Shown: positions 1-64,000 of the stretch, in pieces | Layout of the letters: the number at the start of each line of letters is the position of its first letter | Position numbering within the stretch: the stretch's first letter is position 1 | Assembly: GCA_050084515.1 (NCBI GenBank) | Contig: CM114271.1 | Location: 1,674,001 to 1,738,000, forward strand | Source: Blasia pusilla | Taxonomy: Eukaryota | Direction of reading: 5' to 3' | Length of the DNA stretch: 64,000 bases | Position numbers and translations under genes: made by a program | Notes under the pieces: model-generated | The model's database searches: none | The model's input: only the letters and a program-made list of their open reading frames with translations | Told to the model about the DNA's origin: nothing

Positions 1-2322
1 GAGGCGCCCTACGTGCAGAGGGATACGTGACGAGCCAAAGGTGTCGTGAAGTGTTGGCATGTTGCAGAGGGGGTGGGCCAAGTGCTTCGACCCCCCTACT
101 TTCCCTCTTCTCCCCCCCCCCTCCCCCCCAAAATTCAAGGATTGGAGGTGCATAGGGCATCATGAAGAATTTGGTAGGAGTCACAGCTATATGATAGGAA
201 AGTGGTCAAGCAAGAATGTGGTTGGTCTAGGCTACCAGGTTGAGGGGCCAAATATGGTTAAGTCGAGTTATGTAGTGGAAGAGAGTTTTTGGGACTTGGT
301 GTTTTGCAAGCGTGGATGGGATTCACGATGGAAGTTTGTTAGTCATTGCGAGTTGATTGGATGCCAACTCAATAGTACTTCACCAATTGTGGGCGTTAGG
401 ATTGTGATGCACATGCATCCATATCGACTGGTAGTCCGCATCCACTTATGCGAGGGTTGACGTGTTGTTTGGAAAAAATTTTGTATCGTGGAGATTGTTG
501 CGCTATACGGAGCATTCAGTGTTGATCATGCACTAAAGAGCTAGAGGCCATGTTCATGTTATCCATTTGAGTCCCTTTTCTTGCACCTGTCTCGTATCAT
601 TGAGGGTGTTGGGTATCGAAAAAGATCGGGTGCTAGATGGGTGTAGTGATGGTGACGAGTATACAATTCTTGTATGTATAGCATATTTATGGATATAGGG
701 CAATTTTCTTAGTAGGGGTTGCATGTATGACCTTAGAGAGAGTGCCTGTAGCTTAGGTGAGCTAGTTCGAGAGGTTCAAGATGAACCCCAGTGGTGAGTG
801 TGTGTGAGGCCGGATGCGTCATCACGAGATTAGCATTAAGATAGATGAGCTAGTTAGGAGTGTGGGAGACTCTTGGTGAGTCTGAGTGCTTGAGTGTGTG
901 AAGCAAGATTGTCATCACGGTGTCATATAGTAAAATCATGTACTATGTAAAATCCTCTCTTATTAACTATTAGAGAGATTAGAGAGATTAAATTAGCTTA
1001 GAAAAACATAATTCTCATGTTTATGGTCTCTCATTTGTGCAGGCCCAACTTTAAGAAAAAAGGTAATAAATGAAATATGGGAGTATAAAAAGTAAAGTAG
1101 TTAGGTTGGTCTATTAATGAAAGAAAAGTAAAAGTAGTCTTTGGTGGTGGCTAGGGTAGTTGGGATAGTTTGGAGGATATGAAGTGAGTTGATGAGGATA
1201 TTTTGGAGGAGATAATATGTAATTTACTTGTGTCAAAATGGGACTAGCTAAACCTTAAGAGGAAGCCATGTAGCACAAGATAAGATTAGTCCTATAAACA
1301 ATTTATGACACTCATAAATTGTTTATAATAAATGTTACCTTACATGCACAGAATTTGTGCTTCATGAGCGGCCAAGCTTGCAACTAATCCTACAATAAGC
1401 CTTATTTATCTTGCATCTACCCTATAATTCCACATGCGAGTACTTCTGGTTTTAGTAGATTGATTTCTCTTAAACGTGAATCGTATTAGTTATTTGTGTA
1501 CGCGGAAACGTCAAAAAGCATAAGAACCAGGTTGCTACAATTTTGTAAGTTGAATAAGCATCTTTATGTTGTTGCAATACTATAACTTGAATGAACATTT
1601 TTGTATGGAAAATTGAATCTTGCTCCCTAACATGAACTTTGTCTTATGTTGTCATGCAGAAATATCAAGGTCAATATTTAGAATGATCAAAATTGTAGGA
1701 CAACTGAGAAATTTGCAAAAGGCAAGAAGTTAGTTAAAAAGGATATTCTTATGTGTTATTCATCAAAGAAATATTACGCAGTGAAATCTCCCAATGTAAC
1801 TCCTATGAGAAGACCCAATAAATGGACTTCATAACTTAAGTATGTTGGGCCAACAAGCCTAGAGTATGGTGGACCAACGAGCAAAGTGGCACGATAAAAC
1901 ATCTCTAAGTCTAGAACATAGAAGTTGCCAAAGAGAATCCAATTTAAACGGTCCTAGAGTTTGGTGGAGTAGGAAGCAAAGGGATACAGTATACAACCCC
2001 AAGTCTAAAGCATAGAAGTTACGAGACAAAATAAGGATTCGAAAAGTACCCACACACCATGGAGTCTCTGATAGCACCAAGAAAAAAGTGGCAATAATAG
2101 AATATTGTATCAAACTTGGAGATGGAACACTCTAGTACTCCATTCAAAAATCAATTTCTTTAAGTCCCTCAGAAGAATCATGTACAAGACTCAGAAAGAT
2201 AACTCTAGAGTTGCTACCTTCAAGTGCTTGCAAGGTTGCATGAAAATAGACTTGTTTGTCTAGGGGATGGACATGTCAAATAAGTTTTCCTTCCATGTTT
2301 TTCTGGTACTCATCCCCGAGCT

Positions 2323-2944
2323 TGTGACGCAAAAATAGGTACAAGATTGGATTAATTAAGTGTCGTGCGTCTACTCTCCTTGAATGTTAATCTTGTTGTT
2401 GCGGAAGCGTGCGTTCAGTAGATCACGCTCTCAACGCTGATCTGCATCCAAACACACACTCTGGTTAGTCGGGTCTTGGATCAATCAGCGGGCTAACTTT
2501 CCAAGTTCTCGTCTCGGTCTCTCATCAAGCTCAACTTTCCTTGTTTCACGGTTTACAACACAAGCAAGTCTTGAAAGACTTGGGACATACTTTCTAGTCG
2601 GTTTAGGAATCTCAAATGGCGTTTCGTGCTTGGCGGTTCCAAGTGTCCGATGGACATCCAATGAGTCCCTAACCGAGACTCGCACAAAGTGAATCTCGGG
2701 TGGGAAGATCCAAGTGTGGTGTACAAAGTCTACTCCCTTGGATTAAGTTTGGCTGTCAATTTCCAACGCCAAACTCCCGTTCCATCCCATGCCTCTGAGA
2801 CGCCGCTTGGTGCTCAAAGTGGGGATTCGTGTTCCAAGACATCTTGGAGAGACTCCTCCCTTACAAGTACTTCTGGGGATCTCCGGGTTCCCTACATGTA
2901 GGGAAATACATCCGAGCCTCTCCAATTGGCCCTCAACTCTCACA
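2323..2944. repeat. Candidate LTR (unpaired) abutting the truncated 5' end of the Copia remnant
   Basis: Begins TGTGA and ends TCACA (terminal inverted 5-mer) and has no credible ORF. No TSD and no second copy in the window. Confidence 0.3.
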
Positions 2945-2974
2945 ATCATTTTCGGCCAATATCTCAATCTGTAC

Positions 2975-5900
2975 TTAATCTCACAAGCTAATTGGTTTAG
3001 TAATTTGGGACTGGTGAAAGATCCTAAAATTGTGCTCACAGGAGATGACACTCAACATTATATCATGTATACCGGTAAAGTTCCAATAACATCATATGGT
3101 CTTTGTGCTCTTGGAAATGTTCACTATGTTCCTATCATTGCAAGAAATCTTATCTCTGCAGGACAGATAGTAGAACACGGTTATCAAGTGAAGTTTAACG
3201 CAGATGGTTGCTTCATTGAAATAATAGATGACCAGACTACGATAACCTAAGGAACTAGATCTGACAGAATGTTAAAATTAGATGTTTCTATGCTAGAGAT
3301 TCAAACATCAATGTATGGTCAAATCGGCCAACAAGTCACAGATCTAAATATGTGGCATAAAAGAATTGGATATATGAATCTTCAAAGATTACAAAGTCTT
3401 TCATCATCTAATATAGTATTAGGACTCCCTAAATTAGCGAGTCCTGCCACATTATACGTATATCCTTCTTGCCAATTTGGAAAACAACCTAGATTTCTTT
3501 TTCCAAAACAAGGTAGAAGAGCATCCAAACTATTAGAGTTCATCCATATTAATGTATGGAAAACATCACAACATAGCCTTAGTGGTTGCCACTACTTTGT
3601 TTCATTTATTGATGAATTCTCTAGGTATATATGGGTATACTTTCTGAAAGTCAAGTTAGAAATATTCTTAGTGTTCCAAACATTCAGAGTTCTAGTAGAG
3701 AAGCAGACTAGAGAACACATTCTGAAATTGCGTTGTGATGGAGGAGGAGAGTATCTTTCAAGAGAGTTTGATGATGATATTTACGTTAGAATGACATCCA
3801 ACATCAAATGACTTGTCGTTACACTCCACAACAAAATGGAGTTGCTGAGAGGAAGAATCAACATATTGCTGAAGCAGCTCGAGCTATGATGAATGAGAAG
3901 AATATGCCTAAGGTGTATTGGGCAGAGGCTATAGCATATGCAGTCTTCTTAATCAACCAAACTCCAACAGCAAGAGTTCATGATAAAACTTCATTTGAAG
4001 TCTTCACAGGAAGTAAACCTCATTTTTCCTTCTTGAAAGTATTTGGATGTATTTGTTATGCTCATGTTCCTTTTGAGAGACGTCAGAAATTAGTTCCCAA
4101 GTCTAAAAGATGTATTTTCATTGGTTATGTTGATGGAACTAAGGGATATAAATGCTACATTCTATCCTCTAGGCAGCTTACTATTAGTCGCGATGTTATC
4201 TTTGATGAGCTAAAATCATGGTATGCTCCATCTGAGCCTATTCCACCTCTAAACTCGTCTGTTGAGGGGAAGAATATGACTGTAAACCAACAGACATTGT
4301 CTTCAACTTCCCAAAGTACTAGTGCAGGATTAGGAGAGGTCCTAGATTCATCAGTTAAATCTTTGAGTCTATGGACGGGAAGATTACGTATTCAGTCTGT
4401 TGACACTAGTCAGAGCTCGAGTTAGGTGTCAGAGGCATCTATCTCTGAACAACAACTTCCTAGATCAAGTAGAGTTATACATCCAGTTCATAGATTCATA
4501 AATGAAGGTTTCCTTGCAGAAAATCATGCAAATATGATGACTACCATTCAAGAACAAGAGCCGAGTTATTTTGAAGAAGCCGCAAGTAAAGTTGAATGGA
4601 TTGAAGCTGTGGAGGAAGAGCTTGCTGCATTAAGACATCAACAAACATGGGAGATAGTTGATATACCTTTCGGTAAGGAAGCTATTGGTTGCAAATGGGT
4701 TTACAAAATCAACCGCGATCAAGATGATACAATTAACATATACAAAGAGAGATTGGTGACTAAGGACTATGCACAACAATATGGCATCGATTATGAAGAA
4801 ACATTTAGCCCTATTGCAAAAATGACGACTACGAGAACAGTAGTTGCAATTGCAGTAAGTAAGAAGTAGAGATTACATCACATGGACGTCAAGAATTCCT
4901 CCTTGCATGGAGATCTATACGAGGAGGTATACATGACTCAACCACCTGGATACGAGCATCCCAAGTTTCCATTTTGCGTATGCAGGTTGAAGAAAGCTCT
5001 ATACGGGCTTAAACAAGCTCCAAGAGCTTGGTATGGCAAGATGACATACGTCCTACAAGAGTTGGATTTTAGGGTATGTGATTTTGATTCCTCGTTATAT
5101 GTCTTGAGAGGACAAGATCATACGATTCTCATTGTGTTGTATGTTGACGATCTTCTGATATTGGGAGTATTGAAGAAATGGTACAACAAGTCAAGCTTAA
5201 GTTACAAGCAGAATTTGATATGAAGGACTTGGGAGAACTCAAGTACTTCCTTGGTATTGAGTTTATCAAGGTTGGAGAGAGCATGTGGTTACTACAACGA
5301 TAATATGCTCTTCATATGCTTTCAAAATATGATATGACGGCTTGTAAGCCAATCTCCACACCGTTGGACTAGAGTGTGAAGCTAAGAGTGGATGAAGGAG
5401 AGTTGCTTGCAGATTCTAATATGTACATGTGCATGGTTGGAAGATTGATCTATCTAACTATAACCATACCAAATTTGAGCTATGCTGTTGGCCTAGTGAG
5501 CTAGTTTATGCAAGCACCTCATCTTAATCCTGTGAGGAGGATTATGCGGTATGTGAAATTATCTATTCAATTTGGGCTTCAATTTGAACCTTGTGCGAGT
5601 TTTCAATTACAGGGATTTATAGATGCTGATTGGGCAAGAAGCGTGTCTGATCGACATTTCACATCTGGTTATTCATTTACTTTGGGAAGCGTAGTTATAA
5701 GTTGGGCTTCAAAGAAGCAACCTACAGTTGCTTTATCTTCAACAGAGGCTGAGTACATAGGACCAACCAATTCAGCATGTGAGACAGTGTGGCATCATCG
5801 ATTACTTATTGAGATTGATGTTAATAACTTAGGACCTAGTATAGTATATGCATAAAATATTAGTAGCATCAAGCATGCTAATAACCCTTTGTTTCATGCT

Positions 5901-6087
5901 CGTACAAAACATGTTGAGGTGCACTATCATTTTATCAGAGAGAAAATGCTTGTAGGAGAATTTGATCTTTGATAGGTGCAGATCAGCAAATTGTTGACAT
6001 CTTTACAAAGGTATTTTCTAGAGATAAGTTTGAGATGTTTAGAAATGATTTAGGCGTTAGAGATATCGATATGAGCTTGAAGGGGAG
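2975..6087 (+). mobile_element. Degenerate Ty1/Copia retrotransposon pol (protease tail, integrase, RT, RNase H); gag missing
   Basis: ORF fragments in Copia order: NVHYVPIIARNLISAGQ, WHKRIGY...CQFGKQ, integrase LRCDGGGEY / TPQQNGVAERKN, RT GCKWVYK / LYGLKQAPRAWY / LYVDDLLI, RNase H DADWA...SWASKKQPTVALSSTEAEY and HARTKHVEVHYHFIRE. Many stops and frameshifts. Confidence 0.95.
6079..6087 (+). other. Polypurine tract of the Copia element; 3' LTR presumably starts at about 6088
   Basis: ttGAAGGGGAG directly after the RNase H end, followed by TATTGAAG (likely a mutated TGTTG LTR start). The LTR right end is not resolved. Confidence 0.65.
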
Positions 6088-9000
6088 TATTGAAGATTGA
6101 GTTACAGTCAAGCTCAAGAGACACCTCAACTGCTACATTTGGTACTCACACAAAGTAGGGAAGCTTAATCTTGGTTAGTCAGTAAAGCGCGATTATCTTA
6201 ACTACGATTAGTTAATCGTAGTTAGTATAACTCGAGACTATGGTTAAGGTGAGGATTAGGATTGCTTGTACATATCTTATATAATTGAGAAGGGGACCAG
6301 CCTCCACTCATTCCCTTTTTTGCAAATTTTTTTCTCCATGGTGGTGTGAGAGCCGTTTCTCACCAGTTATGCTTCTTTAGCAGTTTTCCACACGGGCAAG
6401 GTAGGTACGAGAACTTGAGCCCATACAGACATGTCTATCATAGGGACGGACATAAGTCCACGGACACGGCCTTTCTCCATGTGCAACCTTGTTCAAGTGG
6501 TTCCAACTTATGCTAAAATAATTGGACCTTTCTCTGACTCATAGTACTACCCATTTCCTTTAGAACCCCCTCTCTTTGAAAGAAAATTCCCCCCTCTTGT
6601 GTCTACAAAGATTGAGAGAAAGAGATTGAAGAGGCTTAAGTTTGACTATTAAGCGTCTCCTCAACTACCGATTAGGCATGAGATATTACAACAAGTGTTC
6701 AAATGTAGTCCAAATGTAGTAATTGGTGGTGCATAAAATGAGGATTCTACAAAATATTCACAATAGAGTTATGAAGCATATGACACCTTCCAAAATTCCA
6801 TAAATCTGTCACGTTGAATAGTTCATGCGTAGCATTCTCTTGTGATGTGTCTTAAAAAATTCTTTTATAACGTAAATAGAAAATTCCTCCAATCTATATC
6901 CATATGGCTTCCCAAAATCTATCATAAAGGTAAGAGACAATGTCTCCCCTAGACAGTCCCATTGTCCTTACCATGGAATGTGCTTGCTCACTTTGTCTCT
7001 CCATACTCTCGGATCTCCACGTTCAATTATTCTCTAAGCATATACGATCCTCTCAAATTTTCCCATCCTCTCTTTGTAATGAGCTATATATGCACAAGGC
7101 ATGCAAAGACCTCTAGTGACGGAAAAGTCCACCATAAAGATACGGATCACTCCACAAAAAATGATGGCATGATAGAAAACAAGAGGTTCGATTGTAATTT
7201 GCATTGTAGATTAAACGAGAGCAATTCAAGGACGGAAGCATAAAGTGCAAAGTTCAAAGAGCCAACATAAGAGTGCCATTTTGAACTCATGGCCACGAAA
7301 TTGGCAACCAAAGTCAACACTTTTTCTTGAGCGCACTCACGGGAGAGAAGAATAAGCAAAGTCTGAAAATAAGATCAAGTCAGTAGGTCTCAAGATCTTG
7401 ATCTATGGGAATCCTAAGAAGGTGTTGCTACAAGGAAGCCACACCTCAAGAAGAAGATTGAGCGCCAAGAAAGCCACATTGATTGAGCAATAGTCTAAGA
7501 GAGCAAGAGGAAAGCGGAAGAAAAAATTTTGAAAGTGCAAAAACGGCAATGAAGAAGCAACTCATTGTGATTATAGTAGGAGAAGTGCAAGTTCAATCGC
7601 CAAAAGGCCATCCATTTATCCAACAACGTAAGAATGTGCTTAAACAGCGCTAGGTCTCTGCTTGCTACCAATGTACCATGTAGATTGAGAGGTAACAAGG
7701 AGGATAGGGCATGAGAATCAATGTTAAGTTGTGGAGTCGTGGGAGGAGTACTTAGGGCGGAAGCAACAATTGGAGGAGAAGTAGCCGTTAAAGAAAACCC
7801 TAAATTCAATGGTGAAATCCACAAAAGTAGATTCGAATGGCCAAATCTGACCGCGAAGAAGAGGCAGGAGGCAAACTAAGAATAATGGTTGCGCTTCTTT
7901 AAATAGGATCCCCATGGGAAGGAAACATAAGCCTCCGCACTAACTTTTGTAGCACCCACAGAGACCGCTTTGAGCGGCTCTATTGCCTCATGCTAACCCA
8001 TGATAGGAGGCCATGTCATTTACCCTAAAATAATAATGCACCTCCTACTCTCGAGATGTGTCTTTTGGGGCTCGAAGGTTTTGCCACGTGGAACCACTTA
8101 GCTATTTTCTAAAATTCTTTCAATTCTTTTCAAATAGTTATTCCAAAATACTTCCACTTGCCAAACCTAAACCCGACCATGATATCACATAAATTGCCCC
8201 ATTAAAGACATCCTCCATGTATATGACACTGAATTTTGATTATTTCCACTTTCCATGCCTTATTTTTTATGCCTTGCTCATGGATTTGATTTCACTTTTT
8301 ATCCAATAATTGCATCTCTTTAACTCATTTTGAATCAAAATGGCAAATTGAATTAATTTCAAGGATTTACTAAGTTCCTTTTATTTTATTTTTAGTGTGT
8401 CTTTTCTAGATAAAAACATTGAAGGGAAGTATTATAGGAATGGGAGACATGTCACTTCGAGACCTCACAAATTTTCCACTTACGTCTTTGACAAGAAAGA
8501 AATAAGAGACTTTACTGATTCAAAAATATCTAACGCAATTTCATGTTAAATAACTTGTATGTCACATATAGAGAAATTTGCATTTCAAACTATAACTTCA
8601 TTTGTCTACCTACCTCTAACAAGATATAACATGTTTTGTAGACTTCCTATTCCATCAAATCTTAAGAATGTATGAGATTTTAGGAAAGTGTTGCGGGGAG
8701 GCACAAAGATGAAAACATGTTGTTTGGGCAAAAAATACACAAGCAAAATGAAAGAATTCATCTTCCTCAAAAACTTTTACACTAACATATGCTCATATCT
8801 TGAACTTGTTCCAAGTTTTTTTTTCATTTTACTCTATCACGTAAGTCTTTTATAGTGGAACGATGGGTTTCCGTTTGTCGGTTCAATAGATTTTAGGGGT
8901 TGACTCCAATAGCTCATGCTTGACCTAATGGGGAGTAGGATAATATGCTAGAATAGGTTAGCCCCTTATTTGGGCCCATTTGGAGGTTATATAAGGAACT

Positions 9001-9112
9001 TGCCATTTCGGACAAGTTTCCCAACTATTTGAGTTTTGACTTTCTATTTGTGGAAAATGGTATTTGAACCACTATTGTAGGTTTAGGGTTAAGTATAGGA
9101 CATGCGTGCGCA

Positions 9113-10402
9113 TGTCACTAAGGGGAGGACTCAGGGAGAGAGGATAGACCTCAAGGAGAGTGAGCTTGGAAAACTCATTCTCTCATTGTTGAACGGCTTG
9201 AGCATGAGGCAACGAAGCTATGGTGCTCCTTGCCTTGTAAGTAATCTTATCCTTTCACTGTGAGAGTGGGTTTGGTTGAGAGAGAGAGAGAGAGAGAGAG
9301 CCATGAATCTCTTTATGTTTTGTGAGATTTTCATCTATTTTACAAGGAAAGAATGATTGAGATCCACAATACGATGGTTGTGGAGAGCAGGTTGTTGGTG
9401 TCTTCGTTGGTTTGCAAATTGGGGTATGTGTTCCTTGCTCAGGAACGTGTGGGAATTCTGTGAGGAGCACCAGATTGCTAATATTGGCGTTTGGATGGAG
9501 AAATTTGAGTGGGAAGGTGAGAGGGAGGGTTGTCAAAATTTTGATAAGAAATGGGGTGGGAGAGAGGAGCCATCATGGAGAGGCTTCTAGAAGTACGTTT
9601 GAGTGTGTTGGTTGTTGAGTTTTACAGATCAAGAGTTTTTGTGGAAAAAACAAGTGCAAAAGTGTTGCTGATTTTTTGTGAGATTTGGGGCCGCGGAATG
9701 GTTCATTAGTGCCGCCAGTTGTCGGTTCAAGTTCCAACACCAGTGTTAAGTTCTTGAGATCATGGTGCCCAAAGCTATGTTTGTTGTCTTTCAAAGTGCA
9801 TGTTTTTTTTTATGTGTGAGTGAGAAGACATCACCATTTCCATGTTTGAGTTAGGAATTACGAGATTGCTTCGTCAAAAGTTATTTGGGAGTTTTTTGAG
9901 TTAAAAAATTCCCTTTTTAGGTGTGGTTAAGTGAAAAGAAACCTATGTATGTTTTTGAGGTTGCTGAATGGCACTTTTTCTTTTGAAAATTAGCCTCAAA
10001 GTTTAGGATTTGTTGGGCAGATCATGGTTCGAAAGAGTATCGAGTTTGGTAAGACACACCCAAGCAAAACCTTGACTAGCTAGTCGCAAGACTAAGGAAG
10101 ATGATGAGTAAAGACATGCGTATGTCTCAAGACTAGTATTAAGAGATAAGCGGTGGAGCTGTTCGTGAGGATGTAGGATGAGGTAATAGAGATGGAAGAG
10201 CCTCGAGTTAAGTTCTTATTGAAAGACGAATAGTTTCGGAGTCAACAATAGTACTCAAAACTAACAAAAATGATTTGAGACTGATCATGAAATACGAAGA
10301 GAAGCAATACCAAACAAGAGATGCCAATCTATGAAAGCCATGAAATGCATAGACTATGGGGCAAGGTCCTAAGTGAGTTTGGGGAAGTCAAGAGGGGTGA
10401 CA
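9113..10402. repeat. Candidate LTR-like repeat containing a (GA)n tract at 9278-9300
   Basis: TGTCAC...GTGACA termini, non-coding, internal GA microsatellite. No TSD found. Confidence 0.3.
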
Positions 10403-10563
10403 GGTGCCATGAGACTCATCAAGTCATATATGGGGGTTCACCAGCTAAATGCAGGTTCGTGAGACAAAATCCATGTTTGGGTTGAGGCCCCGACTGAGGG
10501 AAGATGAAAGAGGCTTGGAAAAGGAGGGGTTCCCCAAGAGATCTTTAGAAGTACATGTAGGAG

Positions 10564-10566
<3 letters not shown>

Positions 10567-10618
<52 letters not shown>
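10567..10618. repeat. (CT)26 microsatellite
   Basis: Perfect dinucleotide run visible in the sequence. Confidence 0.97.
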
Positions 10619-10622
<4 letters not shown>

Positions 10623-12654
10623 TCCAATCTTGGAATCATGAGTTAACCACGTTTCATGTTTTCTCGTGTTTCATGTTGTCAGCTAAGGTACGATCGAAGG
10701 TACTTTGAGGGATTAGTCGCCATACTCAATCTTATGAGAGCAACATTATCGTTATGGTTTGAGTCTTCCTAAGGAGATGGGGCACACCTTGGGGGACTCG
10801 AACCCAATTAACGCTAGATGTCTTCATCAACTCAACGCATGAAATGCGCGACTAGTTGGGGTTTTGAAGACCCAAACCAAGTCTTCGGCTTGTAGGTCTC
10901 AAAGTCGGAACTCTTCATGGATCAAGTGAAGAGGAATAGAGGTCAGAATTTACGATGCACACACACATTGATTCCATTCCTTGGCACGGACCTAAGACAC
11001 TGGTGATGTTTGATAACATCCAAAACCCTTCTTAGGTCCTCCCAAGTCCTCTCAAACAAAATTCTTGGGCCTACAAACTAGCTATATTTCGTTCCCCATA
11101 ACTCAAGGAGCCCACAACACTTTATTGAGTTTGTGATTAGTTCTCCCACCTCTCCCTCCTCCTCACTACTCGTTGGAAAAATCTATACGGGGTGGTATTT
11201 ATAGCCCCTACTTGTATGCTTCGTTTTGTTTCCTGGTTGGGCAGGCTATCCAATGCATCACTTTAGTTTGTGTGATTTCTGCCTACCGTAGATTGAAGGC
11301 TTTGCACAAAGATCCGTGTAATAATATTTGTGTGACCTTAGGTTCGTGTGATTAATACCAGTAAGATTGGTGTGATTTTAAGTTCGTGTGATCCGTGTGT
11401 GACCTGAACAAGTCAACACCTGTGGCAACCAAAACTTCCGCTGCGACTCTACAACACTATGTCTGTCATAGATCGCAACTACGTGTATATGTATGTACAT
11501 GCTCCGCTTCGGCAACAGCCCGCTCGAAGCGGATTACAGCAAGGGGCCCGACGCACACAGTAATTTTCCGACCATCCATGGCCTCCCCCTATTCCCACCT
11601 TCAACCTTAATGGTAAACCGCCATATTACCATCCTTGAGGATCTTCCTCTTAAATTTAAAAACGAACCCCGTAATTTAAGAGGATCCTCAAGGTTTACTT
11701 GTTCAACTACGACACTGATAAATGAAATGGAAAGTGACGGCTTTTCGGATCTTTCATAGGATGAGACAACAAACACGAGCCAAGCATATCCTTCCAAGTA
11801 AGGGGGTGACACCGGGAGCTGCAGTCAACATCAACGGTCATGAGCTCCAACTACACGCAACGACCGGCAGAAGGCTGAGTCAGCGGACACTCACGAGCCG
11901 GTCTCCCGGCTCCCGCGCCAGTCCGCCTCCTTCCTTCCCAGTCCCTTTCTTCCTCCAGACCAAACAGCTTCCATGAGAGAGTATCGTTCGTCCGGGATAT
12001 GTAGAAATAATAATAATAATATTATATATGTCTACTCCGCTAAAAATAGTTTCCGGCTATTTTATTTTATTTTTATTCACTTTATTCTTCACTTCGTTCG
12101 GAGCTTCGTCGTTCTGGCGCGTCCTCCTCTTGGAGCCGTTCTCTCTCCCGCCCGCTTGCTGAGCGCGTTCTCGCCGGTTCAGAGTTTGCACTGCTGCACT
12201 TCGCTGCTGTTTGGTGGTTTGGGAAGCGGAATTGTTGTCGGTGGTTCGCCCGTACTCCTATAGTTTCGCATTCGCGAGGACGAGCGAGGGGATTGTTTGC
12301 TCGGGAAGTGGGAGGGGCGGGTTGGAAGCGAAAGAGGTAAGGAGGCGAGCACGGTTGGTAGAGCAATTGGCTGGAGGAAGAGAGGGAATTGGTTAGAAAT
12401 TGTGGATTGTGGAAGATCCGGAGGAGGAGGAGGAGGGGAGGGAGGAGGACGGGAGTGGAGGATCGGGAAAGGCAGTAGAGAAGGGGAGAAGTGGGAGGGA
12501 GAAGAGAAGGGATTGAATTCTCCGAGGAGGAGAGGAAGAGGGAGGAAATTGGTGTTCTTGAGGTTCGTCGGTGGTCGATAGAGCGTGCCGTCGTGGTTTG
12601 TGCGGACGCTGGAGGAATTTTATTGCTTCTGCGGCGCAGTGAGGATTGTGAAGG

Positions 12655-15600
12655 ATGGCGGACTATTTTGATGAAGAGGAACACGTTGAGTTGGAGGATC
12701 ACCAGAAGGTGGCGCTGGCAAAGTGGTTTCTTCTGAACGCACCTTCGGGGGAAATGCAGCAAGTTGCCAAAGGTATTGTGAGCAGTTTCCTTGTTTCTTT
12801 CTCCTTCCGAGCTTGAATGGATATATCTCGTTTGTCAGCATCGAGCCATCCTGATTCTTGACTATGCAACTTAGACCCGATTCCTTATGTTTTTCCCGGC
12901 TATCATCAGAGCCTCTCATGTTTATCGTTAGGCTCCGTGCCTTGTGTTTCCCTCGACGCCGTATCGGAGAGCGCATGGCATTACAGGAATCGGTGACGTC
13001 ATTAGATCCTGGACGATACGGTGTAGTAATTATTTCCAGAAATGGCGGAGAGTGGGTTCTGTTCAAATATTCATGTTCTGCTCGAGTATCACACCTCCAA
13101 TTTGTGCTCGCTCCGTCTGCGAATGGTATCAACGCGTCAAGTCCTCTGCGCGTGAATTACGGTTTTGGAGTTGGTCAGCACATGGATCTCGATAGAAAAC
13201 TGTGAAGATTTCTCTATTCTCGCTGCAGTACTACGCTCAAACGTCTTCGTTTCGACTTAGATTTCGAAATGAAGCCCTAGCAAGTACGGCGAAAGCTGCC
13301 ACCGGGGTCTTCGTTTGACATCCGCGGTTTGTCCTGGAAGCTAGACGATTTCCATGCTCACAATCCTTTCCTGTAGAGAGAAGGCGGCGGCTGTCGGATG
13401 TACAGCATTCTGATCTTCCATCACTTGAAAGGTATGATTCTGTAGAGTTCAGGCTTGCGTTTCTCGGTGCGTGACTAAGTGGAACCTTCTCGGTACGTGT
13501 ACGTCGACCACCTTTTTTCGCAGTACCAAGACCTGTGAGCGGCTGATGGCTCAGCTCAGGCTTACATCTTGAAATCAATGAGACAGCCAAATTGAGATCT
13601 TAGGAGAGAATGGCAAGAGTGTTCATTCAAATAATATCATCGTGGATTTTTGCGGTCATCATTTTTATGAGATGCCTGAATTTCTAGACCAAGTGTAATC
13701 CGTTGTTGTGTCTGAGTCTCAGATGTACGTGAGGTGTTGGCGAACGACCGAATTTTCGACCTAGCAGCGTCGGAAGCCTATCCGGAGTACAACTTGAAGG
13801 AGATGATTTCGTTGGAAATGCCCGATGGCAGTGGACAGGTGTGTAAATTCATCTCGTCACCAGTACAATGCGAATAAGATGAGTGGAGTTTCCTAGTGTC
13901 TGATTACAGTTGTTTTGTTCACATCATTTAGGAAGTTTCGTGTTTTTTTTTCACATTAAGTCCGTCTTATCTGCAAATTGATCAAGGTAAAAAATCTGCA
14001 ACTACGTGTTGTTCATAAACACGGAATGTAATAATCAGAATCTCAGAATGTAGCCACAAGCAGTATCAGATACAGAGTGTGGTGCACAAGCACTGAAGAT
14101 AATAATGAAAATCTCAGAATGCAGCTACTAGTGAGATTCAGGGTCTCCTGCCCAAAATCATTCAATACTCACATCTAAGTATTTGACTTTTTATACCTTA
14201 GAGGACTTCTACAAGAGCTATCCTCGTAAAAGGGTTTTGGTGCTGCAAATGTGTGTCTCTGGCCTTCTCATGGGAACTTCCCAGTCTGTCTTGGTGACGA
14301 GATCTGTGCATTTGAATGCTCAGAACTCAGTGAGTGAAGCCAACCTACCGAATGGGGACAAAATGCAAGGTTGCCATGTGACTTAGTCACAGGTGTGCGG
14401 AGTGGTATAGTAGGGGTGGCTTTCTGAGATTGTAATGTGCTGATTGGCAGGCAGCTGTGCTCCTGCAATGTGGTGACAGGTGCTTGTGAGTCGCTATGGA
14501 GAAATTGATTCCAATCAATATCTGGATCCGCGGACAGCTCAAGTCACAACAGTGGACCACGTCAAGCAGGCAAGTTAGTTTCTTCTATGATATGCAACAA
14601 ATACAACTTGTGGGGGTTTATTAGATGTCTAGTTGAAATCTCATGTTGTGGATGAGAAAATGTGCATTCCCAAAGCACTGATACTCCAAAGTCCAATTGG
14701 TCTTGTCATTACAGGTCGCAAAGTCAGTCCGGCCAGCATCAGATGATGAGCTACCATCAGCTTATGTGGATCAGTATCGGTCAGTAGTTCACTTCAAGCA
14801 ACATTTTAAACTGTGATGAAGAAGTGAGATTTGGAAGGATTCAAACAGTATGAATTAATTTGCCAAGAATAATTGAATTATGATTTCAAACGTCTGCTGG
14901 AATGTGGTGTGGGATTGGAGTCTCGAGTTCTCAACTCGAGGGAATTCTTAGTTCAGGTGCTATTTACTGAAGGTATTTGAGGTTCTGATTTTTTTCTCCC
15001 GTGGACTGTCAGAGCTGCTGTGGATGCTGAACTTGTCAAATATGTTGAGGAAGCATATCCTAAAGGCAGTTCTGCTGTGTACTGTACTCGTGGTAAAGAT
15101 GCCCAGTCGGATGCTGAAGATTTTGAGTTGACTGTGGTGATATCAACGGCTAACTTCAGCCCAAAGAATTTCCGGTGACTGGAACTCTCAATCTCTCTAA
15201 GTCTCCCAAGTCCCCAAACTCTTCTGTCCCCTTGTGGACTATCAATTTCTGTAATCCCAAATAAACTTGATTTCTTTCATCATGATGCATTGGTCTTCTC
15301 CTGCAAGGTGCTGAATTAATCTTTCAGACAGTTGATTATGAGATCCACAGAGGAGAGTTTGTTTTCTTGCGTTCAAGGGCATTTAACTGTAGGAAGGAGG
15401 ATCCTTCCAATCTTATGGTTGTCTGTCTCAATGTTTATCTAGCAATGTTGGTCTCAAATAGTGGTAAGATAGTTTGACTAATCCTTAACCCCCATGGCTT
15501 AATGGAATACAGCGGCGGACGCTGGCGATCCTTGTGGAAAATTGAAATCAATGGCAATGATGGTATAGTGGAAATGAGAGGGCAGTTACAGGTTAGTTTG

Positions 15601-17232
15601 GATATGGATTGCCGTGGATAAGAACTCTCCCGTGGATAAACGTTCTCTACAATCGTGATAGCATGATTGCCTTTTTGAGTCCCCTATCACTTTTGATAAG
15701 TCAACCTGTCACCAAGCCAGTCATTTCCATTGACTCAGCTTTGTAAGACTTTGATTTGAAAGCATACTAATTTCTAATTTACTTATTGGTTTCTTATGTA
15801 GGTGAATGCACACTATTTTGAAGAAGGCAATGTTCAGCTGACTACCAGTTATGAGTGCCCAGACTCGACAATATTGCAGGTAACGTTCCTGCCGCTGAAG
15901 CTCGTAGAAAAGAATATGATATCCAGAGTCACTGTTATTTATTTACTGCTTTTGCTGGCTCTGGAGCCTTAGGCTCTGTATCTTGGAAGATAGAAAGTGT
16001 GAAAATGAAGACATCATCATTCCATCTTTAGACATATTCGTGGTGATGTAACTGTGAATAGCACTGAGTAGAGAATTTTCAGATTATGACATCTTTGCGT
16101 GAAATTTTAATTTGTAGGAAATGTAGAATGTCAGCAGACTTGTGGGAAAAACAAAGTTTTGTATGACTGGCTTCGTCTGGTCCTATCCTTGACTAAGAAA
16201 TTTCTTAAGGTTGTTTTTGCTCACAAAACCCGTGGTTTTCAATGGCTTTTATTTGTTCTAGGATGTAATTGGGACTGGAGTCTCCATTGTTACTGCAATC
16301 CGACATCAAGAATCTGAATATTTATCAGCTTTGGAGGTAATTATGTTATAGATCACTATAACTAGACAACACCTAGCAAACTTCCTTTTAATGCAGGGTG
16401 CTGACATTGGGATGTGTGGTGCATAGTTCCTAGTGTTTGTTCTTCTCTGCCTTTAAGGAAGCAGAGTAGTGTTAATAATGCTTCAGTTCAATTATTTATA
16501 GATTATGGTTCTCAGAAACTAGCTTTGCTACCTCTCTTACTGTCCAGCTGATGTGAATTATACTGTGGAAGCCTTGTAACCTTTGTCACTGAATAAGTGG
16601 ATCTGGCGTTTGGCAGGAAAAGTATGCCAATCTTTCAGACACGACTTTCAAGGTACTTAAACACCGTTGAAAATCTGTATCTTCACAGTTCTGACTAAAC
16701 ATCTTCATTGCATGATATGCGTCCTATGGCAGGCTTGGGGTCTTGAACCATGAGTTGGAACTTAGCATGTGAAACACTATGTGCTGTCCTTATCTTCTTA
16801 AATATTGATGAACATTTTAGAAGCGGCAATACTTAGTCCGTCGGGTCTTCACGGGCAATGGAAAGTTGTCCACCCAATCACTGTCAAACATTTTCACTAT
16901 CTGGAAGGAGACTTCTGCTGTTTGGTTCTGGCAGTTTGAATTTTTGTTTTATTACATAAAATTCCAAACCTTCTTCCATCTGTCCTATTCAATTTTTTGC
17001 AGCTTCACTTGAAGTTAGTGACTTCTTCTTGTTATATCTCGGTTCAATACTTAACTAATGTCTTTATCTGTGTTCTCCAATCTCGTCATTATAATGTTCA
17101 CATGGATAACTGCAGGAGTTACGGAGAAAACTTCCCATCACACGAACTCAGTTTGCATGGGACAAAGCTTTACAACTAAGCCTTTCCAGACAGGCAGCAA
17201 AGCAAATTTCTGTCCGCAGGCAAGTACATTAA
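12655..17232 (+). CDS. CPA: F-actin capping protein subunit alpha, 10 coding exons, 311 aa
   Basis: Exons 12655-12772, 13723-13838, 14480-14569, 14715-14779, 15013-15174, 15513-15591, 15802-15879, 16262-16336, 16617-16652 and 17116-17232 splice in frame (936 nt). Translation includes MADYFDEEEHVELEDHQKVALAKWFLLNAPSGEMQQVAKDVREVL...YLDPRTAQ...SPKNFRGGRWRSLW...AHYFEEGNVQL...LSDTTFKELRRKLPITRTQFAW, which contains the hallmark CapZ-alpha motifs. All introns are GT-AG except intron 3 (GC-AG). Confidence 0.96.
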
Positions 17233-20200
17233 ATCACTTTAATAGCTCTGGCTACTAATTATCAACTTGCTCATATCCAGAGCTGTATTATGCGTAGAAT
17301 TGTGAACAAGTGCATGAAATACTTGCATGTGGTGAGCAAAGAGAGGTTTTGTGTTCCCTGCCTGTAAGGGTCATGGTTAAGCTCGCAACCACAGTTGTGG
17401 TTGTCTTAGGAGCCTCCCCTCCTGAATGGGTAGGAGTCCTAGATATCCAATAAGCACACATGGAGATGTCTTTTGTTGGATTTGTCTCTGCGAGTTGTGG
17501 ATGGCAGAAATCCTGTTGCCCAAGGCCAAGATACTGTCTTACGCAGCAATGGGGTTCCACTTCCATCACAAGTACAAAGGATCAAACAAGCTTGCACAAT
17601 CCAACGTTATCGCACTTGACATCACAGCCACAGCATCCCCATCCACCCTTACTTTCCTTCAAAATGTTCATCACATAGTTCCATAAGCGGGAGCTTCACT
17701 ATTCTACTGTCCAATAGATCTGGACAAGATGTAATCCTGTGCTTCTGAATATGTAGACTGTTTGGAACATAAGTCTAGTTTATCCGAGATTGTTTCAAAT
17801 TAAGTGAGCCTTCAGTGTGAAAGCTATTGGCAATAAAAGTTTCAGCCTGTGTTTCTCCAGATTGTTGTTAAGATGACGTCCTCACTTTCAAATACTATCT
17901 TTCTGCCGTGGTATCATCTTGCACAAAGCACATCTCTAAAGGATCAATTCAGGAGTTGTGGAAATATTTCAATATGTAAATGATATATTCCACAACGATG
18001 GGACAGGTTGAGAACTATGTTAGTTCTTGGCTTTCTTCTTCCACCCAGTCCCTGTGATGGTAGTGTAATCTTTTACCATGTTTACAACTACAGTTTGTGA
18101 CCAAGGTTACTTAAGGTTTGTGATTAAGATTACTTGGAGTTGTTACCTCTTTGTTGTGGTATGTTACTTGTGGTATAGTTGGCTGAGTAGCATTTCTTAA
18201 AACAGTCTAGTTGTTGCTTTACCTTTGCTTACCCTATAACTGTATCTCCCTTATGTTGACACAAAATTCTTGTTGATAATAGAAATATTATATTCAAAGG
18301 TTGAGTGTGTGTGCAGCTGAAGAAACTTGAGTTTCTAAGGGGTTGCTTTCCTTCTGATTAGATGGAGAATTAGTAGCTGTTTCACTCTCTCAGCCTGTAG
18401 ATTTAATCATAAATGAGCTGCCCACTGTTGGCTGTGTTTCTCCATGGCTGCTAACATTCATCTGCATCTTGCATCTCTGTAACATTAGCCCGGAGAGAAT
18501 TTACACCTGAACGGGTTTTGCGCAAGAAGAAGCTGCTCTCACAACAATCAAAGATTGAGATGTGACGTTATGAAGCTGCTGATACTCGAGATGTGAGATT
18601 TAAAGGATTGTAAAGCTCAAGGGGTTTGGCTATCTGGATGGGCTAGGCTTGGAGAATGCTATGAATCAAGGTGGTTCTCATTTTTTCAGAGGACTTTCCC
18701 ACATCTCTTTTCTTGACTGGGTTCATGACTCCATTTTCCCACGACTGATGACAGCTAGTAGGTTATGGTATATTAGATGCAGTTGTACTGAATTTACTAC
18801 TTATTTTCCTGTCTTCCCGGGCTCTGAAGAGGAAATTTTCTTGTTTTCATTTCCTTCTTAAATGAGGAAATGAAAACTTCACAAAGGTAGCTAAATGCAA
18901 TTCTAGTTTCTTGCATTCTGCGATGCATCCAGGAGCTCAAGCGCTGAGAATAACAGTAAACCAGAGATAATATCATGTCCATGCGTAGAGGAATGCAAAA
19001 GAAAGGACTGCACTGTAATTGGAGGAGGCACAGGAAAAGAGAGGTCTGATCACTTCACAGTATATCTCTTTCCATCACAATCGCGTGCCAGGTTACTCTG
19101 TCTTGGCTCATCAGTCAGGCAGTAGTTAACAGCTTCTTGCTATGCAGAATATGGCTGTAAGCATTATCATAGGGGAAGGCTTACTTGTTTTCCTTTCTAG
19201 ATATGCACAGGAATGTAGGGTGGATGTTGCATCTGCAGATATTGTAAAGTCCCAAGTTGTGACGACTGGTAGCTTAAAGTCAATGGATGAGAGCTCTAGT
19301 CAATCTTTTCTTCCATCAAGAAGGTGTCTCATAGGAGATATTTAAATGTATCAACACTCTTTAATGTCTCCAAGGAAGTAATTGAAATATATGACGCTAT
19401 TCTCGTATCTCCAAGGAATTCATTATTCTCTTTCAGGAGATGTACTGTCTAATCAAGTGACGGTTTGCTCAATTTAAAAAGAAATTTGGTTACTACTGTC
19501 TGTCTGAGGTGCAGTGAAAGGGTGTTTGTGGAACTAATTTAGCACTACGGAATGAGGGTAGGGATGTCTCTAGTGTACCCCAGCTTTTTGGCAAGCTTAG
19601 GGTTTAGGGTGGAATTCTTCCTGGAGATACATCAGAATCCTGTTGGGTGAGGAATGAATGTGTGGAAGGAGGGTAAAATATGGTTCAAAGTAGGAACTAA
19701 CAATTATCATGCTTGTAAAATGTAAGGAACGTGCAACTAAGAAGACTTGGCATCTTGCTCTGGTAAAGACTACTGATTCTGGAACGAAGGTGGAATTGTC
19801 AACCTGGTTAGAAATACCCGTATGGGGTCAAGTAATTACCAACAACTAAGAGTGTAGAGTCTACAAAGTTGACATAGTCATGAATTGGTTCTATGTTGTG
19901 CTTGTTGAATTTGTGGTACATCATCTGAATGTCCAAATTGGGCCCCAATAGTCTCTAGAGTCCATTCCGATTGTGATGTATTGGGGCTAGAGTATTATGA
20001 GTCCATATGATTATTACCAGCTCTTCCAAAGAAGAGGTGTGATTGATTTCAAAGGAAGGATTATATTATTTTAAAGGTTTGTCCAAGTATTGGATAATGT
20101 GAGGTTGCACTTTGTATTTTGTGATACGAAACGGGTAAGTTTCCATTACAATTTTATTGGTATCGCGAATGCACGAAAACCAGTATGCGTTTCTGGTTTT

Positions 20201-21392
20201 GGGTTTAGGTAAAATATTAACATGGTACTAACACGACAGGAGAAAGTCGTGTTTGGAGGGCAGTAACATGCAACAAGGAAGAAAGAAAAGAAAATTGCTA
20301 ATACTCGAAACGTTAAAAGCTTTAACACGGGGAGTAATCAGGTCCATCCAAAAATGGAGTAGTTCACATCGACAGAAAAAACTTGCATTTTGCAGCCTTT
20401 GCACTCTGAATTGATTGGTCCTAATCATAGAATTTTTGTAAGAGCAGTAGGCATGCGAAGCCTAGTAGGTCGTGGCGTTGGAGGAAACAAGAAACCATTT
20501 ATCTTGTAAGATGGTGCGGGCGATATTGTATACTAAAATGTCCAAATTTAAGTTTGGTAGAGTACTACAATGAGTGAAGATTGGAAATCTTGATGAAAAA
20601 TAAATAGATTTGATAAACTCTTGTAAGTGAAATTTGGAATCGCATGAAAAGTATTGATTTGATAATCTCTTTATTGAGGAACGCTGTCTCATTGTGGAGA
20701 TTTATGAACTAGTTTGTGGTGGATTTTGAATTTACCATTTTCAATTGAAATTCTCATTCTATTTCTCTCGCGATAACTCTTAGGTCTATGGACATAAGGC
20801 TACTAAGGTACCCCTTACTGAGCAAGTTTCTTGAAAGTTTATCGTAAGGGTCTCCTTGCAAGTCATGATAAAAAGTGATCTTCCAGATAGAGTTATAAAA
20901 CCAAGCCTAAAATTCCCAAAGAAGAACCATTTGCAGGGTTTATCTTTGTACATTACAAGAGTGGAAATTTGAGAGGATGTGATACAATTTGAACTATTTA
21001 AGGAAAAAATGGAGAAAGAATGTAGACATTCATTCTCAGCAAAGAAGTTCCGTTTTAAAGGTTTGAAAAATTAAGAATCTAGAGAAGAGCATGCAAGAAA
21101 AATGCCTAATAAAAAAATATCATCTAAAAACTTGTAACTTCTAGACTAAAAACTACCTAATATTGATCAAAAGGGATTTTTAAATATAAATCCCTACTTA
21201 TAAATATTAGGGATTTATATTTAAAAATCCCTAATACTGATCGGTAGGGTTGACATGTTTTAAAATTTTAAAATTTAAGACTACATTGCAAATTCCTCTA
21301 AGTAGTGTCCAAAAACTCTTAATAATTAGAGAGTTAACAACCACATCTCATTGCACAAAACTATTTGTACAAATATAGAGAAAGGATCTAAT

Positions 21393-23640
21393 TTGTCACA
21401 TCTTATTTCGACCAAGGTAGAATTCTGTCGCGTCAACAACATAGAGTGTCAATGGGCTGTTCGGATGTAACTTTGTCCCGAGATGTTAGATGAGGTTGGC
21501 GACACGTCTGTTGTGTCGGGAACGTCATTTGTAGTGATTTCCCTATGTTGGTTTTAGTCCGTCACGCAAGTTACCGCTAGTAGGGCTATTTTTGGGGGAA
21601 GAGCTTTTTGGCTCTTCCCAAGGGTACAAGAGTGAGAGAAATGGCTTTCTCAAGCCATCTTTTTCATGTTGAGCCTTAGCAGCACCTCTCTTGCATAGAC
21701 GTGTATGGATGTGTAGGAGTTAGGGTGTTAGCGTCTAGATTCCCTCATAGCAGAGGGTGGATGTGGTTCGATATGCCGATATAGATTCATGAGTGGAGTT
21801 TTAGGCCGGATGAGCCATTTTTACTACTCTTGATTTTACATGAGAAAGATGCAAGGGGGCAGGGAATTCGTTGTTTGCAGGTAAAGTGAGTTGCCTCGGT
21901 GGGGAGCCCGTGGAGACGCTGGTTGGCGTTTGTATGGTTGTTTTTCACTTTAGAAGGTTGTGCGCGGAAGCACTATCCATTTTTTTTTGTAAATTTTGCT
22001 GGTGCGGGTTGACGAGGGACAGCAGTAGAGTGTAGCGTGACGTGTGGCGACGGGTGTTTGCGAGTGATTGGCAGGAAATAGAGGAAAAGAGTTGGAGTAG
22101 GTCTTGCAGCCGCAAGAGGGCTGTCAAGTAAATGGCGGCTTGGCTAGGTCATAGCCGCCTAGGTCGGCTAGAGTTAGGTCGCGTAGGTTAAGGTAGAGTT
22201 TTGGGTTTGAGCGGCTGGGCAAGGAGCGGAGAGAGTTGTTGTAGACTCAAACAGAAGTATCGGGCGCGTCAAGACCGAGTGAAGGCCGTAGACGCTAAAA
22301 GTTGAAAATTCGTGTGGAGGGGTATTGAAGCCAAGCTAACAAGGGCCACAAAGCGAAGGGGGACCAGGCCGAGGGGATTGCGGCCGCATAGGGAGGCGTG
22401 TTCGTCTGAAAAGCTAATGCAATTAGGAGGGTGCAATTTGATCAGGCTTCAAAGATGAGGGGCTTCCGCATAGGGCACCATGTCAGCACAGGCATATACG
22501 TAAGGTGCTATAGGGCTAGCAGGCAGTTAAGGAGGGCCAGATCGGGTTCGGAGTAGGAACATTGAGTAGTAAAAACCTGCAAGAGTTTCGGGGGGTAAGG
22601 AAGTCGAGAGTGGAAGGAAGCACCTACAGCTAGGAGGATCCAAGGGAGTCATCATGACTCCAAAGATGGAGGAACAGGCATGGGCAGGTGTGCCCGCATA
22701 GGTCCGCGTACCAAACGAGTAGAGACAAAGCTTGATCCGTGAAGGTGGGAGGTACGAAGAGGGAGTGAGCTCGAAAGGCAGTGCCCAAGGAGGTCGAAGT
22801 TGGGGCTTAGGGATGCATGATGGGATTATGCAAGACGTAGGGACAACCAAGGGTTGGCAGGAGAGAGGCGCCCTAGGCGCATAGGAGTATGTTTTGGGCC
22901 AAAGGTGCCATAAGGACAGCAAGGGCCACCCGCATAGGGCGGCGAGCCCACGTCGAGTGGATAGAAGTGCGGGTCGTTAGGGGAGAAGGCCCCCTTCTTT
23001 CTCCGCGGGGCCGATTCCGGCCTCTTGAGGTCTATTTTTTGGGTCTCCATGCCCCCTCTTTTGTATCGTGATGGGTTTCCCATCCTTTTTCTACATATAT
23101 ATATATAATATTTCTTTACTCATGAAGTCCGGGGCTGAAGTGGGCGGAGTAAAAGGGAGCTGGATGAGCTCCAAAGGTGCACGGAGTGGGAGTCATTATG
23201 ACTCCATAAGAAAGGAAGAGTCGGAAGTAAGAAGCATGGGTCGAAAAAAAGGAGGTGAGGGCCGGCCGTATAGGTATGCGAGCCAAAGGGTCCGTACGGG
23301 AGGTAAGTGAGAGAGAGAGGGCCGGGTAGGGCCGTGCACAAGGTGGCGTGCCCTAAGACGTGGATAAGGCGGGCTCCGAGTGTGCGCGAGCGCGAGGAGG
23401 CTAACGTGGGAGTAGAAGGCAGAAGGATCGAAGGGAGAGAGAAGAAGACCGGGGTCGGCGGGAGATAGGAATGAGGTGGCGAGAGCTAACGTGGTTGCTA
23501 CTAGGCCGACGTGGTTACGAGCTGACTAGGTTAGGCAATGGATGTGATTGGCTATGGATATGGTTGATTTGGGCAAAATGGTAGGAGAGATTTTTGCGAT
23601 TGGGAATTTTCGAGCAGGGATCGCCATGGAGCAAGGTAAG
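21393..23640. repeat. G-rich non-coding repeat, probably LTR/UTR of a retroelement; related sequence at the window start
   Basis: Starts TGTCAC. The segment at about 22865-22915 (gaggcgccctaggcgcataggagtatgttttgggccaaaggtgcc) resembles positions 1-50 (gaggcgccctacgtgcagagggatacgtgacgagccaaaggtgtc). No recognisable protein. Boundaries approximate. Confidence 0.35.
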
Positions 23641-24279
23641 ACCAAGTGGATATACTCAGTATATCCAAATAAACATTTTGTCACTATAGGCATTCATATA
23701 CTTGTGAAATAACAAGAATTTACACTCATCAAAATAGCCTCAAGTGCAGACAAACTATAGTACTTCTTCCAAAAAACTTCTAACTTATTGGGAAATGGTG
23801 ATTGGTTTTATCTTGTCTTTCAAATTTTTTTTTTGAAATTCTTAAGTTCTCATAGAGAGTATTATGAAAGTGATCGGATGCATGATACTTTTGTCATGAA
23901 ATCAATCACTCTGTCGTTATTTAGGGTAAAGTGGCCAGTTGCATGATCACAATGAGTCATGCAAAAAATCACTTTTGCTCGCAACATGCACCATAACAAT
24001 TGAATGTAATAGGTTGCATGACAATAGGCTTGTATTGTAAACAAATAATTTCCTTCTAACACTACTCTTGAAAGTGATCAATCGTATGACCACACACTAG
24101 ACCAAACAGATCATACGACCGATCTCTTTCAAGATTAGAGTAAGATGAAAAGTGATTGATTACAAGATAATCATGTGGTCTTGCGACAAAAAACTTTCAG
24201 TCATACAAATCACAACCAAAAGTGATTGGTCGTATGAATTCACAATGGTAATGCACACTCGATGCTATGGCAATCATCT

Positions 24280-26469
24280 CTTGGCGTACCTGCAAAACAT
24301 CCCAAGAAGTCCAAGGTTATCTCTTCCGATCACCCGTGGTGTGTCGATCTCCTCGGGTCTTGCCCCTTGCCGCTGCCTCAACCGTCTTGGTAGGCATGGG
24401 CTCACTAACGCAATAGCTACGATATGTTGCATCCTCAAATGGGGCTGCTTAGCTACTCCTAAGCTGAAAATCCATGTCAAGCAATTCTGGTCCATCGTCT
24501 GACCCAAGACATCACGTCGTGATGCCTCTCATACTGACGGTACTGCCGTCACTCTTGTGGAGAATCCCATCGCTCTTTCTCATCAGCGTTGGGCTACACC
24601 AACCTCTGTACATGGTCAACCCAAACCAAGCCAGGTCCTCCCAAACCAAGCTAGGTCCGACCTCCTTGAATGCATAGGAAGCGGAAAAACTCACCAATGT
24701 GGGAAAGGCTGCCTGTGGCTTCCCAATCTTGTTGACCACAGTCAACGGCGATCGATCATCTAGCCTCACTGCCTGTGATTGACGGCCCGGATCCAATATA
24801 GAATCCACCAACAAATTGGAGGGATGCTCCACTCTCGCATATACCCTCCGTAATACCTCGTGTGGTACCAAGTTGCTCCACCAAAGACACGGGCAATGTG
24901 CTTGTGAACCTACACTCACCGTATCTAACAACACTGTCGGGTCGATCCATGCGCGCACCTGATGTGCACTCGTCACCACGCGGGACCTCAAATCGCCCAA
25001 AATTGGCACATTCTCCAAAATGTATGCTGGGGCCAGTAGCATTTAGGCCAAGTGATGGCACTGCTAAATGCTACTAAGGTCGCCATCTCTCATGGCCGTC
25101 GTTCAATCATTGCACCTGCGAATCAAACGCGTAACGAGCTAAGGCGCCCATCACCTGACTGCCATCCTAGTCTGTAGGACGCTGACTCCTCCCAGTAATC
25201 TAGGGAAAACCCCATCGGGTATAATACTGCTCCACCAACCAAGACGTCGTAGGACTCTGCATCAATCAATATCGCATTGGCTCGCACCACAGACTCATAT
25301 GTAGGATGTCCTTGGCGAATCCTTACCACAACCTCCAATCGGGTGATATATTGTGTGGTACTCGCTCCACCCAAGGATGTCTATACGTGGAATGGACAAC
25401 GCTCCACATCGGCTCTCGTCAAGCCCAATCTTCTAAATGACGCTTTTCCCAACATCAGGGGTTGCGCTCTTGAATCCAACAAGACGCGATGCGGACTAAA
25501 AGCTCTACCTCCGGGACTCACCAAATGGAAGACCTCTCCCCGGTTATCCAGCAATACAACACCAGGAGAAACCATGGCACGCTCTATCGCGGGTCTAGTG
25601 GGCATCTCCGCCATCCTAGCAGCCGCAGCCTGCCATGAATCTGACGTGGACGGCCGGAGCATCCGCTCCAAGGGCAGGTCCATCACCTCCTCTCCAATCA
25701 CCTCTAAACGTGATGCAGGAACTCCAACTCCACGCTCACATAGCGTAGTGGCCAGCCGAAAAATCTCGAAGGGCATACCTCCCAACGTCATAACATCAGA
25801 AGCAGAAAATAAAGTATTTTGGGTAAGTTTTATGTTGGGGATAGTTGAATTTCCACTTTGGGAAGTGGTCCTTGACCCGCTACAGTAGGTCGAGCGCGGT
25901 ACACAACGATGGCCGCCCCCAACAACATGCTCGACACATGCCCCTTTTGAGCATCAACAATAGGAGTCGTCGCACTTGCTTCTCCCATCGCCCTCCGTGC
26001 CTCCACACCGACAACATCACCAACTCTCCAAGAACTCTGATTAGGACCCATCAATGGGGTCCTCATCGCCTCGGACAACGTGAAAAACTGAGGAAGCCTA
26101 GTTTGTTTCCTAGCTTCCCCTCAGCTGTGGATCCAACTCTACGGCGAATCCCACGTCACAATGGCGGCGGCCTCCATCTAGGCAACCCCACACATCCAAC
26201 CAAGATCCTCCATATCTCTGGTTGCTCCATATGATGTCGATGCCACGGATCCGACATCGGGTAATCTCAATGCCATAGCGGCAATCTGCTCATGTAGCTG
26301 ATGTATTTGAGCAGCCATCCTAGCCTCAAGTCCGACGTCTCCCTTCAAGCGTCTAGGTGGTGAGACTCTACCTCCTCCACGGGAAGCTCCACCACCGTGT
26401 CAGGCAACTTCAGCTCCTCGTCCCCCAATGGGACCACCTAGTGCACGATCTCTAGGCCCACCCGGACGG
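24280..26469 (-). mobile_element. Gypsy family A, copy 1, internal fragment: gag tail, linker, aspartic protease and C5-DNA methyltransferase (partial)
   Basis: 25678-26469 aligns by eye with 52011-52730 of the Gypsy-PHD copy. It is followed by protease RVLLDSRAQPLMLG (LLDSGA-type)...YDVLVGG and then DNMT motifs. Confidence 0.85.
24465..25042 (-). pseudogene. C-terminal half (motifs VI-X) of a cytosine-5 DNA methyltransferase, DNMT3-like, embedded in Gypsy pol
   Basis: AYILENV (motif VI, ENV at 25015-25007). PTVLLDTVSVGSQAHCPCLWWSNL (motif VIII; compare DNMT3 [22 protein letters not shown]; the two Cys codons TGC/TGT are single C>T changes from Arg). After a frameshift, PNADEKE/AMGFSTRVT...SRRDVLGQTMDQNCLTWIF (motifs IX-X). 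Motifs I-IV are absent (internal deletion at about 25045). Confidence 0.85.
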
Positions 26470-27360
26470 GGGCTGGTATTCTGGCAAGAGAGAGAAAGAG
26501 AGGAGAGGAAGAGAGGAAGAGAGGAGAGTCTCTCTTAAAAAAAAAAAAAGGGCAGAATCCGCTCTCCTCTCTTCAAAATTTTTTGACATATTTGAAATTT
26601 TTGTTTGCTTTAAAATACAAGAAATCTTTAGAAGAGAGTAGCAAGTGGACCACATTCGGGCCTAAAGTAACCTCCTTTTTCCAGGGGAGAAAAAAATAGA
26701 CATCATAAGACTACTACAAACATTCTTCCATCACTCTCCATGTGAGCTTAAGTTTCTTCACATTGTCTGTCTCACTCTACAGTAAGCTGTGCCCATGGAT
26801 ATTTTTAACTACTCTAACTATGGTCTCAATAGACTGCGGTGTCCTTCAAGGTTTAACTTCTCGGAATATGTGGTTGACATTATGGATTGACATCTCTTCT
26901 TGCAAAAGGCATAAAATACTCCTCAATAAGGGGCAAAAGAAAGGCAAAAGGAAATGCCTTTAAATGATTGTTGACTCTTCTAGCAAAAGGCATCAATACT
27001 CATCCATAAGGGGGTTTTCCACAACAGAACAAATCGCTCGTCACTCATGGTAGCCTTAGACTTTCATTACATCATTTGATGATGTGGGCTCTTGAATGGG
27101 TGCACAAAGTATACCATGGACTGCTGTGCATTTGACAACTTGGTTTCACCATTCTCTCTGCCACTGAGAAATGTGAACACACGAGACGACAATTGAACCA
27201 AAAGATTGATAGCTGTCTGGAGTAAAGAGGAACTGATAAAAAAGAAAACGTGATCAGACGAGACGACAATTGAAGCAAAAGATATTTAGTTATTAGGAGT
27301 AAAGAGGAACTGACGCACCCATGTCCTTCATTCAGATCCTAAATCTGAGAATCTGAGAAG

Positions 27361-27780
27361 CTGCACCCCTCCCAACCCGTCGGAATTCGACAAGTTGCAA
27401 CTCTTGCAATCCGTCGGAATCGAATGGGTTGCACCCCTTGCAAGCAAGCTCACCATAACAAAAGAAGGATTTTTAGAAGTGATTCCATTCCGCCCTGCAC
27501 CCCATGAGAATGCAACAGGTTGGGAATCCTAAATGGCAATCCGACACGTAGTAGGAATCCAACACGTCTTAGAGAAGAGAAGAAGCCTACGACTGGTTTG
27601 ACGATAATATGGGAACGAGCCAAAAGTGAAGAAGCCCTCCAGAACGCCTCAAAACTTGGACTTACAAGGAAAGAGTCCGATCACTCAAGCAGCCAACCTG
27701 TCGGAATCTGAAAAGTTGCCTGAAAGTGGTTAAAATATTGTGAGAAGTTGCAACCCGTTGGAATCTCACGGGTTGCAAAA
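27361..27780. repeat. Left subterminal cluster of the palindromic motif TGCAACCCGTCGGAxTCCGACGGGTTGCA
   Basis: At least 5 degenerate copies, e.g. ttgcaacccgttggaatctcacgggttgcaa at about 27748-27778. Confidence 0.85.
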
Positions 27781-27883
27781 TAAACAGTCTGAGTAGATAG
27801 ACCAACACAATCGACAAGACCAAAAAAGATATTCAGCAAGCTTTTACAAACACCATCATAGATCAAAAAATTCTTGTCCTTTA

Positions 27884-29540
27884 TTACATCCGAGGGAAGC
27901 TCGAAAATGTATATTTGATCTTGTCTATGATTTCTTCAGCCTTGTCATCTACAAATTTACTCCTAACTCTCCTAGGTTCCAGTACAAAAGAAATGTCCTG
28001 GGATACAAGTGGCTCCTCTGGCCGATTGTAGACCGGGATCAAAATGTCGGGGAATTTGAGAGCCTTGGCCCCCCCCCTAGGTACACCATAACGGTCCCAT
28101 GTAACCTGATTTGAGTCCCACCGCCTTCCTCGGCAGTAAATCTTGTACCCTCTGCAAGGCGACATCCATCCAATATCAATATGTGCTCGGTCCTTTGGAA
28201 ACCAATAAATCCCTACTCCAAAACGCTCCAGTCAAGCTGGGTCCTTTAGTTCTTTGAACTCACTCCTCATCGTCCAAGAGCTCTTCCAGAATTACTGTCG
28301 GCCTTGCCCTCTCGATTTTTGGAATAGTGGGAAGTGACGATTGTGTCACTACCAATGGTGGGTTTGGAACCAGAGCTCTCGGCTTTGGAGGAGAGTTGTA
28401 TGCTCGAACTAGCCTGTCGTAATCTGCCTTTGCCTCTTTGCAAAGGTCATAAAGTTCCTGCCTTCCCTCAAGGCAGATAATGTTCCTGCCACTTTGCCAG
28501 GCGCCTCTGATACTCGCCCTTGATAGGCCCACTAAGTCGAAGACCAAGTCACCCGGCCTTGAACAGAGCTCGATGAGCGCTTGCATCAAGGCAGGGGACT
28601 TTTCCCTTCCTCCAAGTAAGGGGGTTTCGTCTTGCATGTAAATTCCTGGGAGGGAATTGTATAAACTATCTAAGCTGTACCCATCGGAGCATAAAACGAC
28701 TCAATCCAGGATCTGGAACACCTGGAAGTTGTGCTCGGGCCTTACAAAACAGTAAACCCTAAACCTGCTTCTTTACAGATGGTCCATGTGTAAAGAAGCA
28801 GGTTGGAAACAATGTCACCAAAAAGAAAGAGGTACTTGACCGCTGGTCTACTCTCAATATGGTGACATAATGTGCAACACGTTCATAGTGCATTCTAGTT
28901 CGTGTTGATTACCAACCCATAAGAACTTGGCCTAAAGTCCTAACAGTAGAGCAACCTGTCGGAGTCCAACGGGTTGTTTTACAAGTATAATTGTTTTTTT
29001 TTGCCATGAGCAACCCGTCGGAAGCCGATAGGTTGTTGGCTTAGAGCAACTCGTCGCTTTCCGACGGGTTGCATCACTCCAGAAACACAAGGAAAAGCAC
29101 AAGTACTTGCAACCCGGCGGATTCCGACGGGTTGCCCTCACTCAATGGAGATTTGTGGTAAATTTGCAACCCGTCGCTTTCAGACGGATTGCAACACCCC
29201 AGCCACAAGCTGTTGGGATCCGATGGGTTGCATGCAGAGATGCAACCCGTCAGAGCCCGACGGATTGAATTTGGATTAAGAGCCCTTTCCCGGACTTGAC
29301 TTGTCGCCAATCGGAGTGGATACTCGTTCTTGATGATCCATGATTGCGTTGTCCTCCACTTCAGTGACCTATTCACGCACTGAAGGTTGAAGAGCTTGTC
29401 CTCGCTCCCTCCAGTCAAGACCAAGAAACAACCCTTGTCACTCAGTTAAGCGTCTGCAAAAGAAAACAAAAGCGCGATCTGGTCATAGGTAAGAGGGACA
29501 TTCCAGTCTGGGACAGGAGGATGTGGCAAAGAAAGGAGCC
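27884..29540 (-). pseudogene. N4-cytosine/N6-adenine (beta-class, N6_N4_Mtase-like) DNA methyltransferase, 5'-truncated, spliced
   Basis: Inferred exons ~29540-29296, 28939-28917 and 28764-28260 (GT-AG, in frame) read PPVPDWNVPLTYDQIALLFSFADA*LSDKGCFLVL...SWIIKNEYPL...FRVYCFVR...GGREKSPALMQALIELCSRPGDLVFDLVGLSRASIRGAWQSGRNIICLE. This matches the K-P-x-x-L...L-I...S-x-P-G-D-L-V-x-D-x-F-x-G-S-G-x-x...G-R-x-x-I-x-x-E (motif X-I-II) pattern. Two in-frame stops. A frameshifted C-terminal extension runs to 27884. Catalytic motif IV is not present. Confidence 0.78.
28950..29270. repeat. Array of about 7 copies of the same palindrome inside the methyltransferase intron
   Basis: e.g. tgcaacccggcggattccgacgggttgc at about 29108 and tgcaacccgtcgctttcagacggattgca at about 29165. 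Confidence 0.9.
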
Positions 29541-32416
29541 GAGGTCTACAGAAACTCTCCGGGTTCAAATCCCGGAGTGATCAAGCTCACAACGGCATCA
29601 CAAATTTTTGAACAATTGCTTGGAATCCCTGGACAGGGCGAGATTACGGCGGTTGAGGAGAAACAACTCTGGGAGAATCTCGCATTTCTCGCTGATCCTG
29701 TATGCTTCCGGAATTTGCTGCGTCAAATACGAGTTCTGGATGGAAAGACGGCCGAAATGGATGCCATCGCCAGAATCAAGGCCAACTCCAGATTTCCATT
29801 CATTCAGAGATGGTAGTTCATGGGCCAAGGAGGCGAGGGATCCAGGCCTATGTCTTCAAAATGTCAACCACAGTCCGTCGAGTGGCCTCGATCTTATAGA
29901 TCGAATGAGGGAAGGGAAGATCTTTACGGGAGTTGGGTAAGCTTTGATATTTGCTCAGAGTCTTTGAACGGATGGTTGACGATGGGTGCTCACGTTTATG
30001 ACCATGTGGAGAAGGGACTCAAAACTATATTTGTCTGTGAAGTAAAAGCGTAAGACGTTGGCGTTTGAAGATGTCTTTGGTTACTCTTATTGGAGGTGGT
30101 GAAGGAAAACAAAAGGCCACCTCCGGAAATTTATGGGTTCATGGCGGACAATGCACAACCTGGGTGGATTGCTATCCGGGAAGTGTTTCGGGGTGAGAGG
30201 TTCAACTGGAGAGGGAAAGGTCGGATGCTTTCCATTGGCAACAGTCTGTGACCCGGTACACCAAATCTTGCATCAAGGAGAATAAGAGGACAGAGCATGT
30301 CACTCTACTCCAACGCTGCAAGGACAGCAAAACCTTGAAGCATGCCATGGAATGCGAGGAAGAACTTCATGGGTGGTGGAGGAAGCATGCGATTGAGGGG
30401 AAGTACAAAGAATTGTGCTCTTGGTTGAGTTGGTGGACTGTACGTATGAGACAATGGGGAAACTTCATGCGGCAGGTGAGTTCACTATTTTGTCTTGTCA
30501 AGCTCACGCTGAGAATTGTTTGTAAAGTTGTAGCTCAGGGTGAGAAGCGTGGGAACTATATGGATTTCAAACGGAAGAAACCAAGCAAGCTGTCGGATGC
30601 GACGGGTTGCCCGAGTGTGCAACCCGACGGAAACCGAGGGGTTGCATCCAGATGTTTGGTGCAACCCGAGTGTGCAACCCATCGGGACCCGACGGGTCAC
30701 AGAGTCGTTCATGGGATGCCTCGGCCTTGCAACCCGTCCGGTTCCGATGGGTTGCAGTAGGTGGGTTTAAGGTTACAACACGTCGGGACCCGACGGGTCG
30801 CAGAGTCGTTCATGGGATATCTCGGGCCTACAACCCATCTGGTTCCGACAAGTCGCTTATTTCTTTGAATCCTGAGTTATTTTCGTTCCCTTCTAACATT
30901 GCTGTCGTTGCAGGGATTGAACGTTCATGAAAATGCCCTCTACCCCAACACAAGTGGAGCAGAAAGTGTTCATTCCTCTTGGAGGTCGTCACAAGCATGC
31001 CAACGAATTTCACTTGTGGAGGCATGCCAACAAGACCAGGCAAGAGCAATGCTACAGTCTGCAGCATCCCATATCTTCCTCACAAAAGGCATAACAAAAG
31101 GAAAGGGGTCGTCGATCTACGAGCTCTATGTCAGAGCGGCTGTGAGATCTGGTGATGAAAAATTGTATGTCGAAGCCTTCAACCGGTGCGTAGCTGGAAC
31201 TCCACTCGAGCAAGACGTACACATAGGTGGGGATATTTGTGGGCGGGTTTCAAGATGTCCCATACAGATGGTGGTAGAGCCATCCGAACGAGACTCGTGG
31301 AGACTAGATAAGTATCTTGACTTGAGCGAGGTGAAGAGGCGAGCATCGAACGAATCCGGTGATTGATTTGGATGAGGAAATTACACCGCCCAGGTATTCG
31401 GGGACCCCGGACCCGTCCCAAATCCGTGATGGAGTTACTTCTCCAAAATCAGTGAATGTTTTATTTCAAAAGCCCTCCGTTGCTGGAAGTTCGCAACATC
31501 CTGTCACTGGGGTGGTTCAACAATATGGGATTCCGGTAATGGAGGTGGATTGCAACCTAAAATGGTGGCATATATCTCGGAGCAACCCAGGACGTGGACC
31601 CACCTGCAGGGCAGGATCTAATGGCATTAGGAGAGCATGCGGCACTTTCCTAAATAAGAACTGTACAAGGATCGGGCGATTACCACGCTCGGGTTTTGGG
31701 AACTCAAAACCTTTGATCGTTTCACGAGGACCGGGGATCAATTGAAGTACTTCTTCTGCCCAAATGAATCTTGGGCTTTCCGGAAGTCTTATCCGGCTGC
31801 CATTGGAGCTCCCAGGAATACCCCCACGATTTGGCCCATCGCCGCAGGCACGAACCGCACTCAAGACGAAGTGGACAATCTTACAAGTGCCGGTTTCAGA
31901 CTCGTAGATGGGGGAAGTTCGGAGCATGTTCGCATTACAGAGACCTTCGCATTTTGTATTCAACCCAAGATTGATGTCAACATGTACCCGGAGAAGGTGG
32001 ATGATCTCAATCCATTATTTCTGTTTGAGTCTAGAAATGGGGTGAAGAGAAACAGAATGTGCAGGCCAACGGTGGAGAGAGCAAAGCGAATTGCATAAGC
32101 TCGGGAGGCAAAAATGGAGATCATCGCCACGAAAGATGTCTTGAGTGGCAATGGAATAGGAAGGATGTATTGGGTCAAGAACAACACTGTAAATTCAAGT
32201 GTCACAGGGATGTATGTGGTGCACATCTGTTGCTTTCCCACATGTTCATGTGATGACTTTGTCCAAAGAGAGACAAGTGGCAAAAGGTATTTCCCTTGTA
32301 AGCACATGTACTATGTGTTGCTGGTAGTTTTAAGAGAGTCGGAGGTAGGAGTAAGAATCCACCAACCAATTCTGTCCCTCAAAGAAGTTCGAAGTATTTT
32401 AAACAAACCACTTTGA
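29541..32416 (+). pseudogene. MULE-like DDE transposase with C-terminal SWIM zinc finger, 5'-truncated, one intron (30476-30913)
   Basis: Across frameshifts: WVSFD (D1), TMGAHVYD, YGFMADNAQPGWIAIREVF (D2), DAFHWQQS (C/DxxH), W-rich segment WLSWWTVRMRQWG, then CAG/GTGAG...TTGCAG intron, PNTSGAESVHSSW (catalytic E), and SWIM YVVHICCFPTCSCDDF...PCKHMYYV. Confidence 0.85.
30585..30856. repeat. Array of about 6 copies of the same palindrome inside the transposase intron
   Basis: e.g. tgcaacccgtccggttccgatgggttgca at about 30728. Single copies also occur at about 32593 and 32712 near the right end. Confidence 0.9.
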
Positions 32417-32869
32417 GGATGCAAAATGAGGTTTTAGATTGTACTTTTTTTTTTCTCAACCTTCACTTTGAGCTTGAACTCTATTCAGCCCTGGGCAAAT
32501 GATAGATTTTTTCCAGACCTTGGATGGAAAAAGTGATTGGTTCCACACTTATGATTCCACTGATTTTTCAGTTTTCTAAATTTTGTGCAATTTGCAACTC
32601 GTCGGACTTAGAGGGGTTGCCAAAATATGGAAGAGGAAAAAAAAATTGTGGGACTGCTTAATATATGAACAAAAATGCTTAAAATAATTCAAACAAAAAT
32701 TTTCCTCTCTTCAACCCGACGGAAACTCTCTTAAAAAAATATATCTATTTCGGTTGAAGGTAGTTTCCTCTCTCCTCTCTTCCTCTCTTCCTCTCTCCTC
32801 TCTCCTCTCTTCCTCTCTTCCTCTCCTCTTACCGTTCCTCTCCCCTAAACCCATACATCATCGACGCGT

Positions 32870-34386
32870 TCCTAGCATCAACACGAAACCCAATATCCCA
32901 AATAACTTCCCAATACCCGAAAATCCCTCACATGTGCAGGGTAAGAGACCAGAATGGGTAATTTGACAATAATGTCGATGTCGCTCCTCAGCAACTACAA
33001 ATCTCAACCCCAACTCGGTCGTGGAGACAACTCCTCTAATCAGCAAGTTGTACTCCTCTTGTACTGACGATGCTCAAACCTCCTCGATGTGCGGTGCAGG
33101 TCCAACTGTCCGATGTGGCATTGGCGGCACGGAATGGCTACAAACGGCACGGCACTCGGGAATGGGATGCGGCATTCCTCGGCATATCCTCCTCAATCAG
33201 CAATTCACACGCTTTGCTCCTTAGTGAAGGACCGGCTCCCCGATCGAGATAGTGTGGTGCGGCCATGAGCGGCACGGCGTGGCAATCGGCGGCTCGTTGT
33301 GACTACAGGCATCACGGCACGCTACTCGATCGTCGTCGAGCGGTTACCAATCACACCATAGCAACATGAAATGAAAACTCAAACACCATAACGTGGGGTC
33401 ACGTGCCATCACTGGTTGAAGAAAAAACTGCAATGACAATGGCGGCCAAACCAAAGTACGTGGTGGCGGCGCAAGTCAGAGAATCAACAGTGGTCGTGGA
33501 AGACCCTCCACTCCGTAATGGCGGCAATGGCAACCAAAGGGTGGACAACGGACGAACGCGGCTCTAAGCAGCGCTAGGCGGGGGCAAGGACCGACGGTGG
33601 ACGGTGATGGTTGATCATTGACGGTTGACCGTTGATGGTGACTATGATGGCGATGGCGACGGCCGCCGTCGGCATGGCGGCTGGTTTAGGGTTTGAACAA
33701 TTTAACCCTAAAAATCACCTAGCAATGGCAGTTTTGCAAGATTCACCATAACTTTTTTTCTCGCAACTCCAAATTGCGCACCATTTGTTGCACAGCATGC
33801 ACAGCTTTACAATCTACGCTAGAGTTAAAAAATATTTTGAATCAAAAATTCCAGTAAAAACTGACAGAGACTGTTGTAAAGCCCAATGTCTCTTTCTCCT
33901 ACACAAAATTTGGCAACGCTTCTGCATCGATTTCTCCCAAAGAAAATGTAAAACCTGTGAAAATACAAATCAGAAAGCTACATCGTGCTCCTGAGAACAC
34001 CGGCATGGGGCAACCCACCCCATACTCAATCCCTATCAAAAATTGGATAACGCTTCCGCGCGCCACTCTTCCACACGAAAAATCGGCAAAAGAAACATTA
34101 CAAGTAAGCGGCTCCTGCTCCGGTGAGCACTCCCATGAACTGCTGAACAGGGGATATGATCCCCAACCTGCAAAACCAGCGAGTGACCTACGAGCTCCCC
34201 CATGAAGCTCTCTCACTCACTCATTCTCTCTTTGTAAAATAAGATGCAATCTCTCTCACAACACCATAGTTCTCACATGTGTGCACTTTCACATGTCTCT
34301 CTCAATGTCAAACCAAACCCACTCTCCTAATGAGAGGCTTGGGTTACACACACAAGGCAAGCAAGACCATAGCTCCGCCGCCTCAT
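32870..34386 (-). mobile_element. Gypsy family A, copy 1, 5' leader region
   Basis: 32870-33360 matches 54240-54730 and 33760-34386 matches 55310-55921. It ends at the same ccatagctccgccgcctca motif that abuts the LTR in copy 2. Confidence 0.85.
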
Positions 34387-34389
34387 ACA

Positions 34390-37300
34390 AATTCTCTTTG
34401 AAGGCTAGAATATCCTCTATGCGACCTCTTGAGATAACATTTGCCACACATGTGCATGATCCTCATCTATCTCAGTTGCCTCCATATCTTCTTCTTGACT
34501 AAATCTAGCTCTAGACAACATGTCAGCTACTGAGTTCTCTTTCCCAGTTATATGCTTGAATTGTGGATTCATGGACCTAATGTAGGCTATCCAACGTAGC
34601 ATGGCTATATCTGGAGTCCTACAATTCGCAATCATACCCAACAGAGGTAGACAATCAACCTCAAGAAATACATAAGCTCCCATAATACCCTTCTCAGCTT
34701 TCATTGCAGTTACAACTCCCCAAAGTTCTCTCTTTACTTGAGGGTACCTCCTCTCTCATTCTGTGAGTGTACGAGCTCCAAACCTTGTCGGAAATCTTCT
34801 TCCTTCCGTTTCATCCTGGCCAACTTCCCACCCAATAGCAATAGGGCTAGTGTCCACTGTGATGATAATAGGTCTTCCGCATTTATAACTCATTTGTCGT
34901 AGAACTAGTGGCGACTTCAATGCCTCCTTCAACTGCATCATTGCTGCTCCTTGCTTCTTCTCCCAAGTGAACTTTTTCTTCTTTCTCAACAGCTCATACA
35001 AAGGATCAAATATGTGGCCAAAATGAGGAATCCACACCGATAAAACACACAAGCTCCTAAAAACCTTCTCACTTCGGTGACGTTTTAGCATTCTCGTATC
35101 CTCCCGATGACATCAACTTTTGCAGGATTAGGTTTTCAGGCCAAACTCTCCACAAAGATGACCCACTACCACAATTTGAGGAACTCCAAAGCTACACTTT
35201 TCTCCATAAAGAGTAAGATTGACCTCTTCTAGTCTTGTTAGGATCATATCCACATCACGAATATGATCAGACACAAACTTTCTACATCTATCTTTCACAA
35301 CCCTCTCATTCCTATCTTCTATTGCACATCCCTTTATAGGAATATCATCTACAAAAGGAATGGTCTTCTCAGGAATGAATTCTCTCAAGATTTTATTCAT
35401 TGCACTCTACATGTGAGCGACAAAATTTGTTGCTCCTTGAGGTAATGTGCACATTCTTACAAGCCCAAGTGGAGTGCGCATAGTGATAATATCTCTACTC
35501 TCCATAGCTAGTTGGAATTTATCATATTATGAGTGCAAATCTTCTATCAAATAGATACCACGGGCTGCAAAAGCTTTTGCGACTTCATCTATTCTAGGCT
35601 TCGCTCCCATATTTTGAATGGTTACCTTATTTGCTGGTTGCATATCTTGAATGAATCGGAGAGCTCCTGATTTCTTCGGCACACTGAACCATCAAGTCGA
35701 GTAAGGCCCCATAGATGGCTCTAAGATACCCATCTTTATCTTCTCCTTCAATAACTCAATCAGCTTGGGAATCATAGCTCGTGGTACTAGTATAGGTTTC
35801 AAATCCCAAGGCACATATGGAACTGTGAAAATTACCATCGGTGCCACCACACTCGTGTCTACACAACCAATTTCTTGTGTAGTAAAAGAGAAGGACTTAC
35901 CATGTCTCTTGAACTTCTCCCGAAAGCTTTTCCTTTCAATTTTTGCGAGAAACTCACCCCCTCCAATTTGCAGACGATCTAGCGTCTCTTCTGTGAACTT
36001 GTGTCCGATCTTCCTGACATCCCGTAGACTTGGCTCCAGTGATGCACGTTCTACTTGTTTTCCACAACCCTCTGGTAGTTGAGTAGCCATTGGTTTCATC
36101 TTCCGGGCCATCGTCTTGTATTTCATGTGCACTCGTGCCTCCATGGGATGTTCTTCAACCTCAAACTTGTGCTCTTCCTCTTCCTTCTCCGTAATTCATA
36201 TCCATTTTCTCCTTCCATAAACCTTGATATTTCTTCATGCAACTCACGCGAGTGAATTGTAATCATACTTGTATCCAATGAATCGGTGCTCATCTAGGTG
36301 AACATCTCTTCAAGACTATCCCAAAACTCTCTTCTTCATACATCCCACTAATGAACTCTTCATCTAATAGAACATCCTTACATTTTAACAAACCCTTTTT
36401 TTTCCATAAAACATCTTTTCTTTTCATTCATTTCTTTCATCATTTGGAATGTACTAGACCACGAAGAAAAACATTGAGAAAACCCACACCTAAACATATA
36501 TGATTCTTCCCCTTTGCTTGCGGAAGACTCTTTCTTTTCTCTGCACCCCCATATTCCCGCTCTACAAAAGTGCTAACTAAAAATCCGAAAACTCCTTCTC
36601 TACCTTCATAGGATCATCTCTCAACTTCTCCCTATTCCTTTTATGATCTACTCGTACAGTAAGGAATTGAACTGATCTTGTTCCATCTTGACTTCTAATA
36701 CGGGCATAATGAGACCAATCATCCATGATTTTGGTCTCCATTCTAGATGCTGTGATGTAAGGTTGCCCAAGAATCGTAGAATAAGGAGCTCCATTCTAAA
36801 CAAAAAAATTTTGCTCAATCAACACATCTCCGATACGAGTTTTGACGGATGGACAAGCACCGTAGAGTTCACCATTTTGGTTGTTAGCCACTCGTGGTAC
36901 CCATCCATGCCTTGTATCAATTGTCCATATCCCTTTGTCATATACACTTCGCGACATGATGTTGATCTCCGAACCATTATCAACGAGAGCCAAAACTGAC
37001 TCTTGGAGAGAGCCAAGTCGAAATCTAGCCTCCGTCGTTGCACGTGCCCAATATGACCGAGAATAGTGTCCAACATTGTGCGTTTCTTCACCTTTTTCTA
37101 TCAAGGTTTTTCTTACTCTTGCCTCTTCTTCCCGTAAGTCAAGCTTTTGTCCAAAATCTTGGCAAAGCTCTTCATCTTCTTCTTCTGTGATGTCAGTATC
37201 CAAAACCCTCACCATCACCATATCTGCAGTCATCTGCCTCTTCCTTTTGATCACATCTATGATCAACTCATGAAAGTCACGTTTGGCTATGCCCAAAACT

Positions 37301-39076
37301 TCCCTTAGAGAAAACTCTATTTTTGCATCCAAAATCCTCTCCTCAAGAATCTCCTTCAAATTCGTGTTTGTCTCGATATCAGACTACACCTTGTATGTAA
37401 GAGTCCTACCCTTGGTCTTCTGAGGAGACCTCAATTCGTTCCCCTTCATCCCTGCTTCTTTGACTTGAGAATCCCTCATAGATTCAAATGTGGAAGGTCC
37501 TTCTTCTCTTGATGGTTGTGCCTCCGGTTGCCTTTTTCTTCTTATGGTCCTCGCTCTTCTTGCAGCTTCCTTACCATCAACACCATTATTATCGCGTCTC
37601 CTCTTCTTCTCCATTCTAGCATCTTGCCAACTCACATGGTTCTCTTGTGCTAGGTATGCTTTAACAGACCTAGCTTCCATTGGATCATCCCATCCAGTCA
37701 GATGACGGATAGTCTCTGCCCCTCGTACCATTGCTTCTCGAGGAAATTGTAATGATTCACTTTTAGCTACAGATACAATAGGCGCTTTTATTTTTACTGC
37801 AAAGGTATCAGAATCTAATGCCGTAGTGACAACTCCTACTTGAATTCTCACAAAGCCTTTCATTCTTCCTCTACCAAAGTTGATATTCAACGGCATACTA
37901 GTATGCGTTAAATGAATCTTCTCATCTTTAAAGTTTACTATTCCATTCCTAAGAGCTTCTGAAAACTCCTCACATTCTTGACGTTGATGCTCAACATTAT
38001 CATACCATATACATCTTCTGACAAAGTTTTTATTTTTCAAAGCAACACCAACACTATGATTCCTATCTAGTTTAAGCTCAGTCATTTCTACTCTCAATTC
38101 TCTTAAATCTTTCACCAACTCATCAATGACAGAATCTTCAAGTTTTGCTGACATGGGCTTAAGCAATGGATTTGAAATTGATACCTCCGACTTGAATAAT
38201 GCGGTTCTACCTCTACTTCGACTTTGCTTTGTGAGGATAACAACATCTTCTTCCACTTTCTTCCAACTAGTGCTGACACCTCCTTCTTCGGTCTTGTCCG
38301 CCAATATTATGAAAAGCTTATCCTCCAAATTCTCATCTGCCGTCTCAAGGAATAACTTTGTTTTCCTCAAGTCTAGAGTTGCCCTTTCAAAAGAAGAAAG
38401 CTGAAAAAACCGTTTCTCAAACTCACGCAACAATTTATTTGGAGTCATTGCCTTCCTTGGACATTGCTCTATCCATTCTAGAAAACTCCTCTTAGTCACC
38501 TGATCCGCATCATCATCGAAGAATTCTCCTTTCAACAACTGTTCATACTCCTCCCACAAGGTTGGATTTTCTATTCTCAACTTCTTTACTTGACTACGAA
38601 TCTTTGGTATTATAGCTAACTCAAAACTTGACACCATATCACCTTTGAATACACGGTTTATCTCCATCTCACAGTCGTACTTTCGAACATATTTGGTGAT
38701 GTTCCTCCCATCAAATCTCCCCAACTTTTTTACGATCGCTTGGAGAGCCTTTGTTGATCTTTGCTCTCCTATGTGAACTCCTCCTTATTAGCTCAACAAT
38801 GTTGTCAAAGTTTGGAGAAGATCTTCAGCTCCCTTAGTTCTCATTGATCAAATATTACCAAAAGTAGTCATCTTGATAAGACTTCAACTTGCAAAAACAG
38901 TCTACCACTTGAATGATCTCTCAGTAGAAGCACCATTTGTCGTGTCGAGAGTCTTTCTTCGAGTAAGGATGGATCTTCTAACTGCGACAGACGTGATCGA
39001 TGCAAAATGCACTCTCTAAAAAGTTTTTTTTTTTCAAAACAAAATTATTATGTATACTCTTCATTCTCTTACGACA
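34390..39076 (-). mobile_element. Gypsy family B degenerate element: LTR remnant, PBS-like site, gag, protease, RT, RNase H; integrase missing
   Basis: Gag GRFDGRNITKY (38724-37384), protease LALVDNGSEINIMS, RT GILEPSMGPYS...IPFVDDIPIK, RNase H IITVDTSPIAIGW...HITGKENSVADMLSR. TGTCGT...ACGACA LTR remnant at 38938-39076, followed on the minus strand by TGGTGCTTCTACTGAGAG. Confidence 0.9.
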
Positions 39077-40290
39077 CGTATCACATATAAAAATGTCGAG
39101 ACGATCACTTCTTCGTAACATCGGACCCTAAAATTTTTAACTATAAAATCCCTATAAATTATTTTTCGCTTGTACACAAGGAAGATGACACATCTAATGT
39201 TAAACCCCACTTGTTTAGGCTTATTGACGTCAATGGATTGTTATATAAAGACATACAAAATAGAATTCCATATCCTTCCATATGTGACCATAAAAAAATC
39301 ATTGGAGGTGGGGATTGCATGATTTGATTCATGAACGCTTCCCCATAATGATAAATTAAATAACAAATGAACCAATGCCTATCTTCAAATAATACATTCA
39401 CATGGTAAAGATTAAAGAAAAAAAAGTCGAGCAAAATTCCTGCTCCACTCTTGTCCATACTTAATAGACATTCTCTATTCTCTTCAAGAATGGATTTTGA
39501 TAAAATTATTTTCCCAAGAAGAATAATTCACCCTCTTGAAAAAATAACAAGTCAAAACATTCATTATTTTAATATGACTAGAGTCCTGTAAGGTGACAAA
39601 TCTCTTATGTCCATACACACACCACACTTTAAAAATCTTTTGAAAAAAAAATCATGGTCAAGTTATTCTCCCAAGATGGATGATCTACTCTCATTGGAAT
39701 AACAAGCAATCTCAAAATCATACACTCAAAAGAAACAAGATATTCAAGATATGAAATAGAAAATGATAAACCTTTGAAAATCTTTCATTTTTATATATTC
39801 ACAAGAAATCCACAAAAGTACAAAATAAAACTAATCTTATCTTGTGCCACATGTCTATCGTACAAGATGTAACCAATCATATTTTGACACAAATAAATTT
39901 CCTCTTGATCCTACAGACAGACTCTCTTTGAACCCCAAGAAATCTGAAGGAAGTCATTGAGGGAATCTTCCTGATAAAAACCCCTATGAAAGCCATTGTA
40001 CTTGACTTCAATACCTATCTTGGAGTCACCAACGGACAATAACTAAAGATGCATGGGGTTTACTTCTAATATGTCTTGAATATAAGTAGTCGTCATATAA
40101 ACGTTACATGTAGTGTCACCACCAATTGATGCAAAACGCGAAAAACATAGAAGTATCCAACAACGGGATTAACATATCTAGCCATGTATCTGTTGCATAG
40201 GGTGGGTATACATCCGAGGTGGTAGCTTTCATGCCGCAATTCAGGATGTAATAGTTAACAATTCCACAATAGTCACAACATCTCATTTTA

Positions 40291-42656
40291 TTAGCGAGCG
40301 ATGAACATTGGGAAGTCCAACGCTTCAGTAAGTTCTAAATGTCTGACCATATCCTGCAAACAGACCTCTCTTTTGTTTTCATAACGCCGGCAAGTCTCAA
40401 CTTTGAGTGAGTCTTGCAATAAAACATCCTTTATTTATGTGTTATGCTTGAATATCTTACCCTTTTGCTAACTGTAGTCGTGGCCATTAAGTTCCTAGAT
40501 ATGATGCAGATGGAATTGTCGATTGTAGAGTAGTTTGATTGTAGTTAAACAGGTTTTAGACTCACCAAGTATACATATTACAAATGCTTATGCTGGCTGG
40601 AAGTGGGACAGAACACTGGTTTGGGTATGTAGGTTCAGAACGCAAGTCTGAAACATACTAAGAAAGTATGTTGAGTTAATGCAAAGCAGAAAGGTGGCAA
40701 GAAAACGGCAGCAAAAATAGTGTGACCACTAACTTGATGCAATTGAGGCACTAAAGCAATGAATGGTAATTAGTTTGCAGGTCTGCAATGATGGCAGCTA
40801 CAAGTGTTAGGATGTCACCGTACTGCAACTGTATTACCAAACCAATGAAGGCAATGAAGTTGTAGGTTTCGGTTTTAGTTTGGTAAGGACTACATGACAA
40901 GGTCTGGGAGACACTCCGAAAAACACTGGATATAAGTATGCTGAGAGTTCGCAGAGCATGAAGAAGGAAGTTGAACAGCAAATCATTCACCCAGAATGAT
41001 GTGGTGTGGCTGTAAGTAAGTCATCCAACCAAACATTACTTGATGGTGCAGGTTCCCTCTGGGAAACGTACAGCATTGGAGTAAAGTAGCAAAGAACTCC
41101 CCATATGAATTACATCCGTATCAGATTACAGATTACTCAAGTCTGGATTTAGTAAGAGCTCGTCACGGTTTTTAGATACTGTGTGAAGCCAGGTAGAATA
41201 TGCAGTGTTGTAATTACAATATATGGTGTATTAAAATTGAGTTACATTGATCAGAAGGCCAAAGTGTATTGTCTGATAGAAGCTTGTTCAATTTTGTAAA
41301 GAAGAGGAATAATGGATGTAACCAGGAGCTGGATTCATTGCAAGCTCTGCACAAATGTAAGGAGCAGGCTGCACCAGAGTCCATTCACGGTTATCACCAC
41401 AAGGAAGTGGGCAGCATGGTTGGTGATTGTAATAAGCAGCAAATTTTGCTGTCAGTACGTAACGCAATGCGCGGATATAAGGAATAAAGGTTCACCAAGA
41501 ATGGGTGTCGGACGTCTTCTTCTCGGCAGTTAGCGAAGGTCCTCGGATAATGAAGTGATTGAGCACTATGAAAATGCTCAGCAACACAGCAGAGCAAGCT
41601 GACATTAGCTACAGAGGTTACGTAGAGATAGACAACTCCAACGTCAGGGAGGCCAGAGTCTCGCCAAGCTATGTCAGTACATGGAAAGAGGGAAAATATT
41701 ATTAGTTTGTGGCTCAACCGTGCCGAAAGTCGTGAGACCGAACTAGCTGATGTAAGACACAAGCATAAATAAGACCAGTGCAATGTCTGCCCAAAGTGCC
41801 GCTCAGTTACGACTAAGGCAACCGCAACACAAAGATCCAAACAGCCTGGAGAAATTACGAAATCATGCAAGCAACAAACATATATTTACTGAGCTAGTTT
41901 TTTTCACAGCAGTGTAAAAAGGAAATGAACCGAAACATGTCAGGATTCGAACATGCAGAGAAATTGCATAATTGAACATCACATACCTGTTTGCAACGAA
42001 AAGGAGCAGCGAAAGGTGACACACCTGAATGCCGGATTTACTACCTTATAAGCCTTGCAAAGCCGACTACACACAAAAGCGGCATGTTAGTTTATAGCAT
42101 CCACAATTCACATGTGATATTCTGTCCATGCGAAAACTATGATCGGGAATAGCAGACAGGATTGAACAGCCGAGCGACAAAAGTGCGTCGCTGAAATAAA
42201 GAGTTCTCTAATAACTCGGCGGGTAGTCCACGGGAGGCCGCACAGACTACTTCGAATTACAGGGCAACTTGAGACAGCAGTAACTGAATTAGAAATGTGG
42301 CGAGTGCGAAGTACAACGTGCATTGTGGTGCCGCGAACACTCAGAATGTCCGAGCAGTTAGAAGTAAAATGCATAAGGCGTCTCTGGAGGGCGCACCTGG
42401 TTCATAACGCATCCATGAAAACAAATGCATCCGACCTACAGCCTGACTTTCAGTTCTGCTTATCAAATTCGAACTTGCCGACTGCTGTTACACAGAATTC
42501 CCCTCGTAGTCATCTCGAGACAAACCTAAAACCCTCACAAGCATCCAACGGACATGCACTTGTCACGTACGACAATTTAACACATGGACACCTTGGTGTG
42601 CCTCTGCACTGAAACGGACGTGTCACGACCACTGTCGAGAGCTAACTTTACATACC
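40291..42656 (-). other. Possible multi-exon transcription unit or decayed gene of unknown identity
   Basis: Series of canonical acceptor/donor pairs on the minus strand (e.g. 40782-40734, 40647-40566, 40494-40461, 40353-40291, 42435-42397). No family recognised. Confidence 0.3.
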
Positions 42657-43293
42657 CTCAGTAGGAACCGTAACGAGAAAAAAAAATTGTGTGCATCATC
42701 GTCTTCCTTTCCCTCACTGTACATTAATTTTTAAATACTTTTTTTTATTTCCCGTGTACTAGTGTACCACAAGTCGCCAGGTTACGCGAACCATCTACGT
42801 GGCCTGGTCCTATTCCCTTGGGTCCTTGTGGGGTTCGTGGCTACCCGAAGAACTTCCTTCCCGGTGTATACCGGCTGCGGGCCGGTACACCGGCTGATTT
42901 TCAGCCGGTTACCGGCGTCCATAAGGACAGGTCCAATGGAGAACAGGTGGTCGTCTCTGCATTTTCCTACCAACTGTTACAGGTCACAATTTTCCCGGCG
43001 TGGGCGAGATGACGCAGCTTTTTACTGGCAGGTTGGTGTACAAGAATTCATGGCGGAAGCGGTGAGAATGGGGTGCGAATTACTATGAAAGTGTTGTTAC
43101 GACTGATCCGAAGAAGGAATGTGGAGGAAACAAAACTCTGTAAGCTGAATAATTTGAGTGAATTGAAACGGAATGGATCCATTGAGCGGAGAAGATTGTA
43201 GGAGTTGTTGGTACTTGTAGGCTCCTTGAAATTTTTGTGTTCGCTGTGCTGAAGATCCAGAAGCATCCGAGATAGAGGAGGAGCTCCAAATCA

Positions 43294-44874
43294 ATGGAGT
43301 ATGGAAAATCAATAGCGAGACTTTGAGGTGTTACAAGTCTTTTCTCCTGTTATGATTTGGAAGGGCTACGTCGTGTATGTCAATTTGGTAGCAGGAAGTG
43401 CGCTTCCTTAGTGTACTTTCATCTCTGCGGGGGTTCATTGCAAATCTTGTTAACCTGGGACGCACATTATCCGCGTCCTAGCAGTCGCCTATTTTGTACC
43501 CCGGCAGATTATTTTCGCGTTGCACTCCAAGTATGGACGTCAGTACAATTTCAGGAATAGGATCACGGTGGGACAGTCGATGGCTGCTTCATTATTCCCG
43601 TGATGAACGCAGGTGTTATTGATGAATAGGAAGGGACGACCGTCTTATTGTATGTAATGATCGTGACCGCGGTAGCAGCAGGGATTGGAAGTGCAACGGC
43701 TCATGGAATTTGTTTTCGAAATTACGACATCATTTCCGTAGCGCCACACGCAGGATGCCGTCCTCACTGGAACCGGCGTCTTTGGTTTGAAATAATAGAT
43801 CCCTGAGGAGGTTTACGAGTGTTCCACGTTTGTTCAGCCATGACAAGACAAGACGTCACGAGGACATTATTCAAAACTCTAACACTAAATCTAGAAGCCT
43901 AGGAATCGTGTAAACTGTTCATTCTTTGTATGGACATTTGATGACTCTACAGGAATGAGAGGCCCCTTGTCAATGAGCGAGAAAAAAAATTGGTGCATGA
44001 ACTTACTCAATTCATGGCACGGATATACAGTTACTGCATGATCACTACAATTCATATTTTCACGGACAATACTACAGTAGAGAGATTGTGTACAGGAAGT
44101 TACGACATGACAGAATTTTAGGCTCCAAAACTACATTAAACCTTTTTTGGTTTTGCAGGTGTTTTGCCTTTCATTGTGCGTGTATTTACTAACTACTCCT
44201 CTTCTTCCTCTTTAATGCGACCCTGCTAGTGTGCTGCTTGAGCATCTTTATCAAGGTTTACAGGATCCCGGCGATCACTCTCTGCAACTACCTCAAATCA
44301 GGCTCTACTGAGACGGTGCATGTGCTGTTAGAAGATGAAACCAGTGTGACGAGAGAAGTGGCCTCCGCTGCAGCCATCGCATCCGTTGTGGCTGGTTGAC
44401 GTACATCAACCGACCCACTCGTTCAAAAACGTGTTGAAACAACTCTCAGTTGCTGACCGTGGCTCTGTCGTCCATCGTCACACTCGCCATATTTCGGGGC
44501 TTTGTAACAGAGAATATAGATTCCAGCTCCTTCAAGGTGTTATACTCAATTCTCATTCGTCGTCCCGGACGTTATCAGCAATTCACTAGCCGCGTATTAC
44601 GTGCCCGAGAAGCAATCGGTTGTGGTGTGGCCCGACATATTCTAATATCGTTTTCTGTTACCACACTGGTTCGCTCATTCCTGCGTTTTCATCTTTATCT
44701 TGATAACATTTCTCGGTCTCACTGATAGCTATGTCAGGCACATATCTCACCATAGTTGCGCCTAAGGCAGTGAAAGCAGGCGATGCGAAGGCGGCAGGAA
44801 TCACGATGGGGCTGTCTCTAGCCACAGGTTTGGTAATCGGAGCTGGATTGGGATGGGTCCGGCTCCTTACGTAG
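43294..44874 (+). pseudogene. ENT1: Equilibrative nucleoside transporter (plant ENT1-like) pseudogene retaining its intron (43785-44158)
   Basis: GYVVYVNLVAGSALP*CTFISA (LPW>LP*), HIIRVLAVAY, P*RHTQDAVLTGTGVFG/VLPFIVRVFT, IVTLAIFRGFVTENI, TFLGLTDSY, IVAPKAV...AAGITMGLSLATGLVIGAGLGW are colinear with plant ENT1. Multiple stops and frameshifts. Start position uncertain. Confidence 0.88.
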
Positions 44875-47093
44875 GCCCCGCTTTCCAATACAAACTCTGT
44901 CAAGTTCCATCGTTTCTAAGTATGCCAGACACAATTATCTGTCGATGTTGTCTATGCCAGCCTATTGCATAGTGCCATCGCACCTATATGATTAAAAAAT
45001 CAACTTTATAACTCGTCCAGAAACCTGAAAGGTCCAACTGCAGAAACAGCGTTCCGGTCTCATTATTGTACGAAAGTGCCTTTGAGAAAACAGAGCTGGG
45101 AGTATCGATGGGTTCTGGAGTAACCCTCTTTTACTTGGGGGCAATGGTACTATTCATTGGGTTCTAGAGTAAAAATGGATGGGAGCATCCATCCACTTCT
45201 ATTCCAACTCGAGGAGATTCAAAGAATCAATACCTGAGGGAGGAGAAAATTTAGTTCCCTTGAAACCTATCTTCACCAGTAACAGTGGAAATGCCTACGA
45301 GGACCGGGAAATGTTTAGGCTGTGCCAATATTAGGGATTCATCTATTGTGCACTCCAAAGTAAGGCGGTGGGAGAAAAGGTTGACACTGGACTCCAGGGA
45401 GTGTGGGGCGGCGGGGCCTGCCGACATTCCCTCAAGGACCCAGGCGCTCATCTCTGCCTAAAACAGGAAATGGTCGACCACCAATGCCTTTACTGATCAG
45501 TTCGAGTCAATTGAGACAGCCACCACTTGATATTTGGTGGACACATCTGAAGCTTTGCCGCTTCTTTCTTCCTAGTATCAGTGAGTGGATTCCGCTGTAA
45601 TCCTGAGTGCGACCTTTTGTCAGCTACTAATTGTGGGGCGTGGGAGAACTATATATGATACCATAGCTAATCTGTGAGATTAGAATCGTTGCACATCATT
45701 TTAGTCCCTTCGCTGTTGGATAACCTCACGCGACGAACTAGAACAGAAAGTCGTCAGATGGATACTCGTCCTTCTAGAGTATTGTGCCAGATCACACAAT
45801 GGAAACAGAAATAACTAGAAGCTTTGTGCTATTGATTCTGCCACATCTTCAGAGTTAAAGTTTGTTAAAGCTCCTCCTCTCCTGACGAGTAAAAATGTGC
45901 TTTCTCTACCGACTCACTTTCCTTGGTTTTAGTTCTCGGTTGGGTGTCCCCTGGGGCTTCAGTTCTTGGTGGGGTACCGTCTGGATCATTCGTGGCTATT
46001 TGGAAACATCCATATTACTCCATGCATGCGTTATGGGATGGATAGCCACCTACTCATTCCTCGCAGGTTGTGGTGTGGATTGCTTGATTCCCTAACGTTC
46101 TTCTTGTCCTTTCGATGTTACTTGATTCCGTGGACTTCATAGTTATTTTCTTGGCTCACTCCTAACGAGTTGTCAATTTAAGCTTACTTGATTCCTTGGT
46201 TCTTAAAGTGGCATACCCTTCTCATTCGTGGGAGTTTGTGGATGACTAAATTCCTTGAATCTATCTATTCGAGTCTTTGATGTTGCTGCAATTCTAGTAT
46301 CTCCACAAAAAATTCCCATCAAATTCTTGGTTTGTGCAATTTCTCCTATCTATGATGCCACACATATTGTAAATGGTGTTCCTTTAGACCTCGAGGCTCC
46401 TTACATACAGATTATGGGTAATCGTGGTTGCATTTATGGAGTCCCCCTATTCTTGAACGCTTGGCATAAACCATTCGTCCATCAAAAAAAGGTGAAAAAA
46501 AGCAGCCACTACTTCTTGTGACGTTAGGAATAGGACTCCATTTGTACTTGCGACTTTCCCATTTCTACTTTACCTTTCCATGCCATCACTTTCTCGTGCA
46601 CCTCTAGGACTTCTAACTTTTGGAGTGGGCACCATAGAGAAAACAAAATAGAAGTGCATTAGAAAGGAGATAAGGAGAATCGAATAGAAATATGCTACGG
46701 CATAAGTATTATGAAAGGAAAGAGCCACCTGTAGGCTAGTACTATCTTGGACTCGTGCACCACCATAGCCTTTTCACATCTACTAAAATTGTGAAGAAAG
46801 TGTGAAAACAATATTGTACATTTTATAAACCTGAATATGGATATTTTTATATCCATAATGAGGTTGATAAGTTCATGATTTTCACACTAGGTACGAAAAT
46901 CATTAACTAGTATGATAGTACAACCGGAAGAAAAAAAATCTTCCAAGTTCCTCTTTCAAGCCCATCACATGGGATACACTAGTTGTGAAAAACGATGTCA
47001 AATACAACTAGCTTTGCATTCTCCGTCTAAAGCATGGCTTCTTGGCCCATCACATATAAATTCACCATCTCGTCCATATGATATTAGGGGGTA

Positions 47094-47518
47094 TGTCGTG
47101 CGCATAAACATCGCTACAAAACATACATCATCGTCGACATACATACACACAAACACGCACGATCCGATGTTGACTCATGGCATCCAAACAATCAGACAAG
47201 AAATACCAAAATATCTCCCCCTCCCAAGCTCTCTCCTCGGTAATCTATGCTCGCACGTCACCTCCTTGGATCTTGACCTGTTGTAGTGGGTCAAGGGCCA
47301 CTTCCCAAAGTGGAAAGTAAACTCTACCAAACATGGAAACTTGCCCAAAATAGTAAGTTTCTCTATATGGCTCCAAATGAGCCGAAACGAAGGGAAAACC
47401 TGCTCTCTTAGGTTTCCCAAGACCTTAGCAGGTCATCCTCAACCTCTTGAGTTTGTCCTCCTCTACACGCAAAGGCGCTCTACCAGATCTCTCCGATCTA
47501 TCCTAAAAAGTCGTGATA
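47094..47518 (-). repeat. LTR of Gypsy family A
   Basis: 47220-47518 is highly similar to 55990-56267. Termini TGTCGT...GTGATA. Its left part is repeated in the adjacent LTR 47521-47730. Confidence 0.75.
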
Positions 47519-47899
47519 GCTGTCGTGCGCATACACATCGTTGTCGACAAACATACATACAAACACGCATGAATTAGCATACATACAAACATCGTGCGTG
47601 TTTGTATGTATGCTAACTCATGGCATCCAAACAATGAGACAAGAAGTACCAAAATATCTCCAATCATCCCCTAGTTGGTGGTTAGGTCCCTCTAACTCTA
47701 GATAGCCATCTATCCCTACCTACCATGACATACATCTCTCGGACGCTAAGAGCAAGAAGGTCAGGTGCTCATGTGGCCCCATCGTTAGTCGCCTTCTTGT
47801 CAACCACATCACAGACAAAAGTTAAAATCTAGAACTACCTACCTTATGTACATCTGGGACACATCCATTGTCCCTTGAGAACCCTAGTGAGAGGTGGCG

Positions 47900-49169
47900 T
47901 GTGATACCCACAATTTTGTACTTTTGAAGAAATACATCTTTTTATTCAACAAAGACTTGTATATACATTATGATTTTGATTATTATGGAGAAGAATGAGT
48001 AAGATTAAAGTGAATCACGAAGCTCCAAGGACAAGGCAGAGAGATAGAAAATCAAGGATTTGCCTAAGAGGAGAGGAGAATACAATAACAAAGTCTAAAG
48101 ACCCATCAAGAAGCTTCGAAAGGACAACGAAGCTTTGTTAAGAACTTGTCTATGAAGTGCTTCGCTCCTGAACGAAGCATGAAGAAGAAGAAGAAAAGAA
48201 ATAAGTACTTTGCTCTTGAACGAAGCTCGAAGAACGAAGCACCTGGAACAAGAACAAAGAATGAAGCGCTTTGTCTTCAGATCAGGAGAAAGAGCTTTGT
48301 TCTCAAGCAAAGCAAAAGAGGTCCAGACTTAACAGGAAGCGAAGCTAGGATTGACAGTGATTTCAAGCGACACGTAGTTAGAACAGTTAGAATAGGAAAA
48401 GGCAAAACTCTTTGTATCCGATAAGTAGTTAAGACAGTTTTGTTCTGCGTATTCATAGGGATCTTGGGAAAAGAGAAGAGCGCCATAGATCTAGGTAGTT
48501 ACAAATGTTGAAGAGATACCAGCTTCATCAAGAACGCTTCGAATCTTTGGATCACTCCTACTTCAGAGAGTATTTAAGAAACATACAAGTAGCTATCATC
48601 ATCAGTCTCTTACGAAGTCCTTATGCCATAGGAATGGTCCAAGCAAGGAGTAGTACCCTCTCGAGCTTGTATACACTTTTGAATCTTTCTCATTCTTGAT
48701 GGATTAGTAAAGCACTCATTCATTCATTCTGATGTGCGATGCTTATGTCTGAGTATTCTTTTTGGGCGTGTAGAGTGAAGAGTGAATCAGGCAAACCTTT
48801 CTCATCAAAGGAACAATCAACATAGAGTTGTAGGAAATCTCTTTGACAAAAAGTAGCCTGCCGAGACGGATTGAGTTCCGAAAGTAGGAAAAGCCAGCTT
48901 TCATGTTGAGGTCTCTGTGAGGGTTCTTGATATCGAGAGGAAATCTACCTGAGCGTGCTGTCAACTCCACTAGAGAGAATTCAGAAAAGAAACTTTGGTA
49001 CTAAGAAAGATCCGAAGATATTGATAAGACATTGAATTTAAATCATACACACTTAAATACAACTATTACAACAGAATTCTAATTTCGAACTCTCTTTTCA
49101 TCGAACAATGATCCTCTTGGGGATCGAACTCAGTAAACAACTGTAAAATTGAAACTCTTATACATTACA
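47900..49169. mobile_element. Solo LTR (1270 bp) inserted in the PHD finger of Gypsy copy 2
   Basis: TGTGAT...ATTACA termini with a perfect 5-bp TSD TGGCG at 47895-47899 and 49170-49174. Removal restores the PHD reading frame. Confidence 0.93.
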
Positions 49170-52100
49170 TGGCGTCAGACATGTCATATGCCATCCTCTC
49201 AAACACCCATCATAGACTAGCAGAGTGGTTGCACCACGGGCAAAACCACACAACATACATTGCAAGCCTGTAGGAACTACTGTTAAGCTCGTATCAAGTG
49301 TACCATCAATATTCGGAAGATGACATGGCGCACAGTTACGCACATGGTCCTTCCAAACCATACCATCGCATCCCTCCAATAAGAGAACACCGGATGGAAA
49401 AATCTCACGCACTCTCAAGATGGTGCGCCCTACAGTCACATCCAACGTCGTGGGTGCTGTCTGTTGCAAGTAGATATAGTCTCGTTGATGAAACCTCTGG
49501 ATAGTAGGTCGATAACCACCACCATCCTCCCAAATAGTCGCATACCTCAATGTATCCCGATGTTGTGCAATCGCCAAGTTCTCAAACGCCATGGGCATCA
49601 CTCTCTAAAACAACTCAGCCCTCTGAAAACATGCTCGCATCCATACATCAGGTTCATCAAGGTTCAACACCTCACGAACATCTCGACAAATGGCCCCAGG
49701 TAAATCTCGCTCTCGGCCATACAAAAGCAAATACAGTGAGAAAGACGCTAAGGATGCATGCCTGCTGAATCTGAATCCCATCGCCAACCAAAGCATCTGG
49801 AGGTCCCATTCTCCTAGGTGACCTCTCTGCAAGCCATACTTGCGTAATCCTCTCTTCATCGTCTGCGCAACCTGCTCGCTAGTCCATCCGCCTCAGGATG
49901 GTCTCGCGAAGTAGTGTGGTGGTTGATCAGTGCCTTATCATACAATGCCTAAAACTCCACGCGAAACTCTATACCCTCATCTGTCAACACCTCAACTTGT
50001 GCATCGTAATGACTCAGCACTCGATCTAGAAAGGCATACGCTACTCTCTCATTCACTTTGTGAGGCAATGCAACCAACTCTATCCACTTTGAGAAGTGCT
50101 CTATCATCACCAACACATAATGACTATGGTGCTCTGTCAAAGGCAAAGGTCCTGCAAAATCCAAACTCCATCTGTAACAAAACCTTTGATTGGAAGTGGA
50201 TGCAACTGTGGAGTTAGAGCATTGAATGATGCCCGGACTCGATCACACACCATGCATCTGGCAACAAACTGCTGAACGTCAATCTGCATGCCTTGCCACC
50301 AATACTAAATCTCAAGCAAGTTGTACGTCCGCTTCACTCCAAAATGACCCAACTCCTCGTGGGCATGATACACCAAACATGCTCTCTGCAAAGGATGAGG
50401 CACTACAAGCACTCTACCATCCTCCCAAACTCGCAACACATGTGTCCCCTCCCATCGGAACCGTTTGCTCTCTGTAGGATCTGATCCCGCTCTCTAGCAC
50501 CCACCGTGCTCGCGACGCTTCCAGTACGCAAGTACTCCAAGACCTTTCCATCATCGTGAATGTCTCTGCCACTTTTCGTCTCCTCACCGACCTCTGGATC
50601 TAAGGACTCTCCATCAGACCTCGCAATCGAAGTCTCAACAACTTGGCTCTCCATAGCCAACAAGCCCAAATAGGCTGACGCATGCCATCCTGGCACCAAC
50701 TCTTCATCACTCTCGCCATGCCAATGATCTCAAGTCGCATCTTGTTCACTTGGGCATAGGTTACGGCTCAAACCATCTGCATCCTCGTTGAACGTCCTAG
50801 GTCTATGCACCACCTAGAAGTCATACTCCTGCAACAAAAGAGCCACCTCGCAAGCTTCCCTGTAAGCTTTTCGGACTCCATCAACCACTTAAGTGGTTGA
50901 TAATGAGGAATGATGGTAAAGGGGTTACCGAATAAATAACATGTGAAATGTGCGGCAGCCAATCACTCACCCTCATACGAGCTATACTTCGCCTCTACAG
51001 CGTTGTTCGAGCACCTAGCGTAAGCCACCATGAACTCTCTACCATCATCGTCATGCTAGGTGAGCACGGCCAAGCCCAATCGGTATGCAAGTGGAAAGGA
51101 CGCCCCTTGATCGGTCTCCTCAATATGGGCACGGACGTCAATCTGCCCTTGAGCATCTAAAATGTTCTCTCCTACTCATCCCCCCAATGCCATTCCTGAC
51201 CCACCTTGGTCAGCAAGATTAGCGGCTTCGCAATCAAACTAAAACCCTTGACGTACCGTCGATAGAAGTTTGCCAATCCCATGAATGCACAAACTTGACT
51301 CACATTTGAAGGGCATGGAATGCGTGAAATAGCCTCTACCTTTGTCTGTTGCACACCAAGCCCCCCTAGGTATATCGTATGACCCAAGTACTCAATCTGG
51401 TAGTAGAAGAACTTGCACTTTCCTGGATGTAGCTTCAGCCCATGTAACTTCAATTGTCAAAACACCTCCTCTAGATGTCGCTCATGCTCCACAAAAGTGG
51501 CCCTAAAGACTACGATGTCATATATATAACACCTAGGAAAATCCAAACCTGCCAAGATCCTATCCATGACCCTCTGAAACTCAGCCAGGGCGTTCTTTAA
51601 CCCAAATGGTAAGAACCGTCACTAGTACAAATAATCCTTCCCTTGAGGATTGATGCCCTAAAATTCCGTCTTCTACCTGTCCTCCAATCTGATAGACAAC
51701 TGATGGTATCCGACTTGAAAATCCAATGAACTGAAGACCTTAATTTGCATGCCCAATCGCATCAAAGATCTCCTCAAGGATGGGCATACCTATCAGACTT
51801 TGTCTGCCGTTTGATAGGTTGGTAATCTCCACACATCCGCCTATCCGTATAGTTGCCATGCACATCCTTCTTGGTGGGTATGAAAGTGACAGATGCATAC
51901 TCTCCATGCAACATCTCCACTAGTCCTGCTCCAACCAAGTCTAGGCTCCTACTCTAAATGAGAGCCCTCTCCATATCATTGTACTTGTAGGGTCGTCGGA
52001 AGATGGGCGTGTCGATCACCTCCTCTGTAATCACCTCTAAATGTGATGCAAGAACTCCAACTCCACGCTCACATAGCGTAGTGGCTAGCCGAAAAACCTC

Positions 52101-55100
52101 GGCGGGCGTACCTCCCAACGTCATAACATCGGAAGCAGAAAATAAATGAGCGTGGTACACAACAGTGGCCGCCCCCAACAACGTGCTGGACACATGCTCC
52201 TCCTGACCATCATCAATAGGAGTTATCACACTCGCTTCTCCCATCGCCCTTTGTGCCTGCACACCAACAACAACATCACCCACTCTTCGAGAACTCTGAT
52301 CAGGACCCATCGATGGGGTCCTCATCGCCTCGCACAACGTGAAGGACTGAGGAAGCCTCGTCTGTTTCCTGGCTTCCCCTCGATGTGGATCCAACTCTAT
52401 GGCTGCTCCATGCATAACAACTACGGCGGCCTCCATTTGGGCAACCCTGCACATCCAACCAGGATCCTCCATATCTCTAGAGGCTCCATAAGACGTCGAT
52501 GCCACGGATCCGGTATCGGATAATCTCAATGTCATAGCGGCAATCTGTTGTTATAGCTGATGTATCTGAGCAGCCATCCCAGCCTCACGCCGGGCGTCTC
52601 CCTCGACATATCTAGATGGTGGGACTCTACCTCCTCCATGGGAAACTCCACCATCCCCTCCGGCGAATCCAACCCCTCGTCCCCCAACGGAACCACCTGG
52701 TGTACGACCTCTAGGCCCACCCAGACCGGCAACTCGCTTTGGTGCCCTCTCTTGCCCTCAATCCGAATGTAACTCAGGGTGCAAGTTGAAACACCTAACA
52801 CGTGTGTGACCTTACCTCTGAAAATGGTCACATTGATAACATCCTGGTGCAGCACCATCTCCTCCTCCATGCTAAGGCACGCGACCATGACCTTGACGAG
52901 TGCAATCGTGCTGATGATGGGCTGCACCATATGACCAACAAGTAATCATAGGCAGCTGCTGTTGAGCCACATATGAAGGCGTAGGTCTCTGTGGCATGGC
53001 CTCCCTATATCCTCCCTGAGCTTGTGGTGCCATAGATCTATCTTGGAATCCATATTGTTGCACTGGTGGTGCAGGCAATCGTGACTGCTCTTGCCTAGAA
53101 CCCATGGTGGCTACGGTCTCCTCTGCCATGTTGCGCTCAATTTTCTCGTCGGTCCTAAAAACATCTCTCAACGTAGGGGAGGTGTTCATAAGAAGAACCC
53201 CCTCTCGCATACGTGTCCGCAGGGTGTGGTCCAACATCGCATACCATGACTGGATAGCCTGAACCTCTGTCACCCCCTGAGTGACGTTAATCAACCGGCA
53301 CAAGCAGGTGTAGGCCTCACGCAAACTCTCATATGGGCGCCTCTGGAAGTCGTGGATGCTCCACAAATTCTCCATTCGTACCCCCTGTTAGCTCGCCCTC
53401 AACTCAACGAAGAACTCAACCACGGGGTTAAAGTTGAGACGAACTCGACTAGACGATGCAACTGCTCCAATGCAAGTCATCCCTCCTACAACATCACTGA
53501 TGGAGGAACCCTCTCCTCACTCCTCCTCCTCATCTGGAAACGGCTCAGTCCATGACACATAGTGTGGGTCATAGTAGAGTCTTCAGGCCTCAATCTCATG
53601 GGCATATCTTTGCGAGAACTCATGGTAATTGTCCATGGGTGCCCCCTCTAAATGCTGGAATATTCCGTTCCATATTGTAAACAGGTTGAACTCTCTACAA
53701 TTCCTAGCCTGCAGTGAGTCACACCAACTCCTAAACTCCGCAATGAAGTCGTGTAACTCTATAGTGCCTATAGCACCGAGAAACCTACGCGGTCCTCTAC
53801 CCGGTCGTCCATCTCGTACGCCCAACTGGTAGGACCACTCAATGTATGGGGTGGATCACTAGCACACTCCTCTACACTCTTCCCCTCATCTAAAGATGAC
53901 ACAGAACGAGATCGAGGTGGTCTCTCACGTGGAGACCCTCGAAACCTCGCACCACTCCGGATAAACCCTCTAGAGCTACTCTCAGGTCCACCAGCTCGCC
54001 TCTCAAAGTCCCGAAAGGACGCCGTGATGATCCTCGTGCTCCTCTCACATGATCTCTCTCAATCTTGGAAGTAATCACTCAATCCAACATGCCGCACTCA
54101 ATCTACACTCTCTCACTGAGACATGTGTTGTGCGGCAACAAGCGGCGTGGTGCGGAAAATCGTCTACTGTCCTATCATCTCATTGACAAGACACACCCAC
54201 AACTCTAGACATCCCACACATGTCTATGTCCCCTAACCCAGCATCAACACGAAACCCAATATTCCAAATAACTTCCCAAACCCAAAAATCCATAACACGT
54301 GCAGGGAAAAAGACCAGAATGGATAACCAGACAACAAGTGTCGATGTCGCGCCTCAGCAACTAAAAAACCTCATCCCCAACTCCGTCGTGAATACAACTC
54401 CTCCAAGCAACAAGTCGTACTCCTCTAGTACTGACGATGCTCAAATCTCCTCGATAGCGGTGTAGGTCCAACGGTACGGTACGTCACTCACGGCACGGAA
54501 CAAAATGGCTATAAAGAGCACCGCACTCGGTAATAAGGTGCGGCACTCAGCGGCATACCATCCTCAACAGTAATACACTCTCTACTCTACAATGATGGTG
54601 CGGCTCAACGATCAAGACGGTGCGGTGCGGCCACAAGCAGCACGGCGCGGCAATCGACGGCGCGTTGCGGCTACGGGCGTCACGGCATGGTACTCGATCA
54701 TCCTCGAGCGGCTACAAATCACGGCATAACAAAGCGGCGGGATTCGCGGCGATCGAGAGATTCAGACGTCGGCTCTACAGAAGCCTCGGACGGAGCGGCG
54801 ACGCGCACATCCTTAGTATCTTGTCGGCACTAGGAGGTCCGACCATCGGGTGGCGGCCCTGAAGTGTCGACGGACTACACAGCATACAACGGCGATAGCA
54901 AGTGCACAGCCACTTTGCGTCTCTGGGATAGTCGGCTAGGACACGGTGGGACAGACGTTGTCCCCCGCCATAAAAAAATTTCATTTTTTTATTTTTTTAA
55001 CTAGAATAACCCCTGGGAAAATTGGATCTCCACTATCTTTCCTTACTTGACATCCCCCCTCCTGACAAGTCTGCAAATTGAATGCCTTACCACAAATCCC

Positions 55101-55921
55101 TCCTAAGATTGAGGGTCAACACCCCCAAAAATGGGATCTACTCACCCTACCTCCAAATAGTTGAATTCAATTGTCCTATCCACCAAGTAAACTGAATTTT
55201 TTTTCTACCTCTCAAGAAAGAATTTCTACCCAAAAATTTCAAAATTTCACTCACACCTTGGAATGGTGGCTATGGCAGCCCAACAAAAATGATCATACCT
55301 CCATGCTCCAATCTCCAAATTGTGCACCATTTTCTTCAGCAGCGTACATCACTTCCCGATCTACGACCTTGTCAAATTGGTTCTCCATTTGATTTTCCAC
55401 TAAGAACTGACAGGGACTGTCCTGCAGCCCAACGTCTCTTTCTCCTACGCAAAATTCAGCAGCGCTTCCGCGCTGATTTCTCCCAACGAAAATGTAAAGT
55501 CTATGAAAATAAAAATCAGCAATCTACACGGAGCTCTTAGAGCACCGGCATGGGGCAACCCGCTCCCATACTCAATCCCTATCAAAAATTGGGCAGTGCT
55601 TCCGTGCGCCACTCTTCCACATGAAAAATCAGCAAAGGAAACATCAAAAGTAAGCAGCTCTTGCTCCGGTGAGCAGTCCCATGAACCGCTCAATGGGGAA
55701 TACGATCTCCAACCTGCAAAACCAGCGAGTGACCAACAAGCTCCCCCATGAAGCTCTCTCACTCACTAATTCTCTCTTTGTAAATCAAGTAGATCCAATC
55801 TCTCTCACCACCATAGCTCTCAAATGTGTGCACTCTCTCTCAATGTCAAACCAAACCCACTCTCCTAATGAAAGGCTTGGGTTACACTCACAAGGCAAGG
55901 GACCATAGCTCCGCCGCCTCA

Positions 55922-56267
55922 TGTCAAGAGGTTTAACAAAGAAACCTCTCAAGCTCTCAAGCTCTCTCACCTTGAGGTATACCCCCCTTCCCTATCCCAA
56001 GCTCTCTCCTCGATAACCTATGCTTGTAGGTCACCTCCTTGGCTCTTGACCTGCTGTAGCGGGTCAAGGGCCACTTCCTAAAGTGGAAAGGCAACTCTAC
56101 CAAATACATAAACTTACCCAAAATAGTAAGTTTCTCTATATGGCTCCAAATGAGCTGAAACAAAGGGAAGACCTCAGCAGATCATCCTCGACCTCCTGAT
56201 CCTGTCCTCCTCTACTCACAAAGGTGCTCAACTAAATCTCTCCGATCTATCCTAAAAATTTATGACA
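55922..56267 (-). repeat. 5' LTR of Gypsy family A copy 2
   Basis: TGTCA...TGACA termini; homologous to 47220-47518. Confidence 0.8.
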
Positions 56268-57960
56268 GGTCTAAATAAGTGTTTACCTTCGAGGACATAA
56301 CTTTGTCCTCGAAGGTAAACCCATGACTCGAGCTACATGACCGCTCTTAGATCATGTAGCGATCATGAATGTCATGCCTTGTTAGAATTTGGACTGAGGA
56401 TTGTGTCCTCTTTCTTTGAGACTTTTTAGGAAGTCTCTTCCCCAAGCCTTGACTTATCCCTTGAGTCGCTCAACTATTCTGGATCACGTTGGTTATTTCC
56501 TCAAACTGCATCTCGAATGGTTTCTTAGCTCAGACGTGACCCATGACCAAACACACATCACAATTAATGCCTTATTCATGGACTTGAGCAAGTAGGGAGA
56601 GAGAGTGTCCCTTGTCCCCGTCCCCGTCCCCCCCCTCACTCCCATAGGTATTCCATGGGAACCTCACCTTCCCTTTTGTCCACCCCGGACCCTTTATTTT
56701 TATTTTTTCCCCCGACTTAAATATGGTTCTCGACATACGCACTTGCATTTGACTAGTTAACCCCAATTTCTGCAATTCCCATCTCCCAAAACACCCTCTA
56801 ACATTGGAGGTTTTCTAATGTGAAGGACATCTGCCTCTCCAACATTCAAGGTTCTCTACCTTCCACAAAACTTCCAAGACAACTCCGTATAATATTAGAA
56901 GTGGAATGACATCTACCTAAGGTGACTATAATGTGAGATAAGGTACCTTGACACTTTGGATGTAAGTAAGGGGGTAACTATCCTAAGTGAAATCGGAAAA
57001 ATTGGAGGTCCTGGAGGTATGAATGTGTGAGGTTGTTGGGTAAATCTACGCTGATTATTTTTACCAAAAATGAATATGCTTTAAAGAGGTGAGATTTTTA
57101 AATATTTGATGTAAGTATTTTTTAAGCTTATCCTCTTTCTCATCCAAGTACCTACTCAAAAGTGGTCCTTTTGATAGCGCAGCTTGTAGGTGAGGAATTT
57201 GGATAGTTCTTTGAAACATGTTTTATTGACAATCATGCAAATCGATGCAGTAGATTCTTTCCTATGTAGTTTTTCTTCCCAACTCCTTCAGAGATCCCTT
57301 TACTCTGCTTTTGTCCATGATTTAGATCTGCTACTATGCTTCAAACGCAATTAGACTTTCATTGAGAAATCCCCTCTTTTGGATTTTCAGTCTTGGCATT
57401 CACTTTGCAAGTTCAATTTGGGATTTTGTGTGATCTTTCAAATTTTTTCATGCTAGCATAACTTACCAATAGTTTTAATTTCTTAATTGTAGTGTTTTTG
57501 TATGTACCGACAATTGATTGAGTCAAACCCTCTATGCTCAGGCATTCATATCATCTCTACTCAATTGTTAATAGGCTTATAGGCACATAACATCCAGTGT
57601 ACCAGTACTAATGTGGTGAACTCCTTGGCATGCATATGGTATTGTGAGTTTCTAAAGACACCATGATTATTGCACGTTTATTTTGCTATGAAGCTCGTTC
57701 TTTGAAATTCTTGTTTGCCTAAGACTACAACACACTGTGAATTTTTGTTCCTCGAATTTGTTGTCCGCTTAGGCTTAGTAAGAGCATTCTTACTAGTCAT
57801 GTTACATGGGTAGTTAACACCCCTAACACTTGTACTTTTAAGGTCCTTCTAATGTTGACACTTGTCCTCTTAAGGTCCTTCTATTGTTAACGAGTATCCT
57901 TTAAAAGTAGTAATGAGATTAAGGGAAAATTGTCACCCGTGCGTCGCAACATACTAGTTA

Positions 57961-58020
57961 ACATCTAGAGTGCAACACTTGGTTATACTAGTGTATGACC
58001 AAGTGTTGCACTCTAGATGT
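57961..58020. repeat. 60-bp near-perfect palindrome
   Basis: acatctagagtgcaacacttggt / accaagtgttgcactctagatgt form exact 23-bp arms plus a near-paired inner stem. Confidence 0.95.
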
Positions 58021-58120
58021 GAAATATGAGAACTCTTCCCACCAACCGCAACTTATCTTTTTTCAACATGAGAATGCACTTCGATAAATGGACAATTTTT
58101 CCCCAAGAGCGCTTGTTACA

Positions 58121-58278
58121 TCCACTCGAAAAAATAATAAAGTCTCTTGCAAAACGTCCGCCATTTATGCAATAAAACCCACGGCCTTGAGAAAAAACAT
58201 GACAACTTATATTTCCACTCGAAAAATATTAAAGTCTCTCGCAAAACGTCCACCATTTATACAAAATAAAACCCACGG
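58121..58278. repeat. Two imperfect direct copies of a ~65-bp unit
   Basis: tccactcgaaaaa...aaagtctc...caaaacgtcc.ccatttat...aataaaacccacgg at about 58121 and 58213. Confidence 0.8.
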
Positions 58279-58524
58279 AACCCTCCCCATTCCCCTTTCA
58301 GGCTATGAAAGTTGATCCGCATGCCGAAGTTGCCGGACTGGAGCCACCTACACAAGCGTGAGGTGGCTACAGACTAATAGGTAGCTGGGGACACGGATCC
58401 CTGCTGAACACACCTTTTCCAGTTCGGGCTAGGGAAAGTGATGATCCCAGAGCCGACCATAGCCACTCCAAAGGCCCTAAACGCGCGCCTTGCCGTGTTT
58501 TACGTTCGTCTGACGGGACTGCGT

Positions 58525-58830
58525 CCGCTCCGGTCACTGTCCGCCTTTCTCGACGGCGTCTGCGCGGGTGCTTCTGCTGCTTGGCAGACGCTGGTTTGTC
58601 CGCGCCGTGCTCGCTCGTAATCTTTCCTGTTTGCGTTTACGTTCATGATGATGGAGTGGATCGCTTCCGTGACCGGTGCGGAAGCGATCCACTCCGGTCA
58701 CTGTGGACCGCCTTTGCCGATGGCGTCGGCGCGGGCGCTTCTGCTTGGCAGACGCTGGTTTGTCCGCGCGGCCCGCGCCGTGGTCGCTCGTCATCTTTCC
58801 TGATTGCGATTATGTTCATGATGGAGTGAT
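58525..58830. repeat. GC-rich tandem duplication (~135-bp units) with a hairpin at the junction
   Basis: ctccggtcactgt...cttggcagacgctggtttgtccgcgc...tctttcctg...gttcatgatg occurs twice. A 17-bp inverted repeat lies at 58653-58695. Confidence 0.85.
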
Positions 58831-60406
58831 TGGTTGGTTTCGACTTTTCGCTGGAGGATTCGTAGGGGTGGTACTGGACTGGGATCGTGAGGAAAGATAA
58901 ACAACTCGGTCTGGGAATTAATTGTCCACGCGTTCACCGATCGTTTTTCGCAGTCAGCTTCCATGATACTTCGTCCTCTTCCAAGTCAGGGACGATCGTA
59001 TGATATTTCTGCGGACCATTCACGCCTGCGATGGTAGTGATGTAGAATATGTTGTGTGTGTCACTATGATTTTCATATAGTGGATTGCAAGTTCCAATCT
59101 TGGCGGGCTGTCAAAAATCAAAACTGTTCAGGCGTCACATTTAAATAACCAGAGTGCGGGAGAACGATTGTCACACATGTGCGTGGATGTGTTAGATGGA
59201 AGAAAAAAAAAGAATTATCCATATGAACTTAAGTGATATCGCACCAAGTTCAGATACACCTGCTTTGTCGACTCAGGTTTCCGTCCAAGAATGTGTACAG
59301 GAGGAACGGAAGAAGATGGTAGAGACACAGACAGTGATGGAGCTTTCCACGAATGGAGGTTTCCAGAGTGCGCGGACGTTTGTTGCTTTTTTAACCTGCT
59401 CATTAGGTAAAAAGGGACGAGAAAACTCACTGCGCTGGAAGAAGAAACTGCTTATATTTTACAAGAATGCTTACTGATTGAGGCCATTAACCAATTGCTG
59501 TGAAAGGTCCGATGTGGCCACAAGCTTGAGAGTAGTACGGCCATTTTCATGAGAATACAGTGACAAGAGTCGTTTACCGGGTTCCCATTCAAAGGTATGA
59601 CGACACCGCAGACGTGAGGGAGCATAGAACGAGAGAAACACATTCGCAAAACTCGTGTGCCCTTTACTTCCAATAGGCAAATAGTTCATGGCGGGCGCGG
59701 CGATGACTGCAACAATTAGAAAAGGTGCGATTTGCGATTCAAGAAGGTTATATTGGCAATGACAGAACCATTGAAAAATATGGTGCCGGGGAAAGCTCTA
59801 TCAACTAGACTGATTTCGTGTCTCCCGATATGCCCTCGGAACTAGATCGCAATAAGCCAACTCTCTCCGAGAACCGGCGATCTTTCAGTGAGGAAATCCA
59901 CCGACACGTCATGTTTCGAGCTGAGAGACTCAGGTCCGGTGTCGCATCTCCTCCCGTTAAGTGCTTCGCATCTATCCAGATTGCTTGGTCTCTAGTCACT
60001 GTTTATGACCAGGGTGGAGAAGTGCCTGCAGTGACTTCATTTACAACTCTCAGGTGGTCGTCCGAGGGATTGCGAGTTGACATCATCAGAAGGGATCGAC
60101 AGAGGGACGGGCTGGCTCGGCTAGGGGTAATTAACATCGTTGGATGAAAATCAATTTTTGGTACTGTGTCAATTGAGAAAGCCACTAATGGCTGATGGGA
60201 ATTACAATTTGGGAAGCACTCGACAACCCTCACCCTGCCTCTCAGTACGGTACAAAAGAATCAGGCTATCCGGTATGGTACAAATTTGGAAGCGAACAAT
60301 GACAATATAGCTCCGTGTACTAGTCATAAGAGACTCAATTCGTCGGAAGGAGAGAATGCGTGGGTAGGAAAAACCTCACTGCTACTGAGATTGGCGGACA
60401 ACATCA

Positions 60407-63400
60407 TCAATGTGAGCTTCTCCCATGGCTTGCAGAACCAACATCTTCACACTCTTCATTGAGCGCGGCGGAAGAATTGCTGGCAGAGTTTGCGTACAAG
60501 GATCGATAGACGCGCTTGATTCGCATCGTCAATATCAAGTTCATGAGAAGGCCCAACACGCAAACACCTGCCATGATGAGAAAGGTGAGTCGATAGCAGT
60601 GCGCCCCTACACATTCAGACACCTCGGATTCGTTCATCAACCTGGCTAGAATGTGACTTTCGACATCGTAATTGGCGTGTTTCTTGGTCGCTTCTTTGTC
60701 GTACAGATAACCGGCAATCACCCCAGAGAACAATAGAGCGCCGATCGGGTTCCCGATCGCTAAGAAGTTGTAGATCGATCCGAAGTTGCGCAGTCCGAAA
60801 AGCTCCGAGGCAGTTGGGACCATGATGGCTGTGTGAATGCCCCAAGAGAGCCCAACAAGCATTGAAGCCACGTACAAAGTTCCTGGATAAGCTGAAGCTA
60901 GGAGTAGATGTGCCACTATCATAATAACCTGACCTACAAGGAACCATACTGTCCGAGGAAGAGCCGCTGACCTGCATCCACAAGTGATTCGAGTAAAGAC
61001 TAAATCCAGAAGATCACGCGAAAACAATTCTACATCTCACGCTCAAATTTGGATCCAGTTGTGCTCATCTGGCTGCACGATCCAAGGATGACTTCAATCC
61101 AGGTTGGGATCAGCGTGAATCTCACTACTCTCCGAGCTTTACAAAATCTAGGAAACGAATTGGGGAAGAGACAGAGAACGCAACTAAATACTTCGCTCTT
61201 TGGTATCACGACAACAGAAATGGAACCAGTAGATGAGTCCATAGTTAGATCCTCGGATGTGGTGTATTGGCAGAAACGATGGACAGTCGCCAACAGCGCA
61301 GGAATTTGAGCAGAACAAATATTTGATCGGAGAGGGATGGCTGTATCCTACAAACGGGCACATAAATTGAAAATGATGGCATGCATACCTGACATAGTGT
61401 TCGGATAATGAACCTGCTCCAAGACGGCCCAAAAAGTTCCACACGCTCACGAGAGAAACAAAGACGGTCACATCGGAGTAGCCTTGCGCGAGTCCGATTT
61501 GTCCCAAGTTGTTGGTGGCTGTGACTCCCGTGCCAACGCCGCAGAAAAAAGTGAAGAAGAGAAGCCAGAAGTCGGCCTTCACGAGCGCCTCGAAGAGAGT
61601 GAAATCCTCCCCGCGTCTCGGACCTTTCTTTCTTCGGACTGCTCCTTCTCCCACAAGCAACAAGGTTCCATCATCGACATCATCGTCCATTTCAGAATTA
61701 TTTTGGGCCATGCACAATATCGGCGCATTGTCATTCTTGTAGTGGTCCTTGGGACTCACAGGGCTCTGGGAATGAGGCAGCCCCGAGTTGGAAATCAGGC
61801 TGGAGTTCTGAGGGCTGCCCGAAGATTTTGCAAGAGCCTCAGATATCTTCGGCTGTTTCGACGCGGTGCGCTCACGGTCTTTGATTCCAGCGCGGGGACT
61901 CGGAGGTGCAACATTCCTCTCATCTGGCTTCAGCAGTGGTTCTTGGAGCTTTCCAGACTCGTCATTACCCGATGGTTTCAGAAGTCCTCGGTTGTGGCGC
62001 TTCCAGGATCGTTTATCGAACAGAAACTTCAATGGCACAAGGAGTGGAGCGGCAAGGAATATGACCATTACCAGGACAAAGCTCCGAGAGATCAGAGGAG
62101 TGACAGGAAAGATGATCCCAGCCAAGCTGGCAACGAACAGAAACAGAGCCAAGGCGACACACACTACGTGCAAGAAAACGAAACCACCGTGCTCTTTAGG
62201 GTCATGGTACTCAGGAACAGAGCTCGTGCCATCTGGGGTGACTACAGGCCGGATGAAATACATGACGCATAGGCACACAGCAGAAGGACCGAGGGCAAGA
62301 AACAGAAGCAAAGACTCGGGATCGCCTTGCAAGAGAGAGACATAGATAGTCGTGAAAACTGCACCGCTGAGGCCTATGAATCCCTTAATGATTCCCACCA
62401 CCGTCCCTCGACTCTTGGGGAAGTTGCGCATGGATGTCACGAGTACTGCAGTGTTGAACCACGTTGAAGTGTTGGCCGCCAGACACAGAAACACACAGAG
62501 CTGTTGCACGAAGAAAGTCAGTGAGATGAACACGATGATTGTTATCCTCTACCATGAAACTCATCTAAAGTACGGAAGGTCCTCAGCGAGCTGCATACAC
62601 TCGAAATCCACCTCGGTGAACTAATCAACGCTAAAAGCTGCCCTTCTACGGATCACCCACTCCATGTACACATCAGGCCCGACAAGCAGCGAGGCCCTTG
62701 TGGCCACTTGAAGCAATTGATGATATACTCAACTAGTGGGGAATCGCTCAAATCTGTGAAGGAATCGATACAGGCGTCCTCAGGAAGCGGGAGGGCTCAC
62801 GCATGCAACCTAGGCCCGTACTGGGGGTGTACCGTGCACATACGACACAGGAATGGAAAGGCTTCCAATTCAAGACAGGAGACCACTCCATATCATTGAA
62901 CAACGACTCATATCCCCACGCATAAGGCAGGTCTGATGATTCTTCAAAAGAACTCACTGCAGAAGACACTTCTAAGTTCGGATGCATCACATATTCGCAA
63001 GGACTGAACAGACGTTTTCTGAAGTATCTGCGCAACACGATCATATACCTACGCCGACATCTAAGTGGCCATATCTATCAAAAGACACATAAAGATAGGA
63101 CCTTGGACACAAACCAAAAATCAGGAAGACAATTCTTCACAAAGAAACGGACCTGCCTATCCTCAACCCAGACCCCAAAAATACGTAGCTCATCACAGTT
63201 TTGGAGTGGGCAGTACCAGCCAGTATGGTAATGGAGCAATGCGCTGGGTCAAAACGAGCCACATCGTTCCATAGCCGATGAAACCACTCATAACACCGAT
63301 TGTCAAAATGCCCCACGGAGGTAGAATATTGCAGAGGATTCCAGGGAGCATCCCGACATTATCTCCAAAATCCTTCGCAACTCCCAAATTGTTGAGTTGT

Positions 63401-63543
63401 ACTTGATTAATCTGCAATCCGGCTTTCAGAGCCGGTGCGTAGTTTGCAAACACCGTAGCGCTTCCTCCGAAGGCTTGCACCCAGATACCGGACGCCAGCC
63501 CAACCCATTTCGTAACCTGACCCTTCGGACCTGCACCCTCCAT
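60407..63543 (-). CDS. Nodulin-like / NFD4-like major facilitator superfamily transporter, 3 exons, 667 aa
   Basis: Exons 63543-63217, 62500-61389 and 60971-60407 (GT-AG, in frame, 2004 nt). Motifs KWVGLASGIWVQ, QLNNLGVAKDFG, WFNTAVLVTSMRNFPKSRGTVVGIIKGFIGLSGA, GPRRGEDFTLFEALVKADFWLLF, PTASELFGLRNFG, CVGAHCYRLTFLIMAGVC. Confidence 0.96.
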
Positions 63544-64000
63544 CGTCTCTGACTGAAAACGGGTTGATTCTCTGAAATGGATAACCCCTCCTCCCTAGAC
63601 TCAATTCATCGTAGCTTTCACGCCCACGATCGCGTTCATAAGCCACGCTTCCCACGCCTGTTGGCGTTCCAACTTGTTCAAATCTCTTCGGTTTTCGCCT
63701 TCAGGGGAGTGCTAGCGCCCCGACAGTTGAACATGGAGCGAGAAACCTCTGCCACGCATTCCGGTAAGAGCATTTGCGTTTGCCTTGCCGAAAATACTCA
63801 ACAACCTCAGCGCTGATTGTCTCGTGATCAACTCAGCATCTTCGAAATTGCGCCTCGACTTCCGAGCTTACTTCTCCTCGGTATCCGATGGAGACCTCCA
63901 CCCTACAACCAAATCCCTTCGCACTTCCCTTCGCGTAGAATGATCCTTCGCGGCGATCAACCACCATAGCCGAATGCTGTCACCGTCAAACAGTAAGTAC

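Follow-up and report, generated by a model that had tools for sequence, protein, structure and literature searches.

Cytosine methylation is the host's chief weapon against transposons. Thus, a de novo methyltransferase encoded by a transposon itself represents a notable inversion. In the accessible text of de Mendoza et al. (2018, PMC5890265), transposon-borne de novo methyltransferases were described from dinoflagellates and one charophyte alga. The algal element, KnitGypsy-Dnmt3 of Klebsormidium nitens, combines Gypsy domains with A-coding-B-A-B repeats, and its methyltransferase domain produced no methylation in yeast, a result that the authors regarded as inconclusive. The domain of SymbioDIRS-Dnmt3 from Symbiodinium performed de novo CG methylation in yeast (PMC5890265, accessible text). 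Later papers, in their accessible portions, place such elements in 'streptophytes' only, and the authors of the DAM-LTR/EpiLTR study (bioRxiv 10.64898/2026.05.21.726589) describe their elements, in the accessible portion, as distinct from streptophyte Gypsy-DNMT3.

The window analysed here is a stretch of 64,000 nucleotides from Blasia pusilla. A first-pass annotation had recognised in it a Gypsy retrotransposon with a DNA methyltransferase (DNMT) domain and had named two precedents, the Dnmt3-bearing Gypsy element of Klebsormidium and a dinoflagellate Dnmt5. The former stands, whereas the dinoflagellate elements in the accessible text of PMC5890265 are Dnmt3 in DIRS and a Symbiodinium-specific DNMT clade in LINE. 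The fragment, hereafter copy A, is very probably a dead Ty3/Gypsy piece from a family whose gag-pol carries a DNMT3-like domain between the protease (PR) and RT, the likeliest role of which would be to methylate CG sites in cDNA or in DNA at and around the insertion site.

Extent and decay of copy A

Copy A spans 24254..26467 on the minus strand (about 2.2 kb) and was delimited using tblastn matches to Marchantia, Calypogeia, and Sphagnum polyproteins and the ends of reads from the same species, B. pusilla (an approximately 1% read sample with a flank depth of 0–5.6). Loose read ends marked both borders (1138 reads at 24254 and 979 at 26467), and the DNA depth dropped from approximately 1500 to approximately 0 below 24211. 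The C-terminal part of gag lies at 26043..26336 (minus strand; 35% identity to residues 392–490 of the homologue P0004 by tblastn), and the DNA across 25892–26470 is 83% identical to copy B, the second copy of the family in the window. A 77-bp segment (25815..25891, minus strand) is missing from copy B and many other genomic copies, as indicated by 752 DNA reads with the joint 25814->25892. By blastn, it is similar, in the opposite orientation, to a portion of the copy B repeat A (56042–56125 and 47272–47352).

The protein strings quoted in the first-pass annotation were all found at their places on the minus strand. In the retropepsin-type protease region (25045..25812, minus strand), which shares 49% identity with P0004 residues 529–785, the sequence from RVLLDSRAQ to YDVLVGG occupies one frame (25812–25045). 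This region holds three in-frame stops, and the catalytic DSG is translated as DSR, compared with the family consensus LLDxGAQP...SYDVLVG. A deletion junction private to copy A follows at 25031..25043 (minus strand; tblastn and reads). In the tblastn alignment, P0004 residues 785 and 1011 fall at 25042 and 25033, respectively; thus, approximately 225 residues, comprising a spacer and DNMT motifs I–V, are gone, which agrees with the earlier statement that motifs I–IV were deleted.

The remaining C-terminal half of the DNMT3-like C5 methyltransferase (24296..25033, minus strand) retains motifs VI, VIII, IX, and X in order, with two frameshifts, two stops, and a change of RxR to CxC. YILENV of motif VI, with its ENV intact, and GSQAHCPCLWWSNL of motif VIII are located inside a 176-aa ORF (24515–25042), a frameshift near 24579 breaks motif IX (ADEKER/AMGF), and motif X (VLGQTMD) is found at approximately 24500. 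Both R>C replacements noted in motif VIII were confirmed, the window codons being TGC and TGT in columns where R is nearly invariant across the family. These two changes at CGN codons are compatible with methylation-driven decay. A dinucleotide signature of such decay was considered and rejected, as the CpG observed/expected ratio of 0.76 and TpG ratio of 1.28 in copy A were not clearly unlike the values of the whole window (0.68 and 1.15, respectively).

Altogether, copy A has accumulated five stops, two frameshifts, the above deletion, and truncation at both ends, and no terminal repeats are present in the truncated copy. Because motifs I–V, RT, RNaseH, and integrase are absent and stops and frameshifts are many, copy A is a dead copy that can do nothing. 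Outside the element, its flanks share no sequence with the copy B region; Pfam gave no match for ten neighbouring ORFs (27884–32095), and Rfam gave none across 22000–28500.

The check proposed in the first-pass annotation, a PF00145 match in copy A itself, failed, with 0 families returned for 5/5 window pieces at E<=10. The homologue P0001, which contains the C-terminal half of the DNMT only, had no Pfam match either; in the family, the PF00145 match covers mainly profile positions ~46–157 (motifs IV–VIII), which are mostly deleted in copy A. With phmmer, the window ORF matched nothing in PDB, and a search against longer proteins gave no homologue, the long relatives being found only via the intact P0001. 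As neither Pfam nor PDB matched the fragment, copy A was assigned to its family wholly through relatives. P0001 (279 aa) shares 67% identity with the window ORF (E 3.7e-50), and its AHRPRLWWTNL, ADERERAMGFP, and RRQVLGQAMD are intact counterparts of the copy A motifs. Moreover, it aligns with DNMT3A chains at ENV, a 20-residue stretch, and RQRLLGRSWS. The motif numbers follow a nomenclature that we take to apply here, and their equivalence to DNMT3A positions derives from this alignment. Judged from the alignments, the motif match of copy A is more than chance.

Related polyproteins and genomic reads

The long homologues (n = 38) included 13 proteins from Marchantia polymorpha, two from Calypogeia fissa, and two from Sphagnum; the 13 from M. 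polymorpha are annotated only as hypothetical or cytosine methyltransferase. Precomputed Pfam data placed PF00145 on 31 of the 38, often alongside RVT_1, RT_RNaseH, rve, zf-CCHC, or Asp_protease_2. When relatives were scanned with Pfam, the PF00145 gathering cut-off of 22 bits was passed by 5/6 and 3/5 of the proteins (24.7–48.9 bits). The relatives also bear PF13650/PF13975 (PF13650 being precomputed for 4/38 long homologues), and their Asp_protease_2 and gag-asp_proteas matches scored 18–22.4 bits, under the curated cut-offs. The clearest layout was provided by P0076, a single uninterrupted ORF of 2188 aa with the order CCHC (530), PR (796–888), DNMT (978–1226), RT (1421–1575), RNaseH (1638–1766), and integrase (1895–2061). 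P0013 and P0017 agreed in part with the pol order PR-RT-RNaseH-INT by Pfam. Among the cluster representatives, P0040 is from Calypogeia fissa and nine others are metagenome records.

The claim of a DNMT-carrying Gypsy lineage in land plants is borne out by the Marchantia, Calypogeia, and Sphagnum proteins and by the single 2188-aa ORF. At the level of protein sequence, a known kind of element is extended from a green alga to land plants (liverworts and mosses). With regard to the FxG and PC motifs sought by the first-pass annotation, F.G of motif I was found in 102 and the motif IV Cys in 120 of 126 full domains of relatives, along with EN of motif VI in 123 and RxR in 121. Of 80 related metagenome loci, 76 had no ORF of at least 900 aa; thus, most copies seen anywhere appear to be decayed.

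When the family profile was compared with PDB, 29 DNMT3A/3B/3C sequences ranked on top (2.8e-20 for DNMT3A to 1.5e-15), followed by 4onj (4.5e-10), HaeIII (2e-7), DRM2 (2e-6), HhaI (4e-6), and DNMT2 (8e-4), and none of the 57 PDB rows was named DNMT1. The motif order of the family is I-IV-VI-VIII-IX-X, unrearranged. The two DRM matches (4.5e-10 and 2e-6) span profile positions 328–454 only (motifs I to ~IV; DRM residues ~225–349), and this partial, C-terminal match fits the rearranged motif order of DRM. By profile similarity, the domain is closest to DNMT3, ahead of DRM and bacterial enzymes. In the DNMT trees, built without K. nitens, host DNMT3, or DRM sequences and unrooted relative to host genes, copy A was placed within a clade of 15 rows that includes every named bryophyte row (SH-aLRT 100; 99 in a second tree). 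It adjoined Calypogeia (83), and the identity is 68% across 183 columns.

The DNA reads of B. pusilla showed that the family is highly repeated. The depth was 1475–1707 over the DNMT half and 2111–2579 over PR, compared with 0–5.6 in eight unique flank bins, which corresponds to roughly 600–1000 copy-equivalents given the ~1% read sample and low flank depth. This repeat-level amplification supports the earlier suggestion that the lineage was mobile in this genome. Loose ends at 25044 (1546 DNA reads) and 25030 (772) run on into the part missing from copy A and, translated by hand, yielded the residues after ...TWP and before PAYILENV in the Calypogeia and Marchantia proteins. The high depth, the reads into the deleted part, and the in-frame relatives make the DNMT a feature of the family. 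The domain is thus in frame with pol and not a one-off insertion; a one-off, out-of-frame insertion had been one of the outcomes that the first-pass annotation named as contrary to its reading.

The same evidence bears on whether a piece of a host DNMT3 pseudogene had come to lie beside an unrelated Gypsy protease through nested insertions. From copy A alone continuity is unreadable, as its deletion falls exactly between PR and DNMT, which are in different frames. However, individual proteins from three genera of bryophytes, as well as many ORFs from metagenomes, contain PR and DNMT colinearly, the order PR-DNMT and/or DNMT-RT occurs in 47 of 205 related proteins, the above reads bridge PR or ENV into the missing middle, and the DNMT half itself is at a repeat-level depth of ~1500–1700. 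Such a chance neighbourhood is therefore extremely improbable, and copy A is read as part of one DNMT-carrying element.

The family is also transcribed. The RNA depth was 28–78 with the first mate on the plus strand vs 0.2–13 with the first mate on the minus strand; the transcripts of the family are therefore in sense orientation, and the loose end at 25044 recurs in the RNA reads. Nearly all RNA reads were <95% like copy A, with 1–6 reads per run at >=99%; hence, the transcripts stem from other copies.

Copy B, repeat layout and class of the element

Copy B (47167..56258, minus strand; tblastn and repeats) is a 9.1-kb element of the same family without PR and DNMT. By tblastn, it reads gag at 53798–52032 and then jumps at 52013 to RT-RNaseH-integrase, ending at 49116. 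Repeat A on its 5' side (55989..56258, minus strand) is 80.6% identical over 294 aligned columns to repeat A' on its 3' side (47216..47509, minus strand). Directly upstream of A' in element orientation lies the 52-bp repeat B (47610..47661, minus strand), which is 92% identical to repeat B' at the 3' end (47167..47218, minus strand). The resulting order, A-internal-B-A'-B', was also found in the metagenome locus L046 (A 7065–7401, B 15699–15813, A' 15818–16154, and B' 16154–16268). The layout is split in this way where it is complete; other copies end as A-internal-B. A flanking direct repeat of ~160–340 bp was observed in 3/11 elements examined, and no direct repeat was found within the 3.5-kb flanks on both sides of L038, L029, L018, L040, L049, and L026.

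Since copy B lies in the same window and has no DNMT, the domain might have been captured by copy A or a small subfamily alone. However, copy B is without the protease too, which gives it the look of a deletion derivative; across the genome, the depth of the DNMT half is about two thirds that of the protease; and the domain is common to liverwort and moss elements. There is consequently almost no probability left for a private capture, and the DNMT is taken as belonging to the family at large.

The split repeats of copy B and L046 are a layout called typical of DIRS elements in the accessible text of PMC5890265, which would fit a tyrosine-recombinase family instead of Gypsy. However, the relatives follow the order PR-RT-RNaseH-INT and bear RT_RNaseH and RT_RNaseH_2 as well as Integrase_H2C2 and rve (DDE integrase), copy B itself reads gag-RT-RNaseH-integrase, and the Pfam scans of relatives turned up no phage-integrase family. 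Furthermore, according to the accessible text of de Mendoza et al. (PMC5890265), the K. nitens element has the same mix of DIRS-like repeats and Gypsy domains. A DIRS-like family is thus very unlikely, and the Gypsy assignment was retained.

Proposed role and comparison with known systems

In intact members, gag(CCHC)-PR-DNMT-RT-RNaseH-integrase forms one reading frame, so that the methyltransferase is made together with RT and integrase. Its likeliest role may be CG methylation of new double-stranded cDNA or of DNA at or around the insertion site, as suggested by analogy to DNMT3A and to the SymbioDIRS-Dnmt3 domains with their CG methylation in yeast. We infer the enzyme activity, its substrate, and the benefit to the element from such analogies. 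The domain could instead have been kept for a role other than methylation of the element's own cDNA: its target could be RNA or the host DNA close to insertions, or it could be no more than a module for DNA binding or targeting. In the accessible text of PMC5890265, the Gypsy-borne K. nitens DNMT gave no methylation in yeast (inconclusive per the authors) and several alternative roles were proposed; a second architecture, described below, places the DNMT by the integrase and a PHD finger, which fits chromatin targeting. In contrast, the retention of the motif IV Cys, EN, and RxR in nearly all full domains argues for catalysis over mere binding, and among solved structures the nearest relatives are DNA methyltransferases of the de novo type. 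Such another role is accordingly unlikely, though it keeps an appreciable share of the probability.

The literature searched contained no paper that names a retrotransposon with a DNMT from Marchantia, liverworts, or mosses; subscription journals and supplements (the species tables of PMC5890265 and PMC12344493) may have one. It is conceivable, though somewhat doubtful, that the bryophyte elements are a land-plant continuation of the Klebsormidium Gypsy-DNMT3 lineage, with which they have the domain type and split repeats in common, overlooked so far in Marchantia, Calypogeia, and Sphagnum and grown in B. pusilla to about a thousand copies with continuing sense transcription, within a much larger two-architecture radiation in uncultured eukaryotes, where DNMT3-bearing Gypsy elements formed 955 clusters at 50% identity. 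If this is true and some copies are intact, an expressed transposon-borne de novo methyltransferase could add to or disturb the methylation of a land-plant host. With such elements in liverworts and mosses, including the model M. polymorpha, the role of a transposon-borne DNMT3 and any effect on the host methylome become testable in tractable land plants for which methylome and genetic tools exist.

Compared with host DNMT3 and DRM, the family shares motifs I, IV, VI, VIII, IX, and X in unrearranged order, with DNMT3A/B/C as the best solved matches. In contrast to these host enzymes, its domain is part of a gag-pol frame, the scores of DRM are far lower, and the Pfam scans of relatives showed neither PWWP nor ADD nor any other reader domain of the host type. 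The second DNMT-bearing Gypsy architecture, RT-RNaseH-DNMT-INT-PHD, was found in 78 of the 205 proteins, from metagenomes, and has a homologous DNMT (40–47% identity to P0001), a DDE integrase, and Gypsy-type RT and RNaseH. However, its DNMT follows RNaseH instead of PR, a PHD finger stands at the C-terminus, motif IV is mostly ECQ vs PCQ, and motif VI is often ENT. In the DNMT trees, its domains make up a side of their own (98).

The DAM-LTR/EpiLTR elements are likewise retrotransposons with DNA methyltransferase domains but, in the accessible portion of bioRxiv 10.64898/2026.05.21.726589, carry prokaryote-type adenine methyltransferases and DNMTs that group with DNMT4. SymbioDIRS-Dnmt3 resembles the present family in its Dnmt3-type domain inside the pol polyprotein and in having A-coding-B-A-B repeats (PMC5890265, accessible text), whereas it belongs to another retrotransposon class with a tyrosine recombinase, the present family having a DDE integrase and Gypsy-type order. 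KnitGypsy-Dnmt3, by its published description, shares a Dnmt3-type, non-rearranged DNMT in the pol ORF of an element of Gypsy composition, DIRS-like split repeats, here seen in copy B and L046, and conserved catalytic residues. It differs in its algal host and in having 'fewer copies' in K. nitens (PMC5890265, accessible text), whereas the present family occurs in liverworts, mosses, and B. pusilla, with a far higher copy number here, on the order of 10^3.

Sequence and state of the decayed copy

The decayed Gypsy fragment at 24254–26467 on the minus strand (copy A) was compared with related polyproteins, and the motif strings quoted in the first-pass annotation were all present in the minus-strand translation of 26400–24200. 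Using tblastn, the gag C-terminal end was located at 26336–26043 (−) with Marchantia, Calypogeia, and Sphagnum proteins, the aspartic protease at 25812–25042 (−) with 49% identity to residues 529–785 of the homologous protein P0004, and the C-terminal half of the cytosine-5 DNA methyltransferase (DNMT) at 25033–24296 (−) with P0004 residues 1011–1243. The protease frame (approximately 25812–25045, −) was translated as WQAAAARM...RVLLDSRAQPLMLGK...YDVLVGGAVLYPMGF...ITWP with three in-frame stops, and DSR occupied the place of the catalytic DSG. In a different frame, a 176-aa ORF at 24515–25042 (−) began with ...PAYILENV and contained GSQAHCPCLWWSNL; beyond it, PNADEKER/AMGF and RRDVLGQTMDQNCLTWI lay past a tandem duplication of 20 bp and another small frameshift. 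The DNMT part thus carried two stops and two frame changes. The proposed motif deletion was borne out, as approximately 225 residues, equivalent to the spacer and motifs I–V, were gone between the protease and the DNMT C-terminal half. Moreover, tblastn with bryophyte polyproteins revealed no reverse transcriptase (RT), RNaseH, or integrase downstream of the DNMT C-terminal half. Copy A is a fossil.

Identity and placement of the DNMT domain in relatives

When copy A was checked against PF00145, no match was obtained; none of five pieces matched any Pfam family at E ≤ 10, and the 176-aa ORF matched no PDB chain. The blank Pfam result arose because PF00145 matches in relatives cover mainly profile positions ~46–157, a region mostly deleted in copy A. 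The sole near-length homologue of the ORF was P0001 (279 aa, 67% identity, E 3.7e-50), which was intact, with ENV, AHRPRLWWTNL, ADERERAMGFP, and RRQVLGQAMD all present. In a phmmer search of PDB, P0001 matched DNMT3A chains (best E 0.005), DNMT3A/3B/3C accounting for 24 of 34 rows, and the alignments coincided exactly with those four motifs. Among 1.84 billion proteins, P0001 retrieved 955 cluster representatives at E ≤ 1e-3, 506 at 1e-10, and 73 at 1e-30. With P0001 as the query, a search for longer proteins yielded 38 homologues (Marchantia polymorpha 13, Calypogeia fissa 2, Sphagnum 2, others 21), 31 of which carried PF00145, frequently accompanied by RVT_1, RT_RNaseH, rve, Integrase_H2C2, zf-CCHC, Asp_protease_2, or PHD. 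PF00145 exceeded the 22-bit cut-off in five of six relatives in one Pfam scan set and three of five in another.

The alignment of 10 proteins with protease and DNMT showed that motif I (LFGGISTGLAAV) and motif IV (AGWPCQG) exist in the family, together with ENV, GSRAHRPRxWWTNL, ADERERAMGF, and RRxxLGQAMDLN. Searched against PDB, the profile of these proteins ranked 29 DNMT3A/3B/3C sequences first (2.8e-20 to 1.5e-15), followed by 4onj, which we take to be a DRM (4.5e-10), HaeIII (2e-7), DRM2 (2e-6), HhaI (4e-6), and DNMT2 (8e-4); DNMT1 had no row among the 57 matches. Since DNMT3 sequences led the ranking, the family domain is, as judged by profile comparison, DNMT3-like and unrearranged. In 126 relative domains, the catalytic Cys was found in 120, EN in 123, and the arginine pair of motif VIII (RxR) in 121; the two arginine-to-cysteine changes reported for copy A were correctly read (codons TGC and TGT).

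P0076, a single unbroken 2188-aa ORF, was ordered CCHC, protease, DNMT (978–1226), RT, RNaseH, and integrase, so the DNMT lies in frame with pol. When 205 proteins were classed by blastp against reference segments, 47 showed the protease–DNMT and/or DNMT–RT order, 78 the RT/RNaseH–DNMT and/or DNMT–integrase(–PHD) order, 78 DNMT alone, and two neither. DNMT trees separated the two architectures with support of 98 both in FastTree (127 rows) and in a quick IQ-TREE (49 rows, omitting P0039, P0115, P0192, P0193, 55 of 65 second-architecture rows, and 19 of 24 DNMT-only rows); both trees are without host DNMT3 and carry no information on the number of domain captures. Copy A, entered as a read-through with X at each break, fell in a 15-row clade with every named bryophyte row (support 99 and 100), adjoining Calypogeia, a leafy liverwort (83).

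Only four of 80 related metagenome loci had an ORF of at least 900 aa; therefore, most copies are decayed. Many of these loci come from a small number of metagenome projects, on contigs as long as 59 kb, with near-full-length decayed copies of 82–91% mutual identity, and the contigs look like bryophyte host DNA.

Copies, transcripts, and element ends in Blasia pusilla

Raw reads carrying the species label of this genome were mapped on 22000–28000 at 80% likeness; they came from three RNA runs and from a ~1% sample of one DNA run. The summed DNA depth was 0–5.6 in eight flank bins (22201–22803 and 23206–24210), 1475–1707 in the DNMT half, 2111–2579 in the protease, and 1743–2119 in gag, corresponding to roughly 600–1000 copy-equivalents of the family on a thin flank baseline. 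As the DNMT half reached about two-thirds of the protease depth, the DNMT is a family feature. Loose read ends marked the truncation points of copy A at 24254 (1138 reads) and 26467 (979 reads), and its deletion edges at 25044 (1546 reads) and 25030 (772 reads). The loose-end consensus at the deletion, hand-translated in the element frames, continued ...WP with SDLIEGHVHA and joined RHLQEHQSRS to PAYILENV, in agreement with ...SWPSELLEGNLHA of Calypogeia P0002 and LRHLQEQQTRSPAYILENV of Marchantia P0004. Therefore, other genomic copies retain the missing N-terminal half, in frame with ENV. Together with the high DNA depth, this substantiates the suggested multiplication of the family in this land-plant genome.

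Across copy A, the RNA depth of first mates was 28–78 on the plus strand versus 0.2–13 on the minus strand. In usual stranded libraries, first mates on the plus strand represent RNA from the minus strand, here sense; if the libraries are of this kind, the family transcripts are sense. The loose end at 25044 was also found in RNA reads. Nearly all RNA reads were <95% like copy A, with 1–6 reads per run at least 99% like it; thus, the transcripts come from other copies.

Two smaller segments were also observed. At 22804–23205, within single-copy, silent surroundings, the DNA depth was ~21–109 and RNA reached ~70 on both strands; no Rfam family matched. Within copy A, the 77-bp segment 25815–25891 was jumped by 752 DNA reads, is missing from the second family member (copy B, 47167–56258, −), and resembles part of repeat A of copy B (56042–56125 and 47272–47352) in opposite orientation; it is polymorphic between family copies.

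The coding part of copy B (53798–49116, −) passed from gag directly to RT, RNaseH, and integrase by a jump at 52013, without protease and DNMT, and was 83–91% identical to copy A in DNA across the common gag part. This deletion form might represent a non-autonomous subfamily. Its ends comprised a direct repeat, A/A' (55989–56258/47216–47509, −; 294 bp, 80.6%), and a repeat B/B' (47610–47661/47167–47218, −; 52 bp, 92%) immediately before and after the 3' A copy. The metagenome locus L046 had the same A–internal–B–A'–B' arrangement (A 337 bp, 90.8%; B 115 bp, 93.9%). In eight to ten related loci, the shared homology began at the A repeat and stopped at B, and the 3' A copy was present in only three of 11 elements examined.

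Other features were noted nearby. On the same strand as copy A, 2 kb upstream within repeated DNA, a 146-aa ORF at 28263–28700 (−), possibly with 29290–29445 (−), resembled the C-terminus of a PF01555 (N6/N4) DNA methyltransferase (...PGDLVFDLVG...; E 0.0015, 18.9 bits, under the 26.7 cut-off). Its 30 protein-atlas matches were all PF01555 clusters (E 0.94). The ORF might belong to a fragment of a transposon with its own methyltransferase, or be related to the 4mC enzyme of liverworts. A separate, unrelated Gypsy-like element at 34432–38784 (−) had RT/RNaseH 24–26% identical to the DNMT-Gypsy family and upstream ORFs of 466 and 195 aa. By ORF text only, a series at 2747–4866 (+) resembled a Copia-type integrase region.

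Possible role and relation to known elements

As the domain order shows, the DNMT is made as part of gag-pol, between protease and RT, and it possesses DNMT3-type catalytic residues. In this genome, the family has sense transcripts and has expanded greatly. DNMT3A and SymbioDIRS-Dnmt3 suggest, by analogy, that the domain may methylate the double-stranded cDNA of the element or insertion-site DNA. SymbioDIRS-Dnmt3 gave de novo CG methylation in yeast, and the Gypsy-borne domain of Klebsormidium nitens was inactive there, a result its authors termed inconclusive (PMC5890265). Self-methylation of the cDNA has, in our estimation, slightly under an even chance of being correct; other catalytic or targeting roles of the domain are rather unlikely. 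For methylation by such elements, the benefits discussed include escape from recognition as foreign DNA, deaminase protection, and self-limitation (PMC5890265).

The 'Dnmt5' label that the first-pass annotation gave to dinoflagellate elements did not hold, as PMC5890265 says otherwise. Gypsy-Dnmt3 elements were published for Klebsormidium (PMC5890265), and later papers place them in 'streptophytes' (PMC12344493; bioRxiv 2026.05.21.726589). The words Marchantia, liverwort, moss, and Physcomitrella are absent from the available text of PMC5890265, and a literature search covering sources other than supplements and subscription journals found no publication naming DNMT-carrying Gypsy elements in bryophytes. 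Accordingly, the element kind is already in print, and the new points are the land-plant host range, high copy number, and expression. De Mendoza et al. described split A–internal–B–A–B repeats in DIRS elements, said to hold for KnitGypsy-Dnmt3, the K. nitens element (PMC5890265), which therefore has the same split repeat layout as copy B and L046.

Follow-up and report, generated by a model that had tools for sequence, protein, structure and literature searches.

Background

Does a land-plant DNA transposon carry an amino-methyltransferase gene of its own, and could the product of such a gene modify DNA? This question is raised by a locus in Blasia pusilla, located within a 64,000-nt stretch of DNA (hereafter the window), where a sequence-only reading had placed a transposase gene and a divergent amino-methyltransferase gene between GA-rich inverted termini and had considered the arrangement to be undescribed.

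The published algal transposons show that it is not new. The Ectocarpus transposon Sola1 is reported to carry, on the strand opposite its transposase, a gene for a 1104-aa protein with a ParB-like part and an N4C/N6A DNA methyltransferase, and this protein was proposed to bind and modify its own transposon (PMC12477816). ParB-like and N4/N6-methyltransferase accessory genes have been described from Sola1, Plavaka and Mutator elements of brown and red algae, where they lie opposite the transposase and adjoin inverted-repeat arrays (PMC12477816; bioRxiv 10.1101/2025.02.11.637652). In red-algal Plavaka, PAG2 combines PF01555 with a SET domain and PAG3 combines a ParB-like domain with a 2OG oxygenase; homologues were recorded in Mutator elements of Chondrus crispus, and such genes are described as moving between transposon superfamilies (bioRxiv 10.1101/2025.02.11.637652). 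Marchantia MpDN4MT1a/b and bdelloid N4CMT are reported to be eukaryotic 4mC writers that belong to the beta-class amino-methyltransferases of prokaryotic origin.

Results and discussion

Boundaries of the element and its palindromes

The Blasia pusilla region is a decayed DNA transposon of ~6.35 kb bounded by terminal inverted repeats (TIRs), and its features were listed in Table 1. The GA-rich 30-bp inverted termini were confirmed as a perfect inverted pair of 30 nt (26499-26528 and 32800-32829, 100% complementary), a longer pair reaches 35 nt at 91%, and the terminal pair is built from the GA-rich 8-mer unit AAGAGAGG. No inverted similarity between the ends was found beyond the purine run. 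The right terminal repeat contains an internal 30-nt duplication (32766-32795 and 32796-32825). The exact 14-mer GAGAGGAAGAGAGG occurs twice on the plus strand at the left end and four times on the minus strand at the right end, with no other exact copy in the 64-kb window; when up to two mismatches were allowed, 12 matches were obtained in the window against 0.58 expected.

The element was inserted into a repeat whose second copy lies at 52005-55922 of the window. Homology with this host repeat ends at 26470 on the left and restarts cleanly at ~32871 on the right, the breakpoints being 15 nt and 40 nt, respectively, outside the terminal repeats. A target-site duplication was looked for at the element ends and none was found, and no clean empty site is present because the paralogous host copy carries 1.5 kb (52730-54236) at the position of the element.

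A family of ~29-nt palindromes is confined to the same interval. When the 64-kb window was scanned, all 16 full units and all 19 half-site matches (0.06 expected) fell within 27368-32621, and the family was absent from the remaining 57.6 kb, so that the term element-specific applies on the scale of this window. Five units were folded and gave z-scores of -4.1 to -6.3. The palindromes had been assigned to introns of both genes: both inter-block spacers do carry them (28949-29269 and 30583-30802), and the spacer on the minus strand is a putative intron or an inserted array. The termini, the host-repeat breakpoints and the confinement of the palindromes together bear out a TIR-bounded element.

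Table 1. Positions of the features in and around the Blasia pusilla element
Feature	Position	Strand	Description
Left flank	25672..26470	.	Unclassified dispersed host repeat, paralogous to 52005-52729; 83-91% identity; outside element
Left terminal repeat	26486..26528	+	43-nt purine run of unit AAGAGAGG; contains the 30-nt perfect inverted match
Three palindromes	27368..27777	.	Non-coding left arm; 27368-27399, 27402-27433, 27745-27777
Methyltransferase-like block 2	28260..28700	-	146 codons and TGA stop; PF01555 match
Inter-block spacer	28701..29295	-	Putative intron or inserted array; blocks in different frames
Methyltransferase-like block 1	29296..29580	-	95 codons; in-frame TAA 29446-29448
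Putative transposase remnants	29493..32416	+	ORF blocks 29493-30251 (3 internal stops), 30197-30760, 30869-31366, 31658-32416 (1 internal stop)
Five-palindrome array	30583..30802	.	In the interval separating two plus-strand gene blocks that share a frame
SWIM-like zinc-finger motif	32234..32326	+	CSC-x15-CKH; PF04434 E 0.0044, 17.0 bits
Single palindrome	32592..32621	.	~140 nt inward of right terminal repeat
Right terminal repeat	32764..32830	+	67-nt pyrimidine run, complement of AAGAGAGG
Right flank	32871..33364	.	Same dispersed host repeat as left flank, paralogous to 54237-54732; 80% identity; outside element

The minus-strand gene and its protein family

Judged by its sequence matches, the minus-strand gene is a dead relative of the beta-class N6/N4 DNA methyltransferases (PF01555). 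Block 2 covers the region ahead of motif X, motif X (GGREKS replacing HPTQKP) and motif I (DLVGLSRAS). Its ORF (28260-28700) matched PF01555 at positions 165-220 of 221 (E 0.0015, 18.9 bits), which on its own falls below the Pfam cut-off of 26.7 bits, whereas its relative M758_1G295400, a hypothetical protein of 1147 aa from the moss Ceratodon purpureus, exceeded the cut-off with 30.4 bits over profile positions 2-217. In tblastn searches, the six family proteins tested all matched 28368-28685 of the window (E 1.6e-7 to 4.9e-12), and the Ceratodon protein matched block 2 with E 2.4e-8. When 1.84 billion representatives were searched exhaustively with block 2, only three matches were returned, all from one small family, and two of these three representatives have PF01555 matches of their own (22.0 and 26.5 bits).

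Block 1 contains, in order, SLPH at the expected place of motif IV (located by pattern search), VPDWN, LSDKGCFLVL and RTTQSWIIKNEYPL, and no start codon is visible in it. For this upstream LSDKGCFLVL block, already pointed out by the sequence-only reading, there was no Pfam match and no significant BLASTP match, but it is collinear with residues 921-988 of M758_1G295400, with a local alignment score of 44 that was reached by 5 of 2000 shuffles. The two blocks lie ~590 nt apart in different frames and may be joined by splicing; within the spacer, seven palindromes occupy 28949-29269, and a near-perfect one of 43 nt lies at 28762-28804. What has been retained corresponds to nearly the whole methyltransferase domain through the stop codon, with ~30 residues missing between the LLVKTG-like and PWRG-like segments, and the ~900 N-terminal residues of the Ceratodon protein have no counterpart in the window gene.

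The family is dispersed and comprises 59 clusters, with 58 further proteins matching at E <= 0.01, and M758_1G295400, its sole named member, together with 58 unnamed short relatives represents the nearest relatives of the window gene. Its multi-copy spread is seen in clusters of up to 17 member sequences, in identical proteins on up to 20 contigs, and in the distribution of members over dozens of different long contigs. The window gene and the family have in common the signature REKS...Q.LIE.CS.PG..V.DL...AS...SGR, DLVGLSRAS standing in the window gene for DLSASTGAS in the family, and the identity to M758_1G295400 is 42% over 55 residues. Against PDB, the family profile matched DpnA/M1.HpyAVI (E 3.4e-5), RsrI (0.21) and CcrM (0.73); PHROG DNA-methyltransferase families matched with E down to 5.6e-6, and the Atlas groups family member P0005 with N6_N4_Mtase clusters (score 0.94, 179 shared features). 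Foldseek returned 11 matches at E <= 0.001, all beta-class N6/N4 methyltransferases, from a domain model of M758_1G295400 that is of low confidence (pLDDT 56.7; TM-scores 0.17-0.25). A candidate ParB-like DGNHR motif was read by eye in the N-terminus of M758_1G295400, where a Pfam search found nothing and a pLDDT of 42 made the predicted fold unfit for use. The PF01555, family and PDB profile matches thus bear out the proposed origin of the divergent gene from an amino-methyltransferase.

The plus-strand gene and the decay of this copy

A MULE-type DDE/SWIM transposase had been proposed on the plus strand, where the remnants of a putative transposase gene lie. The CxCx15CxH pattern is present, and the PF04434 match is sub-threshold (cut-off 19.6 bits), with E 0.017 in the read-through translation, but even with an E limit of 10, neither the ORFs nor the read-through translations matched PF10551 (MULE). 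No match to the plus-strand gene was found in NCBIfam, PDB or Atlas, and the DDE-like motifs (FMAD..., AFHW and TSGAES) were read by eye only. Because of the sub-threshold SWIM match, the element is considered to be probably Mutator-like. One copy was seen, and the linkage of methyltransferase, transposase and termini is therefore a single observation.

Both genes are nonfunctional in this copy. The plus-strand gene has in-frame stops at 29814, 30051, 30066 and 32096 and a frame change near 30200-30250, the minus-strand gene has the in-frame TAA of block 1, and its SAM loop and motif IV have been destroyed. The copy had been described as dead and without motif IV, which agrees with the stops on both strands, the frame change and the SLPH at the expected place.

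Comparison with known systems

Sola1-1_Ec32 and the window element both have an N4C/N6A-type methyltransferase gene opposite the transposase of a DNA transposon (PMC12477816). The accessory protein has 1104 aa in Sola1-1_Ec32 and 1147 aa in the Ceratodon relative, whereas the carrier is a 21.5-kb Sola1 of a brown alga in one case and a 6.4-kb, probably Mutator-like element of a land plant in the other, and the window copy differs from the Sola1-1_Ec32 gene in being dead and in having no N-terminal part (PMC12477816). Plavaka elements likewise combine a PF01555 domain with internal tandem inverted-repeat arrays in a DNA transposon, and their accessory genes are described from Mutator-type carriers too, with most copies degenerate as here (bioRxiv 10.1101/2025.02.11.637652). 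Unlike PAG2 and PAG3, neither the window nor M758_1G295400 showed a SET or 2OG-oxygenase domain, and the ParB-like and methyltransferase parts, described as separate proteins in red algae, would stand in one chain in M758_1G295400 if its candidate ParB motif is accepted (bioRxiv 10.1101/2025.02.11.637652).

Bacterial and phage beta-class N6-adenine methyltransferases gave the best profile and Foldseek matches of the family. M1.HpyAVI/DpnA (5hek/5hfj), CcrM (6pbd) and M.RsrI (1eg2) have the same permuted motif order as the plant family (IV before X-I), whereas the plant family departs from these enzymes at each of the canonical motifs DPPY, HPTQKP and FxGxG. MpDN4MT1a/b and N4CMT are host genes, whereas the window gene is transposon cargo, and motif IV is TSPPY in MpDN4MT1, a motif that the plant family lacks, against DTPF in M758_1G295400. 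N4CMT structures appeared at Foldseek rank 33 and below (E >= 0.02), and N4CMT was not matched by the family profile in PDB at E <= 1. DIRS1 also has an amino-methyltransferase-like domain in a transposable element, with catalytic and substrate-binding residues disrupted, but that domain is described as PCIF1-related (group 2) and lies within a retrotransposon polyprotein (PMC4738411).

Catalytic motifs and alternative explanations

Writing of 4mC or 6mA by the element, as had been proposed, is unproven: the SAM loop of the family reads D-L-S-A-S-T-G-A-S and not D-P-F-x-G-x-G. Among the 46 members examined, the first glycine of motif I (position 5) is absent in all, being replaced by S in 40, by L in 4 and by E in 2. 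The aromatic residue is absent in 45 (Y in one), 44 members have S, T or L where F is expected at position 3, and 35 retain the second glycine. The missing glycine and aromatic residue are an argument against ordinary SAM binding. RG(S/P)(R/H)E(I/K)S stands where HPTQKP is expected, and motif IV of M758_1G295400 is D-T-P-F and not DPPY. If the enzyme is active, the D-type motif IV and the best PDB matches favour adenine (N6) over cytosine (N4).

The same changes lend some credit to the view, tentative but well short of fanciful, that the accessory family consists of pseudo-enzymes without SAM binding, with a DNA-binding or transposase-helper role only; DIRS1, all of whose methyltransferase domains are described as probably inactive (PMC4738411), offers a precedent. 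The altered motifs are, however, conserved among members only 45-60% identical and are thus under constraint, a constraint that fits catalytic and binding roles alike, and the second glycine is mostly retained. D-x-P-aromatic also occurs in ordinary enzymes, because a true phage methyltransferase, the nearest IMG/VR relative, has D-L-P-Y, although the motif-IV alignment is not significant (E 0.75). It is rather unlikely that the methyltransferase-domain part of a larger host or transposon ParB-methyltransferase gene was captured in the manner of a Pack-MULE and never served the element. Only the last ~230 residues of the Ceratodon relative have a counterpart in the window, block 1 shows no start codon, the resemblance to that relative is limited to the identity given above, Pack-MULEs are reported to carry gene fragments (PMC6431247), and algal accessory genes are reported to shift between superfamilies (bioRxiv 10.1101/2025.02.11.637652). 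However, the element is not a typical non-autonomous Pack-MULE because transposase remnants are present, the spacers of both genes and the non-coding arms are occupied by one and the same palindrome family, and the retained part has roughly the length of a bacterial beta-class enzyme that stands alone (DpnA chains in PDB have 232-240 aa).

Low-complexity termini, the missing target-site duplication, the lack of inverted similarity past the purine run and a transposase without a family-level match might suggest two GA/CT microsatellites lying by chance around a mosaic of unrelated decayed sequences, including a methyltransferase pseudogene. This is improbable in view of the unusual 14-mer found exactly only at the two ends in opposite orientation, of the host-repeat breakpoints just outside the termini and of the single palindrome family throughout the interval. 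Typical carriers of PF01555 enzymes are phages and large DNA viruses, and the nearest IMG/VR relative is a phage methyltransferase. Giant-virus relics have moreover been reported from moss genomes, but the virus-relic gene list, as excerpted, includes no DNA N6/N4 methyltransferase (PMC4083422). With no other virus-like ORF within 6.4 kb and a small unit that has terminal inverted repeats, descent from a large DNA virus or a phage-like element that had integrated is highly improbable.

Conclusions

With moderate confidence, we interpret the locus as a dead, probably Mutator-like cut-and-paste TIR transposon, nested in a plant repeat and carrying a divergent PF01555-type pseudogene, which would be the land-plant counterpart of the algal ParB-like and N4C/N6A accessory genes; we infer homology to the algal accessory proteins. 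Because algal transposon cases have been published, the element represents a land-plant member of a known architecture, and the land-plant case has apparently not yet been reported. In intact elements, a shared, divergently acting promoter region would drive expression of the accessory protein, which would recognise the element's own ~29-nt palindrome arrays and would mark or coat the element DNA, marking being likelier at adenine-N6 than at cytosine-N4 if it is catalytic, and the outcome may be altered silencing or transposition of the element.

The minus-strand gene and its protein family

The element at 26486-32830 is a fossil: a functionless copy of a DNA transposon in which a methyltransferase-like accessory pseudogene is preserved. 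On the minus strand, the ORF at 28260-28700 carries the C-terminal signature from which a sequence-only reading of this DNA had recognized an amino-methyltransferase, and its match to PF01555 covers the last quarter of the profile (positions 165-220 of 221, E 0.0015) with 18.9 bits, below the curated cut-off of 26.7 bits. When 1.84 billion cluster representatives were searched exhaustively with HMMER, just three proteins emerged at E <= 0.001 (best 3.9e-5), all of them short and unnamed, two of which have sub-threshold PF01555 matches of 22.0 and 26.5 bits. A family profile was built from these three relatives and the window ORF (four sequences in all); against PDB it matched the beta-class adenine methyltransferases DpnA/M1.HpyAVI (E 3.4e-5), M.RsrI (0.21) and CcrM (0.73), and at E <= 0.01 it picked up 58 proteins, 57-203 aa in length. 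The family proteins are spread over numerous different long contigs, the longest of 1.08 Mb; a cluster may comprise as many as 17 sequences, and the same protein can be present on as many as 20 contigs, which together indicate a dispersed multi-copy family. One short unnamed member, P0005, was placed among N6_N4_Mtase clusters by the language-model Atlas (score 0.94, 179 shared features). A metagenome scan with the family profile gave 46 pattern matches, none of which was confirmed, and a viral scan gave one ordinary phage methyltransferase.

The search for longer forms yielded a single protein, the Ceratodon purpureus hypothetical protein M758_1G295400 of 1147 aa (P0060); the corresponding search with the window ORF alone as query found no match. 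The C-terminus of P0060 scores 30.4 bits with PF01555, above the cut-off, in a match that takes in positions 2-217 of the 221 in the profile. The protein has matches to phage DNA-methyltransferase PHROGs as well, the best at 5.6e-6. The AlphaFold model of residues 875-1147 is of low confidence (mean pLDDT 56.7), and when it was submitted to Foldseek, beta-class N6/N4 methyltransferases were found throughout the top ranks, 11 of them at E <= 0.001, with TM-scores of only 0.17-0.25; this modelled fold lends weak support to a beta-class assignment. P0060 matches 28467-28631 of the window at E 2.4e-8, and all six other family members tested match 28368-28685 (E 1.6e-7 to 4.9e-12). Since P0060 passes the PF01555 cut-off while the window ORF does not, the minus-strand gene is, judged by sequence similarity, the diverged relic of a PF01555-qualifying family.

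The upstream LSDKGCFLVL strand, also pointed out in the sequence-only reading, lies in the minus-strand ORF 29074-29445, which runs on in frame past one TAA (29446-29448) to 29580. No Pfam match was found in this block and its BLASTP comparison with P0060 was not significant. Smith-Waterman alignment of the read-through translation placed VPDWN...LSDKGCFLVL...RTTQSWIIKNEYPL onto P0060 residues 921-988, collinear with and just upstream of the significant match, with a score that was reached by 5 of 2000 shuffles in the comparison with the domain region and by 10 of 500 in that with the whole protein. Homology of the upstream block to the methyltransferase domain of P0060 is thus probable. The two blocks stand in the permuted order of the beta class (motif IV-VIII region, X, then C-terminal motif I), in different frames and about 590 nt apart, and the spacer between them, which has stops in all frames and seven palindromes, is reasonably read as a putative intron. 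The motif IV position reads S-L-P-H, in frame, and the motif I position DLVGLSRAS, neither of which is canonical. The window holds no counterpart of P0060 residues 1-900, and a ParB-like domain N-terminal to the methyltransferase is absent from this copy. In P0060 itself, the stretch around residues 250-350 reads ...LQVVRPALENDV...FYVWDGNHRLVAWYEFI... and resembles the DGxHR motif of ParB/sulfiredoxin-type domains; near residue 335 it has the motif DGNHR, which is ParB-like by eye. Pfam, NCBIfam and PHROG searches over this candidate region gave no match and its fold model was unusable (pLDDT 42). The positions of the features of the element, its flanks and the rest of the window are listed in the table.

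Features of the element, its flanking repeats and other parts of the window
Feature	Position	Strand	Particulars
Copia-type pol remnants	2747-4425	+	Pol_BBD, gag_pre-integrase, rve, SH3_retrovirus
Left flank	25672-26470		matches 52005-52729, 83-91% identity
Palindromes, left arm	27368-27777		3
Methyltransferase-like block 2	28260-28700	-	PF01555, C-terminal quarter
Separate palindrome just upstream of block 2	28762-28804		43 nt, 93% self-complementary, sequence unlike the 29-nt palindromes
Palindromes, methyltransferase spacer	28949-29269		7
Methyltransferase-like block 1	29296-29580	-	LSDKGCFLVL strand
Long ORF blocks, putative transposase	29493-32416	+	in-frame stops 29814, 30051, 30066, 32096; frame change near 30200-30250
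Palindromes, spacer between two same-frame plus-strand-gene blocks	30583-30802		5
Palindrome near right end	32592-32621		1
Right flank	32871-33364		matches 54237-54732, 80%
Further right flank	33849-34386		matches 55395-55922, 86%
Two ORFs in the same frame	36796-38784	-	466 codons without Pfam match, then 195 codons with weak DUF4100 match (E 0.006)
Other sequence within second host-repeat copy	52730-54236		1.5 kb, includes a 171-codon minus-strand ORF
Nodulin-like / NFD4 major-facilitator gene	60407-62548	-	PF06813 E 5e-40, PF23262 E 5e-15

Family motifs and possible enzymology

Motif IV of beta-class enzymes is (D/N/S)PP(Y/F/W). P0060 has D-T-P-F at this position, which a BLASTP segment, not significant alone (E 0.75), pairs with D-L-P-Y of the phage methyltransferase from IMG/VR. 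The phage gene (contig L001, 2060-2836, plus strand) encodes an ordinary beta-class methyltransferase of 258 aa, so that D-x-P-aromatic variants do exist in ordinary-looking genes of this kind. Motif I of the family reads D-L-S-A-S-T-G-A-S, compared with the canonical D-P-F-x-G-x-G. The region is present in 46 of the 59 proteins; in these, S, T or L stands at position 3 (canonically F) 44 times, position 5 (the first canonical G) is S in 40, and position 7 (the second) remains G in 35. The HPTQKP motif is replaced in the family by RG(S/P)(R/H)E(I/K)S, and the window copy has diverged beyond the family motif I (DLVGLSRAS vs DLSASTGAS). To judge from the aligned residues, the conserved motif changes show past constraint, which may have acted on a catalytic or on a binding role.

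If the family enzyme were active, 6mA would be favoured over 4mC, because motif IV is of the D type and the nearest solved relatives are all N6-adenine enzymes. An S in motif IV is tied to N4C by Iyer et al. (PMC4738411), and MpDN4MT1 is reported to carry TSPPY (MpDN4MT1 preprint). Since the changes to the motifs for SAM binding and catalysis are conserved, the label 'methyltransferase' should not be read for this family as 'methylates DNA'.

Palindromes within the element

A half-site search of the window gave 19 matches against 0.06 expected, all within 27372-32605, and a whole-unit search gave 16 palindromes, each about 29 nt long, whose consensus is TGCAACCCGTCGG-loop-CCGACGGGTTGCA; these are confined to 27368-32621 and arranged in four clusters. 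The proposal that the spacers of both genes share the same palindromes was borne out, seven lying in the methyltransferase spacer and five in that of the plus-strand gene; their description as element-specific holds within the window, which is the scope of the comparison. The five palindromes that were folded all formed hairpins, far beyond what shuffled sequences attained (z -4.1 to -6.3); for the hairpins Rfam returned sub-threshold miRNA-like matches only. A scan of genome contigs gave no match. Two metagenome loci with the palindrome pattern (62% GC) were rejected, as their context reads as bacterial terminator hairpins and they bear no likeness to the element or the family.

Termini and insertion boundaries

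Both ends of the element consist of the same low-complexity repeat in opposite orientations, with the unit AAGAGAGG at the left and its complement at the right. The repeat finder reported an inverted pair of 30 nt at 100% identity (26499-26528 and 32800-32829) and a second of 35 nt at 91%, and the terminal runs comprise 43 nt of pure purine (left) and 67 nt of pure pyrimidine (right). As repeats of low complexity are prone to match by chance, the specificity of the termini was checked: exact copies of the 14-mer GAGAGGAAGAGAGG number two at the left end, on the plus strand, and four at the right end, on the minus strand, with no other exact occurrence in the 64 kb window, and 12 matches were found at up to two mismatches against 0.58 expected. 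No second copy of the element was found within the window. Another 14-mer, CTCTCTTAAAAAAA, lies just inside both terminal repeats in direct orientation (26529-26550 and 32727-32745), and CCTCTCTTCAA is likewise present near both ends.

Both flanks of the element belong to a dispersed repeat with a second copy in the window, at 52005-55922. The homology of the flanks ends at 26470, exactly where the sequence-only reading had set the start of the element, and is cleanly restored at about 32871, so that the breakpoints lie 15 nt (left) and 40 nt (right) beyond the terminal repeats. Where the element sits, the paralogous host copy holds 1.5 kb of other sequence, and consequently offers no clean empty site. 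MULE target-site duplications are of 8-11 bp; no target-site duplication was found here, the bases adjoining the terminal repeats not being repeated. This leaves two readings, a deletion that accompanied the insertion or an earlier difference between the two host-repeat copies. Identity of the host flanks as an LTR retrotransposon was considered and found no Pfam support; as the ORFs of the host repeat have no Pfam match, the repeat was left unclassified.

The plus-strand gene and superfamily assignment

The sole family-level signal of the plus-strand gene is the SWIM zinc finger (PF04434), at E 0.0044 and 17.0 bits, under a cut-off of 19.6. Within the SWIM-like stretch, about 400 nt from the right end of the element, CSC-x15-CKH is present. 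The MULE DDE transposase domain, PF10551, gave no match among six plus-strand ORFs and three read-through translations at E up to 10, which is a weak negative because the copy is decayed. Searches of NCBIfam, PDB and Atlas gave no match for the plus-strand gene, including PDB searches with two transposase ORFs, and Atlas had no usable match for the ORF at 30869-31366. The order of FMAD...AIREVF, AFHW and TSGAES in this gene resembles, by eye, what we take to be the MULE motifs. Terminal inverted repeats, which are a MULE criterion, are present, although they are short and of low complexity compared with the typical long TIRs of MULEs.

The transposase is, on these motifs, probably Mutator-like, and we say 'probably' because the SWIM match is sub-threshold, PF10551 gave no match and the likeness to MULE motifs was judged by eye. 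Of the MULE-type DDE/SWIM transposase claimed in the sequence-only reading, the CxC-x15-CxH pattern of SWIM was thus seen in a sub-threshold match and the DDE part found no counterpart in PF10551. That reading was largely right in what it observed; its interpretation was right in kind and overstated both in its enzymology and in the MULE call. Caution about the superfamily is also suggested by the Plavaka elements, which were first misclassified as MULEs through shared accessory genes (bioRxiv 10.1101/2025.02.11.637652).

Comparison with algal transposons

In the element the methyltransferase-like blocks (28260-29580) are on the minus strand and the putative transposase blocks on the plus strand, both between the terminal repeats. 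It was supposed at the outset that such an architecture was undescribed, for which known precedents in Ectocarpus and red algae leave no room. The 21.5-kb Sola1-1_Ec32 transposon of Ectocarpus has a gene for a ParB-like and N4C/N6A DNA-methyltransferase protein on the strand opposite its transposase (PMC12477816), and P0060 is close in size to the Ectocarpus transposon protein. In Bostrychia, Plavaka elements are reported to carry PAG2 (PF01555 plus SET) and PAG3 (ParB-like plus 2OG oxygenase), tandem inverted-repeat arrays adjoin PAG3, and homologues are described from the giant Plavaka and the Mutator elements of Chondrus crispus as well as from Zisupton and Fanzor elements (bioRxiv 10.1101/2025.02.11.637652). 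In Asparagopsis, 66 N6_N4_Mtase genes are reported (PMC12115072). The window element shares with the algal accessory genes a PF01555-type gene inside a transposon and divergent from the transposase, together with inverted-repeat arrays. An origin of the element as a giant-virus relic was rejected. By its architecture, on which the class likeness rests, the element would be a land-plant member of this recently recognized algal class.

We found no land-plant report of such an architecture in the literature covered; supplements and the 2011 chapter by Iyer, Abhiman and Aravind, which is cited for green algae in PMC12477816, are outside that scope and may mention plants. A 2015 review of eukaryotic adenine methyltransferases describes no such plant clade in the sections covered.

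Other features and sequencing runs

The clearest host gene in the window is the Nodulin-like / NFD4 gene. Fifteen sequencing runs contain parts of the window sequence (best share 0.38), with no RNA run among those listed. Four air-metagenome runs (X8, X9, X11 and X13) hold 0.11-0.18 of the sampled words of the window, which is not evidence of habitat.

Significance

Transposon-borne ParB-methyltransferase genes were flagged in 2025, from algal genome annotation alone, as a possible accessory class that binds and epigenetically modifies its own element. It is conceivable, though we consider it improbable, that mosses, and perhaps bryophytes beyond them, harbour an active or recently active Mutator-like lineage whose ParB-methyltransferase, with the non-canonical motifs D-T-P-F and S-A-S-T-G, binds the parS-like palindrome arrays of its own element and writes 6mA there, the element so controlling its own chromatin state. 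If true, this would be the first experimentally accessible 'self-modifying transposon', moss genetics being tractable, of a class so far only predicted in algae. A dispersed PF01555-like family is now shown in at least one named moss, Ceratodon purpureus, with one member inside a TIR-bounded element in the window, and the class is thereby extended in the direction of land plants, a group in which knock-outs, tests of expression and the calling of modifications from long reads are routine.

Follow-up and report, generated by a model that had tools for sequence, protein, structure and literature searches.

Two damaged retrotransposon copies lie in the 64,000-nucleotide stretch of Blasia pusilla DNA analysed here (the window). 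They raise the question of whether a single element can carry both a DNA methyltransferase (DNMT), which writes a mark, and a PHD finger, which may read one, and of how the two would be deployed. A sequence-only reading had rebuilt one ancestral polyprotein, gag-PR-DNMT-RT-RH-INT-PHD, from the pair. As judged from sequence, both copies are members of an abundant Ty3/Gypsy retrotransposon of the Gypsy-DNMT3 lineage. We put a probability of about 0.6 on the whole explanation developed below, in which a readthrough stop separates a cDNA-marking DNMT from a PHD finger that tethers the integrase.

The window copies and the complete element

Both copies are carried on the minus strand (table 1). Self-BLASTN of the window reproduces the matches previously given between them: 25672-25813 with 52005-52146 (91%), 25892-26470 with 52148-52729 (83%), 32871-33364 with 54237-54732 (80%) and 33767-34386 with 55313-55922 (82%). 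The jump of copy 2 from gag to reverse transcriptase (RT) is likewise recovered and placed at 52005-52008, where copy 1 (25672) continues into protease. Copy 1 was thought to go on through protease and DNMT; the protease is there, but of the DNMT just motifs VI-X, its second half, remain and motifs I-IV are missing. Position 47521, formerly taken as the end of copy 2, is an internal repeat junction, and the copy runs from 47094 to 56267. Its PHD finger does reappear once the solo LTR is removed; it is not complete as claimed, since it has seven of the eight zinc ligands, the third being Tyr. No Pfam family scored on the pieces cut from the window (the 148-aa PHD piece, the gag-RT junction and the DNMT half). 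Sequence like the 1,270-bp solo LTR also occurs within three other genomic stretches (L033, L057, L107), and a repeat with N4/N6-methylase-like sequence was seen as well.

Table 1. Features of the two window copies.
Feature	Position	Strand	Evidence or remark
Copy 2, whole element	47094..56267	-	TG..CA at both termini; one mismatch in the 4-bp target duplication
Copy 2, 5' repeat A	55783..56267	-	BLASTN to L066/L070
Copy 2, gag region, interrupted by frameshifts and stops	52009..53711	-	tblastn; Retrotrans_gag weak in L049 (E 0.039)
Copy 2, private deletion junction	52005..52008	-	~2.36 kb gone: protease, DNMT, in-frame stop, RT N-terminus
Copy 2, RT remainder, frameshifted	51364..52007	-	tblastn
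Copy 2, RNase H	50843..51186	-	tblastn
Copy 2, integrase: zinc finger, core, C-terminal part	49266..50388	-	tblastn; Pfam on L066 ORF
Copy 2, PHD finger, first part	49170..49265	-	in frame with integrase; third ligand Tyr
Unrelated solo LTR in PHD	47900..49169	.	1,270 bp, TG..CA, 5-bp target duplication
Copy 2, remainder of the PHD finger, with the ORF2 end	47847..47899	-
Copy 2, internal repeat B	47521..47663	-	then 2-nt spacer (47519-47520)
Copy 2, second repeat A	47221..47518	-	shortened to ~300 bp
Copy 2, terminal repeat B	47094..47220	-	127 bp
Copy 1, repeat A remnant with 5' leader	32841..34386	-
Copy 1, gag 3' part	25672..26470	-	~80 bp of repeat A lie inverted at 25815-25892
Copy 1, aspartic protease region	25051..25671	-	tblastn
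Copy 1, DNMT3-like second half (motifs VI-X)	24466..25033	-	motifs I-IV lost, private ~675-bp deletion
Copy 1, linker after DNMT	24254..24465	-	copy ends ~90 nt short of where the conserved stop would lie

The idea that two complementary deletions suffice to rebuild the element does not hold. Among the 40 best-scored matches of each search, either deletion junction is spanned only by the window's own copy, so the deletions, that of copy 2 measured against an undeleted genomic copy, are private accidents; amplified deletion derivatives resembling the window copies were sought in the same matches and none was found. Because copy 1 holds only half a DNMT, the two copies together still fall short of a whole element. 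No reconstruction is needed, however, since 57 of 78 other genomic stretches carry DNMT and PHD together (28 of the 39 selected by protease, 29 of the 39 selected by PHD), in the order that had been predicted. Two subfamilies sharing only gag/UTR were not found in these stretches. Three of them (L044, L075, L085) lack the probed DNMT half between protease and pol, but their breakpoints differ, and a DNMT-less subfamily was rejected.

The complete element is ~10.3 kb long. Repeat A is followed by ORF1 (gag-protease-DNMT3-like), an in-frame TAG, ORF2 (RT-RNaseH-integrase-PHD) and the repeats B-(2 nt)-A-B. The order PR-RT-RH-INT with a DDE integrase is that of Ty3/Gypsy. Asp_protease_2 is weak in L059 (E 0.067) and clear in relatives P0029, P0030 and P0059. 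Chromodomains are absent among the nine Pfam families of a 786-aa ORF. The ends are unusual: in place of two identical LTRs there are split direct repeats (A…B-A-B) with TG..CA termini, and where a tRNA primer site would be expected, after the 5' repeat, there is a purine-rich tract rather than TGG. This DIRS-like arrangement on a Gypsy body also occurs in L147 and L152. DIRS/PAT elements have a tyrosine recombinase and make no target duplication, whereas this family duplicates 4 bp of target (exact in 11 of 19 copies, at most one mismatch in 18; 5 or 6 bp in none). For within/between repeat distances, 4 of the 19 rows were set aside for their large indels, as was one row in which two A starts could not be detected. 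RNA reads span the whole element with strand bias in three RNA runs of one organism, which may differ from that of the genome searched (G000). None of the G000 copies examined has both ORFs open.

A conserved stop between DNMT and reverse transcriptase

The supposed single polyprotein is interrupted between DNMT and RT. An in-frame TAG divides the two ORFs in 57 of 61 copies (any stop in 58, CAG in none), and relatives keep the stop. That the stop is a Gln codon lost to CHG deamination is ruled out by these counts, 24 CAG codons reaching at most 17.5% stops, and by the exact 19-mer at the stop, which occurs genome-wide 1,283 times with TAG and 7 times with CAG; the former figure sets the copy number at no fewer than 1,283. 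The context is UAG-CAR-YYA, the tobamovirus (type I) readthrough signal, followed by an in-frame ORF; excerpts of the literature describe CAR YYA as essential to TMV readthrough (PMC2754532). Its forms are CAA CCA (G000, L111), CAG CCA (L073), CAG TTA (L132, L133) and CAA TCA (L157), so that the encoded dipeptides differ, and wobble variants occur in distant relatives. The stop with CARYY is present in 27 of 33 non-redundant metagenome loci (from 43 loci) against a background of 0.22%, and absent in six; TAA stands in eight of the 33. In the largest relative group, which takes in 36 of 43 loci, the usual form is CAA CCC, without the final A. Locus L132 consists of 1,369 open codons, one TAG and 1,047 further open codons. 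Conserved RNA structure 3' of the stop was rejected, as z-scores ranged from +0.3 to -3.0 in 13 copies, with no common fold. Very probably, ribosomes mostly halt at the TAG and sometimes read through it, so that protease and DNMT would be made in Gag amounts and RT, integrase and PHD at a few per cent. Because the conserved TAG divides them, the DNMT probably stands at Gag level and the PHD-integrase at readthrough level.

Other modes of expression have to be weighed. The continuous polyprotein of the earlier reading would supply DNMT and PHD in equal amounts, cooperating at the integration site. All domains do lie in the same frame, with 525 and 558 nt as the dominant spacings, algal-type distant relatives hold RT-RH-DNMT-INT-PHD within one ORF in 27 of the 150 best representatives, and the Gag-side relative P0067 is without any stop; yet the stop is a family state rather than decay and is kept in relatives, which leaves this model highly improbable. 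ORF2 might instead arise from an internal promoter, re-initiation or splicing, with the architecture unchanged. The imperfect context of the largest group would suit such a route, as would an in-frame Met at +15 codons in G000, +3 in L073 and L124 and +5 in L133, and Tca2 offers a precedent of an in-frame stop with a junction promoter (PMC2194720, in part). However, no usable Met follows in L111 (+48) or in L132 and L157 (+117, inside RT in L132), frame and CARYY hexamer are kept across groups, and a leader-to-RT joint is absent among the 15 of 29 RNA joints listed. We consider this route unlikely and favour readthrough.

The DNMT3-like domain and the PHD finger

The DNMT domain (PF00145) is an unrearranged Dnmt3-type C5 methyltransferase with its catalytic residues kept. 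Its best solved relatives by sequence are DNMT3A/B (E 6e-11), and the predicted fold (pLDDT 91.5) matches them in Foldseek (E 1.4e-19, TM 0.71); the model suggests a complete, DNMT3A-like fold that may be catalytic. The catalytic Cys is present in 61 of 62 copies and the ENV Glu in 60 of 61; across 30 aligned relatives, catalytic residues are invariant or nearly so. Purifying selection is indicated by a dN/dS of 0.165 against L073 (unsaturated), while four other comparisons give pN 0.23-0.35 with pS saturated. These features are consistent with a DNMT that is packaged in the particle, freed by the protease and able to methylate new cDNA cytosines, so that the copy arrives premarked; we give this role an even chance. 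It is rather improbable that the enzyme serves another end, methylating host or rival nuclear DNA or acting in the particle as a nucleic-acid binder that needs no catalysis. Gag-level amounts fit such a structural or trans function. CpG observed/expected in the window is 0.76 for the family versus 0.58 and 0.44 for other elements, and with no excess depletion there is no footprint of self-methylation. CG and CHG decay between paired repeats (14.7% and 18.9%, with CHH at 4.4%) is the pattern expected of host enzymes by themselves. In yeast, the Gypsy DNMT of K. nitens produced no methylation, a result its authors call inconclusive in the available part of PMC5890265. Against these points stand the catalytic residues and apparently complete fold, together with the de novo CG methylation by related DIRS DNMT3s of Symbiodinium given in the same partial source.

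In chlorophytes through to bryophytes, the PHD finger is kept at the C-terminus of the integrase. That of L066 scores 35.3 bits with PF00628 (cut-off 24). Its third zinc ligand is Cys in 47 and Tyr in 21 of 68 aligned stretches, and dN/dS is 0.15-0.36, in keeping with purifying selection. The best solved relatives are CHD4, PHF12, KDM5 PHD1, KAT6A, BHC80 and AIRE. Two residues before the His, at what we take to be the cage tryptophan position of H3K4me3 readers (ING/BPTF type), not one of the 153 complete homologous fingers has Trp; the residue there is Gly in 142, Ala in 9 and Pro in 2, and the invariant cage Trp of such readers is thus lacking. In its missing cage and its closest solved fingers the PHD resembles readers of unmethylated H3K4 (BHC80/AIRE/KDM5 type), and it may bind histones. 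In chromoviruses a chromodomain serves as the chromatin reader at the integrase C-terminus, next to canonical LTRs; here a PHD finger occupies that place, with split repeats. It is slightly more likely than not that it would tether integrase to H3 N-termini without K4 trimethylation, away from active promoters. The alternative, which we find somewhat doubtful, is a finger that binds H3 with little mark preference or makes protein contacts, any insertion bias being due to selection. In its favour, the window family lacks the acidic residues that H3K4me0 readers employ ahead of the first Cys (PMC3241642, in excerpt), although 109 of 153 relatives have at least one; 19 target duplications show no sequence motif, and the first 100 matches listed on contig C1 lie across 25 Mb without clusters. 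Purifying selection and the long-kept position argue for a steering role, and the Chlamydomonas Gypsy-7a, which has a PHD, is intergenic 2.6 times above chance (PMC9940879, in part).

Relatives, proposed mechanism and significance

Relatives occur in Marchantia, Riccia, Calypogeia, Sphagnum and green algae. K. nitens KFL_013780020 (protease-DNMT) falls in the family's DNMT clade (SH-aLRT 98) and K. nitens integrase-PHD proteins in its integrase clade (support 99), though either may differ from the published element; both are quick trees with a midpoint root and without a host-DNMT3 outgroup, and the integrase tree lacks P0220 and P0035. The published KnitGypsy-Dnmt3 (de Mendoza 2018, PMC5890265, seen in its main text) shares the Gypsy body, the unrearranged Dnmt3-type domain with conserved catalytic residues, purifying selection and DIRS-like repeats. 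It differs in coming from a charophyte alga and in having its DNMT 'in the Pol polyprotein ORF', whereas here the DNMT ends ORF1, before the stop. That main text, figures aside, has no mention of PHD, land-plant members or a readthrough stop, and the window family adds very high copy number and bryophyte relatives. The family extends the Gypsy-DNMT3 kind to land plants. EpiLTRs of Cymbomonas and Euglena also unite writer and reader in one LTR element, but with DAM, a DNMT4-sister DNMT and a chromodomain instead of DNMT3-type and PHD, ORF2 here stopping at the PHD; the accessible text describes them as distinct from streptophyte Gypsy-DNMT3 (bioRxiv 10.64898/2026.05.21.726589). Gypsy-7a_cRei and REM1 of Chlamydomonas likewise have a PHD proposed as insertion guide; unlike the window family, they go without mention of a DNMT in the available part of PMC9940879. 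TMV, SIRE1, MuLV and Tca2 have an in-frame stop between ORFs, with the CAR-YYA hexamer in the TMV type (PMC2754532, PMC2194720); here the stop lies past protease and DNMT rather than directly after gag or pol.

The favoured mechanism would proceed as follows. (i) Ribosomes would mostly terminate at the TAG, occasional readthrough yielding ORF2 at a few per cent of Gag-level ORF1. (ii) The DNMT would enter the particle, where protease would cut it loose to methylate cytosines of new cDNA. (iii) Because the cDNA would be methylated, the new copy would arrive already marked. (iv) The PHD on the integrase would bind the H3 N-terminus without K4me3 and steer insertion clear of active promoters. On this view writing and reading would belong to separate steps, and the two domains would be made in unequal amounts rather than as a fused protein. 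A broader history is offered tentatively. An old green-lineage clade with a DNMT3 writer and a PHD reading unmethylated H3K4 might predate land plants, the DNMT having shifted Gag-side in streptophytes; a bryophyte-type leaky stop might then have given capsid-level DNMT that methylates cDNA before integration, and split repeats with one internal CA-NN-TG junction might template both integrase ends without a tRNA primer.

Such elements in land plants were thought absent or went without report in the portions of the literature found, where the replication route implied by a DDE integrase, split repeats and clean 4-bp duplications is also without explanation. The PHD is a candidate targeting device besides the chromodomain, and the conserved, probably leaky stop predicts how much of the enzyme is made and where it goes: at particle level, alongside Gag. 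The family also affects how many DNMTs are counted in bryophyte annotations; if the broader history above is true, many DNMT gene models listed as 'hypothetical' in Marchantia and Sphagnum would turn out to be transposon ORFs. The reason for which retrotransposons take up DNA methyltransferases becomes testable in a land plant, as relatives sit in Marchantia polymorpha, which is tractable and has methylation mutants.

Two broken copies in the window

The two copies of the Gypsy family both lie on the minus strand, and self-comparison of the window with six-frame reading confirmed the matches between them that a sequence-only reading had reported. As claimed there, copy 2 jumps from gag to reverse transcriptase (RT) at 52005–52008, where copy 1 goes on into protease; about 2.36 kb is absent relative to an undeleted genomic copy. 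Copy 1 had been described as continuing into protease and a DNA methyltransferase (DNMT). The protease is present, but only DNMT motifs VI–X follow, and the copy stops abruptly at 24254. The PHD finger of copy 2 is indeed interrupted by a solo LTR (1,270 bp, flanked by a 5-bp duplication), but the finger said to be complete without it has 7/8 ligands. Position 47521, proposed as a boundary of copy 2, is an internal repeat junction, and the copy extends beyond it; its target duplication agrees at three of four bases. Among the 40 best-scored matches per junction, each deletion junction is spanned by the window's own copy only, and both deletions are private to their copies.

Features of the window (window positions)
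Feature	Position	Strand	Remarks
Gypsy family, copy 1	24254–34386	−	
Gypsy family, copy 2	47094–56267	−	
Same family, short or diverged repeat piece	2359–2517		
Same family, short or diverged repeat piece	8962–9361		
N4/N6 DNA-methylase-like ORF, bacterial type	28263–28700	−	within insert 26471–32840; also in stretches L198–L204
Unrelated Gypsy-like element adjoining copy 1	about 34600–38784	−	RT 23% identical
Copia remnant	2747–4866	+	
Nodulin-like/NFD4 MFS host gene, plant-type	60410–62548	−	

The N4/N6 methylase-like ORF and its counterparts match PF01555 under the cut-off (E 9e-5 to 1.5e-3); in the ESM Atlas its first match scored 0.95 and the ten best matches all fell in that family. It sits in a separate high-copy repeat (150/150 scored of 3,139 candidates, 83–88% identity) and appears to be split into exons.

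Domain content, reading frames and transcripts

Two sets of genomic stretches, each biased toward copies resembling its query, were assembled by fetching 10 kb around the 39 best other matches to the protease–DNMT region of copy 1 and the 39 best matches to the integrase-end/PHD region of copy 2. The DNMT probe was the second half of the domain only. Both domains occur in one family in the order first proposed: 28/39 stretches of the DNMT-selected set carry them in order (DNMT only, 8; PHD only, 1; neither, 2), as do 29/39 of the PHD-selected set (PHD only, 10), one of the 29, the diverged relative L073, being counted via a neighbouring diverged copy with its own DNMT and PHD. Where either domain is missing, the stretch is truncated or carries an insertion or a deletion, and the breakpoints vary from one stretch to another. 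In Pfam searches, the genomic copy L066 has RT, RNase H, integrase and PHD (35.3 bits) within a single 786-aa open frame, and five further frames match PF00145. Both ORFs are open in 0/78 stretches; median K2P between paired A repeats is 0.039 (20 copies; three alignments partial). The 390-Mb genome contains 1,283 exact matches to a 19-mer from the DNMT–RT linker, against 0 for a control. The family is real, abundant, and decayed but recent.

The single gag-to-PHD polyprotein of the sequence-only reading gives way to two ORFs, separated by one stop at a near-constant position between DNMT motif X and RT; translation from motif X into RT shows that both sides share one frame. The codon is TAG in 57/61 copies, TAA in one, sense in three and CAG in none, and the second most stop-prone of 605 positions compared reaches 23%. 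Genome-wide, the 19-mer above is the TAG form; the CAG form occurs seven times. The hexamer 3' of the stop is CAA CCA in the family and CAG CCA in L073. Metagenomes yielded 43 loci with both anchors (33 after 98% merging), of which 27/33 have a stop followed by CARYY, two no stop and four different contexts; the background frequency of the pattern is 0.22%. Grouped at 80% identity, three of six groups have the full CARYYA (CAA CCA, CAG TTA, CAA TCA), CAA CCC predominates in the largest, and the remaining two have TAG TAG CCA and a degraded site. The nucleotide pattern is constant although the encoded amino acids differ between relatives. CAR YYA is described as essential to the TMV readthrough signal in the available text of PMC2754532. 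In the related stretch L132 a lone TAG lies between 1,369 and 1,047 open codons, and the first Met after it is codon 117, within RT, as likewise in L157; in L111 it is codon 48, and an early Met follows in the window's genome, L073, L124 and L133. RNA structure in common 3' of the stop was absent among the copies examined. The conserved stop, its TMV-type context and long ORFs without an early Met in some relatives argue strongly that stop codon readthrough would join ORF1 to ORF2.

RNA from three runs of one study, from an organism that may not be the species of the window's genome, gave 6,589–7,132 reads on L066 per 10.1–12.0 million records. Coverage extends over 30/30 bins, about 10:1 toward the strand matching sense RNA under the usual stranded protocol. 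Most mapped reads are 85–95% alike and so derive from copies other than L066. Eight reads link leader to integrase core by a sense-strand skip with splice-type ends (L066:2439–9202); the joint may reflect infrequent splicing to an integrase-C/PHD transcript, or a copy with a deletion.

The methyltransferase and the PHD finger

By sequence, the closest solved structures to the DNMT are DNMT3A/B/C; the predicted fold (pLDDT 91.5) has TM 0.71 to DNMT3A, with motif order unrearranged. The catalytic Cys is kept in 61/62 copies and the ENV Glu in 60/61. Between subfamilies dN/dS is 0.165 (against L073; other comparisons are saturated at synonymous sites), and 0.47–0.50 in the linker ahead of the stop. 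The DNMT is thus conserved at sequence level; its activity and substrate are putative. C-to-T decay is elevated at CG and CHG sites, which host enzymes explain, and CpG o/e is no lower than in other window elements.

The PHD ends ORF2 in frame with integrase (dN/dS 0.15–0.36, 43–48 codons), and its nearest solved fingers are those of CHD4, PHF12, KDM5 PHD1, KAT6A, BHC80 and AIRE. Two residues before the His, which we take to be the H3K4me3 cage position, Trp occurs in 0/153 complete fingers (from 161 homologous integrase–PHD proteins). H3K4me3-reading PHDs have an invariant Trp, according to the accessible part of PMC3241642. An acidic patch like that of H3K4me0 readers is lacking in the family but present in 109/153 relatives' fingers. 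Our best guess is that the PHD would bind the H3 N-terminus and disfavour K4me3.

Split repeats, distribution and known relatives

Twenty copies traced to both ends (about 10.3 kb) are laid out as A (~514 bp), internal region, B (127 bp), 2-nt spacer, A, B. Target duplications of 4 bp are exact in 11/19 scorable copies and have at most one mismatch in 18/19; none is of 5 or 6 bp. Across 15 copies, A repeats differ by 0.035 within and 0.072 between elements, B repeats by 0.039 and 0.055. At the internal junction the sequence resembles a right end joined through two bases to a left end, and this single junction would template both integrase ends. L147 and L152 show the whole layout, and five further relatives have the junction; GACA-NN-TGTC is seen in L162 (5080), L110, L127, L132, L147, L152 and L169, one relative having its DNMT inside Pol. 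Since the junction is found in relatives including that one, the clade may have had split repeats from its origin.

DNMT relatives with 50–69% identity occur in Marchantia polymorpha, Calypogeia fissa, Riccia sorocarpa and at least four Sphagnum species, and remoter ones in Closterium, Klebsormidium nitens and Mesostigma; vascular plants, hornworts and Physcomitrium were absent among the 123 matches listed by a word-index search, which is weak evidence. The relatives named above, together with the plant-type gene at 60410–62548, make a bryophyte the probable host of the window. Marchantia Mp_7g09570 is one gene model with DNMT, integrase and PHD pieces, and many Marchantia and Sphagnum 'hypothetical protein' models (P0005–P0014, P0017, P0031–P0035, P0205) are ORFs or spliced-together pieces of the family. 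Among the best 150 of 3,425 representatives, 42 carry DNMT, integrase and PHD in one protein, with DNMT inside Pol; Volvox and Tetrabaena proteins have the same order. In quick trees, all protease–DNMT (Gag-side) forms make one clade (SH-aLRT 98), as do their integrases (99); both trees are rooted only at the midpoint, so a DNMT move between Pol and Gag sides could have gone either way. The algal-type proteins P0036 and P0038 have, beyond the PHD, a C-terminal domain with adenine-methylase-like motifs by eye and no Pfam family; if that domain is real, they would be DNMT3+PHD+DAM elements.

Writer-plus-reader retroelements and Gypsy-DNMT3 are already known: the accessible parts of the sources describe KnitGypsy-Dnmt3, a Gypsy-DNMT3 element (PMC5890265), the writer-plus-reader EpiLTRs (2026 preprint, bioRxiv 10.64898/2026.05.21.726589) and the PHD-bearing Gypsy-7a (PMC9940879). 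Transposon methylases are stated to be absent from land plants such as tracheophytes in the available text of PMC6338049. Bryophyte Gypsy-DNMT3, a DNMT3+PHD pairing or such a stop is not mentioned in the available text of PMC12344493, PMC6673714, PMC6453930, PMC11982613, PMC7466625, PMC2194720, 10.1101/363937 or 10.1101/2021.11.30.470311, a scope outside which lie subscription journals, Repbase, GyDB and REXdb. Relative to the accessible parts of these sources, what is new is the land-plant range and DNMT3 with PHD (Fig. 4c of PMC5890265 may already show a PHD), together with the Gag-side placement of the DNMT before a conserved stop of readthrough type, and split repeats in an element that integrates in the DDE manner.
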